From contig CAVSNY010000004.1 of the NCBI GenBank assembly GCA_963729605.1, positions 128,001 through 192,000 on the forward strand: 64,000 nucleotides of DNA, in the 5' to 3' direction. Below, piece by piece: positions 1 through 64,000 of this stretch (the stretch's first letter is position 1; every line of letters begins with the position of its first letter). A program made the position numbers and the translations under genes. A model generated the notes under the pieces. It did not search any database. It had not been told where the DNA came from and was given only the letters and a program-made list of their open reading frames with translations. The stretch comes from an uncultured Gammaproteobacteria bacterium. GTDB taxonomy: Bacteria; Pseudomonadota; Gammaproteobacteria; DRLM01.

Positions 1-1
1 G

Positions 2-2500
2 CCGGTCTTGCCCGGGTTCGCCTTGGAGTACCGACGCGACATCGTCGGCTACCGCGTCGCGCGGTACGAAATAATAGTTGCCGGCGGCGTCGCTAATGCC
101 GTGCGAAGCGAGGAACACCACCACCGTATCCTGGCCCCGGGCGTTTTGTATGAACTCCAAGGCCTCTTGCACCTTGGCCTTGTCGGGTTTGAGCACCGAC
201 AGATCGGACAAGACTTGGGAATGGACGCGCTGATAATAACCGCGTCCCGCTTGCTGCACTCGATCGGCGATCTCCTCCGCGTCCTGCGCGGCGAAACTGA
301 GATCGACCTCGCGATCCAGCTTGGGAAAATGATTGACGCCGATCGCCAGCAGATAAAGATCGCCGACCGGCGGCTTGAGGGTCGGCGCCGGCGCGGCGGA
401 CACCTGCCGTTCCGCGACCGCCATGGCCCGGTCGTTGAAGACCTCGATGCGTATCTTGTTCACCTTGTCAGTCAGCGCCAATGACATCTGGCGCGAGAAG
501 GCGCGGGTCTCCTTGGCGTTCAAGCGCCGTTCGTCGCGCGGCGTCACCGGCACGTTGTTGACATAAATCGCGTAGTCCTTCATGGGCAGGCTGTTCTGTT
601 CGACCGAGAATTTCAGGCTTAACATGGGCTGGCCGCGCCGCGCTTCGGCGACTTTTATCGTTTCGACGCGGATGCGCGGCGGGGCGATGGAGTCGAGTTG
701 CGTAATATCGAATTGCGCCAAGGCGCGGGTTTTGTTTTCACCGCGGTCCTTGAAGGCGGCGACCACCAGATCGGGCCGGTAGAGCACCCGCTCGAATTGC
801 ACGGCCCGATAAAAATCGGGCGTGGCGTCTTTGGCGCGATTGATATGCCAGCCGATGTAGTTATCTCCGTAGAGCGATGAGGCGTAGTAGCCGCTCGGTA
901 TCCACGCGATCCAATCCTCGCGGTTGCGGTGCGGAAACAGCGCGAGGATCTCGCCGCCGTCGCTCATCCGGTACCAGCGCAGCGTCCCGTCCGACAACGC
1001 GGCCACCGCCAGCCGGTTGTCGCCGGAGATGTTGACGCCCCGGACCGTGGCCGGCAGTTTGACCGACCAGCGCTGTTCGCCCGATTTATGATAAAGCCGC
1101 AGCGCCCATTCGGTACCGAACAACACCTGCTGCCGATCGGGGGCGATCGCGTAGCTGCGCGACACTTCGTAGGGATCGAGTTTCAGCGGCGTGCCGTTGA
1201 TGGCGGGCCGGTTGTCGTTTTGCCAGCGGCTGATGGTCAAGCCCGGCGCTTGCAATAGCGGCGCCAGCAGTTTTTGATCGGGGACGGTCTCGCCGCGCAG
1301 CCGCTGTTCTAATACCGAGTAGCGTCCAAACTCGGCGGCGTCCCGCCGGTAACCGAATTGCACGACGGCGCCGTCCATGGAAATCCGCAGGCTGCGCTGC
1401 GCGTCGCGGAAGTCGGCGATCTGCGGACCGACGTAGGCGCGGCGTTCGCCGCTGGCGGGGTCGAAGATGCCGATGGCCGGATCTTCCGCCACATATAAAA
1501 TATCGCCGCCCGGCAACACCCCGATTTGACTGATGCGCGCCTCGGCCGAGGCGATTTTGCGGATCGCGCCGCGGCCCATGTCGGCGATGCGATAAATCGG
1601 TGACGAGCCCGCGCCGCCGTAATCGCCGCCCGCATAAAGCGCCGTGCCGTCCGCCGACCAGGCCACGGTGGTGAGATTGACCTGATCGCGCAGTTCGGTG
1701 AAATGCGCCGAATAAAGCAGGGACAAGTCCCGCGCGGAGAGCACGCTGACCGCCGCGGCGTCGTGAAAACCCACGGCGATCTTTTCGCCGTCGGGCGAGA
1801 GCCGCGCGCCGAACGGCCGCTGGCCGGCGAGTCCGGTCTTGACCCGCCCGATCAACTGAAACTCGTCGTCGTAGAGCCGCACATAACCGTCGAGCGAGGT
1901 GCTGATCAGCCGGCCGGCGGGGGTGAACACCAGGCCGATGGTTTTGTCCTGATAATCCAGATCCCAGGCGATCTCACTGTAGTCGCTGGTTTGCAGCACG
2001 TGCAGCCCCTGTTTGCCCAGCAGGCCGAAGGCGAGATAACGTCCGTCGGGTGAATAGGCGAGCGGCCCGACCACTTCGTCCAGTCCGCCGATCCGGCCTT
2101 TGATGTCGCCGCTCAAGGCGTCGAGGAGATAAATCGCGCCTTTATTGTCCCATTCCCAGCCGGTCCAGCCGGCCACCGCGAGGGTGAGTCCATCGGGCGC
2201 GAGGGCGATGGTATAGAGCTGGCCCTCGTAGCCGCCGGCTATCGGTACGCGATAGGTCGCGACGGGGGCCAGCTCGGGCAATTGCCACACGCGTATCGTC
2301 TTGTCGTCGGAGACGGTGATGATGCGTTGTTGCCGGGTATCGTACGCCAGCGACTGGATGAAGGTGGTGTGATGGCCAGTCTCGATGCGCAGGATCGGCG
2401 CGGTGGATAACGCCTCGGCATGCACGGGCGGCGCCGGCAAGGTCACCAGCATTAATAGCAGCAGTCCCATGCCGAACGCCGAGAGGCGGATATCATTCAC
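2..2500 (-). CDS. Secreted WD40-repeat / caspase-family (peptidase C14) protein, 3' end outside the window
   Basis: Absent from the ORF track because it has no stop in the window. Manual translation from GTG at 2500 gives a signal-peptide-like N-terminus (..GMGLLLLMLVTLPAPPVHA), WD-like repeats (GHHTTFIQSLAY..IITVSDDKTIRVW; LAYSPDGRYLA; VAWSADGTALY) and a caspase-like domain (LYLLAIGVNHF..LSFAAQDAEEI..DTVVVFLASHG). The catalytic Cys would lie beyond the window edge. Confidence 0.85.
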   Translation of the reverse strand, partial: MNDIRLSAFGMGLLLLMLVTLPAPPVHAEALSTAPILRIETGHHTTFIQSLAYDTRQQRIITVSDDKTIRVWQLPELAPVATYRVPIAGGYEGQLYTIALAPDGLTLAVAGWTGWEWDNKGAIYLLDALSGDIKGRIGGLDEVVGPLAYSPDGRYLAFGLLGKQGLHVLQTSDYSEIAWDLDYQDKTIGLVFTPAGRLISTSLDGYVRLYDDEFQLIGRVKTGLAGQRPFGARLSPDGEKIAVGFHDAAAVSVLSARDLSLLYSAHFTELRDQVNLTTVAWSADGTALYAGGDYGGAGSSPIYRIADMGRGAIRKIASAEARISQIGVLPGGDILYVAEDPAIGIFDPASGERRAYVGPQIADFRDAQRSLRISMDGAVVQFGYRRDAAEFGRYSVLEQRLRGETVPDQKLLAPLLQAPGLTISRWQNDNRPAINGTPLKLDPYEVSRSYAIAPDRQQVLFGTEWALRLYHKSGEQRWSVKLPATVRGVNISGDNRLAVAALSDGTLRWYRMSDGGEILALFPHRNREDWIAWIPSGYYASSLYGDNYIGWHINRAKDATPDFYRAVQFERVLYRPDLVVAAFKDRGENKTRALAQFDITQLDSIAPPRIRVETIKVAEARRGQPMLSLKFSVEQNSLPMKDYAIYVNNVPVTPRDERRLNAKETRAFSRQMSLALTDKVNKIRIEVFNDRAMAVAERQVSAAPAPTLKPPVGDLYLLAIGVNHFPKLDREVDLSFAAQDAEEIADRVQQAGRGYYQRVHSQVLSDLSVLKPDKAKVQEALEFIQNARGQDTVVVFLASHGISDAAGNYYFVPRDAVADDVASVLQGEPGQDR

Positions 2501-2584
2501 GACGTTTACCTTTATTTGGGAAATCCCGCCACGCCGTTGCTCGACGAAATGCCTGCACGCCGGGCCGTCTTGCGTCTGGCCGCT

Positions 2585-5269
2585 TCATCGCGGCTTATAC
2601 AGCGCCACGCTGCGCGCGCAGATGTTCTCGCCGAACGGGCTGCTGCAAAAATAATTGTTGCTCAATCCCAGGCCGCGGATATAACGCGGCGCGGTGATGA
2701 CGTGATAACTCACCCGGAACACGTCCGCCACGGCGCCGGTCAAGGGGCTGTTGCGGCCGAGATCGGCGGTCTGCGCTATGCCGCGTCCGCCGTTGATCAG
2801 TCCATAGGCCACGAAGCTTTGATTGCCGCGGGTGCGTTCGCGCGTTGCGCCCCCGCCCTGACCGCAGACGCCCGCGCCGGTTTGGCCTAATAGCAACTCC
2901 GGATCGTCATTGGCCGCGCGCGGTTTGAATTCCGGTAATGCCTGGTCGCCCTGATGGCCCGAGCCCGATGGGCGCAGCGCGCAGTCCTGAGTGACGATGC
3001 GGGTTTCAAGCTTGTTTTTCGGCGCGCCGTCGGCATTGCGGTTGCCGGCCGGTTGCGTTTTGCGATCACCCAGCAGGCCGGCGATCAGCAGCGGTGTATC
3101 GCCCGCGGTGCCTTGCGGGGCGGAGACGATTTCGACGGGCCCGTCATCGGGTATCTCGCCCGCGATGTCTGCACCCGCGGCCAATCCATCCTGCGGCAGA
3201 CGCCCCGGCGCGCTGGCTACGCCGCCGACACCGCCCGCACCACCACCGGCACCACCACCGGCACCACCACCGGCACCACCACCGGCACCACCACCGGCAC
3301 CACCACCGGCACCACCGGCACCACCGGCACCACCGGCACCACCGGCACCACCGGCACCACCGGCACCACCGGCACCACCGGCACCACCGGCACCCATGCC
3401 GCTGGTGCTGTAACTGTACATGACGGTGCCGCTACCGAAGGAACCCGCGCCGCCCAAGGCCTGGAAATTACCGCCGAACTGTAGTTCAGGATAAAGACCC
3501 AGCAAAAAGGGATTGGGAATACGCAATTCCAGTAAACCGTCGCGGCGCGGAGTGAGCCTGAAATCGGGTATGAGATAGGGATCGGCTTCCAATTCCGAAT
3601 CCGCGCCCAACTCCACGCGGATGAGTTCCACGGGCATCATCAAAGAGGCGCGCGGTTGCAGCAATAAATTATCGACCGATTGGCCGATGCTGGTATTGAC
3701 GCGGCTGACCGCGCGTTCTTCCGCGCGCGCCGTCTCCAGCGGCCGCGTCGGGCCGTCATCGGCGGTGACGATGATGGCATCGCCCCGCGGAACATTCGGC
3801 GTCTCCGCGTCATTAGGCGCGGGCAGGCTGTCGTCGACGGCCGTCCCATCGTTATTACCGGCGGACGGGGTGGGGTCGGATACGGGTACCGATTCGACGT
3901 TTGTCCGGATCGGTTCCGGGCTCCTTAACAACAGTCCGGCCTTGCCGTTCGGCGCGCCGACGTCGACGAAACCGCCGAAATTAAGCGTCTTGCCCGCGGC
4001 GAGTTCCACCAGGCCGCCGTCGCCGCTCTTGTTGCCGCCGCGGGCGTAGATGCCGCCGAGGAATTCGACGGTCTCGTCCGCCCACACCCGCACTTCGCCG
4101 CCGTTGCCGTTTTCACCGCCGTCGGCGAAGAGGCGCGCCTCTTTATCGATGGTCGTGCGTTCGGCGGTAGTGAAACGGCGGTCTTCGACTCGATCGGCAC
4201 CGATCGATATCAAGCCGCCGCCGCTCCGGCCGCTGGCGTCGACCATCGCGTTATTACCGAGATGCACCGTGTCGCCGAGTATCTTGATGGTCCCGCCGCC
4301 CGCCGCATCGCCCGCGCGGGTCGATAAGGCGGTATCGGCCGCGGCGGCATTGAGTTCGCCGTGCACCTCCACCGCGCCGCCCGCGCCGTGCAGGACGATG
4401 ACGCCCGGCTGCTCGGTGAAACTCCGCGCGCTGATGACGCCGTTCATGTTGATGACCTTGTCGACGATGTCTTTGGCCGCGCCGGCGGTGATCAGCAGCA
4501 CGTCGCCGCCGTCGGCTTGCAGGCGGCCGCTTTGTTCTATGAGGGCCTTCACCGGCAGACCGTCGGCGTCGACCAAGGTGTCCGTCACTTTGTCATCGAC
4601 GGCCAGATTCACCAGCCGATCGCCGAATAAATCCAGGGTGAATACCGTGCCCGAGGCCAGGGCCACCTTGCCGAAATTGGCTTGAATCAGTCCGGAGTTC
4701 TGCACGCCCGGCGCCACCAAGGCCACCAGTCCGCCGTTGCGCGCGGTGATCCGCCCTTGATTGACGACACGGGCGCCGCCGGCACCCGCTTGCGCGAAGT
4801 TGTATTGACCGGCCATGAAATCCTTGTTGGACAGATTGGCGGTGGTCGCGAGCAAACCGCCGACGTTGATCTCCGCCTTCGGTCCGAACACGATGCCGCT
4901 GGGATTGATCAGAAACACCCGGCCGTCCGCGTTAAGCTTGCCTAAAATGTGGGACACGCCGCCGCCGTTGACCCGGTTGAGCATGACGTAATCTGGTTTG
5001 GCTTGCACAAAATTGACCGCCTCCGTTTCACCGATGTCGAAGGTCTTCCAATCGATCACCGCGCGTTCGGTGAATTGGGTGATGGTCCGGATATTGGTAT
5101 CGTTGCTTCGATCGATCACCGCTTCACCAGCGCTGACTTGCCCGCCCTCGGGCAAGGCCTGCGCCGGGCCGCCGCTAAGATTGGCGGCCAAGATCGCCGC
5201 GCCGAGCAGGCTGAGCCGGAAGCCGGTCGGGCCGTGGTGAATATTTGTCGTGTCGTATTGAGCGCGCAT
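2585..5269 (-). CDS. TpsA-like exoprotein with filamentous haemagglutinin N-terminal secretion domain and Gly/Ala-rich tract
   Basis: Signal peptide ending AQA-LPEGGQVSAG, followed by IDWKTFDIG..VNFVQ..LNRV..GRVFLINPSGIVFG, typical of the TPS domain. Lies directly downstream of a TpsB gene. Confidence 0.9.
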   Translation of the reverse strand: MRAQYDTTNIHHGPTGFRLSLLGAAILAANLSGGPAQALPEGGQVSAGEAVIDRSNDTNIRTITQFTERAVIDWKTFDIGETEAVNFVQAKPDYVMLNRVNGGGVSHILGKLNADGRVFLINPSGIVFGPKAEINVGGLLATTANLSNKDFMAGQYNFAQAGAGGARVVNQGRITARNGGLVALVAPGVQNSGLIQANFGKVALASGTVFTLDLFGDRLVNLAVDDKVTDTLVDADGLPVKALIEQSGRLQADGGDVLLITAGAAKDIVDKVINMNGVISARSFTEQPGVIVLHGAGGAVEVHGELNAAAADTALSTRAGDAAGGGTIKILGDTVHLGNNAMVDASGRSGGGLISIGADRVEDRRFTTAERTTIDKEARLFADGGENGNGGEVRVWADETVEFLGGIYARGGNKSGDGGLVELAAGKTLNFGGFVDVGAPNGKAGLLLRSPEPIRTNVESVPVSDPTPSAGNNDGTAVDDSLPAPNDAETPNVPRGDAIIVTADDGPTRPLETARAEERAVSRVNTSIGQSVDNLLLQPRASLMMPVELIRVELGADSELEADPYLIPDFRLTPRRDGLLELRIPNPFLLGLYPELQFGGNFQALGGAGSFGSGTVMYSYSTSGMGAGGAGGAGGAGGAGGAGGAGGAGGAGGAGGGAGGGAGGGAGGGAGGGAGGGAGGVGGVASAPGRLPQDGLAAGADIAGEIPDDGPVEIVSAPQGTAGDTPLLIAGLLGDRKTQPAGNRNADGAPKNKLETRIVTQDCALRPSGSGHQGDQALPEFKPRAANDDPELLLGQTGAGVCGQGGGATRERTRGNQSFVAYGLINGGRGIAQTADLGRNSPLTGAVADVFRVSYHVITAPRYIRGLGLSNNYFCSSPFGENICARSVALYKPR
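3237..3389 (+). repeat. Perfect coding tandem repeat: (GCACCACCACCG)x6 then (GCACCACCG)x9
   Basis: Counted directly. Encodes (GGA)9(GGGA)6 in the minus-strand TpsA protein. Confidence 0.95.
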
Positions 5270-5300
5270 CGCTTTTTCCTCCGCCGAATGCCGGCTATGC

Positions 5301-6989
5301 TTAAAATCGTTTCGAGAACCCGCCGAAAATCCGCGGGTCGTCGTCGCCCTCGTTCTCCACCAGGCGAGTGGTCGGTTTGGCGATCTCGATAAAACCGGAA
5401 AATCCTTGATTCAAGCTGAGACGCACGCCCAAGCCCACCGCCGCGGCCGATTCGGATTTTTTCTGATCCTGTGCGTCGCGCCGCCATACTTTTCCGAAAT
5501 CGTAATAACCGTAGACGGTGTAGCTCCGCGCGAAACTCTGTTTGAGCGCGTTGCTGTAGCGCGGCTCGATCTTGAGCGCCACGCCGGAGTCGCCCACCAA
5601 TTCCGACGGGTCGTAACCACGCCCGAACGGTTCGCCGCCGAAGGAAAATTGCTCCGCGCCCAATAAGGCGTTGTAGGCCAGTTGGCCGTTGGCGGCCAAC
5701 AAGACCGACCAGGCATTGGCGACATCCTGCAAGCGCGCGGCGTAAAGAGTCAGTTTCCTGAAATCGCTGTGGCCGTCGGCGCGCGACAAAGACGCCGAAC
5801 CGGTTTCGGTGGCGCCCAGGATATCCAGGCCTTGACTGAATTCGGCGTCGAGGATGTTGATGCCGCGCCAACGGTCGGCGTTGTCGAAGGTGATGCCCGC
5901 CCGCAGCGCCCGCAAGCGGTCTTCGCTGAGGTTGATGCCGGCGAAATCGGTCTTGCCGTCATGCACGGTGAAGCTGCCGCGCAGATAGAGATTGCGGGTG
6001 CGGCTGCGTATCACGGGATGGCTATAACTCAAGGCGCCCATCACCGATTCGGATTGCAGATCCGGCGGCAGGTTTTCGGTCTCTTGCGGTTCGGCGCGCG
6101 CATAACTCAGGTTGACGCCGAACCGGCCGCCTTCGTCGCCGGCGCGGATGTCGTGCAGCAGGGCGATGAAATTCAATTCTTGGTTGGCGGTGGTGGCGGC
6201 GCGCAGGCCCGAATGCTCATAACGTCCGAGCGCCGAATAGAAATCGGCGCCGGCATTGACACGCCACGGCCCCAGTGAACGGCTGTTGCGGTTGTTGACG
6301 CCGAGGTCGGCGGAAAATTTATCCTGGGTGAGCGTGATCAGCAGATCGGAGGCGCCGGCCACGCTCTGCGAAGGCGACAGCGTCGCCCGGGCCACCATGC
6401 CGCCGAGATCATTGATCAGCAATAAATAGCGTTCCAGCGCCTGCGCGCGCAGGGGCCGCGACCGTTTGATTTTTTCCGCGTAGGCCTGCAATACTTCAGG
6501 TGGGCCGTTCACCGCGCCTTCCAGTTTGACTTGATCGACGAAACCTTCGATCACCCGCAGCCGCGCCAGGCCTTGTTCAAGAATAATCTTCTGTTCCGGC
6601 ACGATGACCTGCGAAAGTATGTAGCCGTCGTTGCGGTACTTCGCGGTGATCTCATTGGCCAAGTCATAGATTTGTAAAAGCGTGATCTCTTTGTCGAGCA
6701 AATCGGCGAAGAAGGAACGCAAGCCCGCTTCGGGATAAACCGTGACGCCCTCGATGATGACCTGCCTTAACACGAAGCGGACCGCATCGGCCTTCAACGG
6801 GGCCTTTGGTTCCTGCGCCGGCGGTTCCACCACCGGCTGCGGCGTGGAACGCGGCTTGGGTGGTTCGCGGAATTGTTTTTCTATCTGGCCGGGTTGCGCC
6901 GCGCCCGGGGTCTGCGCGCCGGCGGCCGCGCCCCAGGCCAGGGCCGCGATCATCAATGGTATCGTGAGTCTTGTGTTCAAGGTATTCAC
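5301..6989 (-). CDS. ShlB/FhaC/HecB-family two-partner secretion transporter (TpsB)
   Basis: Signal peptide, POTRA motif (ANEITAKYRNDGYILSQV..RVIEG), loop-6-like FSFGGEPFGRGY, C-terminal Phe. Confidence 0.92.
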   Translation of the reverse strand: MNTLNTRLTIPLMIAALAWGAAAGAQTPGAAQPGQIEKQFREPPKPRSTPQPVVEPPAQEPKAPLKADAVRFVLRQVIIEGVTVYPEAGLRSFFADLLDKEITLLQIYDLANEITAKYRNDGYILSQVIVPEQKIILEQGLARLRVIEGFVDQVKLEGAVNGPPEVLQAYAEKIKRSRPLRAQALERYLLLINDLGGMVARATLSPSQSVAGASDLLITLTQDKFSADLGVNNRNSRSLGPWRVNAGADFYSALGRYEHSGLRAATTANQELNFIALLHDIRAGDEGGRFGVNLSYARAEPQETENLPPDLQSESVMGALSYSHPVIRSRTRNLYLRGSFTVHDGKTDFAGINLSEDRLRALRAGITFDNADRWRGINILDAEFSQGLDILGATETGSASLSRADGHSDFRKLTLYAARLQDVANAWSVLLAANGQLAYNALLGAEQFSFGGEPFGRGYDPSELVGDSGVALKIEPRYSNALKQSFARSYTVYGYYDFGKVWRRDAQDQKKSESAAAVGLGVRLSLNQGFSGFIEIAKPTTRLVENEGDDDPRIFGGFSKRF

Positions 6990-7045
6990 CGTCTCTTCCT
7001 CGCCATAAAAATCCCGCTCGATTCAGTCACAGTGTTCGTGTTCAT

Positions 7046-7408
7046 CTATTTAATCAGGCAGGTCGCGCCGCCTTTGGTATCGAATAAATACAGCGTCGTC
7101 TTGTGATCCGCTTTGCCGGTAAAGATCACGTCGCCGCCGCTCAAGTCCGGGGGCAGGGCGGTGACGGCCTCTTCGAAGATGAGGCGGCCGTATTGCCAGC
7201 AGCGGAGGTAATGGTGGTCGTCGCTCGGTTTTTTGTCCGCGAAATTTTTCTTCTCATCCTTGGGCTTTTTTTCCGAGAGAGACAGGTCCGGCGCCGATTG
7301 CGTCGATATCGTTTTAGCCGCTTGATCGTTAGCGCCGGCGTGTGCGGCCGGCGCCAAGGCGATCAACAGCGCGATGACGATTGGATTTTGCATGCCCTGG
7401 ATATTCAT
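7046..7408 (-). CDS. Small secreted hypothetical protein with two Cys
   Basis: Probable start MNIQGM; signal peptide ending AAHA; C-terminal domain YLRCWQYGRLIFEE..GGATCLIK. Co-oriented and tightly spaced in the operon. Confidence 0.75.
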   Translation of the reverse strand: MNIQGMQNPIVIALLIALAPAAHAGANDQAAKTISTQSAPDLSLSEKKPKDEKKNFADKKPSDDHHYLRCWQYGRLIFEEAVTALPPDLSGGDVIFTGKADHKTTLYLFDTKGGATCLIK

Positions 7409-7419
7409 GGCGCGACCCT

Positions 7420-8958
7420 TCAATTGCTGATTTCGATGTTGTAATACGCCTGTCCGATGCCCGGACCGGAACCCGCCGCGAAGGCCTGTTGAACTTGTTC
7501 AAGGGACTTGGCCGGCAAGGGTTCGAAGTCGGTGCCGCGCACGACTTCCGGCAAGCTGGGCAATGCATCCTGAGGGGTGGCGAAACACGCGACGGATTCG
7601 CGTTTTCCGTTCTCGCTCGCCACCAATTGAAAACGCATGGCGCCGGGTAATTGCAGCGGCCGGCCCGCGGGAACCAGGGCGTCGTGGGTGAAGCGATTGG
7701 GAAAGAAACGCTGCACCCGCTGGTATTCATCATGCATGAAACAATAGACGTAGGCGTCCCGATCGGTTTTCACCGAGAGGGTGATCAATTCGCCGCGCTT
7801 GTGCGCCCCGGCCTTACCCGAACCGGTGATGGTGAGCTGTATGGGTTGCGGCGCCGGCTGCCGTGCCGTATCGCTCGCAGCGGCGGCCGGCGGATTGCCG
7901 GGCGCGCCGGTGAGCAATTGCGTGAACAAGGGTAGATCGGCCTTCAATTCCTCGCTCATGCCGAGCGCGATCCGTTGCCCGATCACTGCCTGGGCCAGTA
8001 GCGGATTGCCGGCGCCGTCGACCGGGCCGTTGTAATAGCCGCGCATGCGCAGACGGCTCTGCAGGAAGGAAACCAGTTCGCCGCCGTCGGCCTCCATGGA
8101 ATAAAACCAGTCGGCGATTTCGGTTTGCACCGTCTCATCGCCGTGGTCGACGCCCAGACATTGCCAATAGGGCACCTTGGTCAATTTTCCGAACAGTTCG
8201 ATGGCGGCGAGTTCCACCAGATTGCGCAAGGCCTGCGCGTTGCCTTCCGCCTCGCTCAAGGTGGCGCCGAAGGTGATGCCGAATTTCTTGTATTGCGCGT
8301 CGGTGTCCAGGCCCTTGCCGCTTTTGTAAATCAACACGGCGTTGCGTGAGGTGACACCGGAGACGATGGATAAATCGCTGGTGTTGAGGATGGTGAGGTC
8401 CAACCCGAGGATGGTGGCCGCGCCGGAACGACCCGAGCCGAGGCTGAAATTCTCGCCGTGCGCCAAACCGAATTCCACCGATTTCTTGGCGATGTTGTCG
8501 TCGAATTGACTGATGGAACCCTTCACATCGTATTGCGGCACGATGGCATAGGCGTTCTTGCGTTCGGCGGCTTGCAGAAAACTGATTAAATTGCCGGAAT
8601 CCTGGCCATAGGCGATGAGCCGTATCGCGCGGCTGCGCTTGGTCATGTCGGATACCGCTGAGATCAACATATCCTTGGTGCCGGCGTTGACCTTTTTGGT
8701 CTGGTCCACCAGATCCTCCACCAGCACCGAGACATCGCGCACGCCGTGGCTGATCAGCAAGTCGTCCATGCAGCGCAAAGCCGAGGAAAAGTTGGTAATA
8801 GAGCGGAACGGTTTTTGTTGCGGACCCTGTTTGAGTTTGTTGGTCGATTCGAGCACCTGTTTCTTCACGCCGGTGCTGCTGCAACCGGACAGCAGGCCGC
8901 CGGCCAATAAAAGACTGAGACCAAGCATGCCCATGTAACGAAGGTATGACGTGTTCAT
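7420..8958 (-). CDS. Lipoprotein with CsgG/HfaB-like domain, peptidoglycan-binding segment and DUF4384-like C-terminal domain
   Basis: Lipobox LLSG-C. N-domain TNFSSALRCMD..GTKDMLISAVS..VKGSISQFD..LGLDL resembles CsgG/HfaB. LQSRLRMRGYYNGPVDG resembles PG_binding_1. GELITLSVKTDRDAYVYCF..RFFPN resembles DUF4384. Confidence 0.75.
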   Translation of the reverse strand: MNTSYLRYMGMLGLSLLLAGGLLSGCSSTGVKKQVLESTNKLKQGPQQKPFRSITNFSSALRCMDDLLISHGVRDVSVLVEDLVDQTKKVNAGTKDMLISAVSDMTKRSRAIRLIAYGQDSGNLISFLQAAERKNAYAIVPQYDVKGSISQFDDNIAKKSVEFGLAHGENFSLGSGRSGAATILGLDLTILNTSDLSIVSGVTSRNAVLIYKSGKGLDTDAQYKKFGITFGATLSEAEGNAQALRNLVELAAIELFGKLTKVPYWQCLGVDHGDETVQTEIADWFYSMEADGGELVSFLQSRLRMRGYYNGPVDGAGNPLLAQAVIGQRIALGMSEELKADLPLFTQLLTGAPGNPPAAAASDTARQPAPQPIQLTITGSGKAGAHKRGELITLSVKTDRDAYVYCFMHDEYQRVQRFFPNRFTHDALVPAGRPLQLPGAMRFQLVASENGKRESVACFATPQDALPSLPEVVRGTDFEPLPAKSLEQVQQAFAAGSGPGIGQAYYNIEISN

Positions 8959-8974
8959 GATTGCCTCTGCCTAT

Positions 8975-9295
8975 TCAGTTCTTGCACTTGTTGTTGGCGT
9001 TGATCACGTCGCCGGTGATCACCACCACGATTTCCTTGGGCGCCTTGCCCGGTTTGTTGTTGCCCACCGAGTTGCCGATATCCACCCCGCCGCAGCTGCC
9101 GCTCTCGTTTTGCGCTTCGGCGGAACTGGCTTCGACGCTTTGTCTCAGCGAGGTTTGCTTGGCCTTGTGCTTGGCGACCTTGGCCCGCAACAAGTCGTCC
9201 ATGTCGCTGACCTCGGTCTCGACGGCCTGGGCCTGCGCCGACAACAGCAGCAATAAGGTGCCGACCATGCCTGCCCGGATAAGAAAAGTTTTCAT
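8975..9295 (-). CDS. Small secreted protein with Cys-bracketed C-terminal beta-rich segment
   Basis: Probable start MKTFLIR with GGAGG RBS; signal peptide ending AQA; C-terminus CGGVDIGN..EIVVVITGDVINANNKC. Confidence 0.8.
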   Translation of the reverse strand: MKTFLIRAGMVGTLLLLLSAQAQAVETEVSDMDDLLRAKVAKHKAKQTSLRQSVEASSAEAQNESGSCGGVDIGNSVGNNKPGKAPKEIVVVITGDVINANNKCKN

Positions 9296-9329
9296 GATCG
9301 GCCTCCACGGTGATGTTCTGTTCAAAACG

Positions 9330-9358
9330 CCTCGCCGTAATGCGGCATTACGGCGAGG
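9330..9358 (-). terminator. Perfect 13-bp stem-loop after the repeat-protein gene (terminator or mRNA stabiliser)
   Basis: CCTCGCCGTAATG-CGG-CATTACGGCGAGG, followed on the minus strand by CGTTTT. Confidence 0.7.
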
Positions 9359-9369
9359 ATGAGTCGCAA

Positions 9370-10470
9370 CTATTCAGCGTTACCCAAATTGGTGGATTGG
9401 CTGTTCAACGCGCCGCTCTGGCTCTGCGAGATGTTCTTGGCCGTGACGGTGCTGCTGGCGCTGCTCAGCAATCCGCCTTTGGCATTGCCGATCCGCAGCG
9501 ACTGGCTGTTCAACGCGCCGCTCTGGCTTTGATTGATGCCGTCCACCCGCACGTTGCTTTCAGCCTTGCCCAGCAGACCGCCGGTGGCATTGCCGATGTC
9601 CATCTTCTGCGAGTTCAACGCACCCGACTGCGATTGATTGACGTTTTTGGCGTTGACGTTGCTCTTGGCGCTGCCGATCAGCCCCGCCTGCGCGTTGCCC
9701 ACCGCCATGGATTGGCTATTCAACGCACCGCTCTGTTTCTGGTTGATGCCGTCGACTTGCACATTGGACTCGGCTTTACCCAGCAAACCGCCTTTGGCGC
9801 TGCCGATTTCCATCTTCTGCGAGTTCAAGGCGCCGCTCTGGCTTTGATTGACGTTTTTGGCGTTCACGTCGCTTTTCGCCCCGCCGATCAGGCCGGCCTG
9901 GGCGTTGCCGATCGCCATGGATTGGCTGTTCAGCGCACCGCTCTGACTTTGATTGACGCCATCGACCCGCACGTTGGATTCAGCCTTGCCCAGCAGACCG
10001 CCCTTGGCATCGCCGATTTCCATCTTCTGCGAATTCAAGGCGCCGCTCTGGTTTTGATTGACGTTCTTGGCGTTGACATCGGCCTTGGCCCCGCCGAGCA
10101 GACCGGCTTGGGAATTGCCGATCGCCATGGATTGGCTGTTCAACGCGCCGCTCTGTTTTTGATTGACGCCGTCCACTTGTACCTTGGATTCGGCACCGCC
10201 CAGCAAGCCGGCCTTGGCGTTGCCGATCTCCATCTTCTGCGAGTTCAACGCGCCCGATTGAGATTGATTGATGTTCTTGGCCTTGACATCGCTTTTCGCG
10301 CTGCCCAGCAGGCCGGCCTTGGCATTACCGACATCCATTTTCTGGGAATTCAGCGCGCCGGATTGGGATTGATTGACGCCGTCGATATCGAGATTGGTCT
10401 TGCTTTCCGCCAAGACCGCCGCCGATGACATGCTGCATAAAACAATGAAAGCACCTGTTAAAAGTTTCAT
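9370..10470 (-). CDS. Secreted protein of ten tandem 35-aa Q/N/S/G-rich repeats (candidate amyloid or beta-solenoid subunit)
   Basis: Strong RBS TAAGGAG, Sec signal peptide, then ten repeats each containing invariant QSGALNSQ. The mature part has no Pro, Cys or aromatic residues. Confidence 0.9.
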   Translation of the reverse strand: MKLLTGAFIVLCSMSSAAVLAESKTNLDIDGVNQSQSGALNSQKMDVGNAKAGLLGSAKSDVKAKNINQSQSGALNSQKMEIGNAKAGLLGGAESKVQVDGVNQKQSGALNSQSMAIGNSQAGLLGGAKADVNAKNVNQNQSGALNSQKMEIGDAKGGLLGKAESNVRVDGVNQSQSGALNSQSMAIGNAQAGLIGGAKSDVNAKNVNQSQSGALNSQKMEIGSAKGGLLGKAESNVQVDGINQKQSGALNSQSMAVGNAQAGLIGSAKSNVNAKNVNQSQSGALNSQKMDIGNATGGLLGKAESNVRVDGINQSQSGALNSQSLRIGNAKGGLLSSASSTVTAKNISQSQSGALNSQSTNLGNAE

Positions 10471-10546
10471 GATGATCTCCTTAGGGTTATGGTTTCACTT
10501 AACCAGTTAATGTTGTGTATCTCTACGGTGTCGAGCACCGCTTCCA

Positions 10547-11191
10547 TCATCCCTCGTTAGGGGATAAAGCCGGGGTAAAGGTCGACGGCACATCGGCCGC
10601 CCTGAATTGGACGCGGCGATTCTCCGCCGCATACGGGTTTTCCGGCAGCAGCGGCATAGATTTGCCGAGACCCACCACCGCCAGCGCCTGCGCTGGAATG
10701 CCGTGCCGGATGACCATGTATTGCTTCACCGCCGCGGCGCGGCGCTGCGATAGACGCAGGTTGTAATCCGCTGAACCGACCGCGTCGGTATGTCCCTCGA
10801 CCACGATGCGGGTCTGATTGCCGGCCATCTTGATTCCCTCCGCCACCGCATCCAGCGCCGGCGTCATGTCCGGCTGGATCTCGGCGGAGTTGAAAGGGAA
10901 TTGCACTTGCAGCGCGACGGCTGCGGGACTATCGATGTGCTCGGCCGCCGCCGCGGTGTCCGGCATGGGGAGGGCGGTGGACGCCGCATCGCCCAGCAAC
11001 TTCAGGCCGCGGGTCTTGGCCTTGGCGAGAGGGGCCTGATGGGGAGTGCCGAGAATCTTGGCGATATCATTCGGATTCGGCGTCTCGCCTTGGCGGTACA
11101 ACATCACCTCTCCCGCGAGGCTCGCGCCGCCGCCCAGCCAGCCGCCGATCAAGGCGGCGAAAACCAGTGAATGACGATGTTTAATGTTCAT
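10547..11191 (-). CDS. OmpA-family (C-terminal peptidoglycan-binding) protein
   Basis: Signal peptide; VQFPFNSAEI, VEGHTDAVGSADYNLRLSQRRAAAV and NRRVQF motifs. Confidence 0.93.
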   Translation of the reverse strand: MNIKHRHSLVFAALIGGWLGGGASLAGEVMLYRQGETPNPNDIAKILGTPHQAPLAKAKTRGLKLLGDAASTALPMPDTAAAAEHIDSPAAVALQVQFPFNSAEIQPDMTPALDAVAEGIKMAGNQTRIVVEGHTDAVGSADYNLRLSQRRAAAVKQYMVIRHGIPAQALAVVGLGKSMPLLPENPYAAENRRVQFRAADVPSTFTPALSPNEG

Positions 11192-11673
11192 GGTGAGCCT
11201 CGTACGTATTTACAGTTAGTCTTCGATGCCGGTGCGCCTCGCCGCCATCTCGTTTGCCGGCCGGCGGGCTCCGCGTAAATTCGTAGTCAGCTTAAGTTTT
11301 GGTATTGGCAGGTGAAATGCACTATTGCGCGGCGGTTTTGTGAAAAACTACCAATTGGCCGATCGATGATGGCCGCGCAGCATCGCAATGAGGGAGGGGA
11401 TCGGTTAAATCGCCGCTGGAAGAGGAGATGATCGATCGGATGTGGCGCGTGCTGCGCGGGGATGATGAGATCGCCGCAATGGCTGTCTGAAAAGACGAGT
11501 GAGAAAGAAAATATCTCGTTAAAACCCAAGGCACCTCTTATTAAATCCGAGGCCCTCTAAATTTCAGATTCGGGATTCTTTGAGGGATGTGGCAATAATG
11601 TGATAAACGGTATGCGCCGGGGCATGAATTAAACCGGCGTCGCCGCCTATCCGGTGATCCGTTTCGAAATGTG

Positions 11674-12168
11674 CTAGCGGACCTCGATATCTTCGCGCCC
11701 CGCGTGCGGCCCGCGCTGCGTTGCGTCCGTCAGCGGCCACGCCGCATGGTGCACGCGTCCGTTCCATTCCTGCACCGTGAGCCACAGGCGGTCGTCGGGA
11801 CTAAGCGCCTCAGGGTACGGCGCGTGGACGTGCTGGAGGTAGCGGTCGCCGTGCAGGATGCCGTCGAGCTCCGCAGGCAGCGCGGCGGGCGCGGCGCCCA
11901 CGCTCAAATAGGCCAGGCGGATGCGCTCGACGCAGCCGTCGCAGAAGCGCACGCTGAAATCCTTGTAGTAATTTTCGTCGTGCAGGTAGGGCGGCTCGGC
12001 ATCGCCGGGTGTCGGCGTCGCGGTGAACGGTCCGATCTGCCGCTCGGCCCAGGCCGGCGGAAACGTCGGATTCATCGACACGTAGAAATACCAGATCGGC
12101 GCGATGAGGAGGAGGCCGCTCGCGCGGTAGGCCCAGCGTTGCCACGGAGTGCGGGTCTTGATGTTCAT
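11674..12168 (-). CDS. Hypothetical membrane-anchored protein of the iron-uptake cassette
   Basis: Start MNIKTR with GAGG RBS, 4 nt after the PepSY-TM gene stop; one N-terminal hydrophobic helix. Confidence 0.75.
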   Translation of the reverse strand: MNIKTRTPWQRWAYRASGLLLIAPIWYFYVSMNPTFPPAWAERQIGPFTATPTPGDAEPPYLHDENYYKDFSVRFCDGCVERIRLAYLSVGAAPAALPAELDGILHGDRYLQHVHAPYPEALSPDDRLWLTVQEWNGRVHHAAWPLTDATQRGPHAGREDIEVR

Positions 12169-12172
12169 GGCG

Positions 12173-13342
12173 TCACCTCGCGACGATCGCATCGGCCGGC
12201 GGCAACGCGGCGGCGCGCGCACGTGCGGGCTTGCGCGCGCCCTGCACCGTGCGCCGGCCCCACATCAAAAAGCCGGTGATCGACATGCCGGTGAGGATCG
12301 CGCCGAACACGAACCAGATCACCTTGGTCCACAGGCCCGCGAAGGTGCCGTAATGCAGCGGGTCGGCGATGTGGGTCAGCGTCTGCAATAGATTCATCGT
12401 TGCAGGCTCGCGCTGCTCGGCGACCGCACCGGTCCACGGATTCACGAAGGCGCGGAACGAATATTGATCGAACAGCAAAAAGGCGTCGCCGCGGCCGGCG
12501 ATGCTGTAATAGTCGCGGTTGTGCTCGGGCAGCGTGACGTAGTGCGGCTCGATCGACGGCAGCGCCTGCCGCGCGGCATCGAGCGCCTGCTCGAACGGGA
12601 TGCGCGCGGGCGGAGCGCCTTCACTGATCGGCAGCGTGTCGGTCGCAATCGGCCTGACCTCTTCCCATACATCGATATGATTGTGCCAAAGTACGGCCTG
12701 CGTCAGATACCAGAAGCCGGTGAGGCCCATCACCAGCAGGAACCATAGCGACCACGCGCCCGCGAGCCGATGCAGATCGCCGAGCAAGGCGCGCGCGCCG
12801 TCGCGGGTGCGCAGCAGCGGCCGCGTATACGCGCGCCAGAAGCGTTTATACACGACCATGCCGGTGATCATCGCGGTCAACACCAGCAACGACATCGCGC
12901 TCACGAGGTAGTAGCCGACGCTGTAGCCGTCCTGCCACGGAAACAGCAGCCAGCCGTGCAGCGAGCGCATGAAGCCGATGAAGGTGAGGCCCTGGAACAC
13001 CGCCTGCACCTCGCCGGTGTATTGATTCACGTAGGCGATCGCGCCGGGCTGCTTTGCGGTCGACAGGTTCACGACGTGCACGAGATAAGGCTCGTGCACC
13101 GTCACCTGGCCGATCTCGGCGCCTGGCACCGCGCGCTCGACCGCGGCCAGCAATTCCGGCAGCGATTTTGCCGGCAGGTCGTCCGGGTTCGCGGCGCGCG
13201 CGGCGGGGTTCGTGAGCCAGGTGAGCTCGTGGCTGATCACGCTGAGCGTGCCCGTCAGGCACACGAAGCAGAACAGGATCCACACCGGCAGCGAGGCCCA
13301 GCCGTGCACCTTGAACCACAGACGACGGTTGCCGATGCGCAT
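12173..13342 (-). CDS. PepSY-associated TM helix protein (iron-regulated membrane protein)
   Basis: True start MRIGNRRLWFKVHGW; conserved His motifs LHGWLL, DLHRLAGAW, PLHYGTFAG. Confidence 0.9.
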   Translation of the reverse strand: MRIGNRRLWFKVHGWASLPVWILFCFVCLTGTLSVISHELTWLTNPAARAANPDDLPAKSLPELLAAVERAVPGAEIGQVTVHEPYLVHVVNLSTAKQPGAIAYVNQYTGEVQAVFQGLTFIGFMRSLHGWLLFPWQDGYSVGYYLVSAMSLLVLTAMITGMVVYKRFWRAYTRPLLRTRDGARALLGDLHRLAGAWSLWFLLVMGLTGFWYLTQAVLWHNHIDVWEEVRPIATDTLPISEGAPPARIPFEQALDAARQALPSIEPHYVTLPEHNRDYYSIAGRGDAFLLFDQYSFRAFVNPWTGAVAEQREPATMNLLQTLTHIADPLHYGTFAGLWTKVIWFVFGAILTGMSITGFLMWGRRTVQGARKPARARAAALPPADAIVAR

Positions 13343-13344
13343 GC

Positions 13345-15523
13345 TCAGAACCTGTAGCTCACGCTGCCGACCACGCTGCGGCGCGCACCGACGAAGCAGT
13401 CGCCGCGGGCGAGACAGGTGGTGTAGTAGGTCTCGTCCTCGAGATTGTTGACGGTAAGCGCGTAGCTCCAGTGGCCGGCGTCGTAGCCGAACATCGCGTC
13501 GAACAGCGTGTAGGACGGCGTCTTGATATTGTCGGCGCCGTCCCAGCTGTCGCCGACATAGCGCACGCCCGCGCCGGCGCGGAAGCCGTCGACGCCCGCG
13601 ATCGCGAAGCGATGCTGGCTCCACAGCGCGGCCATGTGATCGGCGACGCTCGCGAAGCGCGTACCTTCATCGACGCCGGGCGTGGCTTTGGTGACCTCGG
13701 TGTCGGTGTAGGTGTACGAGCCGATCAGATGCCAGCGCGGATTGATCTCGAGCAGGGCCTCGAGTTCGAGGCCGCGCGCCTGCGCCTCGCCGACTTGCAG
13801 CTGATTCTGCGCGTTCTGCGGGTCGGGCACGCGGCGGCTTTTCTCGACGAGATCGTAGACCGCGGCGGTCACGAAGCTGTTGCTGCCGGGCGGCTGATAT
13901 TTCACGCCGAGTTCGATCTGTTCGCCTTCGAGCGGGGCGTAGGCCTCGCCGAAGAAGTTGAGGCCGATGATGGGCTGGAAGGATTCGGCGTAGCTCACGT
14001 AGGGCGCGACACCGTTGTCGGCCTTGTACATCAGCGCGAGGCGCTTGGTCAGGACGTTGTCGGTCTGGTCGTCGGCGCCTTCGACCTTGGTGGTCGCGCG
14101 ATCGCCGCGCAGGCCCAGCACCGCGATCCAGCGCTCGTCGAACGTGAGCTGGTCCTGCACGTAGAGCCCGATCTGCTCGACGGTGTTCTTCGGATCGTCG
14201 ATGTATTGATCAGCCGTCGGCGGCGTAAAGCTGCCGTACACCGGGTTGTAGAGATTCAAGGTGCCGGCCGCGCCGTACGCCCAGCGGCGCGTGGTGACGG
14301 CGTGCTGATAGTCGAGCCCGAGGAGCAGCGTCTGCTTGAGACGGCCGCTGCCGAAGTTCGCCTGCGCCTGATGATCGGCCGTGAGGTAGTCGAGGTCGGG
14401 ATTGGCCGCCCAGAACACACGGTCGATGTCGCCGTTATCCTGCAGCAGCGGCGGGAACTGCGGATAAATCGTCTGATAATCCACCGTGCTCTGCGAATAA
14501 CGCAGGTTCTGGCGCAGGCTCCACGTATCGTCGAGTTGATACGAAACCAATGAGGTGACCGCTTGCTGCTCGGTGTCGTAGCGGTCGAAGCCGGGCTCGC
14601 TCATGAACACGTCGACCGGGATTTGCGGCAGGCCGTTGGGTGCGGGCAGCACCGTGCCCGCGTGCGGCAGGAATTGCGTCGTCGAGCCGGTCTCGTCTTT
14701 CTGAAGATTCGCGATCACCGTCCACTCGAATTTGTCATTCGGGCGCCAGGTCAGCGACGGCATCAGCGCGAGGCGATCGTCGGGGACATGCTTGACCTGC
14801 GTATCGCTATCGCGCGCGACCGCGACCGCGCGATACAGCAGCGTGCCGTCGGCATTCAGCGGGCCCGTCACGTCGAGCGCGAGCTGCTTGCGGTCGTAAC
14901 TGCCGTATTGCAGCTGCACCTCGCCATGGCGTTCGGCGAGCGGCCGCTTGCTGACGAGATTGACGAGGCACGCCGACCGTGCCTTGGCCGTACAGCACCG
15001 AGGCCGGACCCTTCAGCACTTCGATGCGCTGCAACGTGAACGGATCGGGCCGCGAACTCGCGTAGAAACCGAAGGTCTGCTGCATGCCGTCCTGGAACAC
15101 CACCGCATCGGCGCCGCGGATGATGCTCCAGTCGCCGCGGCTGTCGAGGCCATAGGGCTCACTGCGCACGCCCGCGGTGTAGCGCAGCGTATCCTGCACG
15201 TTTTGCGCGCCCTGGTCGCGCATCTGCTGATCGGTGACGACCGAGATCGACTGCGGCGTCTCGGCGAGCGGCGTGTCGGTCTTGGTGCCGGTCGCGCTGC
15301 GCTTGGCGACGTAGCCCGGCACCGGACCGGTCGCGGTCTCGTCCTGGCCGCTCTTCACCACCACCGCCGGCAGCACGCGCTCGGCGGGGGCGGCGCCGTC
15401 ATCGGCGAGGGCAGGGCCTGCCATTACCGCCGCGAGCGAGCACATGCCGCGCAGCGCGGTGGTCAGGACGATGGGACGGGGACGCGCAAGCGCGCGGCGA
15501 GAGGGCTTGGATTCTGCATTCAT
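13345..15523 (-). pseudogene. TonB-dependent siderophore receptor split by a 1-nt insertion at about 14970
   Basis: The plug (SATGTKTDTPLAETPQSISVV..RIEVLKGPASVLYGQG) and the barrel (ending VSYRF) are in different frames. Removing the A at 14970 restores GTVGGLVNLVSKRP. Confidence 0.88.
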
Positions 15524-15598
15524 TATCGGCTCCGCTAAATCATCGTTTCGAAAAAGAGCGCACGAATAAGCTGCGCGCACAATGCGGTTAGTAATATA

Positions 15599-15617
15599 AA
15601 TAGAAATAATTCTCATT
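15599..15617 (-). promoter_or_regulatory. Fur-box-like site
   Basis: AATGAGAATTATTTCTATT, an imperfect palindrome resembling the Fur consensus, in an AT-rich patch about 75 nt upstream of the siderophore receptor. Confidence 0.7.
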
Positions 15618-15734
15618 TCAATATTAATTTCACCGATCGCTCGATCCTCGCCTTTTTGCGGCGTGCATTCCGAGAGCGAGGTCGCTGCGCGGTGGGCGCG
15701 GGTGACACCCGCCGCTTTGAACTCGGTGCGCACT

Positions 15735-16321
15735 TCGGCGTGCGCGGTTTGGGCGATGATGAGATCGACTGCGAATTCGAGCAGGGGGACGGCAGCATCG
15801 GTCGGCAACGCATCAATGAGTTTGCCTGTAAGCGCGCCGGCGCCAAACCCAATTTCGTTTATCTGACCGCGAACGTCGAACAGACCCGCGGATTGATGAA
15901 AGACATCGCGATGCATATGGCCTTGCGCGGCCAGCTGGCCGATTCACCTCTCATCAGCAACGAACAGTTCAGCGCCGGCGGGGTGGACAGCGTGCGCGGT
16001 TATCTGGAATCGGAACGGCAGGGCGACAACGCGGTTCAACTCAATCTCGAGCTGCGCTCGCCGCCGCGGACGATGTCCATACTGAATAGCGTGGCGGAAT
16101 TACGCGCCCATGGATTCATCGACGCCGCCTGGTTGAATATCCGTGAGCCCTTGCCCGGTCAGGCGCGGGATTACAGCCTTGCCGGTGCCGGCCTTGGTCT
16201 GCACGCCGGTACGTCCAAAGGCGTGGGCGCCGCTGTGGATTTGGCGTGGGCCCTGGAGGATGGCAGCGACACGCAAAAGGGGGATATGCGCTGGCATTTT
16301 TCGCTGGATTATAAATTCTAG
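15735..16321 (+). pseudogene. 3' fragment of a second ShlB/FhaC-type (TpsB) transporter
   Basis: LISNEQFSAGGVDSVRGYLE (VRGY loop-6 motif) and terminal HFSLDYKF. No POTRA domain or signal peptide; the 5' boundary is approximate. Confidence 0.8.
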
Positions 16322-17159
16322 AACTTATCTCAAAATTGATTTTAAGAGTATTCGCCCCATATGACGCCTATGAACATTGATTATTTCCCGAGAAATATTG
16401 ATATGGAGCGCAAACGGTTAACCGGCTTGAAGCCTATATCCCAATTTTGAGATAGGCTCTATTTACCCATTTTTTACATCTAAACTTCGTATCGTTAGCA
16501 TTTATCACTACAGGCCATCTCTCTTTTGCACGCATCCGCTTTCCGTCACTCCCACGACGGGCCCCCTTAGATCACGCGCCCGCGGTCTCCGCGCTTTTTC
16601 TTCATCTTCGATCGCCTATGGCTTTGTCCTTTGCCGCAAAGATTGACTATATTGACCAGCGTTGGATTTGTCGGATTGTTTCTTTATGGGATCTGAAAAT
16701 TTGGGTCATGCGCTCATTCAAGGATGAGGCGGTTGTTGATCGATGAATGACCATGACCCGTGAAAGGCTGACCTGCGCGCAGTTTTTCATCGCTCCGTGG
16801 GCTGTTTTTTCCGCGCATCTCGATGCGTTGCAGCATGGAGAGTAGGGCGGGGCCTTGATCTCGTTGATGGGCATGTCCCCGATTAATGAGAACACCACTT
16901 GCGCCCCAATGGCATGTTGTGGAGAGCTTATTTTATTGAACTTCTGGCCTTTCTTGGGCTGCACTGGTATTCGGTAGGGGAGGTCAATTGATCCCGGGCC
17001 GTATTAAAACTACTTCCGCGACCACAATTTAAAATGTAGAGTGGTTCGAGTAGCCGATTGCTGTCGATCACCGATCGCTTTCGGAGAGAATAACCATTCT
17101 GCCAGGCCGCGTTGAGCGAATAATTGTTGGCGTCTGGCATAACGAAGAAAAATAATCGT

Positions 17160-18140
17160 ATGGATGATATTTCGCCTAGTGACCTAAAAAGCATTTTGCA
17201 TTCGAAGCGCGCCAATATTTATTATCTACAACACTGTCGCGTGTTGGTGAATGGCGGTCGGGTGGAGTATGTCACTGACGAGGGTAAGTCTTCCCGTTAC
17301 TGGAACATTCCGATCGCCAATACCACCTGCATCCTATTGGGAACCGGCACATCCGTCACCCAGGCCGCGATGCGCGAATTAGCGAAGGCCGGCGTGTTGG
17401 TCGGTTTTTGCGGTGGCGGCGGCACGCCGTTGTTCAGCGCCAATGAAGTGGATGTGGAGGTCGCCTGGTTATCGCCACAAAGTGAATACCGGTCCACCGA
17501 ATACCTTCAAAACTGGGTGCGATTCTGGTTTGATGATGCGCTGCGCCTTGAAGCAGCCAAACGTTTTCAGCAGGCGCGACTGCAACGTGTGGAGCAGCAG
17601 TGGCTGAACAGCCGTCCTCTCCGTGAGGCAGGCTTTGATATATCGCGCAATCTGCTCAAATCCTTGCTGGAACGTACCGCAGCTGCCATTGAAGTCGCGC
17701 CCAGTACCAATGATCTGCTCACCCTTGAAGCCCGTTTGACCAAGGATCTTTTTAAAATCGCCGTCCGCACGGTAGGGTATGACGACGAGTTTACCCGCGC
17801 TAAAAATGGCACGGGCTCTGATCCAGCCAATCGCTTTCTCGATCACGGCAATTACCTTGCTTACGGACTTGGCGCCACGGCTACGTGGGTATTGGGACTG
17901 CCTCATGGTTTGGCGGTGCTGCACGGAAAAACACGGCGTGGCGGTTTGGTGTTTGATGTTGCGGATCTGGTGAAGGATGCCACGATCCTGCCGCAGGCGT
18001 TTATCTCCGCCATGGCCGGACACGATGAACAGGAATTCCGCCAAGCCTGTATAGAAGGACTGACCCGCAGCGAATCTCTCGACTTCATGATCGACACCCT
18101 GAAGGTGATTGCATCGGAGTTGGGAGATAAGCCTCGATGA
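17160..18140 (+). CDS. cas1: Type I-F CRISPR-associated endonuclease Cas1
   Basis: MDDISPSDLKSILHSKRAN.., YWNIPIANT, NRFLDHGNYLAYG, HGKTRRGGLVFDVAD. Confidence 0.98.
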   Translation: MDDISPSDLKSILHSKRANIYYLQHCRVLVNGGRVEYVTDEGKSSRYWNIPIANTTCILLGTGTSVTQAAMRELAKAGVLVGFCGGGGTPLFSANEVDVEVAWLSPQSEYRSTEYLQNWVRFWFDDALRLEAAKRFQQARLQRVEQQWLNSRPLREAGFDISRNLLKSLLERTAAAIEVAPSTNDLLTLEARLTKDLFKIAVRTVGYDDEFTRAKNGTGSDPANRFLDHGNYLAYGLGATATWVLGLPHGLAVLHGKTRRGGLVFDVADLVKDATILPQAFISAMAGHDEQEFRQACIEGLTRSESLDFMIDTLKVIASELGDKPR

Positions 18141-21100
18141 ATGTTTTGCTCATTTCCCAATGCAGCAAACGGGCTCTGAGTGAAACCCGCCGCATCCTCG
18201 ATCAGTTCGCAGAACGCCGGGGTGATCGCACCTGGCAGACGCCTATCACCAGGGATGGGCTGCAAACCCTGCATAAAATGTTGCGCAAGACCGCGCGTAA
18301 AAACACCGCTGTCGCTTGTCATTGGATCAGAGGCAAAGACCACAGCGAATTGTTGTGGATCGTGGGTGATGCTACGCAATTCAATGCTCAAGGGGCCACG
18401 CCAACCAACACCACGCAGCGTGACGTGTTGCGCAGCCAGGATGAGAACGACTGGCACAGTGGCGAAGACATTCGTCTGATCGCCTCATTGGCGGGTCTAC
18501 TGCACGATCTGGGCAAGGCCAATGATGCCTTTCAAAAAAAGCTCAAAAGCAGAATTCCCTTAGCAGATGCCTATCGCCATGAATGGGTATCGCTACGACT
18601 GTTTGAAGCCTTTGTGGGCGGCAGCAGTGATGAAGCGTGGCTGCAACGCTTGGTTGAGCTGACACCGGAAAAAATGCCGGCCTGGTTAAATGAACTGAAG
18701 GGCGATGGCCTTGGTAAATCACAACAAGCAGGTCCGTTTAAAACCTTCAATAAAGCACCATTCGCAAGTCTCATAGGTTGGTTGATCGTCAGCCATCATC
18801 GTGTGCCGGCCCCGATAGGGAATGATCATCCTTCGTCGGAACAGCTTGGCGAACTGCCAAGAAGTATCGCTGCAAGTTGGTGTGGTGAACGAGAGGCAAA
18901 CGAACAAGAACGAGCGGCGTGTTGGTCGTTCAAAAAAGGCTTGCCCTTCGGCAGCAAGCATTGGTGTGAGCACGCCGGCAAACTTGCCAAAGTCATATTG
19001 CAACGCCCGCAGCTGCTTAACACCGACTGGTTTGAAAATCCTTACGTCGTACACCTCTCGCGCATGGCGCTGATGTTGGCGGACCATTACTACTCGGCGC
19101 AGGAGAGTCACAGCCGGTATGGCGACGCCGATTTTCCGCTGATGGCCAATACCCGCCTACGCGACGGCAATATTGCGGCTAATCAGCGCCTGGATGAGCA
19201 TCTGATCGGGGTGGAGGTCAACGCCAGTCGACTGATGCAAGCACTGCCGCGCATGGGTCGCCAGCTCCCCCGCATCGCCCGCCACAAAGGCTTTAGCCAG
19301 CGCAGCAAAATCCCCCGATTCCGCTGGCAGGATAAAGCCTTTGACCTGGCATCCGGCCTTCACAGCAAGAGCGGTGAACAGGGCTTCTTCGGCATCAATA
19401 TGGCCTCGACGGGGTGCGGTAAAACACTCGCCAATGGCCGCATCATGTACGGCTTGGCCGATCCTCAGCAGGGGGTGCGTTTCAATATCGCCCTGGGGCT
19501 GCGAACCCTCACGCTGCAAACCGGCGATGCCTATCGCACCCGTTTGGGCCTGGGGGATGAGGATATGGCCGTGCTCGTCGGTGGCGGCCCTGTCCGTGAA
19601 TTGTTCGAGAAACAGAAAGCGTTTGATCGACAGGAGAGCGCGCTCGCCCGGCGTGGAGCAGAATCCAGTGAAGGACTCATCCCGGAGAGTAATCACGTCC
19701 ATTTCGAAGGCAGCCTGGAGGATGGCCCGCTCAATAAATGGTTGGGCAGCAACCATGATGCGCAGAAACTGCTGAACGCGCCGATTCTCGCCTGCACCAT
19801 CGACCACCTGATGCCAGCCACCGAAAGCACCCGTGGCGGCCATCAGATTGCGCCCATGTTGCGATTGATGAGTTCAGATCTGGTTCTGGATGAGCCCGAT
19901 GATTTTGCCCTGGAAGATCTGCCCGCACTCACTCGGCTGGTGCATTGGGCCGGTATGTTAGGCAGCCGCGTGCTGCTCTCATCCGCCACGCTGCCGCCCG
20001 CATTGGTACAGGGCTTGTTCCAAGCCTATTTGGCAGGGCGCAGCGTCTATCAAAAGAATCGCGGTTTGCATGGATTGGCAATCAATGTTTGCTGCGCCTG
20101 GTTTGATGAATTCAACACGCAAAGCACTTTTTGTGACGCAGGGGACAATTATCTTCAGGCCCATTTACAGTTCGTAGAAAAGCGCCAGATCCAACTGGCC
20201 AACGCCGCACAGCAAGAGCAACGCCGCAAGGCAGTGATCAAGCCGCTGGAGATAGCCCCGGGGCAGACGCGGCCAGAGATCTGCAAAGCCTTGGCTGCCG
20301 AACTACATCAACACCTCCACGCGCTGCACGCGACTCACCACAGCCCCGACCCCGACACCGGCAAGCGCGTAAGTTTCGGCCTGATCCGCATGGCTAATAT
20401 CAATCCGCTGGTGCAGGTGGCTCAGGCGCTCTACACACTGGGCGGGCAGAACGATAGCCATATTCATCTCTGTGTCTACCACGCGCAGCATCCACTCCTG
20501 GTGCGCTCCGCCATTGAGAAGAGGCTGGATAAATTCCTTAACCGCAACGAAGGTCACGACATCTTTGCCGATGCCGAGCTGCGCCAGATACTGGACCACT
20601 CGGAGGAACAGAATCACCTCTTCGTCATCCTGGCGACCCAAGTCGCCGAAGTGGGCCGCGATCACGACTATGACTGGGCCATCGTCGAGCCCTCGTCCAT
20701 GCGCTCGATTATCCAATTGGCCGGGCGGGTGCGGCGCCATCGGCAAGGCACCGTGGACAATCCCAACGTCTACCTGTTGGATACCAACGTCCGGCATCTG
20801 GAGCATGGGCTGGGGAGTCCGGCATTCTGCCGTCCCGGTTTCGAAAACGATCACTTTAAATTGGAGAGTCATCGCCTCACTGACCTGCTGACGCCGGAGC
20901 AGTTGGCCGTCATCGACGCCAGCAGCCGCATTCGTGAGCGCGAACCATTAAACCCAAAACAGAATCTCGTGGATTTGGAGCACGCCAGTTTGCGCGATTT
21001 AATGTTAGGCGCGAACGAAGGACAGACGCAGGTACGTTCCGTAGTCACCCAGTGGTGGCAAACTCGAGTCAACCTCAGTGCCTATTTGCAAAGATGGGAT

Positions 21101-21427
21101 AAGCAACCGTTTCGTCATGACCCACAAGGCCGCCAGCGCTATGCCTTGTTGCTCGATGAGAATGGGCAGATTGAGTTTTGTCAGTACCTGCCCAATGGCG
21201 TGGTTAATCTCGTGAATGATCTTTTGCACCACGTGGAGCTCACGCAAGGCCCTCGCATCAGCTTTTGGGGGGCGCCTGATTACTTGGCGGCGGTGAGTGA
21301 GCTGGCGGCGCTTCTCGATGAGGACGAGGCAGCGTGCGCCCGGCGCTATGGCTACGTTGATCTGCCGGAGGATAAGAATGGAAAGGGGTGGAGTTACCAT
21401 GAGGCGTTGGGGTTTAGCGGGTGTTGA
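18137..21427 (+). CDS. cas3: Type I-F Cas2-Cas3 fusion nuclease/helicase
   Basis: N-terminal Cas2 (MNVLLISQCSKRAL..RKNTAVACHW), HD domain (LLHDLGKAN, RHEWVS, LADH), Walker A ASTGCGKT, DEPD, QLAGRVRRHR. Confidence 0.98.
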   Translation: MNVLLISQCSKRALSETRRILDQFAERRGDRTWQTPITRDGLQTLHKMLRKTARKNTAVACHWIRGKDHSELLWIVGDATQFNAQGATPTNTTQRDVLRSQDENDWHSGEDIRLIASLAGLLHDLGKANDAFQKKLKSRIPLADAYRHEWVSLRLFEAFVGGSSDEAWLQRLVELTPEKMPAWLNELKGDGLGKSQQAGPFKTFNKAPFASLIGWLIVSHHRVPAPIGNDHPSSEQLGELPRSIAASWCGEREANEQERAACWSFKKGLPFGSKHWCEHAGKLAKVILQRPQLLNTDWFENPYVVHLSRMALMLADHYYSAQESHSRYGDADFPLMANTRLRDGNIAANQRLDEHLIGVEVNASRLMQALPRMGRQLPRIARHKGFSQRSKIPRFRWQDKAFDLASGLHSKSGEQGFFGINMASTGCGKTLANGRIMYGLADPQQGVRFNIALGLRTLTLQTGDAYRTRLGLGDEDMAVLVGGGPVRELFEKQKAFDRQESALARRGAESSEGLIPESNHVHFEGSLEDGPLNKWLGSNHDAQKLLNAPILACTIDHLMPATESTRGGHQIAPMLRLMSSDLVLDEPDDFALEDLPALTRLVHWAGMLGSRVLLSSATLPPALVQGLFQAYLAGRSVYQKNRGLHGLAINVCCAWFDEFNTQSTFCDAGDNYLQAHLQFVEKRQIQLANAAQQEQRRKAVIKPLEIAPGQTRPEICKALAAELHQHLHALHATHHSPDPDTGKRVSFGLIRMANINPLVQVAQALYTLGGQNDSHIHLCVYHAQHPLLVRSAIEKRLDKFLNRNEGHDIFADAELRQILDHSEEQNHLFVILATQVAEVGRDHDYDWAIVEPSSMRSIIQLAGRVRRHRQGTVDNPNVYLLDTNVRHLEHGLGSPAFCRPGFENDHFKLESHRLTDLLTPEQLAVIDASSRIREREPLNPKQNLVDLEHASLRDLMLGANEGQTQVRSVVTQWWQTRVNLSAYLQRWDKQPFRHDPQGRQRYALLLDENGQIEFCQYLPNGVVNLVNDLLHHVELTQGPRISFWGAPDYLAAVSELAALLDEDEAACARRYGYVDLPEDKNGKGWSYHEALGFSGC

Positions 21428-21428
21428 T

Positions 21429-21460
21429 AAAAAAAGCCGGGGAAGTGGTTTGCCCCCTGG
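21429..21460 (-). terminator. Putative intrinsic terminator for the antisense crRNA-like transcript
   Basis: Minus strand reads CCAGGGGG..TCCCCGG (imperfect GC stem) then CTTTTTTT, 11 nt downstream of the second degenerate repeat. Confidence 0.5.
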
Positions 21461-21471
21461 TGAGCGGTGGT

Positions 21472-21539
21472 CTGCCTATGCGGCAGTGAATGTGAAATTT
21501 AAGTATTACTATTTCTAAGCTGCCTTTTCGGCAGGGACT
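21472..21539 (-). ncRNA. crRNA-like regulatory mini-array (degenerate repeat, 20-nt spacer, truncated repeat)
   Basis: Minus strand: AGTCCCTGCCGAAAAGGCAGCTTAGAAA / TAGTAATACTTAAATTTCAC / ATTCACTGCCGCATAGGCAG. Both repeats keep the CTGCC-N5-GGCAG Cas6f hairpin and the first keeps the CTTAGAAA handle. Confidence 0.85.
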
Positions 21540-21590
21540 AGATGTGGCGGTGCAAAGTATATTTTGTGCTGAGAAGTGTTGCTAGGAGTA

Positions 21591-21612
21591 TTTAAATTTA
21601 AGAAATACTAGG
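21591..21612 (-). promoter_or_regulatory. Predicted Cascade target of the mini-array spacer, with CC PAM
   Basis: Minus strand CC-TAGTATTTCTTAAATTTAAA is 16/20 identical to the spacer, with mismatches at positions 6, 8, 18 and 20. Confidence 0.8.
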
Positions 21613-21641
21613 TTGACAAGTGAAGTTCTGCTTCCTATTCT
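21613..21641 (+). promoter_or_regulatory. Sigma70-type promoter of the cas8f-cas5f-cas7f-cas6f operon
   Basis: TTGACA-N17-TATTCT, about 155 nt upstream of the cas8f ATG. Confidence 0.75.
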
Positions 21642-21796
21642 TTGAAACGACCTACACCGCAAGATTGCGCGATAAAGGGGCGTATCACTGTCTGGCAGAT
21701 GTCGTGTCAGAGAATAAGCAGTTGATCCGGAGTGCGTTGCTTCGGGCAAGTCATATCAAATGGACTCTTGATGGCACATATTTAGGAGACGCATTT

Positions 21797-23110
21797 ATGC
21801 CCCTTGTGAATAGTGAAGTGCCCGATGCGGAGAAGATCCGGGCGGTAATTGGTGTCTTTCTTCAAGAACGCCTCCAGCCCAAACTGGATAAGCTCAAAGA
21901 GGGTGAGGAGGAAAAGCGCCAGGAGCTGGTCGGGGCATATCTGCCAGAGACCTGGATTGCCGATGCTGCCCGGCGCGTTGGGCAGATTCAGCAGGTAACT
22001 CATGCGCTCAAATATATCCACTCTGATGCCAAAGGCACCAACCTGAGTGTCTTGGGTAATCCGCAGTCGGGAGAGTTGCTTGTCGGCACCCATACCGCAC
22101 CTGAACAATGCCCGCCCGATGTGGTGGGCAATGCGGCAGCGCTGGATGTTTATAAATTTCTGCGGCTGGAGGTGGATGGAAAAAACCTGCTCGCCAGGGC
22201 TGCCGGAAATGATCCAGCGATGCAGGCTGCTTTGTCCGCCAATAGCGAACTTGCTTCAGCATGGATGGAGAGCTTCGCCAAGCTTGCCGAAAATTCAGGA
22301 ACGCCTGCTTCGCATAAATTGGCCAAGCAACTCTATTGGCCGGTAGGCGATGGGCAATATCATCTGTTGTCCCCGTTGTTTCCCACCTCTCTGGTGCATC
22401 ATGTCTGGAGCACCGTCCGCGAAGACCGCTTTTCAGAAGCAGCCAAGGCGGCGCGTGATGCCCGGCGCAACGATCAAGCGCATCCCCACGGTTATCGTGA
22501 ATATCCCAACATGGTTATCCAGCAGTTCGGGGGAACCAAGCCCCAAAATATCAGCCAGCTGAATAGTGAACGCTACGGCGAAAACTATCTGCTCCGTTCG
22601 GTTCCACCGAACTGGCAGTCTGATCAGATTAAGCCGCCCTTGCGCGTAGAGAGCGTATTCGATGGCTGGTTTGGCCGCCGTCTTCGCGTGAAGGAACTGA
22701 TGCGCATCCTGCGTGAGTTTCTCTATAGCGTGCAGGATGTCAACAACATGCATATTCGCAACAAGCGCATCGAACTGGTGGGTTATATCGTCGATGAGAT
22801 GCTGTCATTCGCGGCGGAGCTGCGCGACATCGAAGAGAGCTGGACGCTACAGAAGGAGTGCAGGCTCAACATCAATGAGCAGTGTTGGTTCAATCCTTAT
22901 CGAACTCATGAGGATGAAGAGTTCCGGAAAACGTATGTCTGGGGTGATTGGAAAGAGGCGGTGTGTAAACGCTTTGCCAATTGGTTGAATGCGGGACTGA
23001 GGGATCCCAAGAATCCGTTGCCGTTTGGCGATGCAGCTGCGGATCAATGGCAATCGGATTTAGATAAGGCGCTACGTATGCTGCATCTGGAGGTGGCGAG
23101 TTATGAATAA
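21797..23110 (+). CDS. csy1: Type I-F Cas8f (Csy1)
   Basis: AGGAG RBS before MPLVNSE; THALKYIHSDAKG, DVVGNAAALDV, AKQLYWP, GGTKPQNISQLNSER. Confidence 0.96.
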   Translation: MPLVNSEVPDAEKIRAVIGVFLQERLQPKLDKLKEGEEEKRQELVGAYLPETWIADAARRVGQIQQVTHALKYIHSDAKGTNLSVLGNPQSGELLVGTHTAPEQCPPDVVGNAAALDVYKFLRLEVDGKNLLARAAGNDPAMQAALSANSELASAWMESFAKLAENSGTPASHKLAKQLYWPVGDGQYHLLSPLFPTSLVHHVWSTVREDRFSEAAKAARDARRNDQAHPHGYREYPNMVIQQFGGTKPQNISQLNSERYGENYLLRSVPPNWQSDQIKPPLRVESVFDGWFGRRLRVKELMRILREFLYSVQDVNNMHIRNKRIELVGYIVDEMLSFAAELRDIEESWTLQKECRLNINEQCWFNPYRTHEDEEFRKTYVWGDWKEAVCKRFANWLNAGLRDPKNPLPFGDAAADQWQSDLDKALRMLHLEVASYE

Positions 23111-24062
23111 TCCCAATGCCGTCATTCTTCTTCCGCGTTTACAGGTGCAAAACGCCAACGCCATTTCCGGCCCGCTGACCTGGGGATTTCCGCCGCCCAC
23201 CGCCTTCGCTGGATTCATGCACGCCATGCAGCGCAAGGTGGCTGACGAACTCGCGCTGAGCTTCGAGGGGGTGGGTGTGGTCTGCCACCGTTTTGAGCCG
23301 CAGGTCAGCCGCCCCGCCGGTAAATACACTCAGGTATTTAATCTTACCCGTAATCCTTTGACAAAGGAGGGCGACACCGCCGCCATTGTGGAAGAGGGAC
23401 GTGCCCACATGGAGATAAGTCTGCTCATCTCTATTCGAGGCCGTATTGATAGTGATGAAATTGAATTTGTCGCCCAACGCTTAATGAGCGCTGCACATAC
23501 CATGCGTTTGGCTGGTGGAAGTATCCTGCCGCAACGGCAGGGGAATCGTTATAGACCGCAGCTTCTTACCCTGCCGCCAAGCGAGGTGGAACGCGATACC
23601 CTCTTCCGCAAATTAAAGCGGCGCTTGCTGCCTGGATTTGCACTGGTGCAGCGTGAAGATCGCTTGGCGGACCATTTGCGTGAAATGCGAGCGAGCAATG
23701 CCGAAGCGCATGCCCTGGATGCGTTGCTCGATCTCACGCGGTTGAATTATGAACCGCCCAATCCCGACAAACTAGAAGAGAGCCAATGGCGTATCCGTTC
23801 GCGCCCTGGTTGGCTGGTTCCAATTCCGGTTGGTTATGCAGCCATATCGCCGCTCTATCAACCGGGTGATGTGACCAATGCTCGCGATGACGGTACGCCA
23901 TTCCGGTTTGTCGAAAGCGTCTACTCATTGGGCGAGTGGGTGAGTCCGCACCGTTTGACTTCGTTGCAACAATTCTTATGGCATCACTATTCAGATGTAG
24001 AGCGTGGAGTTTATTACTGTGTGAATCACTATTCAAAACATCAACAACACAACGTCGTTTAA
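23103..24062 (+). CDS. csy2: Type I-F Cas5f (Csy2)
   Basis: [46 protein letters not shown]. Confidence 0.97.
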
Positions 24063-24073
24063 GGAGAGGCATC

Positions 24074-25102
24074 ATGGCAGAGATTAAAACCGCTTCCGTA
24101 TTGGCATTCGAACGTAAACTCGACCCCTCCGACGCGCTCTTTAGCGCAGGCCGTTGGGATGACAGGAGTAATGGTCATCAATGGCCAACGGTTGAGATTC
24201 GCCCAAAATCGGTGCGCGGCACCATATCAAACCGTCTTGCCACCAAGGACCAGGATCCGGCAAAACTGGATGCTTCTATTCAGGCCCCTAACCTGCAAAC
24301 AGTGGATGTGGCGACATTGCCTAATGACGCAGACACCCTGCGCGTCCGTTTTACACTCAAAGTGCTCGGTGGGGCTGGAAAACCCTCTGCATGTAACAGT
24401 ATGGAGTACCAACAACAATTACAGACTACCGTTAAACAGTATGTCGAGAGCCATGGTTTTTCTGAGTTGGCGCGTCGCTACGCTCATAACATCGCCAATG
24501 GCCGCTTCTTGTGGCGCAACCGTTTGGGTGCTGAGCAAGTGGTAGTGCAGGTCAACCATCTCCAGGAAGGCAGGAAGACCCAAGGCTGGCAATTCGACGC
24601 GCTGAAGTTTTCGCTCCGCGATTTTGAAATTCCCGCCTCCGCAAAAGCCGACTTCGAAGAGTTGGTGCGGGTGATCGAAAATGGTCTCCACGGAGAGGCG
24701 TTTGCGTTGCTGGAGATCATCGCTTACGCTCGCGTCGGCGACGGCCAGGAGGTCTATCCATCCCAAGAACTGATACTGGATCGCGGTGATAAAAAGGGCC
24801 AAAAAAGCAAGACCCTTTATCATGTAGATGATGTCGCTGGAATGCATAGCCAAAAAATCGGCAACGCGCTGCGCACCATCGACACCTGGTATGAAGATGT
24901 GGACGGCATCGGCCCCATCGCGGTGGAGCCCTATGGCTCGGTCACATCACAGGGAAAAGCTTATCGACAACCCAAACAAAAAATAGATTTTTATAACCTC
25001 CTCGATAATTGGGTACTCAAAGGTAAAACACCGGAACAAGGCCATCAGCACTATGTCATGGCGACGTTGATTCGCGGCGGCGTATTCGGCGAGAAGGACT
25101 GA
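24074..25102 (+). CDS. csy3: Type I-F Cas7f (Csy3)
   Basis: AGGAG RBS; [47 protein letters not shown]. Confidence 0.98.
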
Positions 25103-25105
25103 GCC

Positions 25106-25672
25106 ATGGATCATTATCAAGACATACAGATACTCCCCGATCCGGAGTTCCAGACCCCTATGTTGATGAATGCCTTGTTCGCCAAACTACACCGAGCGTT
25201 GGTGCAGCTTGGCAGCACTGTCATTGGTGTCAGTTTTCCAAAAATGGATAATCAGAAACCAACTCTGGGAAGGCTGTTGCGCCTGCATGGAACCAAAGAG
25301 GCACTGCGGATACTGGGGGAACAACGCTGGTTGAATGGGATGAGAGATCATATAGAGGTTGATGAAGTGATGCCTGTTCCAACTGACGCGCAACATTGTC
25401 GAGTAAAAAGAGTGCAAGCCAAATCCAGTGCCGAACGGCTGCGGCGCCGCTACTGTAAACGCCATCAGGGGACGACCGAGCGGGATGCCATCGCAGTCAT
25501 TCCTGACGGTGTAGAGGAGCATCTTTCGCTGCCATACCTGCACATCAAGAGCGAAAGCACCGGACAAAGCTTTCGCCTGTTCATAGAACACCAAGCGCCC
25601 CAACCGCAAGCGACCAAGGGAGAATTCAACAGCTACGGGCTCAGCACTCAGGCAACAGTTCCCTGGTTTTGA
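25106..25672 (+). CDS. cas6f: Type I-F Cas6f (Csy4) crRNA endoribonuclease
   Basis: MDHYQDI..LFAKLHRAL (catalytic His), GVSFP, Arg-rich helix ERLRRR, FNSYGLS..TVPWF. Confidence 0.98.
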   Translation: MDHYQDIQILPDPEFQTPMLMNALFAKLHRALVQLGSTVIGVSFPKMDNQKPTLGRLLRLHGTKEALRILGEQRWLNGMRDHIEVDEVMPVPTDAQHCRVKRVQAKSSAERLRRRYCKRHQGTTERDAIAVIPDGVEEHLSLPYLHIKSESTGQSFRLFIEHQAPQPQATKGEFNSYGLSTQATVPWF

Positions 25673-25800
25673 CCCTTTTTTGGGGTGAACAATAGACATT
25701 AATAAAAACAAGCCATTGCGCGTGCCCTATAAAAAAGGGCACGCTTCTTTTTTGGGTTGACGCTCTTTAATAATTAGGTACTTGTAGCTTTTTTGGTGTA
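25673..25800 (+). promoter_or_regulatory. CRISPR leader
   Basis: AT-rich region with inverted motif CCCTTTTTT..AAAAAAGGG and two IHF-like sites (AAACAAGCCATTG at 25706-25718; AATTAGGTACTTG at 25772-25784), as expected of I-F leaders. Confidence 0.85.
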
Positions 25801-28800
25801 GTTCACTGCCGCGCAGGCAGCTTAGAAAATTGCGCGGCCAGCGGCGGCCGGGCCGGGATCGTTCACTGCCGCGCAGGCAGCTTAGAAAAACGGAGATACC
25901 GACCGGAAATTGATTTAATTGTTCACTGCCGCGCAGGCAGCTTAGAAATGAGGCGCTTTTCCTGCTACTGTTCCGACAACGTTCACTGCCGCGCAGGCAG
26001 CTTAGAAAACCACAATTACGGTGATTCCGCTGCAAGTCGTGTTCACTGCCGCGCAGGCAGCTTAGAAACGATGTATCGCGGATTCCTGATTAATGCGGAT
26101 GTTCACTGCCGCGCAGGCAGCTTAGAAACAGCCATCACCGCCACCACCACCAGCGCCATGTTCACTGCCGCGCAGGCAGCTTAGAAAACAACTTCGCTGC
26201 TTGCGTCGGACACGTATCAGTTCACTGCCGCGCAGGCAGCTTAGAAACAACAAATAGGCGAGTGAGCAAACCGCTAATAGGTTCACTGCCGCGCAGGCAG
26301 CTTAGAAATGGGCCGACGACCGGCGGAGATTGAAAAAGCTGTTCACTGCCGCGCAGGCAGCTTAGAAAGCCGAGGTACTCTTCAACGGTTATCGCATTGG
26401 GTTCACTGCCGCGCAGGCAGCTTAGAAAAAATTCCGCGATAAATGCCGATATTAATTCATGTTCACTGCCGCGCAGGCAGCTTAGAAAGCACGGCCGACC
26501 TTGACGCTCGGTAATAATACGTTCACTGCCGCGCAGGCAGCTTAGAAATTATATTTCAACAGCTTACCATCATATGCAAAGTTCACTGCCGCGCAGGCAG
26601 CTTAGAAATGGAAACGGGCGAACAAGCGCAGATGATCGTAGTTCACTGCCGCGCAGGCAGCTTAGAAATTTTGGTAACGGTAACATATCGGCGCAAATTC
26701 GTTCACTGCCGCGCAGGCAGCTTAGAAAGCCCACGGTGAACGGCACAATTAACCAAATTCGTTCACTGCCGCGCAGGCAGCTTAGAAAGAACGTCACGCG
26801 CTTTTTTGACCCTGAGAAAAGTTCACTGCCGCGCAGGCAGCTTAGAAATGCGGCAAATCGCCGCGATGAAGCGCGTATCGGTTCACTGCCGCGCAGGCAG
26901 CTTAGAAAAAGCCCCCACAAAAACGGCAGGGGGGCGCGATGTTCACTGCCGCGCAGGCAGCTTAGAAAATGTGCGCCAAAGCGGATGGTAAGGCCGAAAA
27001 GTTCACTGCCGCGCAGGCAGCTTAGAAAAGCATTACCGGATTCGTGCGCGCGTACTTGCTGTTCACTGCCGCGCAGGCAGCTTAGAAATAGAACGTTGGC
27101 GGCTGAAATGATAGTAACGCGTTCACTGCCGCGCAGGCAGCTTAGAAAACATCGCCGATTCGTTCGACGCTCTCCCCCAGGTTCACTGCCGCGCAGGCAG
27201 CTTAGAAAAATCGTCAGGAGCGGACAAAACACCATCGATTGTTCACTGCCGCGCAGGCAGCTTAGAAACCAGCGAGCAAGACGCCGTCAGGAACTGACAG
27301 GTTCACTGCCGCGCAGGCAGCTTAGAAAGTCGGCGTTGACGGCCTCGAGCGAGTGGAACAGTTCACTGCCGCGCAGGCAGCTTAGAAAAAAACCATCACC
27401 GACACCGGCGCGGGCGTCGAGTTCACTGCCGCGCAGGCAGCTTAGAAAGTAGTAATAGGGAGAAATTGCAGCATAAAAAGGTTCACTGCCGCGCAGGCAG
27501 CTTAGAAAAGCATTACCGGATTCGTGCGCGCGTACTTGCTGTTCACTGCCGCGCAGGCAGCTTAGAAAGCGCCCATATCGCCCGTGTAACGACCGCTTAA
27601 GTTCACTGCCGCGCAGGCAGCTTAGAAAGCCACCAACCCGCAGCGCATCACGCTCTTCAAGTTCACTGCCGCGCAGGCAGCTTAGAAAAGCTCAACGTTC
27701 ACCGCGACGCGGCGCACCGAGTTCACTGCCGCGCAGGCAGCTTAGAAATCGAATACCAGCGGCTACCGTTCGCCGCCACCGTTCACTGCCGCGCAGGCAG
27801 CTTAGAAATGCGGCAAATCGCCGCGATGAAACGCGTATCGGTTCACTGCCGCGCAGGCAGCTTAGAAAGCACAGCATAGCAGGGAGAAAAATTCCATTGG
27901 GTTCACTGCCGCGCAGGCAGCTTAGAAAACCACGGACAACGCGAGTTTTCATGAAAAAACGTTCACTGCCGCGCAGGCAGCTTAGAAATCCACCGACCGG
28001 CGTACAATTTGAGTCTTATGGTTCACTGCCGCGCAGGCAGCTTAGAAATTCCAGTGGGATGCCCAAACTCTTGAGGTCGAGTTCACTGCCGCGCAGGCAG
28101 CTTAGAAAACCACCCGAGGCGACGGCAGCTTCTAAATAATGTTCACTGCCGCGCAGGCAGCTTAGAAAAGGGTCACAACTGCTACGGCACCGACGATCTA
28201 GTTCACTGCCGCGCAGGCAGCTTAGAAAGACATGCTGCGGCCGTTGTTACTCGCCCTCGCGTTCACTGCCGCGCAGGCAGCTTAGAAAGGCACCACGCTG
28301 GCCGCATTCCGCCACACGTCGTTCACTGCCGCGCAGGCAGCTTAGAAAAAAATGCAAACACTGTGCAAATTTACCGCATTGTTCACTGCCGCGCAGGCAG
28401 CTTAGAAACACACCGTGGTGTTCGATGCGCCCAACGCCTTGTTCACTGCCGCGCAGGCAGCTTAGAAAAAGCCGGGCGCCACCATTCAGCTGGCCGTGGG
28501 GTTCACTGCCGCGCAGGCAGCTTAGAAAGCCATGTCGGCCAAAATTTCCGCCGCCTCTTCGTTCACTGCCGCGCAGGCAGCTTAGAAAAAACGCCGGCGA
28601 ATTGGTTTGGGTTGGAGCCAGTTCACTGCCGCGCAGGCAGCTTAGAAAATGTGCGCCAAAGCGGATGGTAAGGCCGAAAAGTTCACTGCCGCGCAGGCAG
28701 CTTAGAAAAATCACGTGGACAACCAAGGACGGAACGATATGTTCACTGCCGCGCAGGCAGCTTAGAAATGGCACACCAGGGAGGCCGGCAGCATTTCCTG

Positions 28801-31800
28801 GTTCACTGCCGCGCAGGCAGCTTAGAAATCAAATTTTATTGCATGGAGGCTTGTAGGCACGTTCACTGCCGCGCAGGCAGCTTAGAAACCCGCCAAGCCT
28901 CTTAATTGTGATAGCTACCCGTTCACTGCCGCGCAGGCAGCTTAGAAAACGCCACCCGCTCGTGGACAATGGTGCAGACCGTTCACTGCCGCGCAGGCAG
29001 CTTAGAAAATCACCCAACGCCAGCCCACGGGCAAGCGTTAGTTCACTGCCGCGCAGGCAGCTTAGAAAACACGCCGGTTTTAAATTCAAGGTCAAGAAAG
29101 GTTCACTGCCGCGCAGGCAGCTTAGAAAGTGGTCAAGACCGGCGGTAATCGCTGGGGCCAGTTCACTGCCGCGCAGGCAGCTTAGAAAATGCCAGTGGGC
29201 GAGACCATGCGGACGGTCACGTTCACTGCCGCGCAGGCAGCTTAGAAAAAGTAAAGGCATCTCACGTTGTTTCATGGCAGGTTCACTGCCGCGCAGGCAG
29301 CTTAGAAAAAAAGAAGGCGATCAACGCGCTCGCCACCAAGGTTCACTGCCGCGCAGGCAGCTTAGAAACCACCATCCAATGTCGTCGCGCGGCTTGATCC
29401 GTTCACTGCCGCGCAGGCAGCTTAGAAATGATAGCAGCGCCGTTTATTTCATCAACTAGCGTTCACTGCCGCGCAGGCAGCTTAGAAACGGACGATAAAA
29501 GCGGCGGCGCGCTCATTGTCGTTCACTGCCGCGCAGGCAGCTTAGAAAGGTGACGTGGGGGAATGGGCTTTAATGTCTAAGTTCACTGCCGCGCAGGCAG
29601 CTTAGAAAGAGCGGATCAAGCACAATAACGCCGATTCCGCGTTCACTGCCGCGCAGGCAGCTTAGAAATAACGATGGATTAATCCGCGAATTTTGCATAA
29701 GTTCACTGCCGCGCAGGCAGCTTAGAAAGTAATGGCCAACGCAAAACTTAACCCACTCATGTTCACTGCCGCGCAGGCAGCTTAGAAAGTAATGCAGATT
29801 GAGAGCGAGTTCGCTGAGCCGTTCACTGCCGCGCAGGCAGCTTAGAAAACGGGGAAAATGACTTCCGCCGTCGGCGGCCCGTTCACTGCCGCGCAGGCAG
29901 CTTAGAAACGATGAGGAGCGCAGCGCGATGGTATTGCCCGGTTCACTGCCGCGCAGGCAGCTTAGAAACAATGGGACAGCCTCAAGCGTTTGGTGCAGGG
30001 GTTCACTGCCGCGCAGGCAGCTTAGAAATCGGTCACTGGCGCGGCGTCCAAGATCACCGTGTTCACTGCCGCGCAGGCAGCTTAGAAAAAGAGGCCATGG
30101 CCTTATATGAGGAGGAGGCAGTTCACTGCCGCGCAGGCAGCTTAGAAAACGGCGTGCCAATTTCGTTTTCTCTCAATAGGGTTCACTGCCGCGCAGGCAG
30201 CTTAGAAAAGACCAACTGGAGAGTCGTGTGACCCCGCTGGGTTCACTGCCGCGCAGGCAGCTTAGAAAAGCCGGTAGCCTGGTGAGAGGTTCACGCCATG
30301 GTTCACTGCCGCGCAGGCAGCTTAGAAATGGAAGACATGGAAGAGGGAATCCGCGCAGGCGTTCACTGCCGCGCAGGCAGCTTAGAAAGGCGGGAATCAC
30401 AAGGAAGAGGCGCACGAATCGTTCACTGCCGCGCAGGCAGCTTAGAAATCCACCGCTACGTGGTCAGGCGTCACAGCAAAGTTCACTGCCGCGCAGGCAG
30501 CTTAGAAATCTTCGACGTCTCGGCGCGCCGCCTTCCACTGGTTCACTGCCGCGCAGGCAGCTTAGAAAAGGAAGTACGTTCGTAACAGGCGAACTCAGAA
30601 GTTCACTGCCGCGCAGGCAGCTTAGAAAGCAACCGGCGACATGGATATTTACGGTAATCTGTTCACTGCCGCGCAGGCAGCTTAGAAAGCGCAAAAATTC
30701 GCGTTAAAGGAAATAAAGTTGTTCACTGCCGCGCAGGCAGCTTAGAAATATCACGCGTCCCGCAATAAAGATGGTTTCGGGTTCACTGCCGCGCAGGCAG
30801 CTTAGAAAATGACGCCGGCGGGCACGCCGGTATCGCAGGCGTTCACTGCCGCGCAGGCAGCTTAGAAATCCCTAACTGCGCGTGGCGATCGTCGTCGCGC
30901 GTTCACTGCCGCGCAGGCAGCTTAGAAATGTTTGTCCAGGCGCCACAGCCGGTCGGATAGGTTCACTGCCGCGCAGGCAGCTTAGAAATCCTGCCGCGTG
31001 TATCCGTACGCGTCCATAAAGTTCACTGCCGCGCAGGCAGCTTAGAAAGGGAAGGTGGCCGGCGTGCCGCGGAGCGCGGCGTTCACTGCCGCGCAGGCAG
31101 CTTAGAAATTTGAATCCGCCGCCAAGCCGTTGGCCGATCCGTTCACTGCCGCGCAGGCAGCTTAGAAAAGCCCAAGGCGCACACTCAATTGTTCCAATAA
31201 GTTCACTGCCGCGCAGGCAGCTTAGAAAGATTGGTGCGGGCGTAGCGGCGCGCGCATCCGGGTTCACTGCCGCGCAGGCAGCTTAGAAATCCCGACGATC
31301 TCACCGCGATGGTGCTGGGGTGTTCACTGCCGCGCAGGCAGCTTAGAAAGGGACCGCAATGAAAACATGGGCGGCGCTTTCGTTCACTGCCGCGCAGGCA
31401 GCTTAGAAATGTGGCGCTCTTCTTTTTCAAACAATTTATAAGTTCACTGCCGCGCAGGCAGCTTAGAAAGGAAACGGAAGGGACGACGACGACTTTTAAA
31501 CGTTCACTGCCGCGCAGGCAGCTTAGAAAGGAAAGAAATTATATGCTTTTGAAAAAACCGAGTTCACTGCCGCGCAGGCAGCTTAGAAAACAGCGCGCCA
31601 TGGCCCGGAGCAAGTACGCCCGTTCACTGCCGCGCAGGCAGCTTAGAAATCGGGCGGCAAATACAACTTGAGCCTATCCGCGTTCACTGCCGCGCAGGCA
31701 GCTTAGAAAAAGCAAGAAAACGGGACGGGTGCGGAGCATGAGTTCACTGCCGCGCAGGCAGCTTAGAAATCTTTGCTGATGTATTTAGCAATGTAGTTGC

Positions 31801-34800
31801 CGTTCACTGCCGCGCAGGCAGCTTAGAAATGCTGGGCTCTTTCTACGCTCATCAAGCCTATGTTCACTGCCGCGCAGGCAGCTTAGAAAATCATTTCCCA
31901 CGTATGAGGCGCGGGACATGAGTTCACTGCCGCGCAGGCAGCTTAGAAATCGGGCAGTTCGTCCACCGCCCAGGTGAGCCGGTTCACTGCCGCGCAGGCA
32001 GCTTAGAAACCGAAGTACCGTTTGACGTGCTGATCGAGTCTGTTCACTGCCGCGCAGGCAGCTTAGAAATAGTGCGGTCTGGGATGCAGTCGCGCGCGTG
32101 TGTTCACTGCCGCGCAGGCAGCTTAGAAATCTGGATAAAGGCGCAAAATAATTAGTTTGAGGTTCACTGCCGCGCAGGCAGCTTAGAAAATGTTGCTCCC
32201 TGGTTTTCAAATACATCGACCGTTCACTGCCGCGCAGGCAGCTTAGAAATACCGCAGCGCCAGATAAAGAGCCTTCCAACGGTTCACTGCCGCGCAGGCA
32301 GCTTAGAAAGCTTGGCAGTTCGAGCCTGTTTTAAATTGTGTGTTCACTGCCGCGCAGGCAGCTTAGAAAACCAACGTGTACAAGTTCGATACCGACCTCG
32401 GCGTTCACTGCCGCGCAGGCAGCTTAGAAAAACGTGAAAACCTTCACGGACGCGATCACCGGGTTCACTGCCGCGCAGGCAGCTTAGAAAGCGACGAAGT
32501 AAACGCAAAGCCCACCGCTATTGTTCACTGCCGCGCAGGCAGCTTAGAAAAGGCACGTTGCTTGATAACCTAAATTGGTAATGTTCACTGCCGCGCAGGC
32601 AGCTTAGAAAAAGCGTAAACGGCACAATAAACCAAATTCGATGTTCACTGCCGCGCAGGCAGCTTAGAAAGATTCGCCCGCTTCGTCCACGAAAATGGCG
32701 CAGTTCACTGCCGCGCAGGCAGCTTAGAAAAGAAAGCGCCGCCCATGTTTTCATTGCGGTCCGTTCACTGCCGCGCAGGCAGCTTAGAAACGGACGATAA
32801 AAGCGGCGGCGCGCTCATTGTCGTTCACTGCCGCGCAGGCAGCTTAGAAATTCATGGAGTCGGCCTATAACGGCGGCGCGGGGTTCACTGCCGCGCAGGC
32901 AGCTTAGAAAATTTCACAAATGCCGAAAGAAACGCGCGATTAGTTCACTGCCGCGCAGGCAGCTTAGAAAAGTTACCAAACGGGCCAGTAATGCCGAAAC
33001 TTGTTCACTGCCGCGCAGGCAGCTTAGAAATATCACTCGGCCCGCAATAAAGATGGTTTCGGGTTCACTGCCGCGCAGGCAGCTTAGAAATGCTGGGCTC
33101 TTTCTACTCTGATCCGGCCAATGTTCACTGCCGCGCAGGCAGCTTAGAAATTGCTCTTTATGATGAGGCTCAGCGCATTTTTGTTCACTGCCGCGCAGGC
33201 AGCTTAGAAAATCACGGCCAGCTTGGGCGCATGCGATAAAAAGTTCACTGCCGCGCAGGCAGCTTAGAAAACCAAGACCGGAATCCCATTCCTCAAGCTC
33301 AAGTTCACTGCCGCGCAGGCAGCTTAGAAATACTCGGCGTCGTATTTATGTCCGCAGAACGGGTTCACTGCCGCGCAGGCAGCTTAGAAAATGTGGAATT
33401 GGACATTGCGGGCGCCGGTCCTGTTCACTGCCGCGCAGGCAGCTTAGAAATATGCGCGACGCGGTGGCCTTCTGGCTTGACCGTTCACTGCCGCGCAGGC
33501 AGCTTAGAAAGACATGCTCGTGCTCGAGGCCCTAGATTTGTCGTTCACTGCCGCGCAGGCAGCTTAGAAAAACTGCAATGGGGGACGCAATCATGATCGA
33601 AAGTTCACTGCCGCGCAGGCAGCTTAGAAATCGGCCATCAGCTGTTCGCGAGTGGTGTGCAAGTTCACTGCCGCGCAGGCAGCTTAGAAAAAAGTTGTAG
33701 ATAAAGACAAATCCATCGCTTAGTTCACTGCCGCGCAGGCAGCTTAGAAATCAGGCCGGCGGCGGTACACCCGCCGCGTCGTGTTCACTGCCGCGCAGGC
33801 AGCTTAGAAACCATGTCGTGCTGCACTTGATTTGATACGTGCGTTCACTGCCGCGCAGGCAGCTTAGAAATGTCCAGGTTGTCAATCTCGATGTTATTGC
33901 CTGTTCACTGCCGCGCAGGCAGCTTAGAAAAGGCGCGACGACCGCCGGGAGAGACTGAGACGGTTCACTGCCGCGCAGGCAGCTTAGAAATTCAAAAAAT
34001 CCTGGAAGAGGATGGAATCATTGTTCACTGCCGCGCAGGCAGCTTAGAAAGGTGGGCGCCAGCGGCGCCGGAAAACCTCTTAGTTCACTGCCGCGCAGGC
34101 AGCTTAGAAATGCACATCCCAGGCGCTCACGTCTGGCAATACGTTCACTGCCGCGCAGGCAGCTTAGAAAAAGGTAGCGGTGGATTTCGACCCGGATAAA
34201 GACGTTCACTGCCGCGCAGGCAGCTTAGAAAAAAGAATGCGAGCAGGTTGGATTCAACGAAAAGTTCACTGCCGCGCAGGCAGCTTAGAAAAAAGAATGC
34301 GAGCAGGTTGGATTCAACGAAAAGTTCACTGCCGCGCAGGCAGCTTAGAAAGCCGCCCCTTAAACCGCCACTTCATTTTTCGAGTTCACTGCCGCGCAGG
34401 CAGCTTAGAAAATAATGCAGGTCGGCGATACGCAGGGGGCGGCGTTCACTGCCGCGCAGGCAGCTTAGAAAGTGCGGAACACGACGAACGCCGACGCGTT
34501 GCCGTTCACTGCCGCGCAGGCAGCTTAGAAAATGATCGAAACGAAAGCGGACGATGTGCCGGAGTTCACTGCCGCGCAGGCAGCTTAGAAAGAACAGCAA
34601 TAAAGCTCCGTCAGGCGCGGGAGGTTCACTGCCGCGCAGGCAGCTTAGAAAGTGCGCGCCCGGGTGGCGGAGGAGATCGAGCAGTTCACTGCCGCGCAGG
34701 CAGCTTAGAAAGAACGCGGCGAGCATGATCACAAATAAAATGCGTTCACTGCCGCGCAGGCAGCTTAGAAACTCGGTCTTGCCACTCCCGGCGCGGCCCA

Positions 34801-37800
34801 CCAGTTCACTGCCGCGCAGGCAGCTTAGAAATCCGACACGTCCAGCTTGTGCCGCACCCAATCGTTCACTGCCGCGCAGGCAGCTTAGAAATCTGTCCGC
34901 TTTTTGCTGATTTTTTCCGGTGGGTTCACTGCCGCGCAGGCAGCTTAGAAAGGAACCCGTACAACGTGACGCCGCGACGATGCGTTCACTGCCGCGCAGG
35001 CAGCTTAGAAAGCACACCGCGCAAATCTCCCTCATCTAGCGGCGTTCACTGCCGCGCAGGCAGCTTAGAAAGATAAAATAATTGGCGAAATTGATCCGCC
35101 CAGGTTCACTGCCGCGCAGGCAGCTTAGAAAGGCGGCGCCAGTGCCGGAAGTCGTAACGAAAGGTTCACTGCCGCGCAGGCAGCTTAGAAAATGCGCCCA
35201 GGTGCAGCGGGACGGGCATGAACTGTTCACTGCCGCGCAGGCAGCTTAGAAATGAGCCGTCAAAATCAAATCCAATCCCTTGACGTTCACTGCCGCGCAG
35301 GCAGCTTAGAAAATGCGCAAAAACTTCGGTTTGCCGAACACCGGGTTCACTGCCGCGCAGGCAGCTTAGAAAAACCCGAAAAGACCTTGACTCGATTCCA
35401 AGCTGTTCACTGCCGCGCAGGCAGCTTAGAAAGCAAATTAACGGCATTATTTGACTTTGCCTGAGTTCACTGCCGCGCAGGCAGCTTAGAAAGCCATATC
35501 GGCCAAAATTTCCGCCGCCTCTTCGTTCACTGCCGCGCAGGCAGCTTAGAAAAGTTGGCCGCCGAGGCCGAAACATTGGCGCCAGTTCACTGCCGCGCAG
35601 GCAGCTTAGAAAGCTCGAACTTTGATGATGCAATGGCCTTGAAGGTTCACTGCCGCGCAGGCAGCTTAGAAATTCCGACTACGCACTAGCCAAGCTGCTC
35701 AAGAGTTCACTGCCGCGCAGGCAGCTTAGAAATCGCAACGCTGGCGTCTGCCAACGGCTCGGCGATTCACTGCCGCGCAGGCAGCTTAGAAATTTGCAAT
35801 TCTGAGCGCCTCGCCTTGCGCTTGGTTCACTGCCGCGCAGGCAGCTTAGAAAATTTGCGTACCGCGTGGAGGTAATGAGGAAGATGTTCACTGCCGCGCA
35901 GGCAGCTTAGAAAATACGGGCGAGCAGATACCCGATGATGCCACTGTTCACTGCCGCGCAGGCAGCTTAGAAAGAAAAGGAATGCAAGGGTTTTTTGCAT
36001 TATTTTGTTCACTGCCGCGCAGGCAGCTTAGAAAAACGACAATCCCAGGGACGCCACCGACCGGGAGTTCACTGCCGCGCAGGCAGCTTAGAAAAGAGTC
36101 GAAAGGGAATATCGTTCCGTCATTGGGTTCACTGCCGCGCAGGCAGCTTAGAAAAAGCACTCGCCGTGCACCGTACATGGTGTGTTGTTCACTGCCGCGC
36201 AGGCAGCTTAGAAAATCAGTACGTCCGCATCACAAATGAGATACCCGTTCACTGCCGCGCAGGCAGCTTAGAAAATTGTCAGCGCCGACGCCGGCCTGCA
36301 ACGCCTGTTCACTGCCGCGCAGGCAGCTTAGAAAGTGGTCTTCCAGTTTTTCATCGAGCCGCCCGAGTTCACTGCCGCGCAGGCAGCTTAGAAAGAGCGC
36401 ACGACGCTGCTCGATCACTACGAGGCGTTCACTGCCGCGCAGGCAGCTTAGAAAAGGCAGATTTCCCCGACCCGGACGAACCGCACGTTCACTGCCGCGC
36501 AGGCAGCTTAGAAAACCACCACGGCGTCACACTCCACACCCATGATGTTCACTGCCGCGCAGGCAGCTTAGAAAGAGGATTACTACGTATTCCCCGGTAC
36601 GACACTGTTCACTGCCGCGCAGGCAGCTTAGAAAATCGCGGTCACCGCCGGGAGTTTCGCCGAGGGGTTCACTGCCGCGCAGGCAGCTTAGAAAACGAAG
36701 ATCTGAAGCGATTGCACAAACGGCTGGTTCACTGCCGCGCAGGCAGCTTAGAAAGTCGCGTGCGTTGTGCGCGGCGATCTCGGTGTGTTCACTGCCGCGC
36801 AGGCAGCTTAGAAAGTGGCGCAAGGCAATCCGTATGGCGCGCTGACGTTCACTGCCGCGCAGGCAGCTTAGAAAACGCTGAGCGGCGCACGGGTGTTGTG
36901 GCTCTCGTTCACTGCCGCGCAGGCAGCTTAGAAAACCCGTCGTCAAAAACCTGCACCGACGGCGATGTTCACTGCCGCGCAGGCAGCTTAGAAATCACGC
37001 CGCTGCGCGGTAAGCAAGTGTTGATCGTTCACTGCCGCGCAGGCAGCTTAGAAAAGATAAATCTCGCCCAGGTTGTAATTAATCACGTTCACTGCCGCGC
37101 AGGCAGCTTAGAAAGTCACCGTGCGGCGCTCGCCGAGCGAAACAGGGTTCACTGCCGCGCAGGCAGCTTAGAAAATTCGGCAATTTACACCGTTCCGAAA
37201 TTGACGGTTCACTGCCGCGCAGGCAGCTTAGAAAACACCACCTCGTTGCCCATCTCGCACCCCCAAGTTCACTGCCGCGCAGGCAGCTTAGAAAACATCG
37301 AGCGCAATTACCTCTCACGCGACGAGGTTCACTGCCGCGCAGGCAGCTTAGAAAAGCAGCAACAGCCGGTATGAGCCGAGGCTAGTGTTCACTGCCGCGC
37401 AGGCAGCTTAGAAATGCGGGAGCTGCTTGAATAATGACCGCCCCGCGTTCACTGCCGCGCAGGCAGCTTAGAAAAGTCGGGGACCACGTCGCCCCAGGCG
37501 TGCGTGGTTCACTGCCGCGCAGGCAGCTTAGAAAAATTTCGCCGGCAGATCGTGGGCCGCGGCGATGTTCACTGCCGCGCAGGCAGCTTAGAAACGGCTC
37601 TTTGCCGCGGGCGGCTTTGTATGATTGTTCACTGCCGCGCAGGCAGCTTAGAAACGGAGAACCCGGAGAACCCGCCGAACGCGGCGGTTCACTGCCGCGC
37701 AGGCAGCTTAGAAATCGGCGCGTTGATCCAGCTCGCCAATCTGCCCGTTCACTGCCGCGCAGGCAGCTTAGAAAACTACCGCGCGGCGTTTTTCACATCA

Positions 37801-40800
37801 TTCGGCGTTCACTGCCGCGCAGGCAGCTTAGAAACAGCCGATGGGATGCTCTTTTACGCCGGGCATGTTCACTGCCGCGCAGGCAGCTTAGAAAATCGCC
37901 CGGGTGAACTATGATCGACGGGCACAGTTCACTGCCGCGCAGGCAGCTTAGAAAAACGTGCAGCAAATTAATACGGGTGTATTCGCGTTCACTGCCGCGC
38001 AGGCAGCTTAGAAATGCATCGCCGTCTCCCAGGTCACACCGCCACCGTTCACTGCCGCGCAGGCAGCTTAGAAAAGCCGAATCGCGCCGGGTGGCCCACA
38101 GCCACAGTTCACTGCCGCGCAGGCAGCTTAGAAATGGTGACCCAGGCGACGGCACGAATCCACATTGTTCACTGCCGCGCAGGCAGCTTAGAAAAAAGTC
38201 GACACGATTTCGGCCGAGATGGACAAGTTCACTGCCGCGCAGGCAGCTTAGAAAATGGCAGGGTTGGAAAGAAGTCGAAAGCGTCAGTTCACTGCCGCGC
38301 AGGCAGCTTAGAAATGTTTGCCGTCGATGCGCCGCGCCGACCACAAGTTCACTGCCGCGCAGGCAGCTTAGAAAAAGCAACCTTCGCTCGCTGTGCGCCT
38401 CCTGCCGTTCACTGCCGCGCAGGCAGCTTAGAAAGCTGTCGCGTAGTAGAGGTTTCCGATCAGCTCGTTCACTGCCGCGCAGGCAGCTTAGAAAAAGCAG
38501 ATCAACAGCGACCAGGTCGTGAAAATGTTCACTGCCGCGCAGGCAGCTTAGAAAACCGGGTGAGCGACGTGGAGACGGAGACCACGGTTCACTGCCGCGC
38601 AGGCAGCTTAGAAATGCCGAGCTGTCCGCCGATCAATACGTGCAATGTTCACTGCCGCGCAGGCAGCTTAGAAAGAAGACAACCAGCCTTCTCGATGCGT
38701 GCAACCGTTCACTGCCGCGCAGGCAGCTTAGAAATCGGTAAAGCCGCTAAACTTTTTGTGCGCGTCGTTCACTGCCGCGCAGGCAGCTTAGAAAAAATCG
38801 TCGGGTGCGGCGTAGCTTGCTTGGTCGTTCACTGCCGCGCAGGCAGCTTAGAAAATCCACCCGCCCCCGATCTATGGTCTGCATGCGTTCACTGCCGCGC
38901 AGGCAGCTTAGAAAGCCGCACCCTCCGCCCCGCTCACGCTCGATGAGTTCACTGCCGCGCAGGCAGCTTAGAAAGCACGTCATTTTGCAGGTCGGCGACG
39001 CCCGACGTTCACTGCCGCGCAGGCAGCTTAGAAAGGCGACCATGAAGGCGCGGTCGTGCTGGGCCTGTTCACTGCCGCGCAGGCAGCTTAGAAACGGGCG
39101 TTGAGCATTGGCGGCGTGAGTTATGAGTTCACTGCCGCGCAGGCAGCTTAGAAAAAGCCGCCGCCCCCGTGCTCGCCGGCTGGCTCGTTCACTGCCGCGC
39201 AGGCAGCTTAGAAACGGACGCGCTCAAATCGGCGATCGATGCTGAGGTTCACTGCCGCGCAGGCAGCTTAGAAATGGATAAGCTCACTACCGGGTTTCAG
39301 CCCGGCGTTCACTGCCGCGCAGGCAGCTTAGAAAAGTACCCCTTCAAATCGTTTTTCACGATGGTCGTTCACTGCCGCGCAGGCAGCTTAGAAATTTGCC
39401 GATGTGTTGTTTGATGTGATGCAGGGGTTCACTGCCGCGCAGGCAGCTTAGAAAAATACGACACCGCCGCGGTGATAAAGTGGCGGGTTCACTGCCGCGC
39501 AGGCAGCTTAGAAAAAAATGAGCAAACTCGGGCTCAACAAAAAATAGTTCACTGCCGCGCAGGCAGCTTAGAAAAGCGACACCAGACGCGCCAGGCCGCC
39601 GACGTTGTTCACTGCCGCGCAGGCAGCTTAGAAAATCCACCCGCCCCCGATCTATGGTCTGCATGCGTTCACTGCCGCGCAGGCAGCTTAGAAAGCCGCA
39701 CCCTCCGCCCCGCTCACGCTCGATGAGTTCACTGCCGCGCAGGCAGCTTAGAAAGCACGTCATTTTGCAGGTCGGCGACGCCCGACGTTCACTGCCGCGC
39801 AGGCAGCTTAGAAAGGCGACCATGAAGGCGCGGTCGTGCTGGGCCTGTTCACTGCCGCGCAGGCAGCTTAGAAACAACGAGGTGTCGGGTATCGAGATCG
39901 CGTTCCGTTCACTGCCGCGCAGGCAGCTTAGAAAGTTAGGCCGAGAAACGGTGAAGCCGGATGTACGTTCACTGCCGCGCAGGCAGCTTAGAAATGGCGG
40001 TGGCGCTGATGTACGCCACGCGTCAAGTTCACTGCCGCGCAGGCAGCTTAGAAAGCAATGGCTGGGTATCGACGAAATCCACATCAGTTCACTGCCGCGC
40101 AGGCAGCTTAGAAAGACACCAGCGCACCGCCGGCGCCGATGCGCACGTTCACTGCCGCGCAGGCAGCTTAGAAAGGGACCGCGATGAAAACATGGGCGGC
40201 ACTTTCGTTCACTGCCGCGCAGGCAGCTTAGAAAAGGACGTCGTAATAGCCGAGTCACTTGATGACGTTCACTGCCGCGCAGGCAGCTTAGAAATATGTG
40301 CGTGAAGAAACTTCCAATGCCATTCGGTTCACTGCCGCGCAGGCAGCTTAGAAATCAGTGTCATTCATCAGAGTTCTCCTCTTCGTGTTCACTGCCGCGC
40401 AGGCAGCTTAGAAAATAAAGGAGTCGAAGATGGCCAGAGTGAAGAAGTTCACTGCCGCGCAGGCAGCTTAGAAAATCGGCGACAGCGTGATCGGCGTGGT
40501 GGGCTCGTTCACTGCCGCGCAGGCAGCTTAGAAATCAGAAATTGGATGGTAGTCGGCGACGGGCAAGTTCACTGCCGCGCAGGCAGCTTAGAAAGTAAAT
40601 ATCCATGTCGCCAGTCGCGGCGACATGTTCACTGCCGCGCAGGCAGCTTAGAAATGCAGCGGGCTGGTGCCGCCGGTGATGTAACCGTTCACTGCCGCGC
40701 AGGCAGCTTAGAAAGTGATGCTAGCGGCCGTCGCCGCGTTAAAATAGTTCACTGCCGCGCAGGCAGCTTAGAAAGAATACAACGGCGAGTTTCGGATTTA

Positions 40801-43590
40801 CGACGTGTTCACTGCCGCGCAGGCAGCTTAGAAACTCATGGCCAGCACCAAGCGGCGTTTCGCCACGTTCACTGCCGCGCAGGCAGCTTAGAAATCGACG
40901 ATGCGGAGGAGTGCCGCGGTAATCGCGTTCACTGCCGCGCAGGCAGCTTAGAAAGTTTCGGTTTATCTACCCGAACAACAGGAGCCGTTCACTGCCGCGC
41001 AGGCAGCTTAGAAAGGTACGAAAAGGGCGACGTTCGCACCGTCTCGGTTCACTGCCGCGCAGGCAGCTTAGAAAGTTGTAATCATCCGTCCCTATCCCGC
41101 ACTTCAGTTCACTGCCGCGCAGGCAGCTTAGAAATACCAGAAAAGGCGCTGGACTACTTGCGGAAGGTTCACTGCCGCGCAGGCAGCTTAGAAACATTCC
41201 ACCGGGAAGTGCGTAGATGTATTTACGTTCACTGCCGCGCAGGCAGCTTAGAAATTGTTGATCGATACAGGATCGATAAGTCGGTCGTTCACTGCCGCGC
41301 AGGCAGCTTAGAAAAGTCTATGGCTCGCGCAGGCAACGACGATGACGTTCACTGCCGCGCAGGCAGCTTAGAAAGAAAATACCAAGGCCGATAAATCCGC
41401 CCGATGGTTCACTGCCGCGCAGGCAGCTTAGAAAAAGGTCAACAGCGTCGATCTCATCATCGAGCCGTTCACTGCCGCGCAGGCAGCTTAGAAAATCGCT
41501 CTCCGCCTTTTCGTTATCGATATCCATGTTCACTGCCGCGCAGGCAGCTTAGAAAAGGCCAGCCCAGCGCGTGCGGCTCGGCGATCTGTTCACTGCCGCG
41601 CAGGCAGCTTAGAAATTCAACACCCGCTCATATCCGGATATCAACTCGTTCACTGCCGCGCAGGCAGCTTAGAAACACTGCGCGGCGGGGGCGGGTTTGT
41701 CGATGGAGTTCACTGCCGCGCAGGCAGCTTAGAAAGAGGAAGCGGCGCCCGGCCTCGATGGCGGCGAGTTCACTGCCGCGCAGGCAGCTTAGAAAACGTC
41801 ACCAGCATGCGCGAGACGATGGTTCCGGTTCACTGCCGCGCAGGCAGCTTAGAAAATTCTCGGCGTGCCGCCCGGCTGGGAGTGCGTGTTCACTGCCGCG
41901 CAGGCAGCTTAGAAACAGGACAACGGCCGGATCAATTTCGAGCAATTGTTCACTGCCGCGCAGGCAGCTTAGAAAACGCCGGAAGGCGCGGCGCGGAAAC
42001 GCCTTTAGTTCACTGCCGCGCAGGCAGCTTAGAAATGGTGCGCGCGGCCATCGGCGCTGCGATGTATGTTCACTGCCGCGCAGGCAGCTTAGAAAGCGCT
42101 GGCGCCTGCGTCGAGCGTGATACTGTCGTTCACTGCCGCGCAGGCAGCTTAGAAAAGAGCCAGCCGACACCGCTATTCCAATCAGCCGTTCACTGCCGCG
42201 CAGGCAGCTTAGAAAAACCAGTCGGCGGACGGACGTGGATCGATGGGGTTCACTGCCGCGCAGGCAGCTTAGAAATCAGGGTCGAATGCCCAAAACTCTA
42301 AGGTATTGTTCACTGCCGCGCAGGCAGCTTAGAAAACCGCCGCCAGCCTCAAGCGCAGCAATGCGAGGTTCACTGCCGCGCAGGCAGCTTAGAAACATCA
42401 CTTGCGAAAGCTTTGTAATTGTCACGTGTTCACTGCCGCTCAGGCAGCTTAGAAAAAAGCGGTTTAGACGCGGCCAGCAATATCGGCGTTCACTGCCGCG
42501 CAGGCAGCTTAGAAATTTGCGTCCGTAGCAATGGCAAGAAGCGCCGGGTTCACTGCCGCGCAGGCAGCTTAGAAAATTATCGGTCGGGTTCGGGTAGGTG
42601 GGAGATGGTTCACTGCCGCGCAGGCAGCTTAGAAATCACCGACGCCAGCGAGGAGCGCGAATTGAAGGTTCACTGCCGCGCAGGCAGCTTAGAAACATAA
42701 AGACCTTAACCGAGGTACCCAGTCCACGTTCACTGCCGCGCAGGCAGCTTAGAAAATGGGCTGATCGGGAAGCGCGGCATCACAATCGTTCACTGCCGCG
42801 CAGGCAGCTTAGAAAATCGGGCAGAACGCCGTACGAGTGGTGAACGAGTTCACTGCCGCGCAGGCAGCTTAGAAAAGACCGCGCCGTAAGAGGTCTCCGG
42901 GGCTACGGTTCACTGCCGCGCAGGCAGCTTAGAAAACAGCAGGCATTGTGATCAACGATTGGAAGTTGTTCACTGCCGCGCAGGCAGCTTAGAAAGGGAT
43001 CGACCGGCTTTGATTTTTCGCCCGGAGTGTTCACTGCCGCGCAGGCAGCTTAGAAAGCCATCACACCCACTACGATCAGCGCGATTTTGTTCACTGCCGC
43101 GCAGGCAGCTTAGAAAAACACGACGAATTGCCGGCAGTCAACGAAATCGTTCACTGCCGCGCAGGCAGCTTAGAAATATTTCGCGGAACGGGCCTCAAGC
43201 TGGCACAGGTTCACTGCCGCGCAGGCAGCTTAGAAACTTGAGGCGTTTACCGATGGTGGAACCGCTGTGTTCACTGCCGCGCAGGCAGCTTAGAAAATCG
43301 CCGCCGCCGCCGCGATGTCATCGAGCATGTTCACTGCCGCGCAGGCAGCTTAGAAAGGATGGGGCGGGCTGCGTGGGATCAATTTGCCGTTCACTGCCGC
43401 GCAGGCAGCTTAGAAAGCGCCGGTTCGCCCCGATCCACCGCAACGCGCGTTCACTGCCGCGCAGGCAGCTTAGAAAACATGCCCGGGACCGTGATCCCCT
43501 GGGTTCACTGCCGCGCAGGCAGCTTAGAAACCCCCCGTGGGCTTTACATCGCGCCCCGAACGGTTCACTGCCGCGCAGGCAGCTTAGAAA
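25801..43590 (+). CRISPR. Type I-F CRISPR array, about 297 repeats and 296 spacers
   Basis: 28-bp repeat GTTCACTGCCGCGCAGGCAGCTTAGAAA at a 60-bp period. Spacers are mostly 32 nt, with several of 33, one of 31 and one of 26. Only two variant repeats were seen (starting 35765 and 42428). Confidence 0.99.
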
Positions 43591-43641
43591 CTGAACCGCC
43601 CCTGGTTTTGAGGAGGCTCCAACATTTGAGAGAATGGAGCC

Positions 43642-43965
43642 ATGAAAAAGTCGAACAAGTTTTCACCTGAAGTCCGTGAACGTGCGGTTCGAATGGTGCA
43701 GGAGCATCGCGGGGAATACCCGTCGTTGTGGATGGCCGTGGAGTCGATCGCCCCGAAGATTGGCTGTGTGCCCGGGACGCTGCTGGAGTGGGTTAAGCGT
43801 ACGGAGGCCGATGCCGGAGCGCGTCCTGGCACGACCACGTCCGAGACACAGCGCATCAAAGAGCTGGAGCGCGAGAACAAGGAGTTGCGGCGCGCCAATG
43901 AGATACTGCATACCGCCAGCGCTTTTTTCGCACAGGCGGAGCTCGACCGCAAACTGAAGTCGTAA
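43642..43965 (+). CDS. IS3 transposase OrfA
   Basis: [17 protein letters not shown] and [19 protein letters not shown] leucine zipper. Confidence 0.95.
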
Positions 43966-44870
43966 ATACCTACATCGACCAGCACCGGGATGCTTATGGG
44001 GTCGAGCCGATCTGCAAGGTGTTGCAGGTTGCCCCATCGGCCTACCGGCGCCATGCGGCCCGGCGGCGCGATCCGGATCTGCGCAGCGCCCGGGCCAAGC
44101 GCGATGAGGTATTGGTGTCGCATATTCAGCGTGTCTGGCACACCCACCTGCAGGTGTACGGCGCCGACAAAGTCTGGCGGCAGCTGAACCGCGAGGGCAT
44201 CGAGGTGGCCCGTTGTACGGTCGAGCGTCTGATGAAGCGCCTGGGCCTGCAGGGTGTGCGCCGTGGCAAGGCGGTTCGCACCACCGTGCCTGACCACTCG
44301 GCGCCACGCCCGCTGGACCGGGTCAATCGACAGTTCAAGGCGGACAGGCCCAACCAGCTCTGGGTGTCGGATTTCACGTATGTGTCGACCTGGCAGGGCT
44401 GGCTGTATGTGGCCTTCGTCATTGATGTCTTCGCCCGGCGCATCGTCGGTTGGCGGGTCAGCCGCACCATGGCCACGGACTTCGTGCTCGACGCACTGGA
44501 GCAAGCTCTGTACGCCCGGCAGCCCGAACCAGAGGATGCCCTGATCCATCACAGCGACAGGGGCTCGCAATACGTCTCGATCCGCTACACCGAGCGACTG
44601 GCCGAGGCCGGCATCGAGCCTTCGGTCGGCAGCAAGGGCGACAGCTACGATAACGCATTGGCCGAGACGATCAACGGGCTGTACAAGGCCGAGCTGATCC
44701 ATCGTCGGGGACCCTGGAAAACCCGGGAATCCGTGGAGCTGGCGACCCTGGAATGGGTCTCGTGGTTTAACCACCACCGGCTATTAGAGCCTCTGGGGTA
44801 TATCCCTCCAGCAGAAGCTGAGGCAAACTACTACAGGCAATACCGCCGTCATGCTGCGATTGCAGCATGA
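43924..44870 (+). CDS. IS3 transposase OrfB (DDE), probably joined to OrfA by -1 frameshift near TTTTTTC at 43923-43929
   Basis: [27 protein letters not shown]. The -1 frame is open from the T-run onward; start coordinate approximate. Confidence 0.92.
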
Positions 44871-44909
44871 CTTAAACCAAACAGCCTCCGCAAAACACGG
44901 GGCGGTTCA

Positions 44910-45346
44910 AGACGCCGTCCCGGGATGGCACCACGCACGTGATCTTTGAGCCGCTCGACTTCATCGCAAGACTGGCCGCGCTGGTGCCGAAGCCCAGAGT
45001 CAATCTGACCCGCTTCCACGGTGTGTTTGCACCTAACAGCCGGCACCGGGCGTTGGTGACACCCGCAAAGCGTGGCAGAGGCAACAAAGCCAAGCTGGCC
45101 GATGAACCGCCAACAGCCACCGAACGGCGAGCGTCGATGAGTTGGGCGCAGCGACTCAAGCGTGTTTTCAACATCGATATCGAGACATGCCGTGAGTGCG
45201 GTGGCGCCATGAAAGTCATTTCCTGCATTGAAGACCCGGTGGTGATTCAGAAGATCCTGAATCACCTGAAGGAAAAAGGTGAGTACCAGGATGCGTTTCG
45301 ATTGCCCGAGAGTCGCGGTCCACCACAACCGAGCTTATTTGGGTAA
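44910..45346 (+). pseudogene. C-terminal fragment of an IS91-family/ISCR rolling-circle transposase
   Basis: DGTTHVIFEPLDFIARLAALVPKPRVNLTRFHGVFAPNS..WAQRLKRVFNIDIETCRECGG..RGPP. Begins immediately at the right end of the IS3 element. Confidence 0.92.
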
Positions 45347-45541
45347 GGAAAATTCGTTCGAGAAACACAAGGACGTTGCCGGCGACACCCGGCAAGTGTC
45401 GCGCTCGGCCGCCGGTTCAGATTGGGCGGATCACAAGGCCGACTTTACCGGTTAGGCTACTGCAATAGCTGAGATTGAGAATGCCTGGCCGCGAAATGGT
45501 CGGGTTGGTTCGGGGTGGGCGGGGTAGTTGTTCAATGAAAA

Positions 45542-45562
45542 GGTGGTTTATACTTCCTATAC
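45542..45562 (+). mobile_element. ISCR oriIS end
   Basis: GGTGGTTTATACTTCCTATAC matches the recalled ISCR1-type oriIS terminus, about 200 nt downstream of the transposase stop. Confidence 0.75.
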
Positions 45563-45726
45563 TTCGGATATTTCCTGTGCCCGCGAGAAAATTCACCTAA
45601 CTTGTAATTACGCTTACGACCACTACGCTTTCTACATGGCGTTTACTCGCGCATGTCTCGTCGTTAGATTCCGGTCACGCGCTCCCCCCGATGAGGTATT
45701 CGACCCGTTGACGCCCAATCCTTGGG

Positions 45727-46728
45727 ATGAGATACGCGCGGGAGTTGGTCATGTCCTACATGTCGAAGGCGTCCAACGGGTTCACACGGATGTTCGCGCC
45801 GCGCCGCCTAACGCTGGGCGTATTTTTTCCGATCGAGGCGTTCCAGGGCGATCAACCCACGATGCACAACCAGGAGCGCCGCGCGCGCCGCGCGGAGGAG
45901 CTCGGCTTCGCGGCGCTGTGGTTCCGCGATGTGCCGTTGCGCGATCCGAGCTTCGGCGACGTCGGCCAACTGTACGATCCGTGGGTCTATCTCGGCTGGA
46001 TCGCCGCGCAGACCCGCCGCATCTCGCTCGCGACCGGCTCGATCGTGCTGCCGCTGCGCCATCCCTTGCACACCGCGAAGGCCGCGGCCTCGGTCGACCG
46101 GCTGTCCGACAACCGGCTTGTGCTCGGCGTCGCGTCGGGCGACAGGCCCGTGGAGTTCCCGGCGTTCGGCGTCGACTACGAGCGGCGCTCCGAGCTGTTC
46201 CGCGAGAACTTCCGCGTGATGCGCACGGTGCTGAGCGAGGAGTTTCCGCGCCTGCGTTCTTTGTACGGCACGCTGGCCGGGACGGCCGATCTCGTGCCCA
46301 AGCCGCCCGCGCCGCTGCGCATGCTCGTGACCGGCCACGCCGGCCAGCGCCTCGAGTGGATCGCCGAGCATGCCGACGGCTGGATCACCTATCCGCGCGA
46401 GCTCGAGCGCCAGGCCGAGGTCGCGGCGCACTGGCGTGCGGCGGTCGACGTCGCTGCGCCCGGCGAGTTCAAGCCGTTCGCGCAGTCGCTGTACCTCGAC
46501 CTCGTCGACGATACCGATACGCCCGCGACGCCGATCCACCTCGGCTTTCGCAGCGGCCGCAACGTCCTCTTGCGTTTTCTCGACACCTTGCGGGCGATCG
46601 GCGTCAATCACGTCATTCTCAATTTCAAATACGGGACGCGCGACGCGGCCGAAGTGCTTGAAGAGATCGGCCAGGAAATACTGCCGCAGCTAGAAGCCGG
46701 GGCCGCGAATACGGCGGCCGGCGTCTAG
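45727..46728 (+). CDS. LLM-class (luciferase-like) flavin-dependent oxidoreductase
   Basis: AEELGFAALWFRDVP, LPLRHPLHTAKAAASVDRLS..LGVASGDRPVEF. The true start may be 45751 or 45760. Confidence 0.92.
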   Translation: MRYARELVMSYMSKASNGFTRMFAPRRLTLGVFFPIEAFQGDQPTMHNQERRARRAEELGFAALWFRDVPLRDPSFGDVGQLYDPWVYLGWIAAQTRRISLATGSIVLPLRHPLHTAKAAASVDRLSDNRLVLGVASGDRPVEFPAFGVDYERRSELFRENFRVMRTVLSEEFPRLRSLYGTLAGTADLVPKPPAPLRMLVTGHAGQRLEWIAEHADGWITYPRELERQAEVAAHWRAAVDVAAPGEFKPFAQSLYLDLVDDTDTPATPIHLGFRSGRNVLLRFLDTLRAIGVNHVILNFKYGTRDAAEVLEEIGQEILPQLEAGAANTAAGV

Positions 46729-46845
46729 CCGTAAGCTTCGTCGCGGTCGCGCTGCATCGCGACGCATGGCGGCGCCCGCCGCAAATCTCATGTACGCGCG
46801 AGGTGCCAGGGACTTGGTATTTAAGATTAAACAAGGAGTATTGCG

Positions 46846-47484
46846 ATGAAAAGTTCAGCTACTACCGGCACCGCGACCAGCGGTGCCGAGATGCATGACC
46901 GGCATCTGCCGCCGTGGTGGATGCTGGCGTTGCGCGGCGTCGTCGCCGTGTTGTTCGGTGTCGCCGCCGTGCTGTGGCCTGAGATCACCTTGTTATGGCT
47001 GGCCGTGCTGTTCGCCGCGTTTGCGATCGTCGCAGGCGCGGTGTCGATCGCCGCCGCGGTCACGCAGCGGCGGACCGAGCAGGATTGGTGGCTCACGCTG
47101 ATGCTCGGCCTGGTCGGTGTCGGTGCCGGCGCGATAGCGCTGCTGCATCCCCACCTCTCGGCACTGGTGCTGGTGCTGCTGATCGGCGCCTACATGCTGA
47201 TGTCCGGTGTCCTCGATATCGCGCTCGCGGTCCAGCTGCGCAAGACGATCAGGCGCGAATGGCTGCTGATAATGAACGGCATCCTCGCCGTCGTATTCGG
47301 CGTGCTGGTGTTCTTGTTTCCCGCGGCGGGCGCGCTCGCGCTGGTGTGGCTGATCAGCGCCTACGCGATCATCACCGGCGCACTGTTCCTGACGCTGGCA
47401 TTCCGCGCCCGCGGCTGGACCAAGGGCAGCACCGTGCCGCCGGGGGCCGTTCCGCCCGGCAATCTCGCCGCCGGCAGCACCTGA
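46846..47484 (+). CDS. HdeD/DUF308-family membrane protein
   Basis: AAGGAG RBS; WWMLALRGVVAVLFG followed by about six hydrophobic helices. Confidence 0.88.
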   Translation: MKSSATTGTATSGAEMHDRHLPPWWMLALRGVVAVLFGVAAVLWPEITLLWLAVLFAAFAIVAGAVSIAAAVTQRRTEQDWWLTLMLGLVGVGAGAIALLHPHLSALVLVLLIGAYMLMSGVLDIALAVQLRKTIRREWLLIMNGILAVVFGVLVFLFPAAGALALVWLISAYAIITGALFLTLAFRARGWTKGSTVPPGAVPPGNLAAGST

Positions 47485-47618
47485 GGCGGCACGGCGGCGC
47501 AAATCGACCGCACAAACGATGAATGATGCGCACGGCCCGCGGCGGGCCTCTGCTTAAAACGATGGTGCGGCGCGTAGCGCCGTGCCGCCCGACCAGACGA
47601 ATGAAAAGGAGTCATCCC

Positions 47619-48047
47619 ATGAACAGGACCCTCACCAGCACAGTCATCGTTACCTCGCTTTGCGGCCTGCTGCTGATCGGCGAGGCGACGGCGCAGAAGG
47701 ACACGCCGCCGACCGCGGCGGCCGCGCCCGTCGCCGGCGTGGTGCCGCTGGGCGTCACGATCGCCGAGACCCAGCTCATCGCCACGGGCTGGCGCGCAAG
47801 CAAACTGATCGGCGCCGAGGTCCTCAACGACGCCGGCGACAAGGTCGGCGAGATCGACGATTTCGTCGTGAGCCCCGACGGCACCCTGACCATCGCCGTG
47901 GTGCAGGTGGGGGGCTTCCTCGGCCTCGGTAGCCATCTCGTCGCGGTTCCGGTGCGGCAGTTCACCAAATTCGCACCCAAGGCCGTGCTGCCCGGCGCCC
48001 GCAAGGAGGAGCTGAAGAAGCTGCCGTCGTTCAAATACGCGCAGTAG
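47619..48047 (+). CDS. Periplasmic PRC-barrel domain protein
   Basis: AGGAG RBS; signal peptide; WRASKLIGAEVLNDAGDKVGEIDD..VGGFLGLGSHLVAVP. Confidence 0.9.
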   Translation: MNRTLTSTVIVTSLCGLLLIGEATAQKDTPPTAAAAPVAGVVPLGVTIAETQLIATGWRASKLIGAEVLNDAGDKVGEIDDFVVSPDGTLTIAVVQVGGFLGLGSHLVAVPVRQFTKFAPKAVLPGARKEELKKLPSFKYAQ

Positions 48048-48163
48048 CGACCGCCGCCGATGGCATGGGCCCGGCCCGGCGCGTCGAGATTCACTGACCT
48101 CGGCGCGCCGGCGATGAAGATGGCCGCCGGCGCGCGGCCGTAACGTCCCGATCGGAGAACGCC

Positions 48164-49372
48164 ATGTCCGTATCCGCCGTATCCACCGAGCGCGCTGCGC
48201 CGGCACAGGGCTCGAAGGAATTGCTGTTCGAGCCGATCCAGCTCGGCCGTTATCACCTGCCGCATCGCATCGTGATGGCGCCGCTGACGCGCTCGCGCGC
48301 GCGCCAGCCCGGCAACGTCCCCGGTCCGCTCAACGCCTGCTACTACGCGCAGCGGGCTTCGGCCGCGCTGATCATCTCGGAGGCGACGCAGATCTCGATG
48401 CAGGGCCAGGGCTATGCGTGGACGCCCGGGATACACAGCCGCGAGCAGGTCGAAGGCTGGCGGCTCGTCACCGAGGCGGTGCATGCGGCGGGCGGGCGCA
48501 TCTTCATGCAGCTTTGGCACGTCGGCCGCATCTCGCATCCGGCGCTGCAGCCCGACCACATGCCGCCGGTCGCGCCGTCGGCGATCAAACCGGCCGGCCA
48601 GGCCTTCATCGAGAACGAGCGCGGCGAAGGCGAGCTCGTGCCGTTCGTCGCGCCGCGGGGCTTGCAGCTGATCGAGATGCCGTATCTCGTGCAGCAGTAC
48701 GTGCGCGCCGCGCGCAACGCGATGCACGCGGGCTTCGACGGCGTCGAGGTCCATGCCGCGAACGGCTATCTGCTCGACCAGTTCCTGTGCACCGGCACCA
48801 ACCGGCGCGACGACGAGTACGGCGGCAAGGTCGCACACCGCGCGCAGCTGCTGCTCGAGGTGGTCGACGCGGTGGCCGGCGTCTGGGGCGCCGACCGCGT
48901 CGGCGTGCGGCTGTCGCCGCTCGGCGCGATGAACGACATCCGCGACGACGATCCCGAGCAGACCCACGGCTACGTCGCCGAGCAGCTGACGCTGCGCAAC
49001 CTCGCGTATCTGCACCTCGTCAATCCGGCGATCACCGCGCTCGAGAACAAGGCCGCGCCCGAGCTGCGCGCGCTGCGCCTGGTCGAGCTGCTGCGCGAGC
49101 GCTATCGCGGCGTGCTGATGCTCGCGGGCGGCTTCGACCGCGACAGCGCAGAGGAGTGGCTCGAGCAGGGACGGGCGGACGTGATCGCGTTCGGCCGCAA
49201 GTTCATCGCCAACCCCGATCTGCCGGAGCGCCTGCGCGTGCGCGCGCCGCTGACCGACGACGACCGCACCACGTACTACGGCGGCGGCGCCCGCGGCTAC
49301 ACCGACTACCCGTCACTCGCGCAGCAGCGCGGCGAGGAGCCCCAGCCCTGCGTCGACGAGAGCTGGCGCTAG
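48164..49372 (+). CDS. Old yellow enzyme family alkene reductase (NemA-like)
   Basis: RIVMAPLTRSRA, YYAQRASA, QLWHVGRISH, GFDGVEVHAANGYLLDQF, FGRKFIANPDLPER. Confidence 0.95.
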   Translation: MSVSAVSTERAAPAQGSKELLFEPIQLGRYHLPHRIVMAPLTRSRARQPGNVPGPLNACYYAQRASAALIISEATQISMQGQGYAWTPGIHSREQVEGWRLVTEAVHAAGGRIFMQLWHVGRISHPALQPDHMPPVAPSAIKPAGQAFIENERGEGELVPFVAPRGLQLIEMPYLVQQYVRAARNAMHAGFDGVEVHAANGYLLDQFLCTGTNRRDDEYGGKVAHRAQLLLEVVDAVAGVWGADRVGVRLSPLGAMNDIRDDDPEQTHGYVAEQLTLRNLAYLHLVNPAITALENKAAPELRALRLVELLRERYRGVLMLAGGFDRDSAEEWLEQGRADVIAFGRKFIANPDLPERLRVRAPLTDDDRTTYYGGGARGYTDYPSLAQQRGEEPQPCVDESWR

Positions 49373-49457
49373 CGCGGGTGCGGTATGAATCGTCGTTTCC
49401 GCCGAACGGCCTCGGGCTGATCTTCAATTTCCGCATTCGTGAGGTTTGACATATCGG

Positions 49458-50604
49458 CTATAAACCCACCTTGCTTCCGGCCTTCAATTCATCGAGATAG
49501 TCCGCCCAGCGTTGCATCATGTCGCGACGTTCCTCGAGGAACTTGGTGCGGTTATAGGCGGCGCCAAGGGCACCCGGCACGCGGTGTGCGAGTTGATGCT
49601 CGATGACTTCCGGTTTTACGCCTAGTTCCTGATGCAGGATTGTTCGCGCCATGGCCCGGAAGCCGTGGCCGGTGATCTCGGTTTTCGTGTCGTAACCCAT
49701 ACGGCGTAGGGCGGCATTCAGCGCCGCTTCGCTCATGGATTTTCGAGGATCTCGCCCAGGAAATACAAATTGGCGATTACTCGTTAGGGCATAAAGTTCT
49801 CGCAGGATTATTACCGCCTGTGTTGCGAGCGGCACGAGATGTTCAGTTTTGGTCTTGGTGATGAAATAACGCCATTCACCTTTTTTGAGGTCAAACTCTG
49901 GCCATTGCGCTTTGCGTAATTCACCAGGGCGCACAAAAAACAGGGGCGCCAGCTTCAATGCGCATTGCACAACGAACGTGCCGCGGAAGCCGTCAATGGC
50001 GCGCAACAATTCTCCTACCGCGGCTGGCTCTGTTATGGCAGCAAAATGTTTGTGCTTGACCGGTGCCAGCGCACCACGCAGATCGCTGGAAGGATCGCGC
50101 TCGGCGCGCCCAGTCGCGACGGCGTAACGGAAAATCTGACCGCAGTTTTGATGAGCCCGATGGGCGGTGTCCAGCGCGCCACGGTTTTCGATTCGGCGTA
50201 ACACGCTGAGTAATTGCGGAGCCGTTATCTCCGCAATCGGCTTACTACCAATCCAAGGAAACACGTCCTTTTCCAATCGTTGAATAATTTTTTCGGAATG
50301 GGAGGTTGCCCAGGTAGGGGAGTATTTTGCGAACCACTCTCGCGCAACGGTCTCAAAGCTGTTCGTAGCCCGGTCTGTCTTTGATGCTTTTGCAGCCTTG
50401 CGGTTTTCGCCGGGGTCGATGCCGCAAGCTAATAACTTGCGGGCCTCATCACGCCGCTCTCGGGCCGCTTTGAGCCCGACCTCGGGGTAAACTCCCATCG
50501 AAAGGGTTTTACGTTTGCCTGAGAAGCGGTAGTCCAGTCGCCACCATCTGCCTCCGGCAGGAGTGAGGTTTGACCGCTCGAATCGCGGTGTCGGTAAGGG
50601 GCAT
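49458..50604 (-). pseudogene. P4-like tyrosine integrase with out-of-frame deletion in the arm-binding domain
   Basis: Catalytic motifs are intact (VRPGELR, HGFR, QLAH, AYNR). The natural start MPLTDTAIRAVKP (50604) joins out of frame to TPAGGRWWRLDYRF at about 50565, and the usual DGxGLYL segment is missing. Confidence 0.85.
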
Positions 50605-50642
50605 GACGGTAACTCATATTGACGGTGGCTGAGTTACCGTCA
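50604..50642. repeat. 13-bp inverted repeat plus a third TGACGGT copy (probable integrase arm-type sites)
   Basis: TGACGGTAACTCA at 50604-50616, TGACGGT at 50620-50626, TGAGTTACCGTCA at 50630-50642, between the integrase start and the tRNA 3' end. Confidence 0.65.
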
Positions 50643-50755
50643 GTTACTGCCGGATTTCAATAGACCTGTAGCGACAGCTATGGACGTCGTAGAGGCAGTT
50701 TCTATTGATTTTAAGGAAGTTTTTGGACTTCGTAGGATGTTCTAGGATATGCAAT

Positions 50756-50831
<76 letters not shown>

Positions 50832-50919
50832 AACGTTTTGATTTTCAAAGTGTATGGATCCAATTTGGACCCAGACAGGGCGCACATTCTAACACCTGTC
50901 GCAGTGAACCGCTAGCTAC

Positions 50920-51618
50920 TCATGCCCCTGCACGCGGGGTTTTTCGAATCGCGTCGCGTTCCAGGAGGGTGATGAATTTTTGCAGGATGCGGCGCTGAAG
51001 GGGATCGAGGCCTTGGAACTGGCCGCCGAATTGACAACCGTCGGCGCCGCGGGTGGAGGAACGCAGATCGATGCGGCATTCGATGGGGTCGCTCCCCGGC
51101 AATTGAAAGCGGCAGGTGAGGGAGGCGCCGACGTTGAGGTCGAGGGCTTCGGGTTCGTCGGCCTTGATGCGTAGTCCGCCCAGTGAGATGTCTTGCAGGG
51201 TGCCGCTGATCGTGCCGCCCCCGGGCAGGTCGATTTGCACGTCGGTGTTGAAGGCACGGCTGACTCTTGGGCGAAAGTGGGCGCGACGCTGGCCGTAGCT
51301 GATGGTGTCGGGCAGGGCCACCCGGTAGTAGGCGATGTCGTTTTGCCGGCCGCTGGTGATGAGCGTGGCGGTGAAGGAAACCGTCACGCCCTTGAGGCTG
51401 GTCCGCACCTGGCAGCGTCGTTGCTGCAAAAATAGGTCGTGGCCGCTGTCGGGTTTAAGTTCGTCGAGCACCAAGTAAGCTTGTTCGGCGTTGATTTCCA
51501 AGAGGGCGCTATTGAATTGATGCGCATCGCCGTTCAGGGTGATCGCCAGTAGGCACCGTCCCTCATGGAGGCGTTGCAAGAGGCTGAGGATTTGTGGCCG
51601 AAAGCGGATGTGTTCCAT
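50920..51618 (-). CDS. ycgR: Flagellar brake protein (YcgR/PilZ c-di-GMP effector)
   Basis: PilZ motifs QRRAHFR and DISLGG; located downstream of flgN. Confidence 0.85.
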   Translation of the reverse strand: MEHIRFRPQILSLLQRLHEGRCLLAITLNGDAHQFNSALLEINAEQAYLVLDELKPDSGHDLFLQQRRCQVRTSLKGVTVSFTATLITSGRQNDIAYYRVALPDTISYGQRRAHFRPRVSRAFNTDVQIDLPGGGTISGTLQDISLGGLRIKADEPEALDLNVGASLTCRFQLPGSDPIECRIDLRSSTRGADGCQFGGQFQGLDPLQRRILQKFITLLERDAIRKTPRAGA

Positions 51619-51696
51619 GCGAACGTTACGTTAGCCAAGTCATTCCTTATTGATTTGGAATGAGCGTTGTTGTCGGGTCGCCGGATATGGGTTTGG

Positions 51697-52182
51697 TTAG
51701 ACCCGGCCTAATGTGCGCGAAGCGACTCCATTGGGTGCGTGGCCCGTGGGATTGTAACAGGCTTCGTCCTGGGCGGTACCGCCGCGCAGGATGGCGAGCG
51801 CCTGTTGGGTTTGCCGCTGGTGGATGACGACGACTTTGCCGTTGAGGAGATTTTGTTCCCGGCAACGGGAGAGCGATTCTTTTATTTTCCGCCACAAGGG
51901 TTCCAAGTCGAAGTGGCCCTCGGGATCGCAATGGCGCAGATAAGCCACGATACCCTGTTCATTGACGGCAAACCCGGCTCGGGTAAGCCAATCCGAGTGT
52001 ATCCGCGTGTCTTGTTCCAGCGCCTGCAGGCAAATTTGCTTGGCCTCGGTGGCGGCTTCGATACCCGGTAGCGAACCGCTGGTCAAGGCCGCGCGCTCGT
52101 CCTGGAGGACGGCGGCGAGACGCGACACGTTCTGGTGTTGGCGATCGAGTAAGGTTTTGAGTTCCCGCGCGGCTGGATTCAT
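51697..52182 (-). CDS. flgN: Flagellar export chaperone FlgN
   Basis: LQDERAAL..CREQNLLNG motif; follows flgM. Confidence 0.88.
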   Translation of the reverse strand: MNPAARELKTLLDRQHQNVSRLAAVLQDERAALTSGSLPGIEAATEAKQICLQALEQDTRIHSDWLTRAGFAVNEQGIVAYLRHCDPEGHFDLEPLWRKIKESLSRCREQNLLNGKVVVIHQRQTQQALAILRGGTAQDEACYNPTGHAPNGVASRTLGRV

Positions 52183-52194
52183 AGGTGGCTAACG

Positions 52195-52527
52195 TTATCT
52201 TTGGTTGAGTTCGGTGAGTTGACGCGCGTTTTCAAAGCGCAGCATTTTTTCCGCGACGCGGGCTGCATTGAATTCATAATGCCCGGCATTGAGCGCTTGC
52301 CGGACGTTGTCGACCCGGGCGAGGTCCACCACCGGTTGCGTCGCGATCATGGTTCCCAGTTTATGGAGCTGGGACGCGGTATCGCTCAAGGTCACGGTGT
52401 CCGTGGTCTGCCCTTGCCCAGTCTGTTTTTGCGCGGCCGTCGGTTCGTTACGGTTGGTCTGGCCATGCGAATCGGCTCTGGCGCTCGATAACTGTGCAGG
52501 GGTGTGCCTGGTTATCTCGATTGCCAT
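52195..52527 (-). CDS. flgM: Anti-sigma28 factor FlgM
   Basis: DTVTLSDTA..VDLARVDNVRQALNAGHY..VAEKML. Confidence 0.92.
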   Translation of the reverse strand: MAIEITRHTPAQLSSARADSHGQTNRNEPTAAQKQTGQGQTTDTVTLSDTASQLHKLGTMIATQPVVDLARVDNVRQALNAGHYEFNAARVAEKMLRFENARQLTELNQR

Positions 52528-52556
52528 ACTGCTACCTCTTTCACTGCCTGCTAATA

Positions 52557-52583
52557 CTAACGGCCGTCAAATTATCTGCTTTA
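52557..52583 (-). promoter_or_regulatory. Sigma28 promoter of flgM
   Basis: TAAA-N15-GCCGTTAG on the minus strand. Confidence 0.7.
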
Positions 52584-52619
52584 GGCGATGCTCGCCAATT
52601 AATTGACGACGCTCACCCG

Positions 52620-53369
52620 TTAGAGGGTAACCTGAACCACGCCCGCCTGAATCACGGTGGCTTCCAACGTCCGTTTGGATAGCACATTTCGTACCGTAAT
52701 ACGGTCTCCCTTCGCGCCGTCCTTCAGGGCGGTGCCTTGCATGCGGACATCGACCCCCGGGATCGTGGCCAAGATCACAATCTGTTGGCCGCGGCGGATC
52801 AGGGGCGGGGTACTCAAGGCCTGGAGACCGAGTACCGTGCGCGACGCCAGCGGGCGTTTGGCCACTTTGCCGATAACTTCATTGAGGTCAGTAAGATAGT
52901 CCTGGTTGGCACCGATTTCCCGCAGCTCGAGACGGATATCCTCCGGGCCGATGAGCGTACCGCGGAGCAGGGGGCGTTGTGTCACCACCACCTCTCGGCT
53001 GGCCTTGACCTCGGCGGAAACATAGAGGGTCCAGGGCTTTTGCCCCTCACAATTGACCCCCACGGTGGTGTTGCCCGGCAAGCGGCTGCCGGGGGGGAGG
53101 AAGGCCCGCAGGGGTTTTTCACAGGCCGTGAGCTGCAGGCGCGGGTCGAGTTTGCCGATCTCGACTTTATGGGATGAAAAATCCTTACCGATATTCTCAT
53201 TAATATAGTGTTTGGCCGCCGCCTCAATGGCGCTGTGCGATTGATGGGGCTCCGTATCGGCCCAGGTGTCGGTGAACAGTGCCGGCACGATCAGCGCGAA
53301 GGCCAACCAGGTGCGGCCGCGCGATTTTGGCGGACGGCCAATACTCATGTGCAGTGAGTCCTTCATCAT
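52620..53369 (-). CDS. flgA: P-ring assembly chaperone FlgA
   Basis: LDPRLQLTAC, SAF domain, GTALKDGAKGDRITVRN. Start uncertain. Confidence 0.93.
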   Translation of the reverse strand: MMKDSLHMSIGRPPKSRGRTWLAFALIVPALFTDTWADTEPHQSHSAIEAAAKHYINENIGKDFSSHKVEIGKLDPRLQLTACEKPLRAFLPPGSRLPGNTTVGVNCEGQKPWTLYVSAEVKASREVVVTQRPLLRGTLIGPEDIRLELREIGANQDYLTDLNEVIGKVAKRPLASRTVLGLQALSTPPLIRRGQQIVILATIPGVDVRMQGTALKDGAKGDRITVRNVLSKRTLEATVIQAGVVQVTL

Positions 53370-53413
53370 CTCTCCGCGATTGCAGGTTGATCGTTAATTG
53401 TCGTTGAACAACA

Positions 53414-53429
53414 AGCAAGGTCTATGCCG
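53414..53429 (-). promoter_or_regulatory. Sigma54 promoter of flgA
   Basis: CGGCATAGACCTTGCT (GG-N10-GC). Confidence 0.7.
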
Positions 53430-53439
53430 TTATCCGGCT

Positions 53440-53466
53440 TAAGCTTTATTGTCTCCAAGCCGATAC
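53440..53466 (+). promoter_or_regulatory. Sigma28 promoter of cheV-cheR
   Basis: TAAG-N15-GCCGATAC. Confidence 0.7.
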
Positions 53467-53486
53467 CGGCGTTGTATTAACAAAGG

Positions 53487-54443
53487 ATGGACCACATGAG
53501 CGGTTTACTGGACGGGGTCAATCTCAGAACACGGCTCGTTGGCCATAACCGATTGGAGTTGTTGTTGTTTTTTCTGGATGGGACGCAACGTTACGGTATC
53601 AATGTCTTCAAAGTGCATGAGGTGATACAGCGTCCGCCTTTGACGCGCATTCCCAATGCGCCGGCGGTGGTGCGCGGCATGGCGACCTTGCGCGGCAAAA
53701 CCATTCCGGTGTTGGATTTGGGCATGGCCTTGAGCCAGCCGCCGATCGGCAGCGATGGTGCCGGCATCGTGATCGTCACCGAATACAACCGTACCGTGCA
53801 GGGCTTTCTAGTGCGGGCGGTGGATCGCATCGTGAATATCAATTGGGAAAGAGTCGTGCCTCCGCCGGAGGGCGCCGGGGATGATCACTTTCTGACCGCC
53901 ATCGCCCACGTCGACAAAGAGATGGTGGAAATGATCGATGTGGAGAAGGTGCTGAGCAACGTCAGCGGCGCGGAAATAGAAGTCTCGCAACAAACCGTAA
54001 ATTCCATGGAAACCACCCATCCGGCTCAGCATGTGGTGCTGGCGGTCGATGATTCCTCGGTCGCGCGTGGTCAGATGAAACGCACCCTCGATCGGGTCGG
54101 CGTGCAGACGGTGGTGGCGAGAGACGGCAAAGAGGCCTACGACATACTCAATTCGTGGGTGGAAAAGAAAGATCCGATTCTGAATCAATTGCTCATGGTG
54201 ATTTCCGACATCGAAATGCCGGAGATGGATGGTTATACCTTGACCTCCAAGATTAGGGCCAACGACCGGCTTAAGGACATGTATGTCATGCTGCATACCT
54301 CCTTGAGCGGTTTGTTCAACCATAATTTGATACGAAAGGTCGATGCCAACGCCTTCGTGCCGAAATTCGATGCCAACGATTTGGCCCAGGCGGTGATAGA
54401 ACGGATAAAAATAAAAGAGTCGGAAACACTGGGCAGTCAGTGA
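53487..54443 (+). CDS. cheV: Chemotaxis protein CheV (CheW plus receiver domain)
   Basis: NRLELLLF..YGINVFKV, VDDSSVAR, SDIEMPEMDGY. Confidence 0.96.
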   Translation: MDHMSGLLDGVNLRTRLVGHNRLELLLFFLDGTQRYGINVFKVHEVIQRPPLTRIPNAPAVVRGMATLRGKTIPVLDLGMALSQPPIGSDGAGIVIVTEYNRTVQGFLVRAVDRIVNINWERVVPPPEGAGDDHFLTAIAHVDKEMVEMIDVEKVLSNVSGAEIEVSQQTVNSMETTHPAQHVVLAVDDSSVARGQMKRTLDRVGVQTVVARDGKEAYDILNSWVEKKDPILNQLLMVISDIEMPEMDGYTLTSKIRANDRLKDMYVMLHTSLSGLFNHNLIRKVDANAFVPKFDANDLAQAVIERIKIKESETLGSQ

Positions 54444-54554
54444 GGGCAAGGAGTATGCGGCAGGGGGCGGTTGCCAAGCTCGGTGGCAGGCGGGATCGTA
54501 ACGATGCTCTGCCGTATTGGGCAGCCGTGGAGCAGCGTAACGCAAGGAGCGGCG

Positions 54555-55385
54555 ATGAGTGTTGACATAAACCCGCAGGAATACGCCGCCTTCCGTGATT
54601 TTCTGGAGGATGCCAGCGGGATCGTCTTGGGGGAAAACAAACAATATCTGGTCAATAGCCGTTTGAAGTCTTTATTGAACGAGCTCGGCGTCAAGTCCAT
54701 CGGTGAATTGCTGGCGATGGTGGACCGTACCGCCGGGACCCCGCTCCGGCAACGTATCATCGACGCCATGACTACCCACGAGACCTTGTGGTTTCGCGAT
54801 CAGTATCCGTTTGAAGCCTTGAAACGGATGATTCTTCCCGAACTGGTCCGTGGCAATAGCCCGAACTTGCGAATCTGGTCGGCCGCTTGCGCCTCCGGTC
54901 AGGAACCCTATTCCATCAGCATGATCTGCGAAGAGTATCGCCGCGAATATCCGAGCCGTCCTTTAGGATCAGTGCAAATCGTGGCCACCGACATTTCGCC
55001 GACCATTCTGCAAATGGCGCGCGAGGGCGTGTACGACAATATCGCCTTGGGCCGCGGTCTCACTCCTGACCGGCGTGAACGTTTCTTCACCACCGAGCAG
55101 GACAAGGCGCGAGTCAATCCGGAAGTGAAGCGCCAGGTCAGTTTTCGCGAGCTCAATTTAATGCAACCGTTTAAATCGCTCGGCAAGTTTCACGTGATTT
55201 TTTGCCGGAACGTCATGATTTATTTTTCCGATCCGCTCAAAGCCGACATATTGAACCGCATCGCCGAAGTGCTGGAACCGAACGGTTATTTGTTCCTGGG
55301 CGGTTCGGAATCGATCACCCGTTACTGCGATCGCTTCGAAGTCTCCCGTTCCCACGGCGGCATGGTGTTCCGCCTCAAGCCGTAA
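54555..55385 (+). CDS. cheR: Chemotaxis methyltransferase CheR
   Basis: AAGGAG RBS; TTHETLWFRD, IWSAACASGQEPYS, IFCRNVMIYF. Confidence 0.96.
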   Translation: MSVDINPQEYAAFRDFLEDASGIVLGENKQYLVNSRLKSLLNELGVKSIGELLAMVDRTAGTPLRQRIIDAMTTHETLWFRDQYPFEALKRMILPELVRGNSPNLRIWSAACASGQEPYSISMICEEYRREYPSRPLGSVQIVATDISPTILQMAREGVYDNIALGRGLTPDRRERFFTTEQDKARVNPEVKRQVSFRELNLMQPFKSLGKFHVIFCRNVMIYFSDPLKADILNRIAEVLEPNGYLFLGGSESITRYCDRFEVSRSHGGMVFRLKP

Positions 55386-55509
55386 GCTCTCTCCAAACGC
55401 GCCGTGTCAGCGGCCGATGCGGCAAGCAGCGGCAGAAGTTTGCCGCTCGCTCGGGGCAACGGCCCAATGAAAACACGCTATCCCCCTGTTCTTCCCCCGT
55501 TGCGAGTCA

Positions 55510-55525
55510 TGGCACGCTCGTTGCT
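55510..55525 (+). promoter_or_regulatory. Sigma54 promoter of the flgB operon
   Basis: TGGCACGCTCGTTGCT, essentially the consensus. Confidence 0.85.
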
Positions 55526-55560
55526 TTTGTAAACCCGTGATGGATCAGTTGGAGAAGACG

Positions 55561-55956
55561 ATGTCCTTGAGTCTCGATAAAGCATTCGGTATCTACGCGC
55601 AATCTTTGTCGTTGCGCGCGCACCGCGCCGAACTGTTGGCGAATAACATCGCCAACGCCGACACGCCCAACTATAAGGCGGTGGACATCGATTTCAAAAC
55701 GGCCTTGGCCAACGCCGGCGGCGGACAGCTGCCAATGGCCACTTCCAATTCACAACATATACAAACCGTGTCCGGCAACAACGCGCGCTACGAAACTCAA
55801 TATAGAGTGCCGCTGCAGCCGGCGCTGGACGGCAATACCGTCGATACCCAGGTTGAAAAAGCGGAGTTCTCGCGCAACGCGATACAGCATCAAGCGTCGT
55901 TGACCTTCCTCAATGGACGCATCAACGGCATTTTGTTGGCACTAAAGGGACAATAA
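55561..55956 (+). CDS. flgB: Flagellar basal-body rod protein FlgB
   Basis: LANNIANADTPNYKAVD, DGNTVD. Confidence 0.96.
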   Translation: MSLSLDKAFGIYAQSLSLRAHRAELLANNIANADTPNYKAVDIDFKTALANAGGGQLPMATSNSQHIQTVSGNNARYETQYRVPLQPALDGNTVDTQVEKAEFSRNAIQHQASLTFLNGRINGILLALKGQ

Positions 55957-55959
55957 ACC

Positions 55960-56376
55960 ATGTCGCTTTTCAAAATATTCGATGTCGCCGGCTCGGCCAT
56001 GAGCGCGCAAACCGTACGCCTCAACGTGGTCGCCAGCAATTTGGCGAACGCCGACAACGTCAGCGGCACCGCGCAAGGTGCCTATAAGGCGAAACACCCG
56101 GTATTCAAGACCCTCCTCGATGCGGCGAATCCCGGAGACAAGGCGTCGTCGGGCGTCATGGTGTCGGACATCGTCGAAAGCACCGAGCCGGCGCAGAAGC
56201 GCTACATGCCGCAACATCCTTCGGCGGACGGCGAGGGTTATGTCTATCTCCCCAACATCAATCCCATCGAGGAAATGGTCAATATGATTTCCGCATCGCG
56301 TTCCTATCAAAGCAACGTGGAAGTGATGAACACCTCCAAGGAATTATTGTTGCGCACCCTCGGCCTCGGCCAGTGA
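55960..56376 (+). CDS. flgC: Flagellar basal-body rod protein FlgC
   Basis: RLNVVASNLANAD, PQHPSADGEGYV, EMVNMISASRSYQ. Confidence 0.97.
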   Translation: MSLFKIFDVAGSAMSAQTVRLNVVASNLANADNVSGTAQGAYKAKHPVFKTLLDAANPGDKASSGVMVSDIVESTEPAQKRYMPQHPSADGEGYVYLPNINPIEEMVNMISASRSYQSNVEVMNTSKELLLRTLGLGQ

Positions 56377-56390
56377 TGAAGAGGTGAACC

Positions 56391-57062
56391 ATGACTACGA
56401 TTGACAGAGGTCTTATCGATCAACTCGGCCTCGGCGGCAATCAGAGCGCCCGCAAGCCCAGCAATAAACTCGGCCAGGAGGATTTCCTGAAACTGATGAC
56501 GACCCAGCTCAAAAATCAGGACCCGACCAAGCCGATGGATAACGGCGCGTTTCTCGCTCAAATCGCCCAGTTTTCCTCCGTGAGCGGCATTCAAGAAATG
56601 CAGGCCTCGGTCAAGCAATTGGTGGAAACCTTGTCATCGAATCAAACCATGCAGGCGGCGTCGCTGGTGGGTAAGACCGTGGTGGCGTCCGCCGACAGCA
56701 TGTTTTACGACGGCGAGCACGGGGTACAGGGCGGAGTGGAATTGACGAATGCCGCCGACAACGTGGTGGTCGGCATATACGATCAGAGCGGACAGCTCGT
56801 CAGAAAAATGGAATTAGGCTTTCAACGCAGCGGCACGCTGCCTTTCACTTGGGACGGTCTCATGACCAACGGCGCGGCGGCGCCCCCCGGCGCGTATCGG
56901 TTGAGGGCCGAATCCATCGTCGACGGCAAGGCGGTGGCGATCGATACCTTGGTGGCCGAACCCATCGCGGCGGTGAACATGGCCTCCGGCGGCAAGGCGT
57001 TGTCGCTGACCCTGGCGGGCGGATCCAATATCAGCATGAGCGACGTCAAGCAGATCATGTAG
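56391..57062 (+). CDS. flgD: Flagellar hook capping protein FlgD
   Basis: FLKLMTTQLKNQDPTKPMD. Confidence 0.97.
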   Translation: MTTIDRGLIDQLGLGGNQSARKPSNKLGQEDFLKLMTTQLKNQDPTKPMDNGAFLAQIAQFSSVSGIQEMQASVKQLVETLSSNQTMQAASLVGKTVVASADSMFYDGEHGVQGGVELTNAADNVVVGIYDQSGQLVRKMELGFQRSGTLPFTWDGLMTNGAAAPPGAYRLRAESIVDGKAVAIDTLVAEPIAAVNMASGGKALSLTLAGGSNISMSDVKQIM

Positions 57063-57095
57063 TCGCTAATTTATATAGTGTAGAGGAGTGTAAAG

Positions 57096-58313
57096 ATGCC
57101 TTTTCGTATTGCTTTAAGCGGATTGAACGCGGCCTCCGCCGAGTTGCGGGTGGTGGCCAATAATATCGCCAACGTGAGCACCACCGGTTTCAAAAAATCG
57201 CGCACTGAATTTGCCGACATCTATTCCGTGGCGAGTCTCGGTAACGCCGGTATCGCGATCGGCAGCGGCGTGTCGGTGGCGGCGGTGTCGCAGCAGTTCA
57301 GCCAAGGTAACATTTCCTTCACCGATAACGGTCTCGATCTCGCGGTCAGTGGCCAGGGTTTCTTCCGCCTCAGCGATCAAGGCAGTACGGTCTACACCCG
57401 CTCCGGCGCCTTCAGCGTCAACCGCGAGGGTTATATCGTCAATCCGCAAAATGCGCGGTTGACCGCCTATCTGGCTGACAACAATGGCAACGTCACGGGC
57501 GCCTTGGGCGATTTGCAATTGAATACCTCCGATATTTCACCTCAGCCGACTACATCGATCGCCGTGGGCGTCAATTTGGACGCGACGGCGCCGATTCCGC
57601 CGGCCTTTAATATCACCGACCCCACTACCTATAATAATTCCACCTCGTTGACGGTGTACGATTCGTTGGGGACCGCGCATTTGTCGGAGATTTTTTACCG
57701 CAAGAGCGCCGCCAACACCTGGGAGACCCGTCTCTTTATCGATGGTGCTGAAGTCACTCCGACCACCAACGGTGATTTGACGTTTAATCCCGACGGCACG
57801 CTGGCCACCCCGGCGGGCGGTCAAGTCGCCTACAACAGCTTTCCCATCCTCGGCGCGAATAATTTGAATGTGGTGCTGGATTATTCCGCCAGTTCGCCCT
57901 CCACGCAGTTTGGCAGTAAGTTCGGCGTGAATTTCCTCGATCAGGACGGTTTTACCACCGGCCGCTTGAGCGGTCTCGACATCTCGGATAACGGCATAGT
58001 CCAAGCGCGTTTCACCAACGGCCAGTCGCGCACCCTCGGACAAGTAGCGCTTGCCAACTTCGCCAATTTGGAAGGTTTGCGGCAATTGGGCGATACCACC
58101 TGGGCGGAGAGTTTCGAGTCGGGCGTGGCCCTGATCGGACAGCCCGGTACCGCGAGTCTGGGCTTGATTCAGTCGGGAGCCCTCGAGGATTCCAACGTCG
58201 ATCTTACCGAGCAGTTGGTGGCGATGATCACCGCGCAGCGTAATTTCCAGGCCAACTCACAGGTCATCAGCGCCGCCGACACCGTGACGCAGACCATCAT
58301 CAACATTCGCTAG
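57096..58313 (+). CDS. flgE: Flagellar hook protein FlgE
   Basis: [41 protein letters not shown]. Confidence 0.97.
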   Translation: MPFRIALSGLNAASAELRVVANNIANVSTTGFKKSRTEFADIYSVASLGNAGIAIGSGVSVAAVSQQFSQGNISFTDNGLDLAVSGQGFFRLSDQGSTVYTRSGAFSVNREGYIVNPQNARLTAYLADNNGNVTGALGDLQLNTSDISPQPTTSIAVGVNLDATAPIPPAFNITDPTTYNNSTSLTVYDSLGTAHLSEIFYRKSAANTWETRLFIDGAEVTPTTNGDLTFNPDGTLATPAGGQVAYNSFPILGANNLNVVLDYSASSPSTQFGSKFGVNFLDQDGFTTGRLSGLDISDNGIVQARFTNGQSRTLGQVALANFANLEGLRQLGDTTWAESFESGVALIGQPGTASLGLIQSGALEDSNVDLTEQLVAMITAQRNFQANSQVISAADTVTQTIINIR

Positions 58314-58345
58314 TGATCGACCGTCAATGACAGGCAGGAGTAAGC

Positions 58346-59083
58346 ATGGATAGAGTAATTTACGTGGCCATGACCGGCGCCAAGCACACCATGCGAGCCA
58401 ATCAGGTCAACACCAATAATCTCGCCAACATCAACACCACCGGTTTTCGCGGCGACCTCGCCGCCTTCCAAAGCAAGCCGATCGAAGGCGCGGGTTATCC
58501 CAGCCGCATCAATTCGGTGGCGAACACCGCCGGCTCGGATTTTACCCCGGGTTCTCTCATCACCACCGGCCGAGAATTGGACGTGGCGGTGCAGGGTGAA
58601 GGCTGGATCGCGGTGCAAGCCGCCGACGGTGAAGAAGCGTATACCCGCGCCGGTGATTTTACGGTGAACAACGCCGGCATGCTGCTCACCGCGGCGGGAC
58701 AGCCGGTGCTGGGCAACAGCGGACCGATCGCGGTGCCGCCGTTTTCCAAGCTCGAGATCGGCAAGGACGGCACGATTTCGCTGTTGCCGGTGGGCCAAGC
58801 CCCCAATACCCTGGCGGTGGTCGATCGCATCAAACTGGTCAATCCGCCGCGTGAACAATTGAGCAAAACCGCCGAGGGCTTGTTTAGAACCGGCAACGGC
58901 GAGCAGCCCGCGGACGCGAACGTGACGCTGGCCAGCGGCGTCTTGGAGACCAGCAACGTCAACGGCGTCTCGGCCTTGGTGAACATGATCGAGCTGTCGC
59001 GCCATCTCGAGGTGCAGGTGAAGCTTATTAAACAAGCCGAAGACAATGACGCGGCGATGGCGCAGGTGATGCGTCTCGGTTAA
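58346..59083 (+). CDS. flgF: Flagellar basal-body rod protein FlgF
   Basis: MDRVIYVAMTGA, TGRELDVAVQGEGWIAVQ, EAYTRAG. Confidence 0.96.
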   Translation: MDRVIYVAMTGAKHTMRANQVNTNNLANINTTGFRGDLAAFQSKPIEGAGYPSRINSVANTAGSDFTPGSLITTGRELDVAVQGEGWIAVQAADGEEAYTRAGDFTVNNAGMLLTAAGQPVLGNSGPIAVPPFSKLEIGKDGTISLLPVGQAPNTLAVVDRIKLVNPPREQLSKTAEGLFRTGNGEQPADANVTLASGVLETSNVNGVSALVNMIELSRHLEVQVKLIKQAEDNDAAMAQVMRLG

Positions 59084-59128
59084 GCGGTTGCCGAGCGATT
59101 ATCAAAATTTAAGTAGAGGAGTGTCACA

Positions 59129-59914
59129 GTGGACCCAGCATTATGGATCGCCAAAACCGGATTGGAAGCGCAACAGGCCAAGATGGCCGTCGTCTCCAAT
59201 AACTTGGCCAACGTCAGTACCACCGGCTTCAAACGCAGTTACGCGGCGTTTCAGGATTTGTTATATCAGAACGTACGGCAGGTGGGCGGCCAAACTTCGC
59301 AGGATACCCAGTTGCCTTCCGGCATGCATATGGGAACCGGCGTGCGGGTAGTGGCCACCGAAAAACTGTTCTCCCAGGGCAATATCGTCCAGAGCGAAAA
59401 CCCCTTGCACGTCGCGATTCAAGGCCGCGGGTTCTTGCAGGTGTTGTTGCCCGACGGCAGTCAAGCTTACAGCCGCGACGGTTCTTTGCATATGGACGCG
59501 CAAGGTCAATTGGTGACCGCCAGCGGTTATCCGCTGCAACCGGCCATCACCATCCCCGACAGTGCTCAAAGCATCACCATCGGCAATGACGGCACGGTGA
59601 GCGTGCGTCTCGCCGGACAAAGTTCGCCGACCCAGGTAGGCAATCTGCAACTCACCGATTTCATCAATACCGCCGGCCTGCAGCCGATGGGCGAAAATTT
59701 ATATCTCGAATCCGCCGCCAGCGGTTCGCCGCAGACCGGCACACCCGGCGTCAGCGGCCTGGGCACCTTGGTGCAAGGCTCTTTGGAAACCTCCAATGTC
59801 AACGTGGTTCAGGAATTGGTGGACATGATCGAAACCCAACGCGCCTATGAGATGAACTCGAAAGCGGTGGAAGCCAGCGACGGTATGCTGCGCTTCATCA
59901 TCAACAACACCTAA
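59129..59914 (+). CDS. flgG: Flagellar distal rod protein FlgG
   Basis: GTG start; [31 protein letters not shown]. Confidence 0.97.
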
Positions 59915-59924
59915 GTGATACGGA

Positions 59925-60668
59925 GTGGCTAGCGTGATAACGGTGAGCGGCTGGAATGGCAAAGGCAAGGCACACGGCGGGCGCCTGGGATTACTGCTGG
60001 GCCTGGCGCTGCTGGCGGGTTGCGCGAGCACGCCTCAGGAGCGTGCCAAATTCGCCCCCACGCCGCCGCTGATGGAAACACTGCCGCCGGCGACCGAGGG
60101 CGCGATTTTTCAATCCGGCCGTGAAATCTCCTTATTTCAGGACACCAAGGCGCGGCGGGTCGGCGACATGATCACCATCGTTCTGGTCGAACGGACGCAG
60201 GCGAGCAAGCAGGCCAGCACCAGCAGCAGCAAGGATCAGCAAGTGGGCCTGGAAAATCCCACCCTGCTCGGTTCGCCGCTCACCTTCCGCATGCCCGGCG
60301 GTTTGCCGCTTAATGGGCGCGATCTCAATTTGGCGACGAGTATCAGCGGTACCCGTTCTTTTTCAGGCGAAGGCGACAGCAGCCAGAGCAATCAATTGAG
60401 CGGCCAGATTACCGTTACCGTGGCCGACGTGTTGCCCAACGGCAATCTGATCGTACGCGGCGAAAAATCGCTGACCATCAATCAGGGCGATGAAAGTATT
60501 CAATTCGCCGGCATCGTGCGGCCGGCCGACATCGGCCCGGACAACACCGTACTGTCCACCTTGGTGGCGGACGCCAAAATCAGTTACACCGGCAAGGGAT
60601 CGCTGGCCGACGCCAATTCCATGGGTTGGCTGGGACGGTTGTTCAACAGCAAATGGTGGCCGTTTTAA
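59925..60668 (+). CDS. flgH: Flagellar L-ring protein FlgH
   Basis: Lipobox LAGC, DTKARRVGD, VLPNGNLIVRGEK, WWPF. Start uncertain. Confidence 0.96.
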   Translation: MASVITVSGWNGKGKAHGGRLGLLLGLALLAGCASTPQERAKFAPTPPLMETLPPATEGAIFQSGREISLFQDTKARRVGDMITIVLVERTQASKQASTSSSKDQQVGLENPTLLGSPLTFRMPGGLPLNGRDLNLATSISGTRSFSGEGDSSQSNQLSGQITVTVADVLPNGNLIVRGEKSLTINQGDESIQFAGIVRPADIGPDNTVLSTLVADAKISYTGKGSLADANSMGWLGRLFNSKWWPF

Positions 60669-60696
60669 CGCGGTCGGATAAGGAAACACACGCAAC

Positions 60697-61809
60697 ATGA
60701 ACCGTCGCATGCCCCGATATTTATTGCTCGTCCTGTGCGTATTGCTGCCGTGGACCGCGGCCAACGCCGAGCGCATCAAAGACCTCGCGGTGGTCGCCGG
60801 CGTACGTCACAACCAATTGGTAGGTTACGGATTGGTAGTGGGTCTCGACGGCAGCGGCGATCAGACCAGCCAGGCGCCCTTCACGGTACAGAGTTTGAAG
60901 AGCATGCTCGCGCAATTCGGTATTACCGTGCCGCCCGGGGTGGACCCCCAACTTAAAAACGTCGCGGCGGTGGCGGTGAACGCGGAATTGCCGCCTTTCG
61001 CCAAACCCGGCCAAAGCATCGATATCACGGTGTCGTCGCTCGCCAACGCCAAGAGCTTGCGCGGCGGCACCTTGCTGATGACGCCGTTGAAAGGCGCCAA
61101 TGGCGAGATCTACGCGATCGCCCAGGGCAATCTGGTGGTGAGCGGTTTCGGCGTCGGCGGCAGCGACGGCTCCAAGATCACCGTCAACGTGCCGAGCGCC
61201 GGCCGCATTCCCAACGGCGCGACCGTGGAGCGCGCGGCGCCGACCACGCTCGGCGGCGAGGACAGTCTGGTGCTCAATCTCAATAACGCCGATTTCACCA
61301 CCGCCAAGCGGCTGGCCGACGCGATCAACGACACCTTCGGCGACGGCATGGCCGTGCCGCTCGACGCCGCGTCGATCGCGGTGCACGCGCCGCGCGACCG
61401 CGGCCAGCGGGTGTCCTTCGTCTCGGTGCTGGAAAATCTCACGCTGGAACCGGGTGTCACCGCCGCCAAGGTCATCATCAATTCGCGCACCGGCACGGTG
61501 GTGATCGGCGAACACGTGCGGGTGACGGCCGCGGCGGTGGCCCACGGCAGCTTGACCGTGACGATTTCCGAAAATACCGGGGTCAGCCAACCCGCGCCGT
61601 TGTCGACCGGCACCACGGTAATGGTGCCGTCGTCGGAGGTGTCGGCCACCCAGGCGGCCAGCCGCATGTTTTTGTTTGAACCGGGCGTGACGCTGGCGCA
61701 GATCGTGCGCGCGGTGAATCAGGTCGGCGCCGCGCCGGGGGATTTGGTGGCGATACTGGAAGCATTGCGCGAAGCGGGCGCCTTGCGCGCCGAACTGATC
61801 GTTTTATAA
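60697..61809 (+). CDS. flgI: Flagellar P-ring protein FlgI
   Basis: [34 protein letters not shown]. Confidence 0.97.
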
Positions 61810-61961
61810 GACGGCGGACAAGGCAGTCCGCCGATTATGCCAAGGAAGACGGTTTGGAACCGTCGCGGGTGTCAGGGGAAATAGGAAAGAGGGAAGATCA
61901 TCCGCAGGGATGGAAAAAAGAACGGCCCGTCAAGGAAGGCGGGCCGCATTTTTAAAATTAG

Positions 61962-62936
61962 GTGAATGTGATGACGATAGGCGCAACCAAAGCGGATGTA
62001 TACACCGACTTCAAAGGTCTGGCGGAACTGCGTCTGAACGGTCAGGCCAACCCGGAAGAGACATTGCGCACCGCCGGCCGCCAGTTCGAGGCCATGTTCA
62101 TTCAGATGATGCTGAAGAGCATGCGCGACGCCAGCCCCGGCGACTCTTTGATGGGCAGCGGCGGGCAGGATATGTATCAGGACATGTTCGATAAACAGAT
62201 GTCCTTGACCTTGTCGGCGAAGGGCGCGCTGGGTCTCGGCGAAGCCATGGTCCGCCAAATGCAACAAGCGCAAGTGGCGCCGAAAAATATCCCGGACGCC
62301 GCCGCGGCGGCGATGCCGCTGCGGCCTTCGGCGCCGGCCGGCGAGGCTTTACCGCTGCCGACCCGCGCCGTTCCCGCCGCCGCAGCGCCGGCCGGCCCGA
62401 GTGCAGCCGCGCAACATGAAAGTCAATCCGGTTTCAAGACACCGGAAGCATTTGTGGCGGCCTTGTGGCCGGCGGCGCAGGCGTCGGCCCATGAATTGGG
62501 CGTCGATCCGCGCGTGTTGATCGCCCAGGCGGCGCTCGAGACCGGCTGGGGCCGTTCCGTGCTGCAACACGGCGACGGCCGCAGCAGCCATAATTTATTC
62601 AACATCAAGGCCGGCGAGAGTTGGGAGGGTGGCCGCGTCAATGTCGCCACGCTGGAGTACCGCGACGGCGTGGCGATGAAGGAGCGTGCCAATTTCCGCG
62701 TCTATGATTCCTTCAAGGACAGCTTCGCCGACTACGTCGAATTGATTAAGTCCCAGCCCCGTTACCGGGATGCCCTGGCCAACGCCGGTGATCCACGGCA
62801 ATTCGTCAACGAGTTGCAAAGGGCGGGTTACGCCACCGACCCCCGCTATGCGGAAAAGATCGACGCCATTCTCCGGCGTGATCTCTTGAGCGGCCTGCCG
62901 GCCTTCAGGCCGGGCGGCGCCGAGTCGATAGCATGA
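61962..62936 (+). CDS. flgJ: Flagellar rod assembly protein/muramidase FlgJ
   Basis: QFEAMFIQMMLKSMRDA, AQAALETGWG, NLFNIKA, AGYATDP. Start may be 61971. Confidence 0.96.
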   Translation: MNVMTIGATKADVYTDFKGLAELRLNGQANPEETLRTAGRQFEAMFIQMMLKSMRDASPGDSLMGSGGQDMYQDMFDKQMSLTLSAKGALGLGEAMVRQMQQAQVAPKNIPDAAAAAMPLRPSAPAGEALPLPTRAVPAAAAPAGPSAAAQHESQSGFKTPEAFVAALWPAAQASAHELGVDPRVLIAQAALETGWGRSVLQHGDGRSSHNLFNIKAGESWEGGRVNVATLEYRDGVAMKERANFRVYDSFKDSFADYVELIKSQPRYRDALANAGDPRQFVNELQRAGYATDPRYAEKIDAILRRDLLSGLPAFRPGGAESIA

Positions 62937-63017
62937 ACAGGCGTGGGAGCCGATGGCTGGCCGGCCACGCCGCGGTAGGCCCGCGCAGCATGGGCGGTAA
63001 TAGAGTGGGGCGACATT

Positions 63018-64000
63018 ATGGCTAGTGGTTTACTCGGGGTAGGATTGTCGGGTTTGCTGGCGGCGCAACGCGCCTTGTCGGTCACCAGCCATAACATCAG
63101 CAACGTCAATACCGACGGTTACAGCCGGCAACGGGTGGATTTGAATACCCGTCTGCCCGACCTGTTTGGCAATAGCTACATCGGCAATGGCGTCGATGTC
63201 GGCGCCGTCAATCGGCTTTACGACAATTTTTTGGTGGAACAGGTACGCACCGGTACCTCGTCTTATGAAAGCCTCAACACTTTTGCCAGTTATGTGGGCC
63301 GCATCGATAACCTGCTCGCCAATCCCGAGGCGGGGATAGACGCGGTAGTCCAGTCATTTTTTTCGGCGATGAACGAGGTGTCCAGCGATCCCGCGTCGCA
63401 ACCGGCGCGGCAATTATTGCTGAGTCAGGCCGAGACGCTGGTCGACCGTTTCCAATACGTCAACGAGCGTTTTACCGAGCTGCGCCAGCAATCCAATATC
63501 GCTTTGACGAATTCGGTAGGCCAAATCAACGCCCTGGCCTCCGGTATCGCCGACCTCAATCAGCGGATCGTTTCCGCCCTCGGCGCCGCCGGCGGCGGCC
63601 AGCCCAACGATTTACTGGATAAACGCGACGCCGCGGTGATTCAGCTCTCTAAACTGGTGTCGGTAACCTCCATTTCCCAGAACGACGGCTCGATGAACAT
63701 CTTCATCGGTTCCGGCCAGACCTTGGTGGCGGGATCGACGGTCCAGCAATTGAGCATACTCCGTAATCATTACGATCCGACCCGCAATGAAATCGGTTAT
63801 AGCGTCGGCTCGAACACCGTCGAAATCACCAATCAACTGTCCGGCGGCAGCGTCGGCGGGTTGCTCAACTTCCGCAGCCAAGTATTGGACCCCGCGCAAA
63901 ATGCCTTGGGCCGCGTCGCGACCGGGTTGGCCGAGACCATGAATACCCAGCATCAACTCGGTGTCGATCTCAACGGCGCATTGGGCGGCAAACTGTTCAA
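63018..64000 (+). CDS. flgK: Flagellar hook-associated protein FlgK (runs off the window)
   Basis: Manual translation MASGLLGVGLSGLLAAQRALSVTSHNISNVNTDGYSRQRV..PNDLLDKRD; follows flgJ. Confidence 0.96.
   Translation, partial: MASGLLGVGLSGLLAAQRALSVTSHNISNVNTDGYSRQRVDLNTRLPDLFGNSYIGNGVDVGAVNRLYDNFLVEQVRTGTSSYESLNTFASYVGRIDNLLANPEAGIDAVVQSFFSAMNEVSSDPASQPARQLLLSQAETLVDRFQYVNERFTELRQQSNIALTNSVGQINALASGIADLNQRIVSALGAAGGGQPNDLLDKRDAAVIQLSKLVSVTSISQNDGSMNIFIGSGQTLVAGSTVQQLSILRNHYDPTRNEIGYSVGSNTVEITNQLSGGSVGGLLNFRSQVLDPAQNALGRVATGLAETMNTQHQLGVDLNGALGGKLF

Follow-up and report, generated by a model that had tools for sequence, protein, structure and literature searches.

The 64,000-nt stretch of DNA analysed here (the window, to which all positions refer) carries a complete type I-F1 CRISPR-Cas locus in which the region between cas3 and cas8f encodes, on the minus strand, a 20-nt guide framed by two divergent repeat-like units. 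The guide pairs with a CC-flanked target that touches a promoter reading towards cas8f; this guide-target observation is confirmed as real, and the match is not due to chance. On the balance of the evidence below, the element is probably a type I-F1 regulatory mini-array of the CreA/CreR kind, which arose from a CreTA module and would now serve mainly as an autorepressor of the Cas operon.

Mini-array, target and promoter between cas3 and cas8f

The elements of the intergenic region, with the genes and the array downstream, are as follows.
21460-21429, minus strand: candidate intrinsic terminator for the guide gene, made up of a GC stem with a T-run after it (terminator scan and fold)
21491-21472, minus strand: psiR2, a repeat remnant consisting of the 5' part and the Cas6f hairpin only, ATTCACTGCCGCATAGGCAG
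21511-21492, minus strand: psiS, the 20-nt spacer-like guide, TAGTAATACTTAAATTTCAC (read from the sequence and by comparison with the target)
21539-21512, minus strand: psiR1, a degenerate I-F repeat with six mismatches to the repeat of the locus array, AGTCCCTGCCGAAAAGGCAGCTTAGAAA
21584-21556, minus strand: candidate guide-gene promoter, found by eye, with a -10 box TATACT (21561-21556) and a weak -35 box TAGCAA (21584-21579)
21612-21591, minus strand: target found by comparison with the guide, consisting of the PAM CC (21612-21611) and the 20-nt protospacer TAGTATTTCTTAAATTTAAA (21610-21591)
21613-21641, plus strand: promoter TTGACA-N17-TATTCT, directly 3' of the PAM (promoter scan, 10/12)
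21797-23110, plus strand: cas8f/csy1 (NCBIfam equivalog, far above cut-off)
23103-24062, plus strand: csy2 (NCBIfam equivalog, far above cut-off)
ending at 25102, plus strand: csy3 (NCBIfam equivalog, far above cut-off)
25106-25672, plus strand: cas6f (NCBIfam equivalog, far above cut-off)
21797-25672, plus strand: predicted regulated operon cas8f-csy2-csy3-cas6f
25801-43590, plus strand: canonical I-F array of 297 repeats (296 spacers)

The earlier note on this DNA had described psiR1, the spacer, psiR2, the target and the promoter, and every one of these sequences was confirmed at its coordinates on the minus or the plus strand; the parts of a mature crRNA that it had called conserved, both Cas6f stems and the 8-nt handle, are indeed intact. 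psiR1 retains the Cas6f hairpin CTGCC-GAAAA-GGCAG together with the exact 5' handle CTTAGAAA (21519-21512), and the 8 nt after the stem of psiR2 (ACCACCGC) are unrelated to that handle. Both hairpins form in the computed fold, and the mature RNA predicted from them, running from 21519 to 21472, is 48 nt long. These sequences do not constitute a canonical array, as psiR1 is unlike psiR2 and neither is identical to the array repeat, the spacer has only 20 nt and the strand is opposite to that of the array. Their arrangement is that of a crRNA-like gene: two divergent repeat-like units surround one spacer-like sequence inside the cas locus and apart from the main array, a handle is kept in the first unit, the second is a hairpin without one, and the guide has partial, PAM-proximal complementarity to a CC-PAM site within one of the locus's own promoter regions. 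The attribution to CreA/CreR-type RNAs in the earlier note was right, and a crRNA-like guide gene is indeed paired with an I-F PAM target abutting a promoter upstream of cas8f. The Rfam model CRISPR-DR4 matched psiR1 at 26.5 bits (E 0.0011) and psiR2 at 19.5 bits, in both cases on the minus strand and below the gathering score of 35, and therefore standard finders would miss both units, as had been anticipated for array finders and ORF callers. Sub-threshold CRISPR-DR4 matches were the only result of the Rfam search of the locus, which returned none for the leader upstream of cas8f.

The minus-strand terminator at 21460-21429, the TATACT box at 21561-21556 and the CreT-like leader at 21675-21749 were absent from the earlier note. 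The terminator is directional, because its plus-strand side has no T-run; the -35 box of the candidate guide-gene promoter is poor (3/6). Protein-coding readings of the cas3-cas8f intergenic region were rejected, the ORFs there being short and unsupported. A GTG at 21620 that would extend Cas8f by 59 residues was also rejected as its start: homologues are mostly 430-442 aa long (range 414-469), and the NCBIfam model, which begins at residue 48 of the 437-aa form, likewise disfavours it.

Guide and target are identical at 16 of 20 positions, with mismatches at positions 6, 8, 18 and 20, so that the match and the two mismatches that the earlier note had singled out (6 and 18) both hold; outside the flipped positions the identity is 15/17. 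In the promoter scan, 21613-21641 is the sole sigma-70-like site in 21300-21900, its first base directly following the PAM, and this abutment, too, is as previously described. Between cas2-3 and cas8f, a consensus scan gives no other candidate promoter, and from this one it predicts transcription to start at ~21648. [quoted passage not shown]

The sub-threshold Rfam scores and the AT-rich region, in which AT-rich 20-mers find more chance matches, could suggest that the likeness is accidental, that the unit is left over from the end of a former array or that the guide has another target in trans, but such explanations are highly improbable and are contradicted already by the controls. Among the 26 CC-TAGTA sites of the 3.48-Mb genome, the target ranks as the unique best, with 15/17 non-flipped positions paired and the runner-up at 12/17. 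The score of the guide was matched by none of 200 shuffled spacers and by none of 24 spacers from other loci. The hairpin motif CTGCCG-N4-GGCAG, expected by chance 0.13 times per window, occurs on the minus strand in psiR1 and psiR2 only, besides one palindromic match inside csy2. Finally, 24 other distinct loci have kept the architecture and show covariation.

Guide-target covariation in related loci

A metagenome scan with alignment A1 as the query provided the 80 related loci used here; an earlier metagenome scan with a single protein as the query had returned no loci. A Cas8f scan of genome contigs gave one locus (58% identity, L024), in which the cas3-cas8f spacer has no repeat-like hairpin, and a DNA search with the intergenic region in the genomes of 60 relatives gave no homologue, the only match being an ordinary I-F array in one of them (G015). 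A repeat-like hairpin is present upstream of cas8f in at least 28 of 81 related loci, which is a lower bound because several loci (for example, L069, L080, L090 and L091) have <300 nt upstream of cas8f, and 26 of the 81 share the architecture of the window. Two loci were left out of the family: L039, with a palindromic hairpin 42 nt from cas8f and no handle, and L042, with its unit on the plus strand. After removal of two duplicates (L066 and L068, which repeat the spacers of L065 and L067), the 26 analysed loci yielded 24 distinct guides, or 25 with that of the window.

For each of the 25 guides, a CC-flanked target lies on the same strand in the interval from psiR1 to cas8f. Positions 1-5 of guide and target match in 25/25 pairs, positions 7-11 in 18-24 and positions 13-17 in 21-25 of the 25, and from about position 24 the matches fall to background; at the flipped positions, only 6/25 (position 6), 12/25 (position 12) and 4/25 (position 18) match. 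Co-evolution of guide and target and free mismatching at every sixth position are thus both found in this family. The guides of the window and of L030 differ at positions 14, 16, 17 and 19, and all four differences are compensated in the respective targets. An alignment of related I-F loci in search of spacer-target covariation had been proposed in the earlier note, and with 4/4 compensated differences and 25/25 matched targets such covariation was found. The 5-bp stem of psiR1 is kept in 21 of the 25 members, in 11 of these through changes on both sides (covariation); the 25/25 conservation of psiR2 is circular, because the family was picked by a strict psiR2 hairpin pattern. A PAM lying 0-3 nt from a TTG-type -35 hexamer was observed in 14/25 family members, compared with 161/3174 (5.1%) control GG sites. 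In 19 of the 25, the 30 nt preceding psiR1 include a -10-like hexamer; many related loci show a hairpin beyond psiR2, and guide lengths in the family cluster at ~20, 24-27 and 30-33 nt.

Four DNA runs were compared with the region. A near-identical contig (X5) spans 21570-21889 with one difference; in a related strain (run X1), both psiR2 and psiR1 can be aligned, but the spacer contains insertions. No piece of run X1 reaches 80% likeness on ~21536-21686, and the alignment resumes with a second piece at 21687. These spacer insertions and the unaligned 21536-21686, which indicate fast turnover, would be expected if the element were a decaying, non-functional relic, in which toxin and guide circuit are eroding, the mismatch at position 8 spoils binding and the cas operon is controlled otherwise. 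The decayed CreT part and the weak -35 of the guide promoter point in the same direction, and the mismatch at seed position 8, a position mismatched in only 3/25 family members, might weaken guide binding. We nevertheless consider this explanation unlikely, because the handle, both hairpins, the PAM, 15/17 pairing positions and the terminator are intact, and because the compensation of 4/4 guide differences relative to L030 argues for selection on pairing after divergence. Moreover, L034 and L056 also have the position-8 mismatch.

The CreT-like leader and the proposed circuit

Between the promoter and cas8f, the following features were recognized.
21675-21749, plus strand: CreT-like unit, apparently decayed (MAFFT with L029 and L030; blastn)
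21675-21680, plus strand: remnant of a Shine-Dalgarno (SD) sequence, AAGGGG, where L029 and L030 have AAGGAGG
21688-21717, plus strand: frame homologous to the mini-ORF, with CTG for ATG and AGA GAA for AGA AGA
21699-21725, plus strand: alternative ATG frame that contains AGA ATA and has no SD at working distance
21722-21749, plus strand: leader hairpin with no U-run after it

The only blastn matches of the leader were short alignments with the corresponding units in L029 (E 0.004) and L030 (E 0.014). Intact units of this type, in which an SD precedes a tandem-codon mini-ORF beginning with ATG or GTG and a hairpin follows, are present in 11 of 24 related loci, with two more probable. Their tandem codons are AGA-AGA, TTA-TTA or CCT-CCG, and also TTA-AGA or TTA-AGG; of these, AGA, TTA and AGG were checked and are seldom used in the cas8f next to these units. 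By resemblance to published CreT, these related units would be toxic. Because the leader is homologous to CreT-like units, the element most likely descends from a CreTA module and is not by origin a pure Cas autoregulator. The self-regulating guide proposed in the earlier note was correct as to the guide gene, the PAM target and the abutment to the promoter, but the homology of the leader had been missed. As in CreTA, the promoter of the leader is, by sequence match, the target of the neighbouring CreA-type guide, and a stem-loop lies downstream of the mini-ORF. In a fold of the leader with a z-score of -1.02, which is not significant, long-range pairing was seen between the SD remnant and the start region of cas8f.

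Several features could indicate a still-active CreTA addiction module, in which the CreA antitoxin silences a functional toxin in 21648-21750 and control of cas8f is a side effect of the shared promoter. Besides the homology to CreT-like units, the leader retains a hairpin of -15.4 kcal/mol over the 60 nt after the stop and an SD-like AAGGGG located 7 nt before the homologous frame, and a similar G-rich SD is paired with a GTG start in L095. The homologous frame contains two AGA codons, a TCT and a TGT, all within the four rarest codons of the genome, AGA being the rarest sense codon, and the ATG frame at 21699-21725, with its consecutive AGA ATA, makes residual toxicity possible. In addition, P. 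aeruginosa CreTA1 is reported to have its promoter in common with the csy operon (10.1101/2024.10.29.618823). Against these points, the MAFFT alignment with L029 and L030 has a 3-nt gap in the window that takes out the ATG, so the homologous frame starts with CTG; the ATG frame lacks an SD at working distance; and the tandem rare codons, AGA AGA in L029, L030, L043 and L067, are broken to AGA GAA, so that an efficient start and two consecutive rare codons in the homologous frame are both missing. The hairpin is also less stable than those of relatives (-19 to -34 kcal/mol) and is without their U-rich tail. A strong SD, an AUG or GUG start and two consecutive rare codons were each critical in published mutagenesis (PMC8501985; 10.64898/2026.06.02.729485). 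An active addiction module is thus rather improbable, and the leader looks decayed as a toxin unit.

For the favoured reading, a regulatory mini-array derived from a CreTA module, the following circuit can be proposed, in which RNA processing, start site, repression and de-repression are modelled on published systems. Transcription of the guide gene would begin from a minus-strand promoter at ~21556-21584, run in the direction opposing cas2-3 (convergently) and stop at the terminator at 21460-21429. Cleavage by Cas6f after both hairpins would release a 48-nt RNA consisting of the 8-nt handle, the 20-nt guide and a 20-nt hairpin, and this short guide would assemble a shortened Cascade lacking two of the Cas7f subunits that a 32-nt spacer recruits; Cas6f and the Cascade genes are intact in the window. 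The shortened Cascade would read the CC PAM at 21612-21611 and form a short R-loop over 21610-21591, an AT-rich region at ~-37 to -56 of the promoter, with Cas8f placed on the adjacent -35 hexamer so that RNA polymerase would be blocked, while the pairing would be too short to license cleavage by Cas2-3. The promoter would read the ~150-nt leader, a putative descendant of a CreT-type small RNA toxin with a strong SD, a two-rare-codon mini-ORF and a stabilizing hairpin, and then cas8f-csy2-csy3-cas6f. As the leader has lost features that are critical for toxicity in the literature, the module would now act mainly as negative feedback on the production of Cascade, and toxicity has presumably been lost. 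The 297-repeat array would be the source of crRNAs that compete with the guide for Cas proteins, and the feedback would be relieved when crRNAs from its 296 spacers titrate Cascade or when anti-CRISPRs block it. Read-through from cas2-3 might yield cas8f transcripts outside the control of the guide.

More tentatively, and with less confidence than in the circuit itself, the window may capture a natural transition from CreTA to CreR, in which a Cascade-guarded toxin under the promoter of the csy operon is lost (start codon, tandem rare codons and U-tail), guide and target still co-evolve and a pure autorepressor with a 20-nt guide is left. The family of environmental I-F loci may, in the same conjecture, share one toxin scaffold with interchangeable codon pairs, so that the P. 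aeruginosa proline-codon toxin and the rare-tRNA toxins would have a single origin and would not have been invented independently. A Cascade with four Cas7f may also be beyond the grip of AcrIF24-like inhibitors, in which case the feedback sensor would go on working during anti-CRISPR attack.

Comparison with known systems

The kind of mechanism considered here is already published and validated for type I-F1 (PMC10120712), where the published elements likewise sit between cas3 and cas8 in antisense orientation. Because mechanism and genomic position have been published, the instance in the window adds little biologically. For annotation, the locus should be described as type I-F1 with a regulatory crRNA-like gene and a toxin remnant, the latter two being unreported by gene callers and array finders. 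A modest added value comes from the comparative set, which provides 25 independent natural guide-target pairs with a clean 5+1 mismatch profile, the recurrent design of a PAM touching the -35, the guide-length clusters and homologous CreT-like leaders whose tandem codons have been exchanged, together with one copy, that of the window, that appears decayed. This set bears on the evolutionary relation between CreTA and CreR; loci of this kind may already be recorded in the supplements to the cited papers.

The closest counterparts are the I-F1 mini-arrays between cas3 and cas8 reported by Shmakov 2023 (PMC10120712), of which that of P. aeruginosa YL84 was validated with a reporter. They share with the window the position, the orientation (antisense to cas3), a shortened spacer between two divergent repeat-like units, the CC PAM, a target in the predicted cas8 promoter region, mismatches at every sixth position and a proposed action by repression without cleavage. 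In contrast, the host here is of an uncultured type with a 61% GC genome, its Cas8f has <=71% identity to that of any locus retrieved (the closest Cas8f relatives, P0001-P0006, have 72-94%), guide and target differ in sequence, and the PAM touches the -35 directly.

The P. aeruginosa systems CreA1/CreT1 and CreA2/CreT2 likewise lie in the cas2-3/csy1 intergenic region, keep the handle in psiR1 and the hairpin in both psiR and have downstream a CreT, in which an SD and a mini-ORF are combined with a GC hairpin. CreA1 has a 20-nt guide that yields a 48-nt RNA (Wang 2026; 10.64898/2026.06.02.729485), equal to the psiS and to the RNA predicted in the window, and CreTA1 shares its promoter with the csy operon (10.1101/2024.10.29.618823). 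One related locus (L084) contains ATG AAA CCT CCG TAG, a 15-nt mini-ORF with two Pro codons and a stop that equals the published P. aeruginosa description. The systems differ in that ~30 bp separate the -35 from the target in P. aeruginosa, compared with 0 bp in the window; in that relatives of the window mostly have AGA-AGA or TTA-TTA, whereas P. aeruginosa CreT has Pro-Pro; and in that the window's own toxin unit looks inactivated.

Viral type I-F Cracr RNAs, with guides of 17-21 nt, are loaded with Csy proteins and act as repressors of promoters of cas or creT, and 20-nt guides are within the size class reported to assemble with four Csy3 and to escape AcrIF24 (10.1101/2024.10.29.618823). 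These RNAs are described there as counter-defence of phages and plasmids, whereas the element of the window is located inside a host cas locus. In a viral scan for Cracr mimics with a degenerate handle-plus-seed pattern, 15 viral contigs matched and none of the 15 had a repeat-like context, and they are therefore chance matches in AT-rich DNA.

For haloarchaeal CreTA, toxicity critically depends, according to Cheng 2021 (PMC8501985), on a strong SD, an AUG or GUG start, a stem-loop and two consecutive rare codons, which are AGA-AGA in H. hispanica and AUA-AUA in H. hubeiense. This toxin logic, together with a Cascade-repressed promoter, is common to the loci related to the window, although the haloarchaeal modules are archaeal and of type I-B, with sequences unrelated to those of the window. 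Compared with haloarchaeal CreT, the leader of the window fails two, and perhaps three, of the four critical toxin features (the start, the tandem codons and, with AAGGGG, possibly the SD). CreR (Liu 2023; 10.1101/2023.03.10.532045) was validated for types I-B, I-E and V-A, with I-F appearing in that report as manual predictions only. Like the element of the window, it is a degenerate mini-CRISPR whose guide partly matches a cas promoter, and its autorepression senses crRNA load and anti-CRISPR action, which is the function that we propose the element may have now. In contrast to stand-alone CreR, the element of the window is accompanied by a toxin remnant and is therefore not 'stand-alone' by descent.

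The type I-F1 locus and its mini-array

A complete type I-F1 locus lies on the + strand of the window, in a genome (G000) of 3.48 Mb, 7 contigs and 61% GC, and its genes match NCBIfam equivalogs far above cut-off:

17124-18140, +, cas1
18137-21427, +, cas2-3
ATG at 21797, end at 23110, +, cas8f/csy1
23103-24062, +, csy2
end at 25102, +, csy3
25106-25672, +, cas6f

An array of 297 repeats, 295 of them identical to GTTCACTGCCGCGCAGGCAGCTTAGAAA, and 296 spacers occupies 25801-43590, 3' of cas6f. At least one spacer is duplicated, following the repeats at both ~26998 and ~27478, and an ORF that presumably resembles an IS3-type transposase OrfA starts directly 3' of the final repeat.

The region between cas2-3 and cas8f holds a mini-array, a target and a promoter-like sequence:

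21539-21512, minus, psiR1, a degenerate repeat-like unit
21511-21492, minus, 20-nt spacer-like stretch (the guide)
21491-21472, minus, psiR2, a 20-nt repeat-like unit ending after its hairpin
21612-21591, target, CC and 20 nt
21613-21641, +, TTGACA-17-TATTCT

Our reading of the mini-array agrees with an earlier note, which had also described Cas6f hairpins in both units and the 8-nt handle in psiR1; these are retained, the handle exactly, whereas the 8 nt after the psiR2 hairpin bear no relation to it. Both hairpins, whose motif has a chance expectation of 0.13 per window, appear when the predicted precursor is folded to minimum free energy, and Rfam CRISPR-DR4 matches both units on the minus strand at sub-threshold scores (26.5 and 19.5 bits against a gathering score of 35). 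Upstream of psiR1, at a distance of 16 nt, is a TATACT box, and a terminator scan and fold place a GC hairpin with a T-run downstream of psiR2, on the minus strand only.

As previously noted, the guide matches its target at 16 of 20 positions; the mismatches are at 6, 8, 18 and 20, and position 8 lies in the seed. In matching this intergenic region it beats 200 of 200 shuffled guides and 24 of 24 guides from other loci, and the target ranks first of 26 CC-TAGTA sites genome-wide (15 of 17 positions outside 6, 12 and 18, versus 12 of 17 for the runner-up). The promoter scan likewise bears out that TTGACA-17-TATTCT begins at the base after the PAM, and found no other sigma-70-like site in 21300-21900. 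Between the end of the protospacer and the putative -35 of the guide promoter lie 6 bp.

Guide-target pairing in related loci

A DNA search of 60 related genomes found no homologue of the intergenic DNA, and the element is absent from L024, the sole locus obtained by searching genome contigs for Cas8f. Scanning metagenomes with a Cas8f alignment yielded 80 loci (Cas8f 46-71% identical). In the 900 nt upstream of cas8f, 28 of 81 loci (L024-L104) carry a repeat-like hairpin; two of them (L039 and L042) were dropped for their differing context. The 26 retained loci contain 24 distinct guides, and the window's brings the total to 25. The excluded L042 carries a repeat-like unit on the + strand (~2375-2430), ~77 nt from cas8f, with a handle-like CTTAGGAT. 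One architecture is common to all 25, on the strand opposite cas8f:

-10-like box, 19/25
psiR1 handle CT(T/C/A)AGAAA, common to the family
guide of 18-33 nt, common to the family
psiR2 with canonical stem, common to the family
terminator hairpin, often present

The invariance of psiR2 reflects how the loci were picked, by a strict hairpin pattern. The psiR1 stem is fully paired in 21 of 25, and in 11 of those 21 pairing is kept by two-sided changes (CTGCT/AGCAG, CTACC/GGTAG, CTGCA/TGCAG, CTGCG/CGCAG, CTGTT/AACAG). Guide lengths fall into classes of 18-20 nt (n=9), 24-27 nt (n=10) and 30-33 nt (n=6), roughly the 6-nt steps expected if whole Cas7f subunits were dropped.

For all 25 guides, a partially matching site with a flanking CC is present on the same strand in the interval from psiR1 to cas8f, and each outscores all shuffles and all foreign guides.

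Matches between guide and target, by guide position
1-5: 25/25
6: 6/25
7-11: 18-24 of 25
12: 12/25
13-17: 21-25 of 25
18: 4/25
~24 onward: background

The profile shows the 5+1 periodicity of Cascade, with the flipped positions drifting freely, and useful pairing stops at ~17-23 nt. The guide-target covariation that the earlier note had proposed as a check is present. L030 carries the guide nearest to the window's (84% identity over the mini-array, E 1e-12); four guide positions (14, 16, 17 and 19) separate the two, and at each of them the targets differ correspondingly. Differences are also compensated between L065 and L071 (13, 14) and between L041 and L045 (3, 9, 19, 27). In L029 the guide has two CC-flanked targets in tandem (~400-470) at a spacing of 23 nt, and a TTGACA -35 lies 2 nt from the proximal target.

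At 14 of 25 loci the GG of the PAM is followed on the + strand, after 0-3 nt, by a TTG-type -35 (4 or more of 6 positions matching TTGACA), and a -10-like hexamer comes 16-18 nt beyond; among control GG sites in the same regions, 161 of 3174 (5.1%) show this arrangement. The window, with an offset of 0, is a textbook case. In L041, L045, L092 and L098, 23-55 nt separate the target from the start of the cas8f match; this leaves no room for another gene, and the guide must act on cas8f itself.

A related strain (sequencing run X1) retains the two repeat-like units and the cas genes on either side, but has ~9 letters inserted within the spacer, and no piece of it aligned over 21536-21686. This pattern fits fast turnover of the guide-target-promoter core.

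CreT-like leaders and the probably decayed leader of the window

A point absent from the earlier note is that 11 of 24 related loci, with L065 and L071 probable besides, have a leader that combines a strong SD, in most cases AAGGAGG, with ATG or GTG as the start codon and a short ORF bearing a codon pair near its end. These leaders also contain a strong hairpin (-19 to -34 kcal/mol), and an AUUUUA-like tail usually comes after it.

Codon pairs of the leader ORFs
AGA AGA: L029, L030, L043, L067
TTA TTA: L056, L059, L061, probably L071
TTA AGA: L055
TTA AGG: L095
GGA ATA: L081
CCT CCG, then stop: L084
TTA CTA: L065 (probable)

AGA, TTA and AGG are rare in the adjoining cas8f: AGA occurs 0-1 times among 23-33 four-box Arg codons at AGA loci, and TTA 0-3 times among ~47-49 other Leu codons at TTA loci. 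This anatomy is shared with published CreT RNA toxins. According to Cheng 2021 (PMC8501985), a strong SD, an AUG or GUG start, a pair of consecutive rare codons and a stem-loop are each critical; Wang 2026 (10.64898/2026.06.02.729485) describes, for the spacer between cas2-3 and csy1 in P. aeruginosa, an SD together with a GC hairpin and a 15-nt mini-ORF that contains two Pro codons. By analogy, we infer that the units of the relatives would be toxic. The L084 mini-ORF (ATG AAA CCT CCG TAG, with AAGGAG before and a -28 kcal/mol hairpin after) fits the published P. aeruginosa 'proline-codon toxin', although L084 is a metagenomic I-F locus whose Cas8f has only ~50% identity to that of the window. 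L030 has an extra small ORF (~75 codons, start MDNYHVTKKGEKW) between its CreT-like unit and cas8f (leader ~290-520).

With blastn against 81 loci, the window's leader (21642-21796) gives short alignments to the equivalent units of two loci alone, L029 (E 0.004) and L030 (E 0.014), with which MAFFT aligned 21650-21750. A 3-nt gap relative to these removes the ATG, so that the homologous frame starts with CTG (21688-21690); AAGGGG (21675-21680) replaces AAGGAGG, and AGA GAA (21709-21714), then TAA, replaces AGA AGA, AGA being the rarest sense codon of G000 (1.46 per 1000). The hairpin is kept, its core identical to L029 at 19 of 20 nt, yet it is weaker (-15.4 kcal/mol), and the U-rich tail is absent. 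A second frame (ATG 21699 ... AGA ATA ... TGA 21725) is without an SD. By the published criteria the toxin of the window looks inactive, and with the tail lost, transcription is more apt to run on into cas8f. The X1 strain aligned from 21687 on, including the CTG position, where no difference is among those listed, which hints at a decayed state rather than an assembly error. In the predicted leader fold, the SD remnant (21675-21684, AAGGGGCGUA) pairs with the cas8f start region (21795-21804, UAUGCCCCUU) and could mask the start codon; with a z-score of only -1.02, this pairing may be due to chance.

Proposed function and comparison with known guide genes

Our conclusion is that this is a guide gene of the CreA/CreR type. 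Going by what is known of I-F systems and by the literature cited, a minus-strand transcript would be cut by Cas6f into a 48-nt RNA, which would assemble a shortened Cascade; this complex would recognise the CC PAM, form an R-loop over 21610-21591 and block the -35 without Cas2-3 cleavage. As the scan offers no candidate promoter for cas8f other than the targeted one, Cascade would restrain its own production, and relief could come from competing crRNAs of the 296 spacers or from anti-CRISPR inhibition. Such relief has been demonstrated for CreR in other subtypes (Liu 2023, 10.1101/2023.03.10.532045). Because the protospacer ends so close to the guide's putative -35, the complex may dampen guide synthesis too.

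The likeness to CreA/CreR drawn in the earlier note is well founded, and the element belongs to an already described kind. Shmakov 2023 (PMC10120712) describes such elements, usually located between cas3 and cas8, in this orientation, with a shortened spacer and with mismatches at every sixth position, and validates one I-F1 case. Wang 2026 later identified the elements of P. aeruginosa as CreA antitoxins acting against proline-codon toxins, and according to the Cracr preprint (10.1101/2024.10.29.618823) CreTA1 and the csy operon share a promoter. Against these known systems, three features may be new at the family level: the placement of the PAM on the -35, the exchange of codon pairs within a single scaffold, and a guide that still covaries next to a toxin that has decayed.
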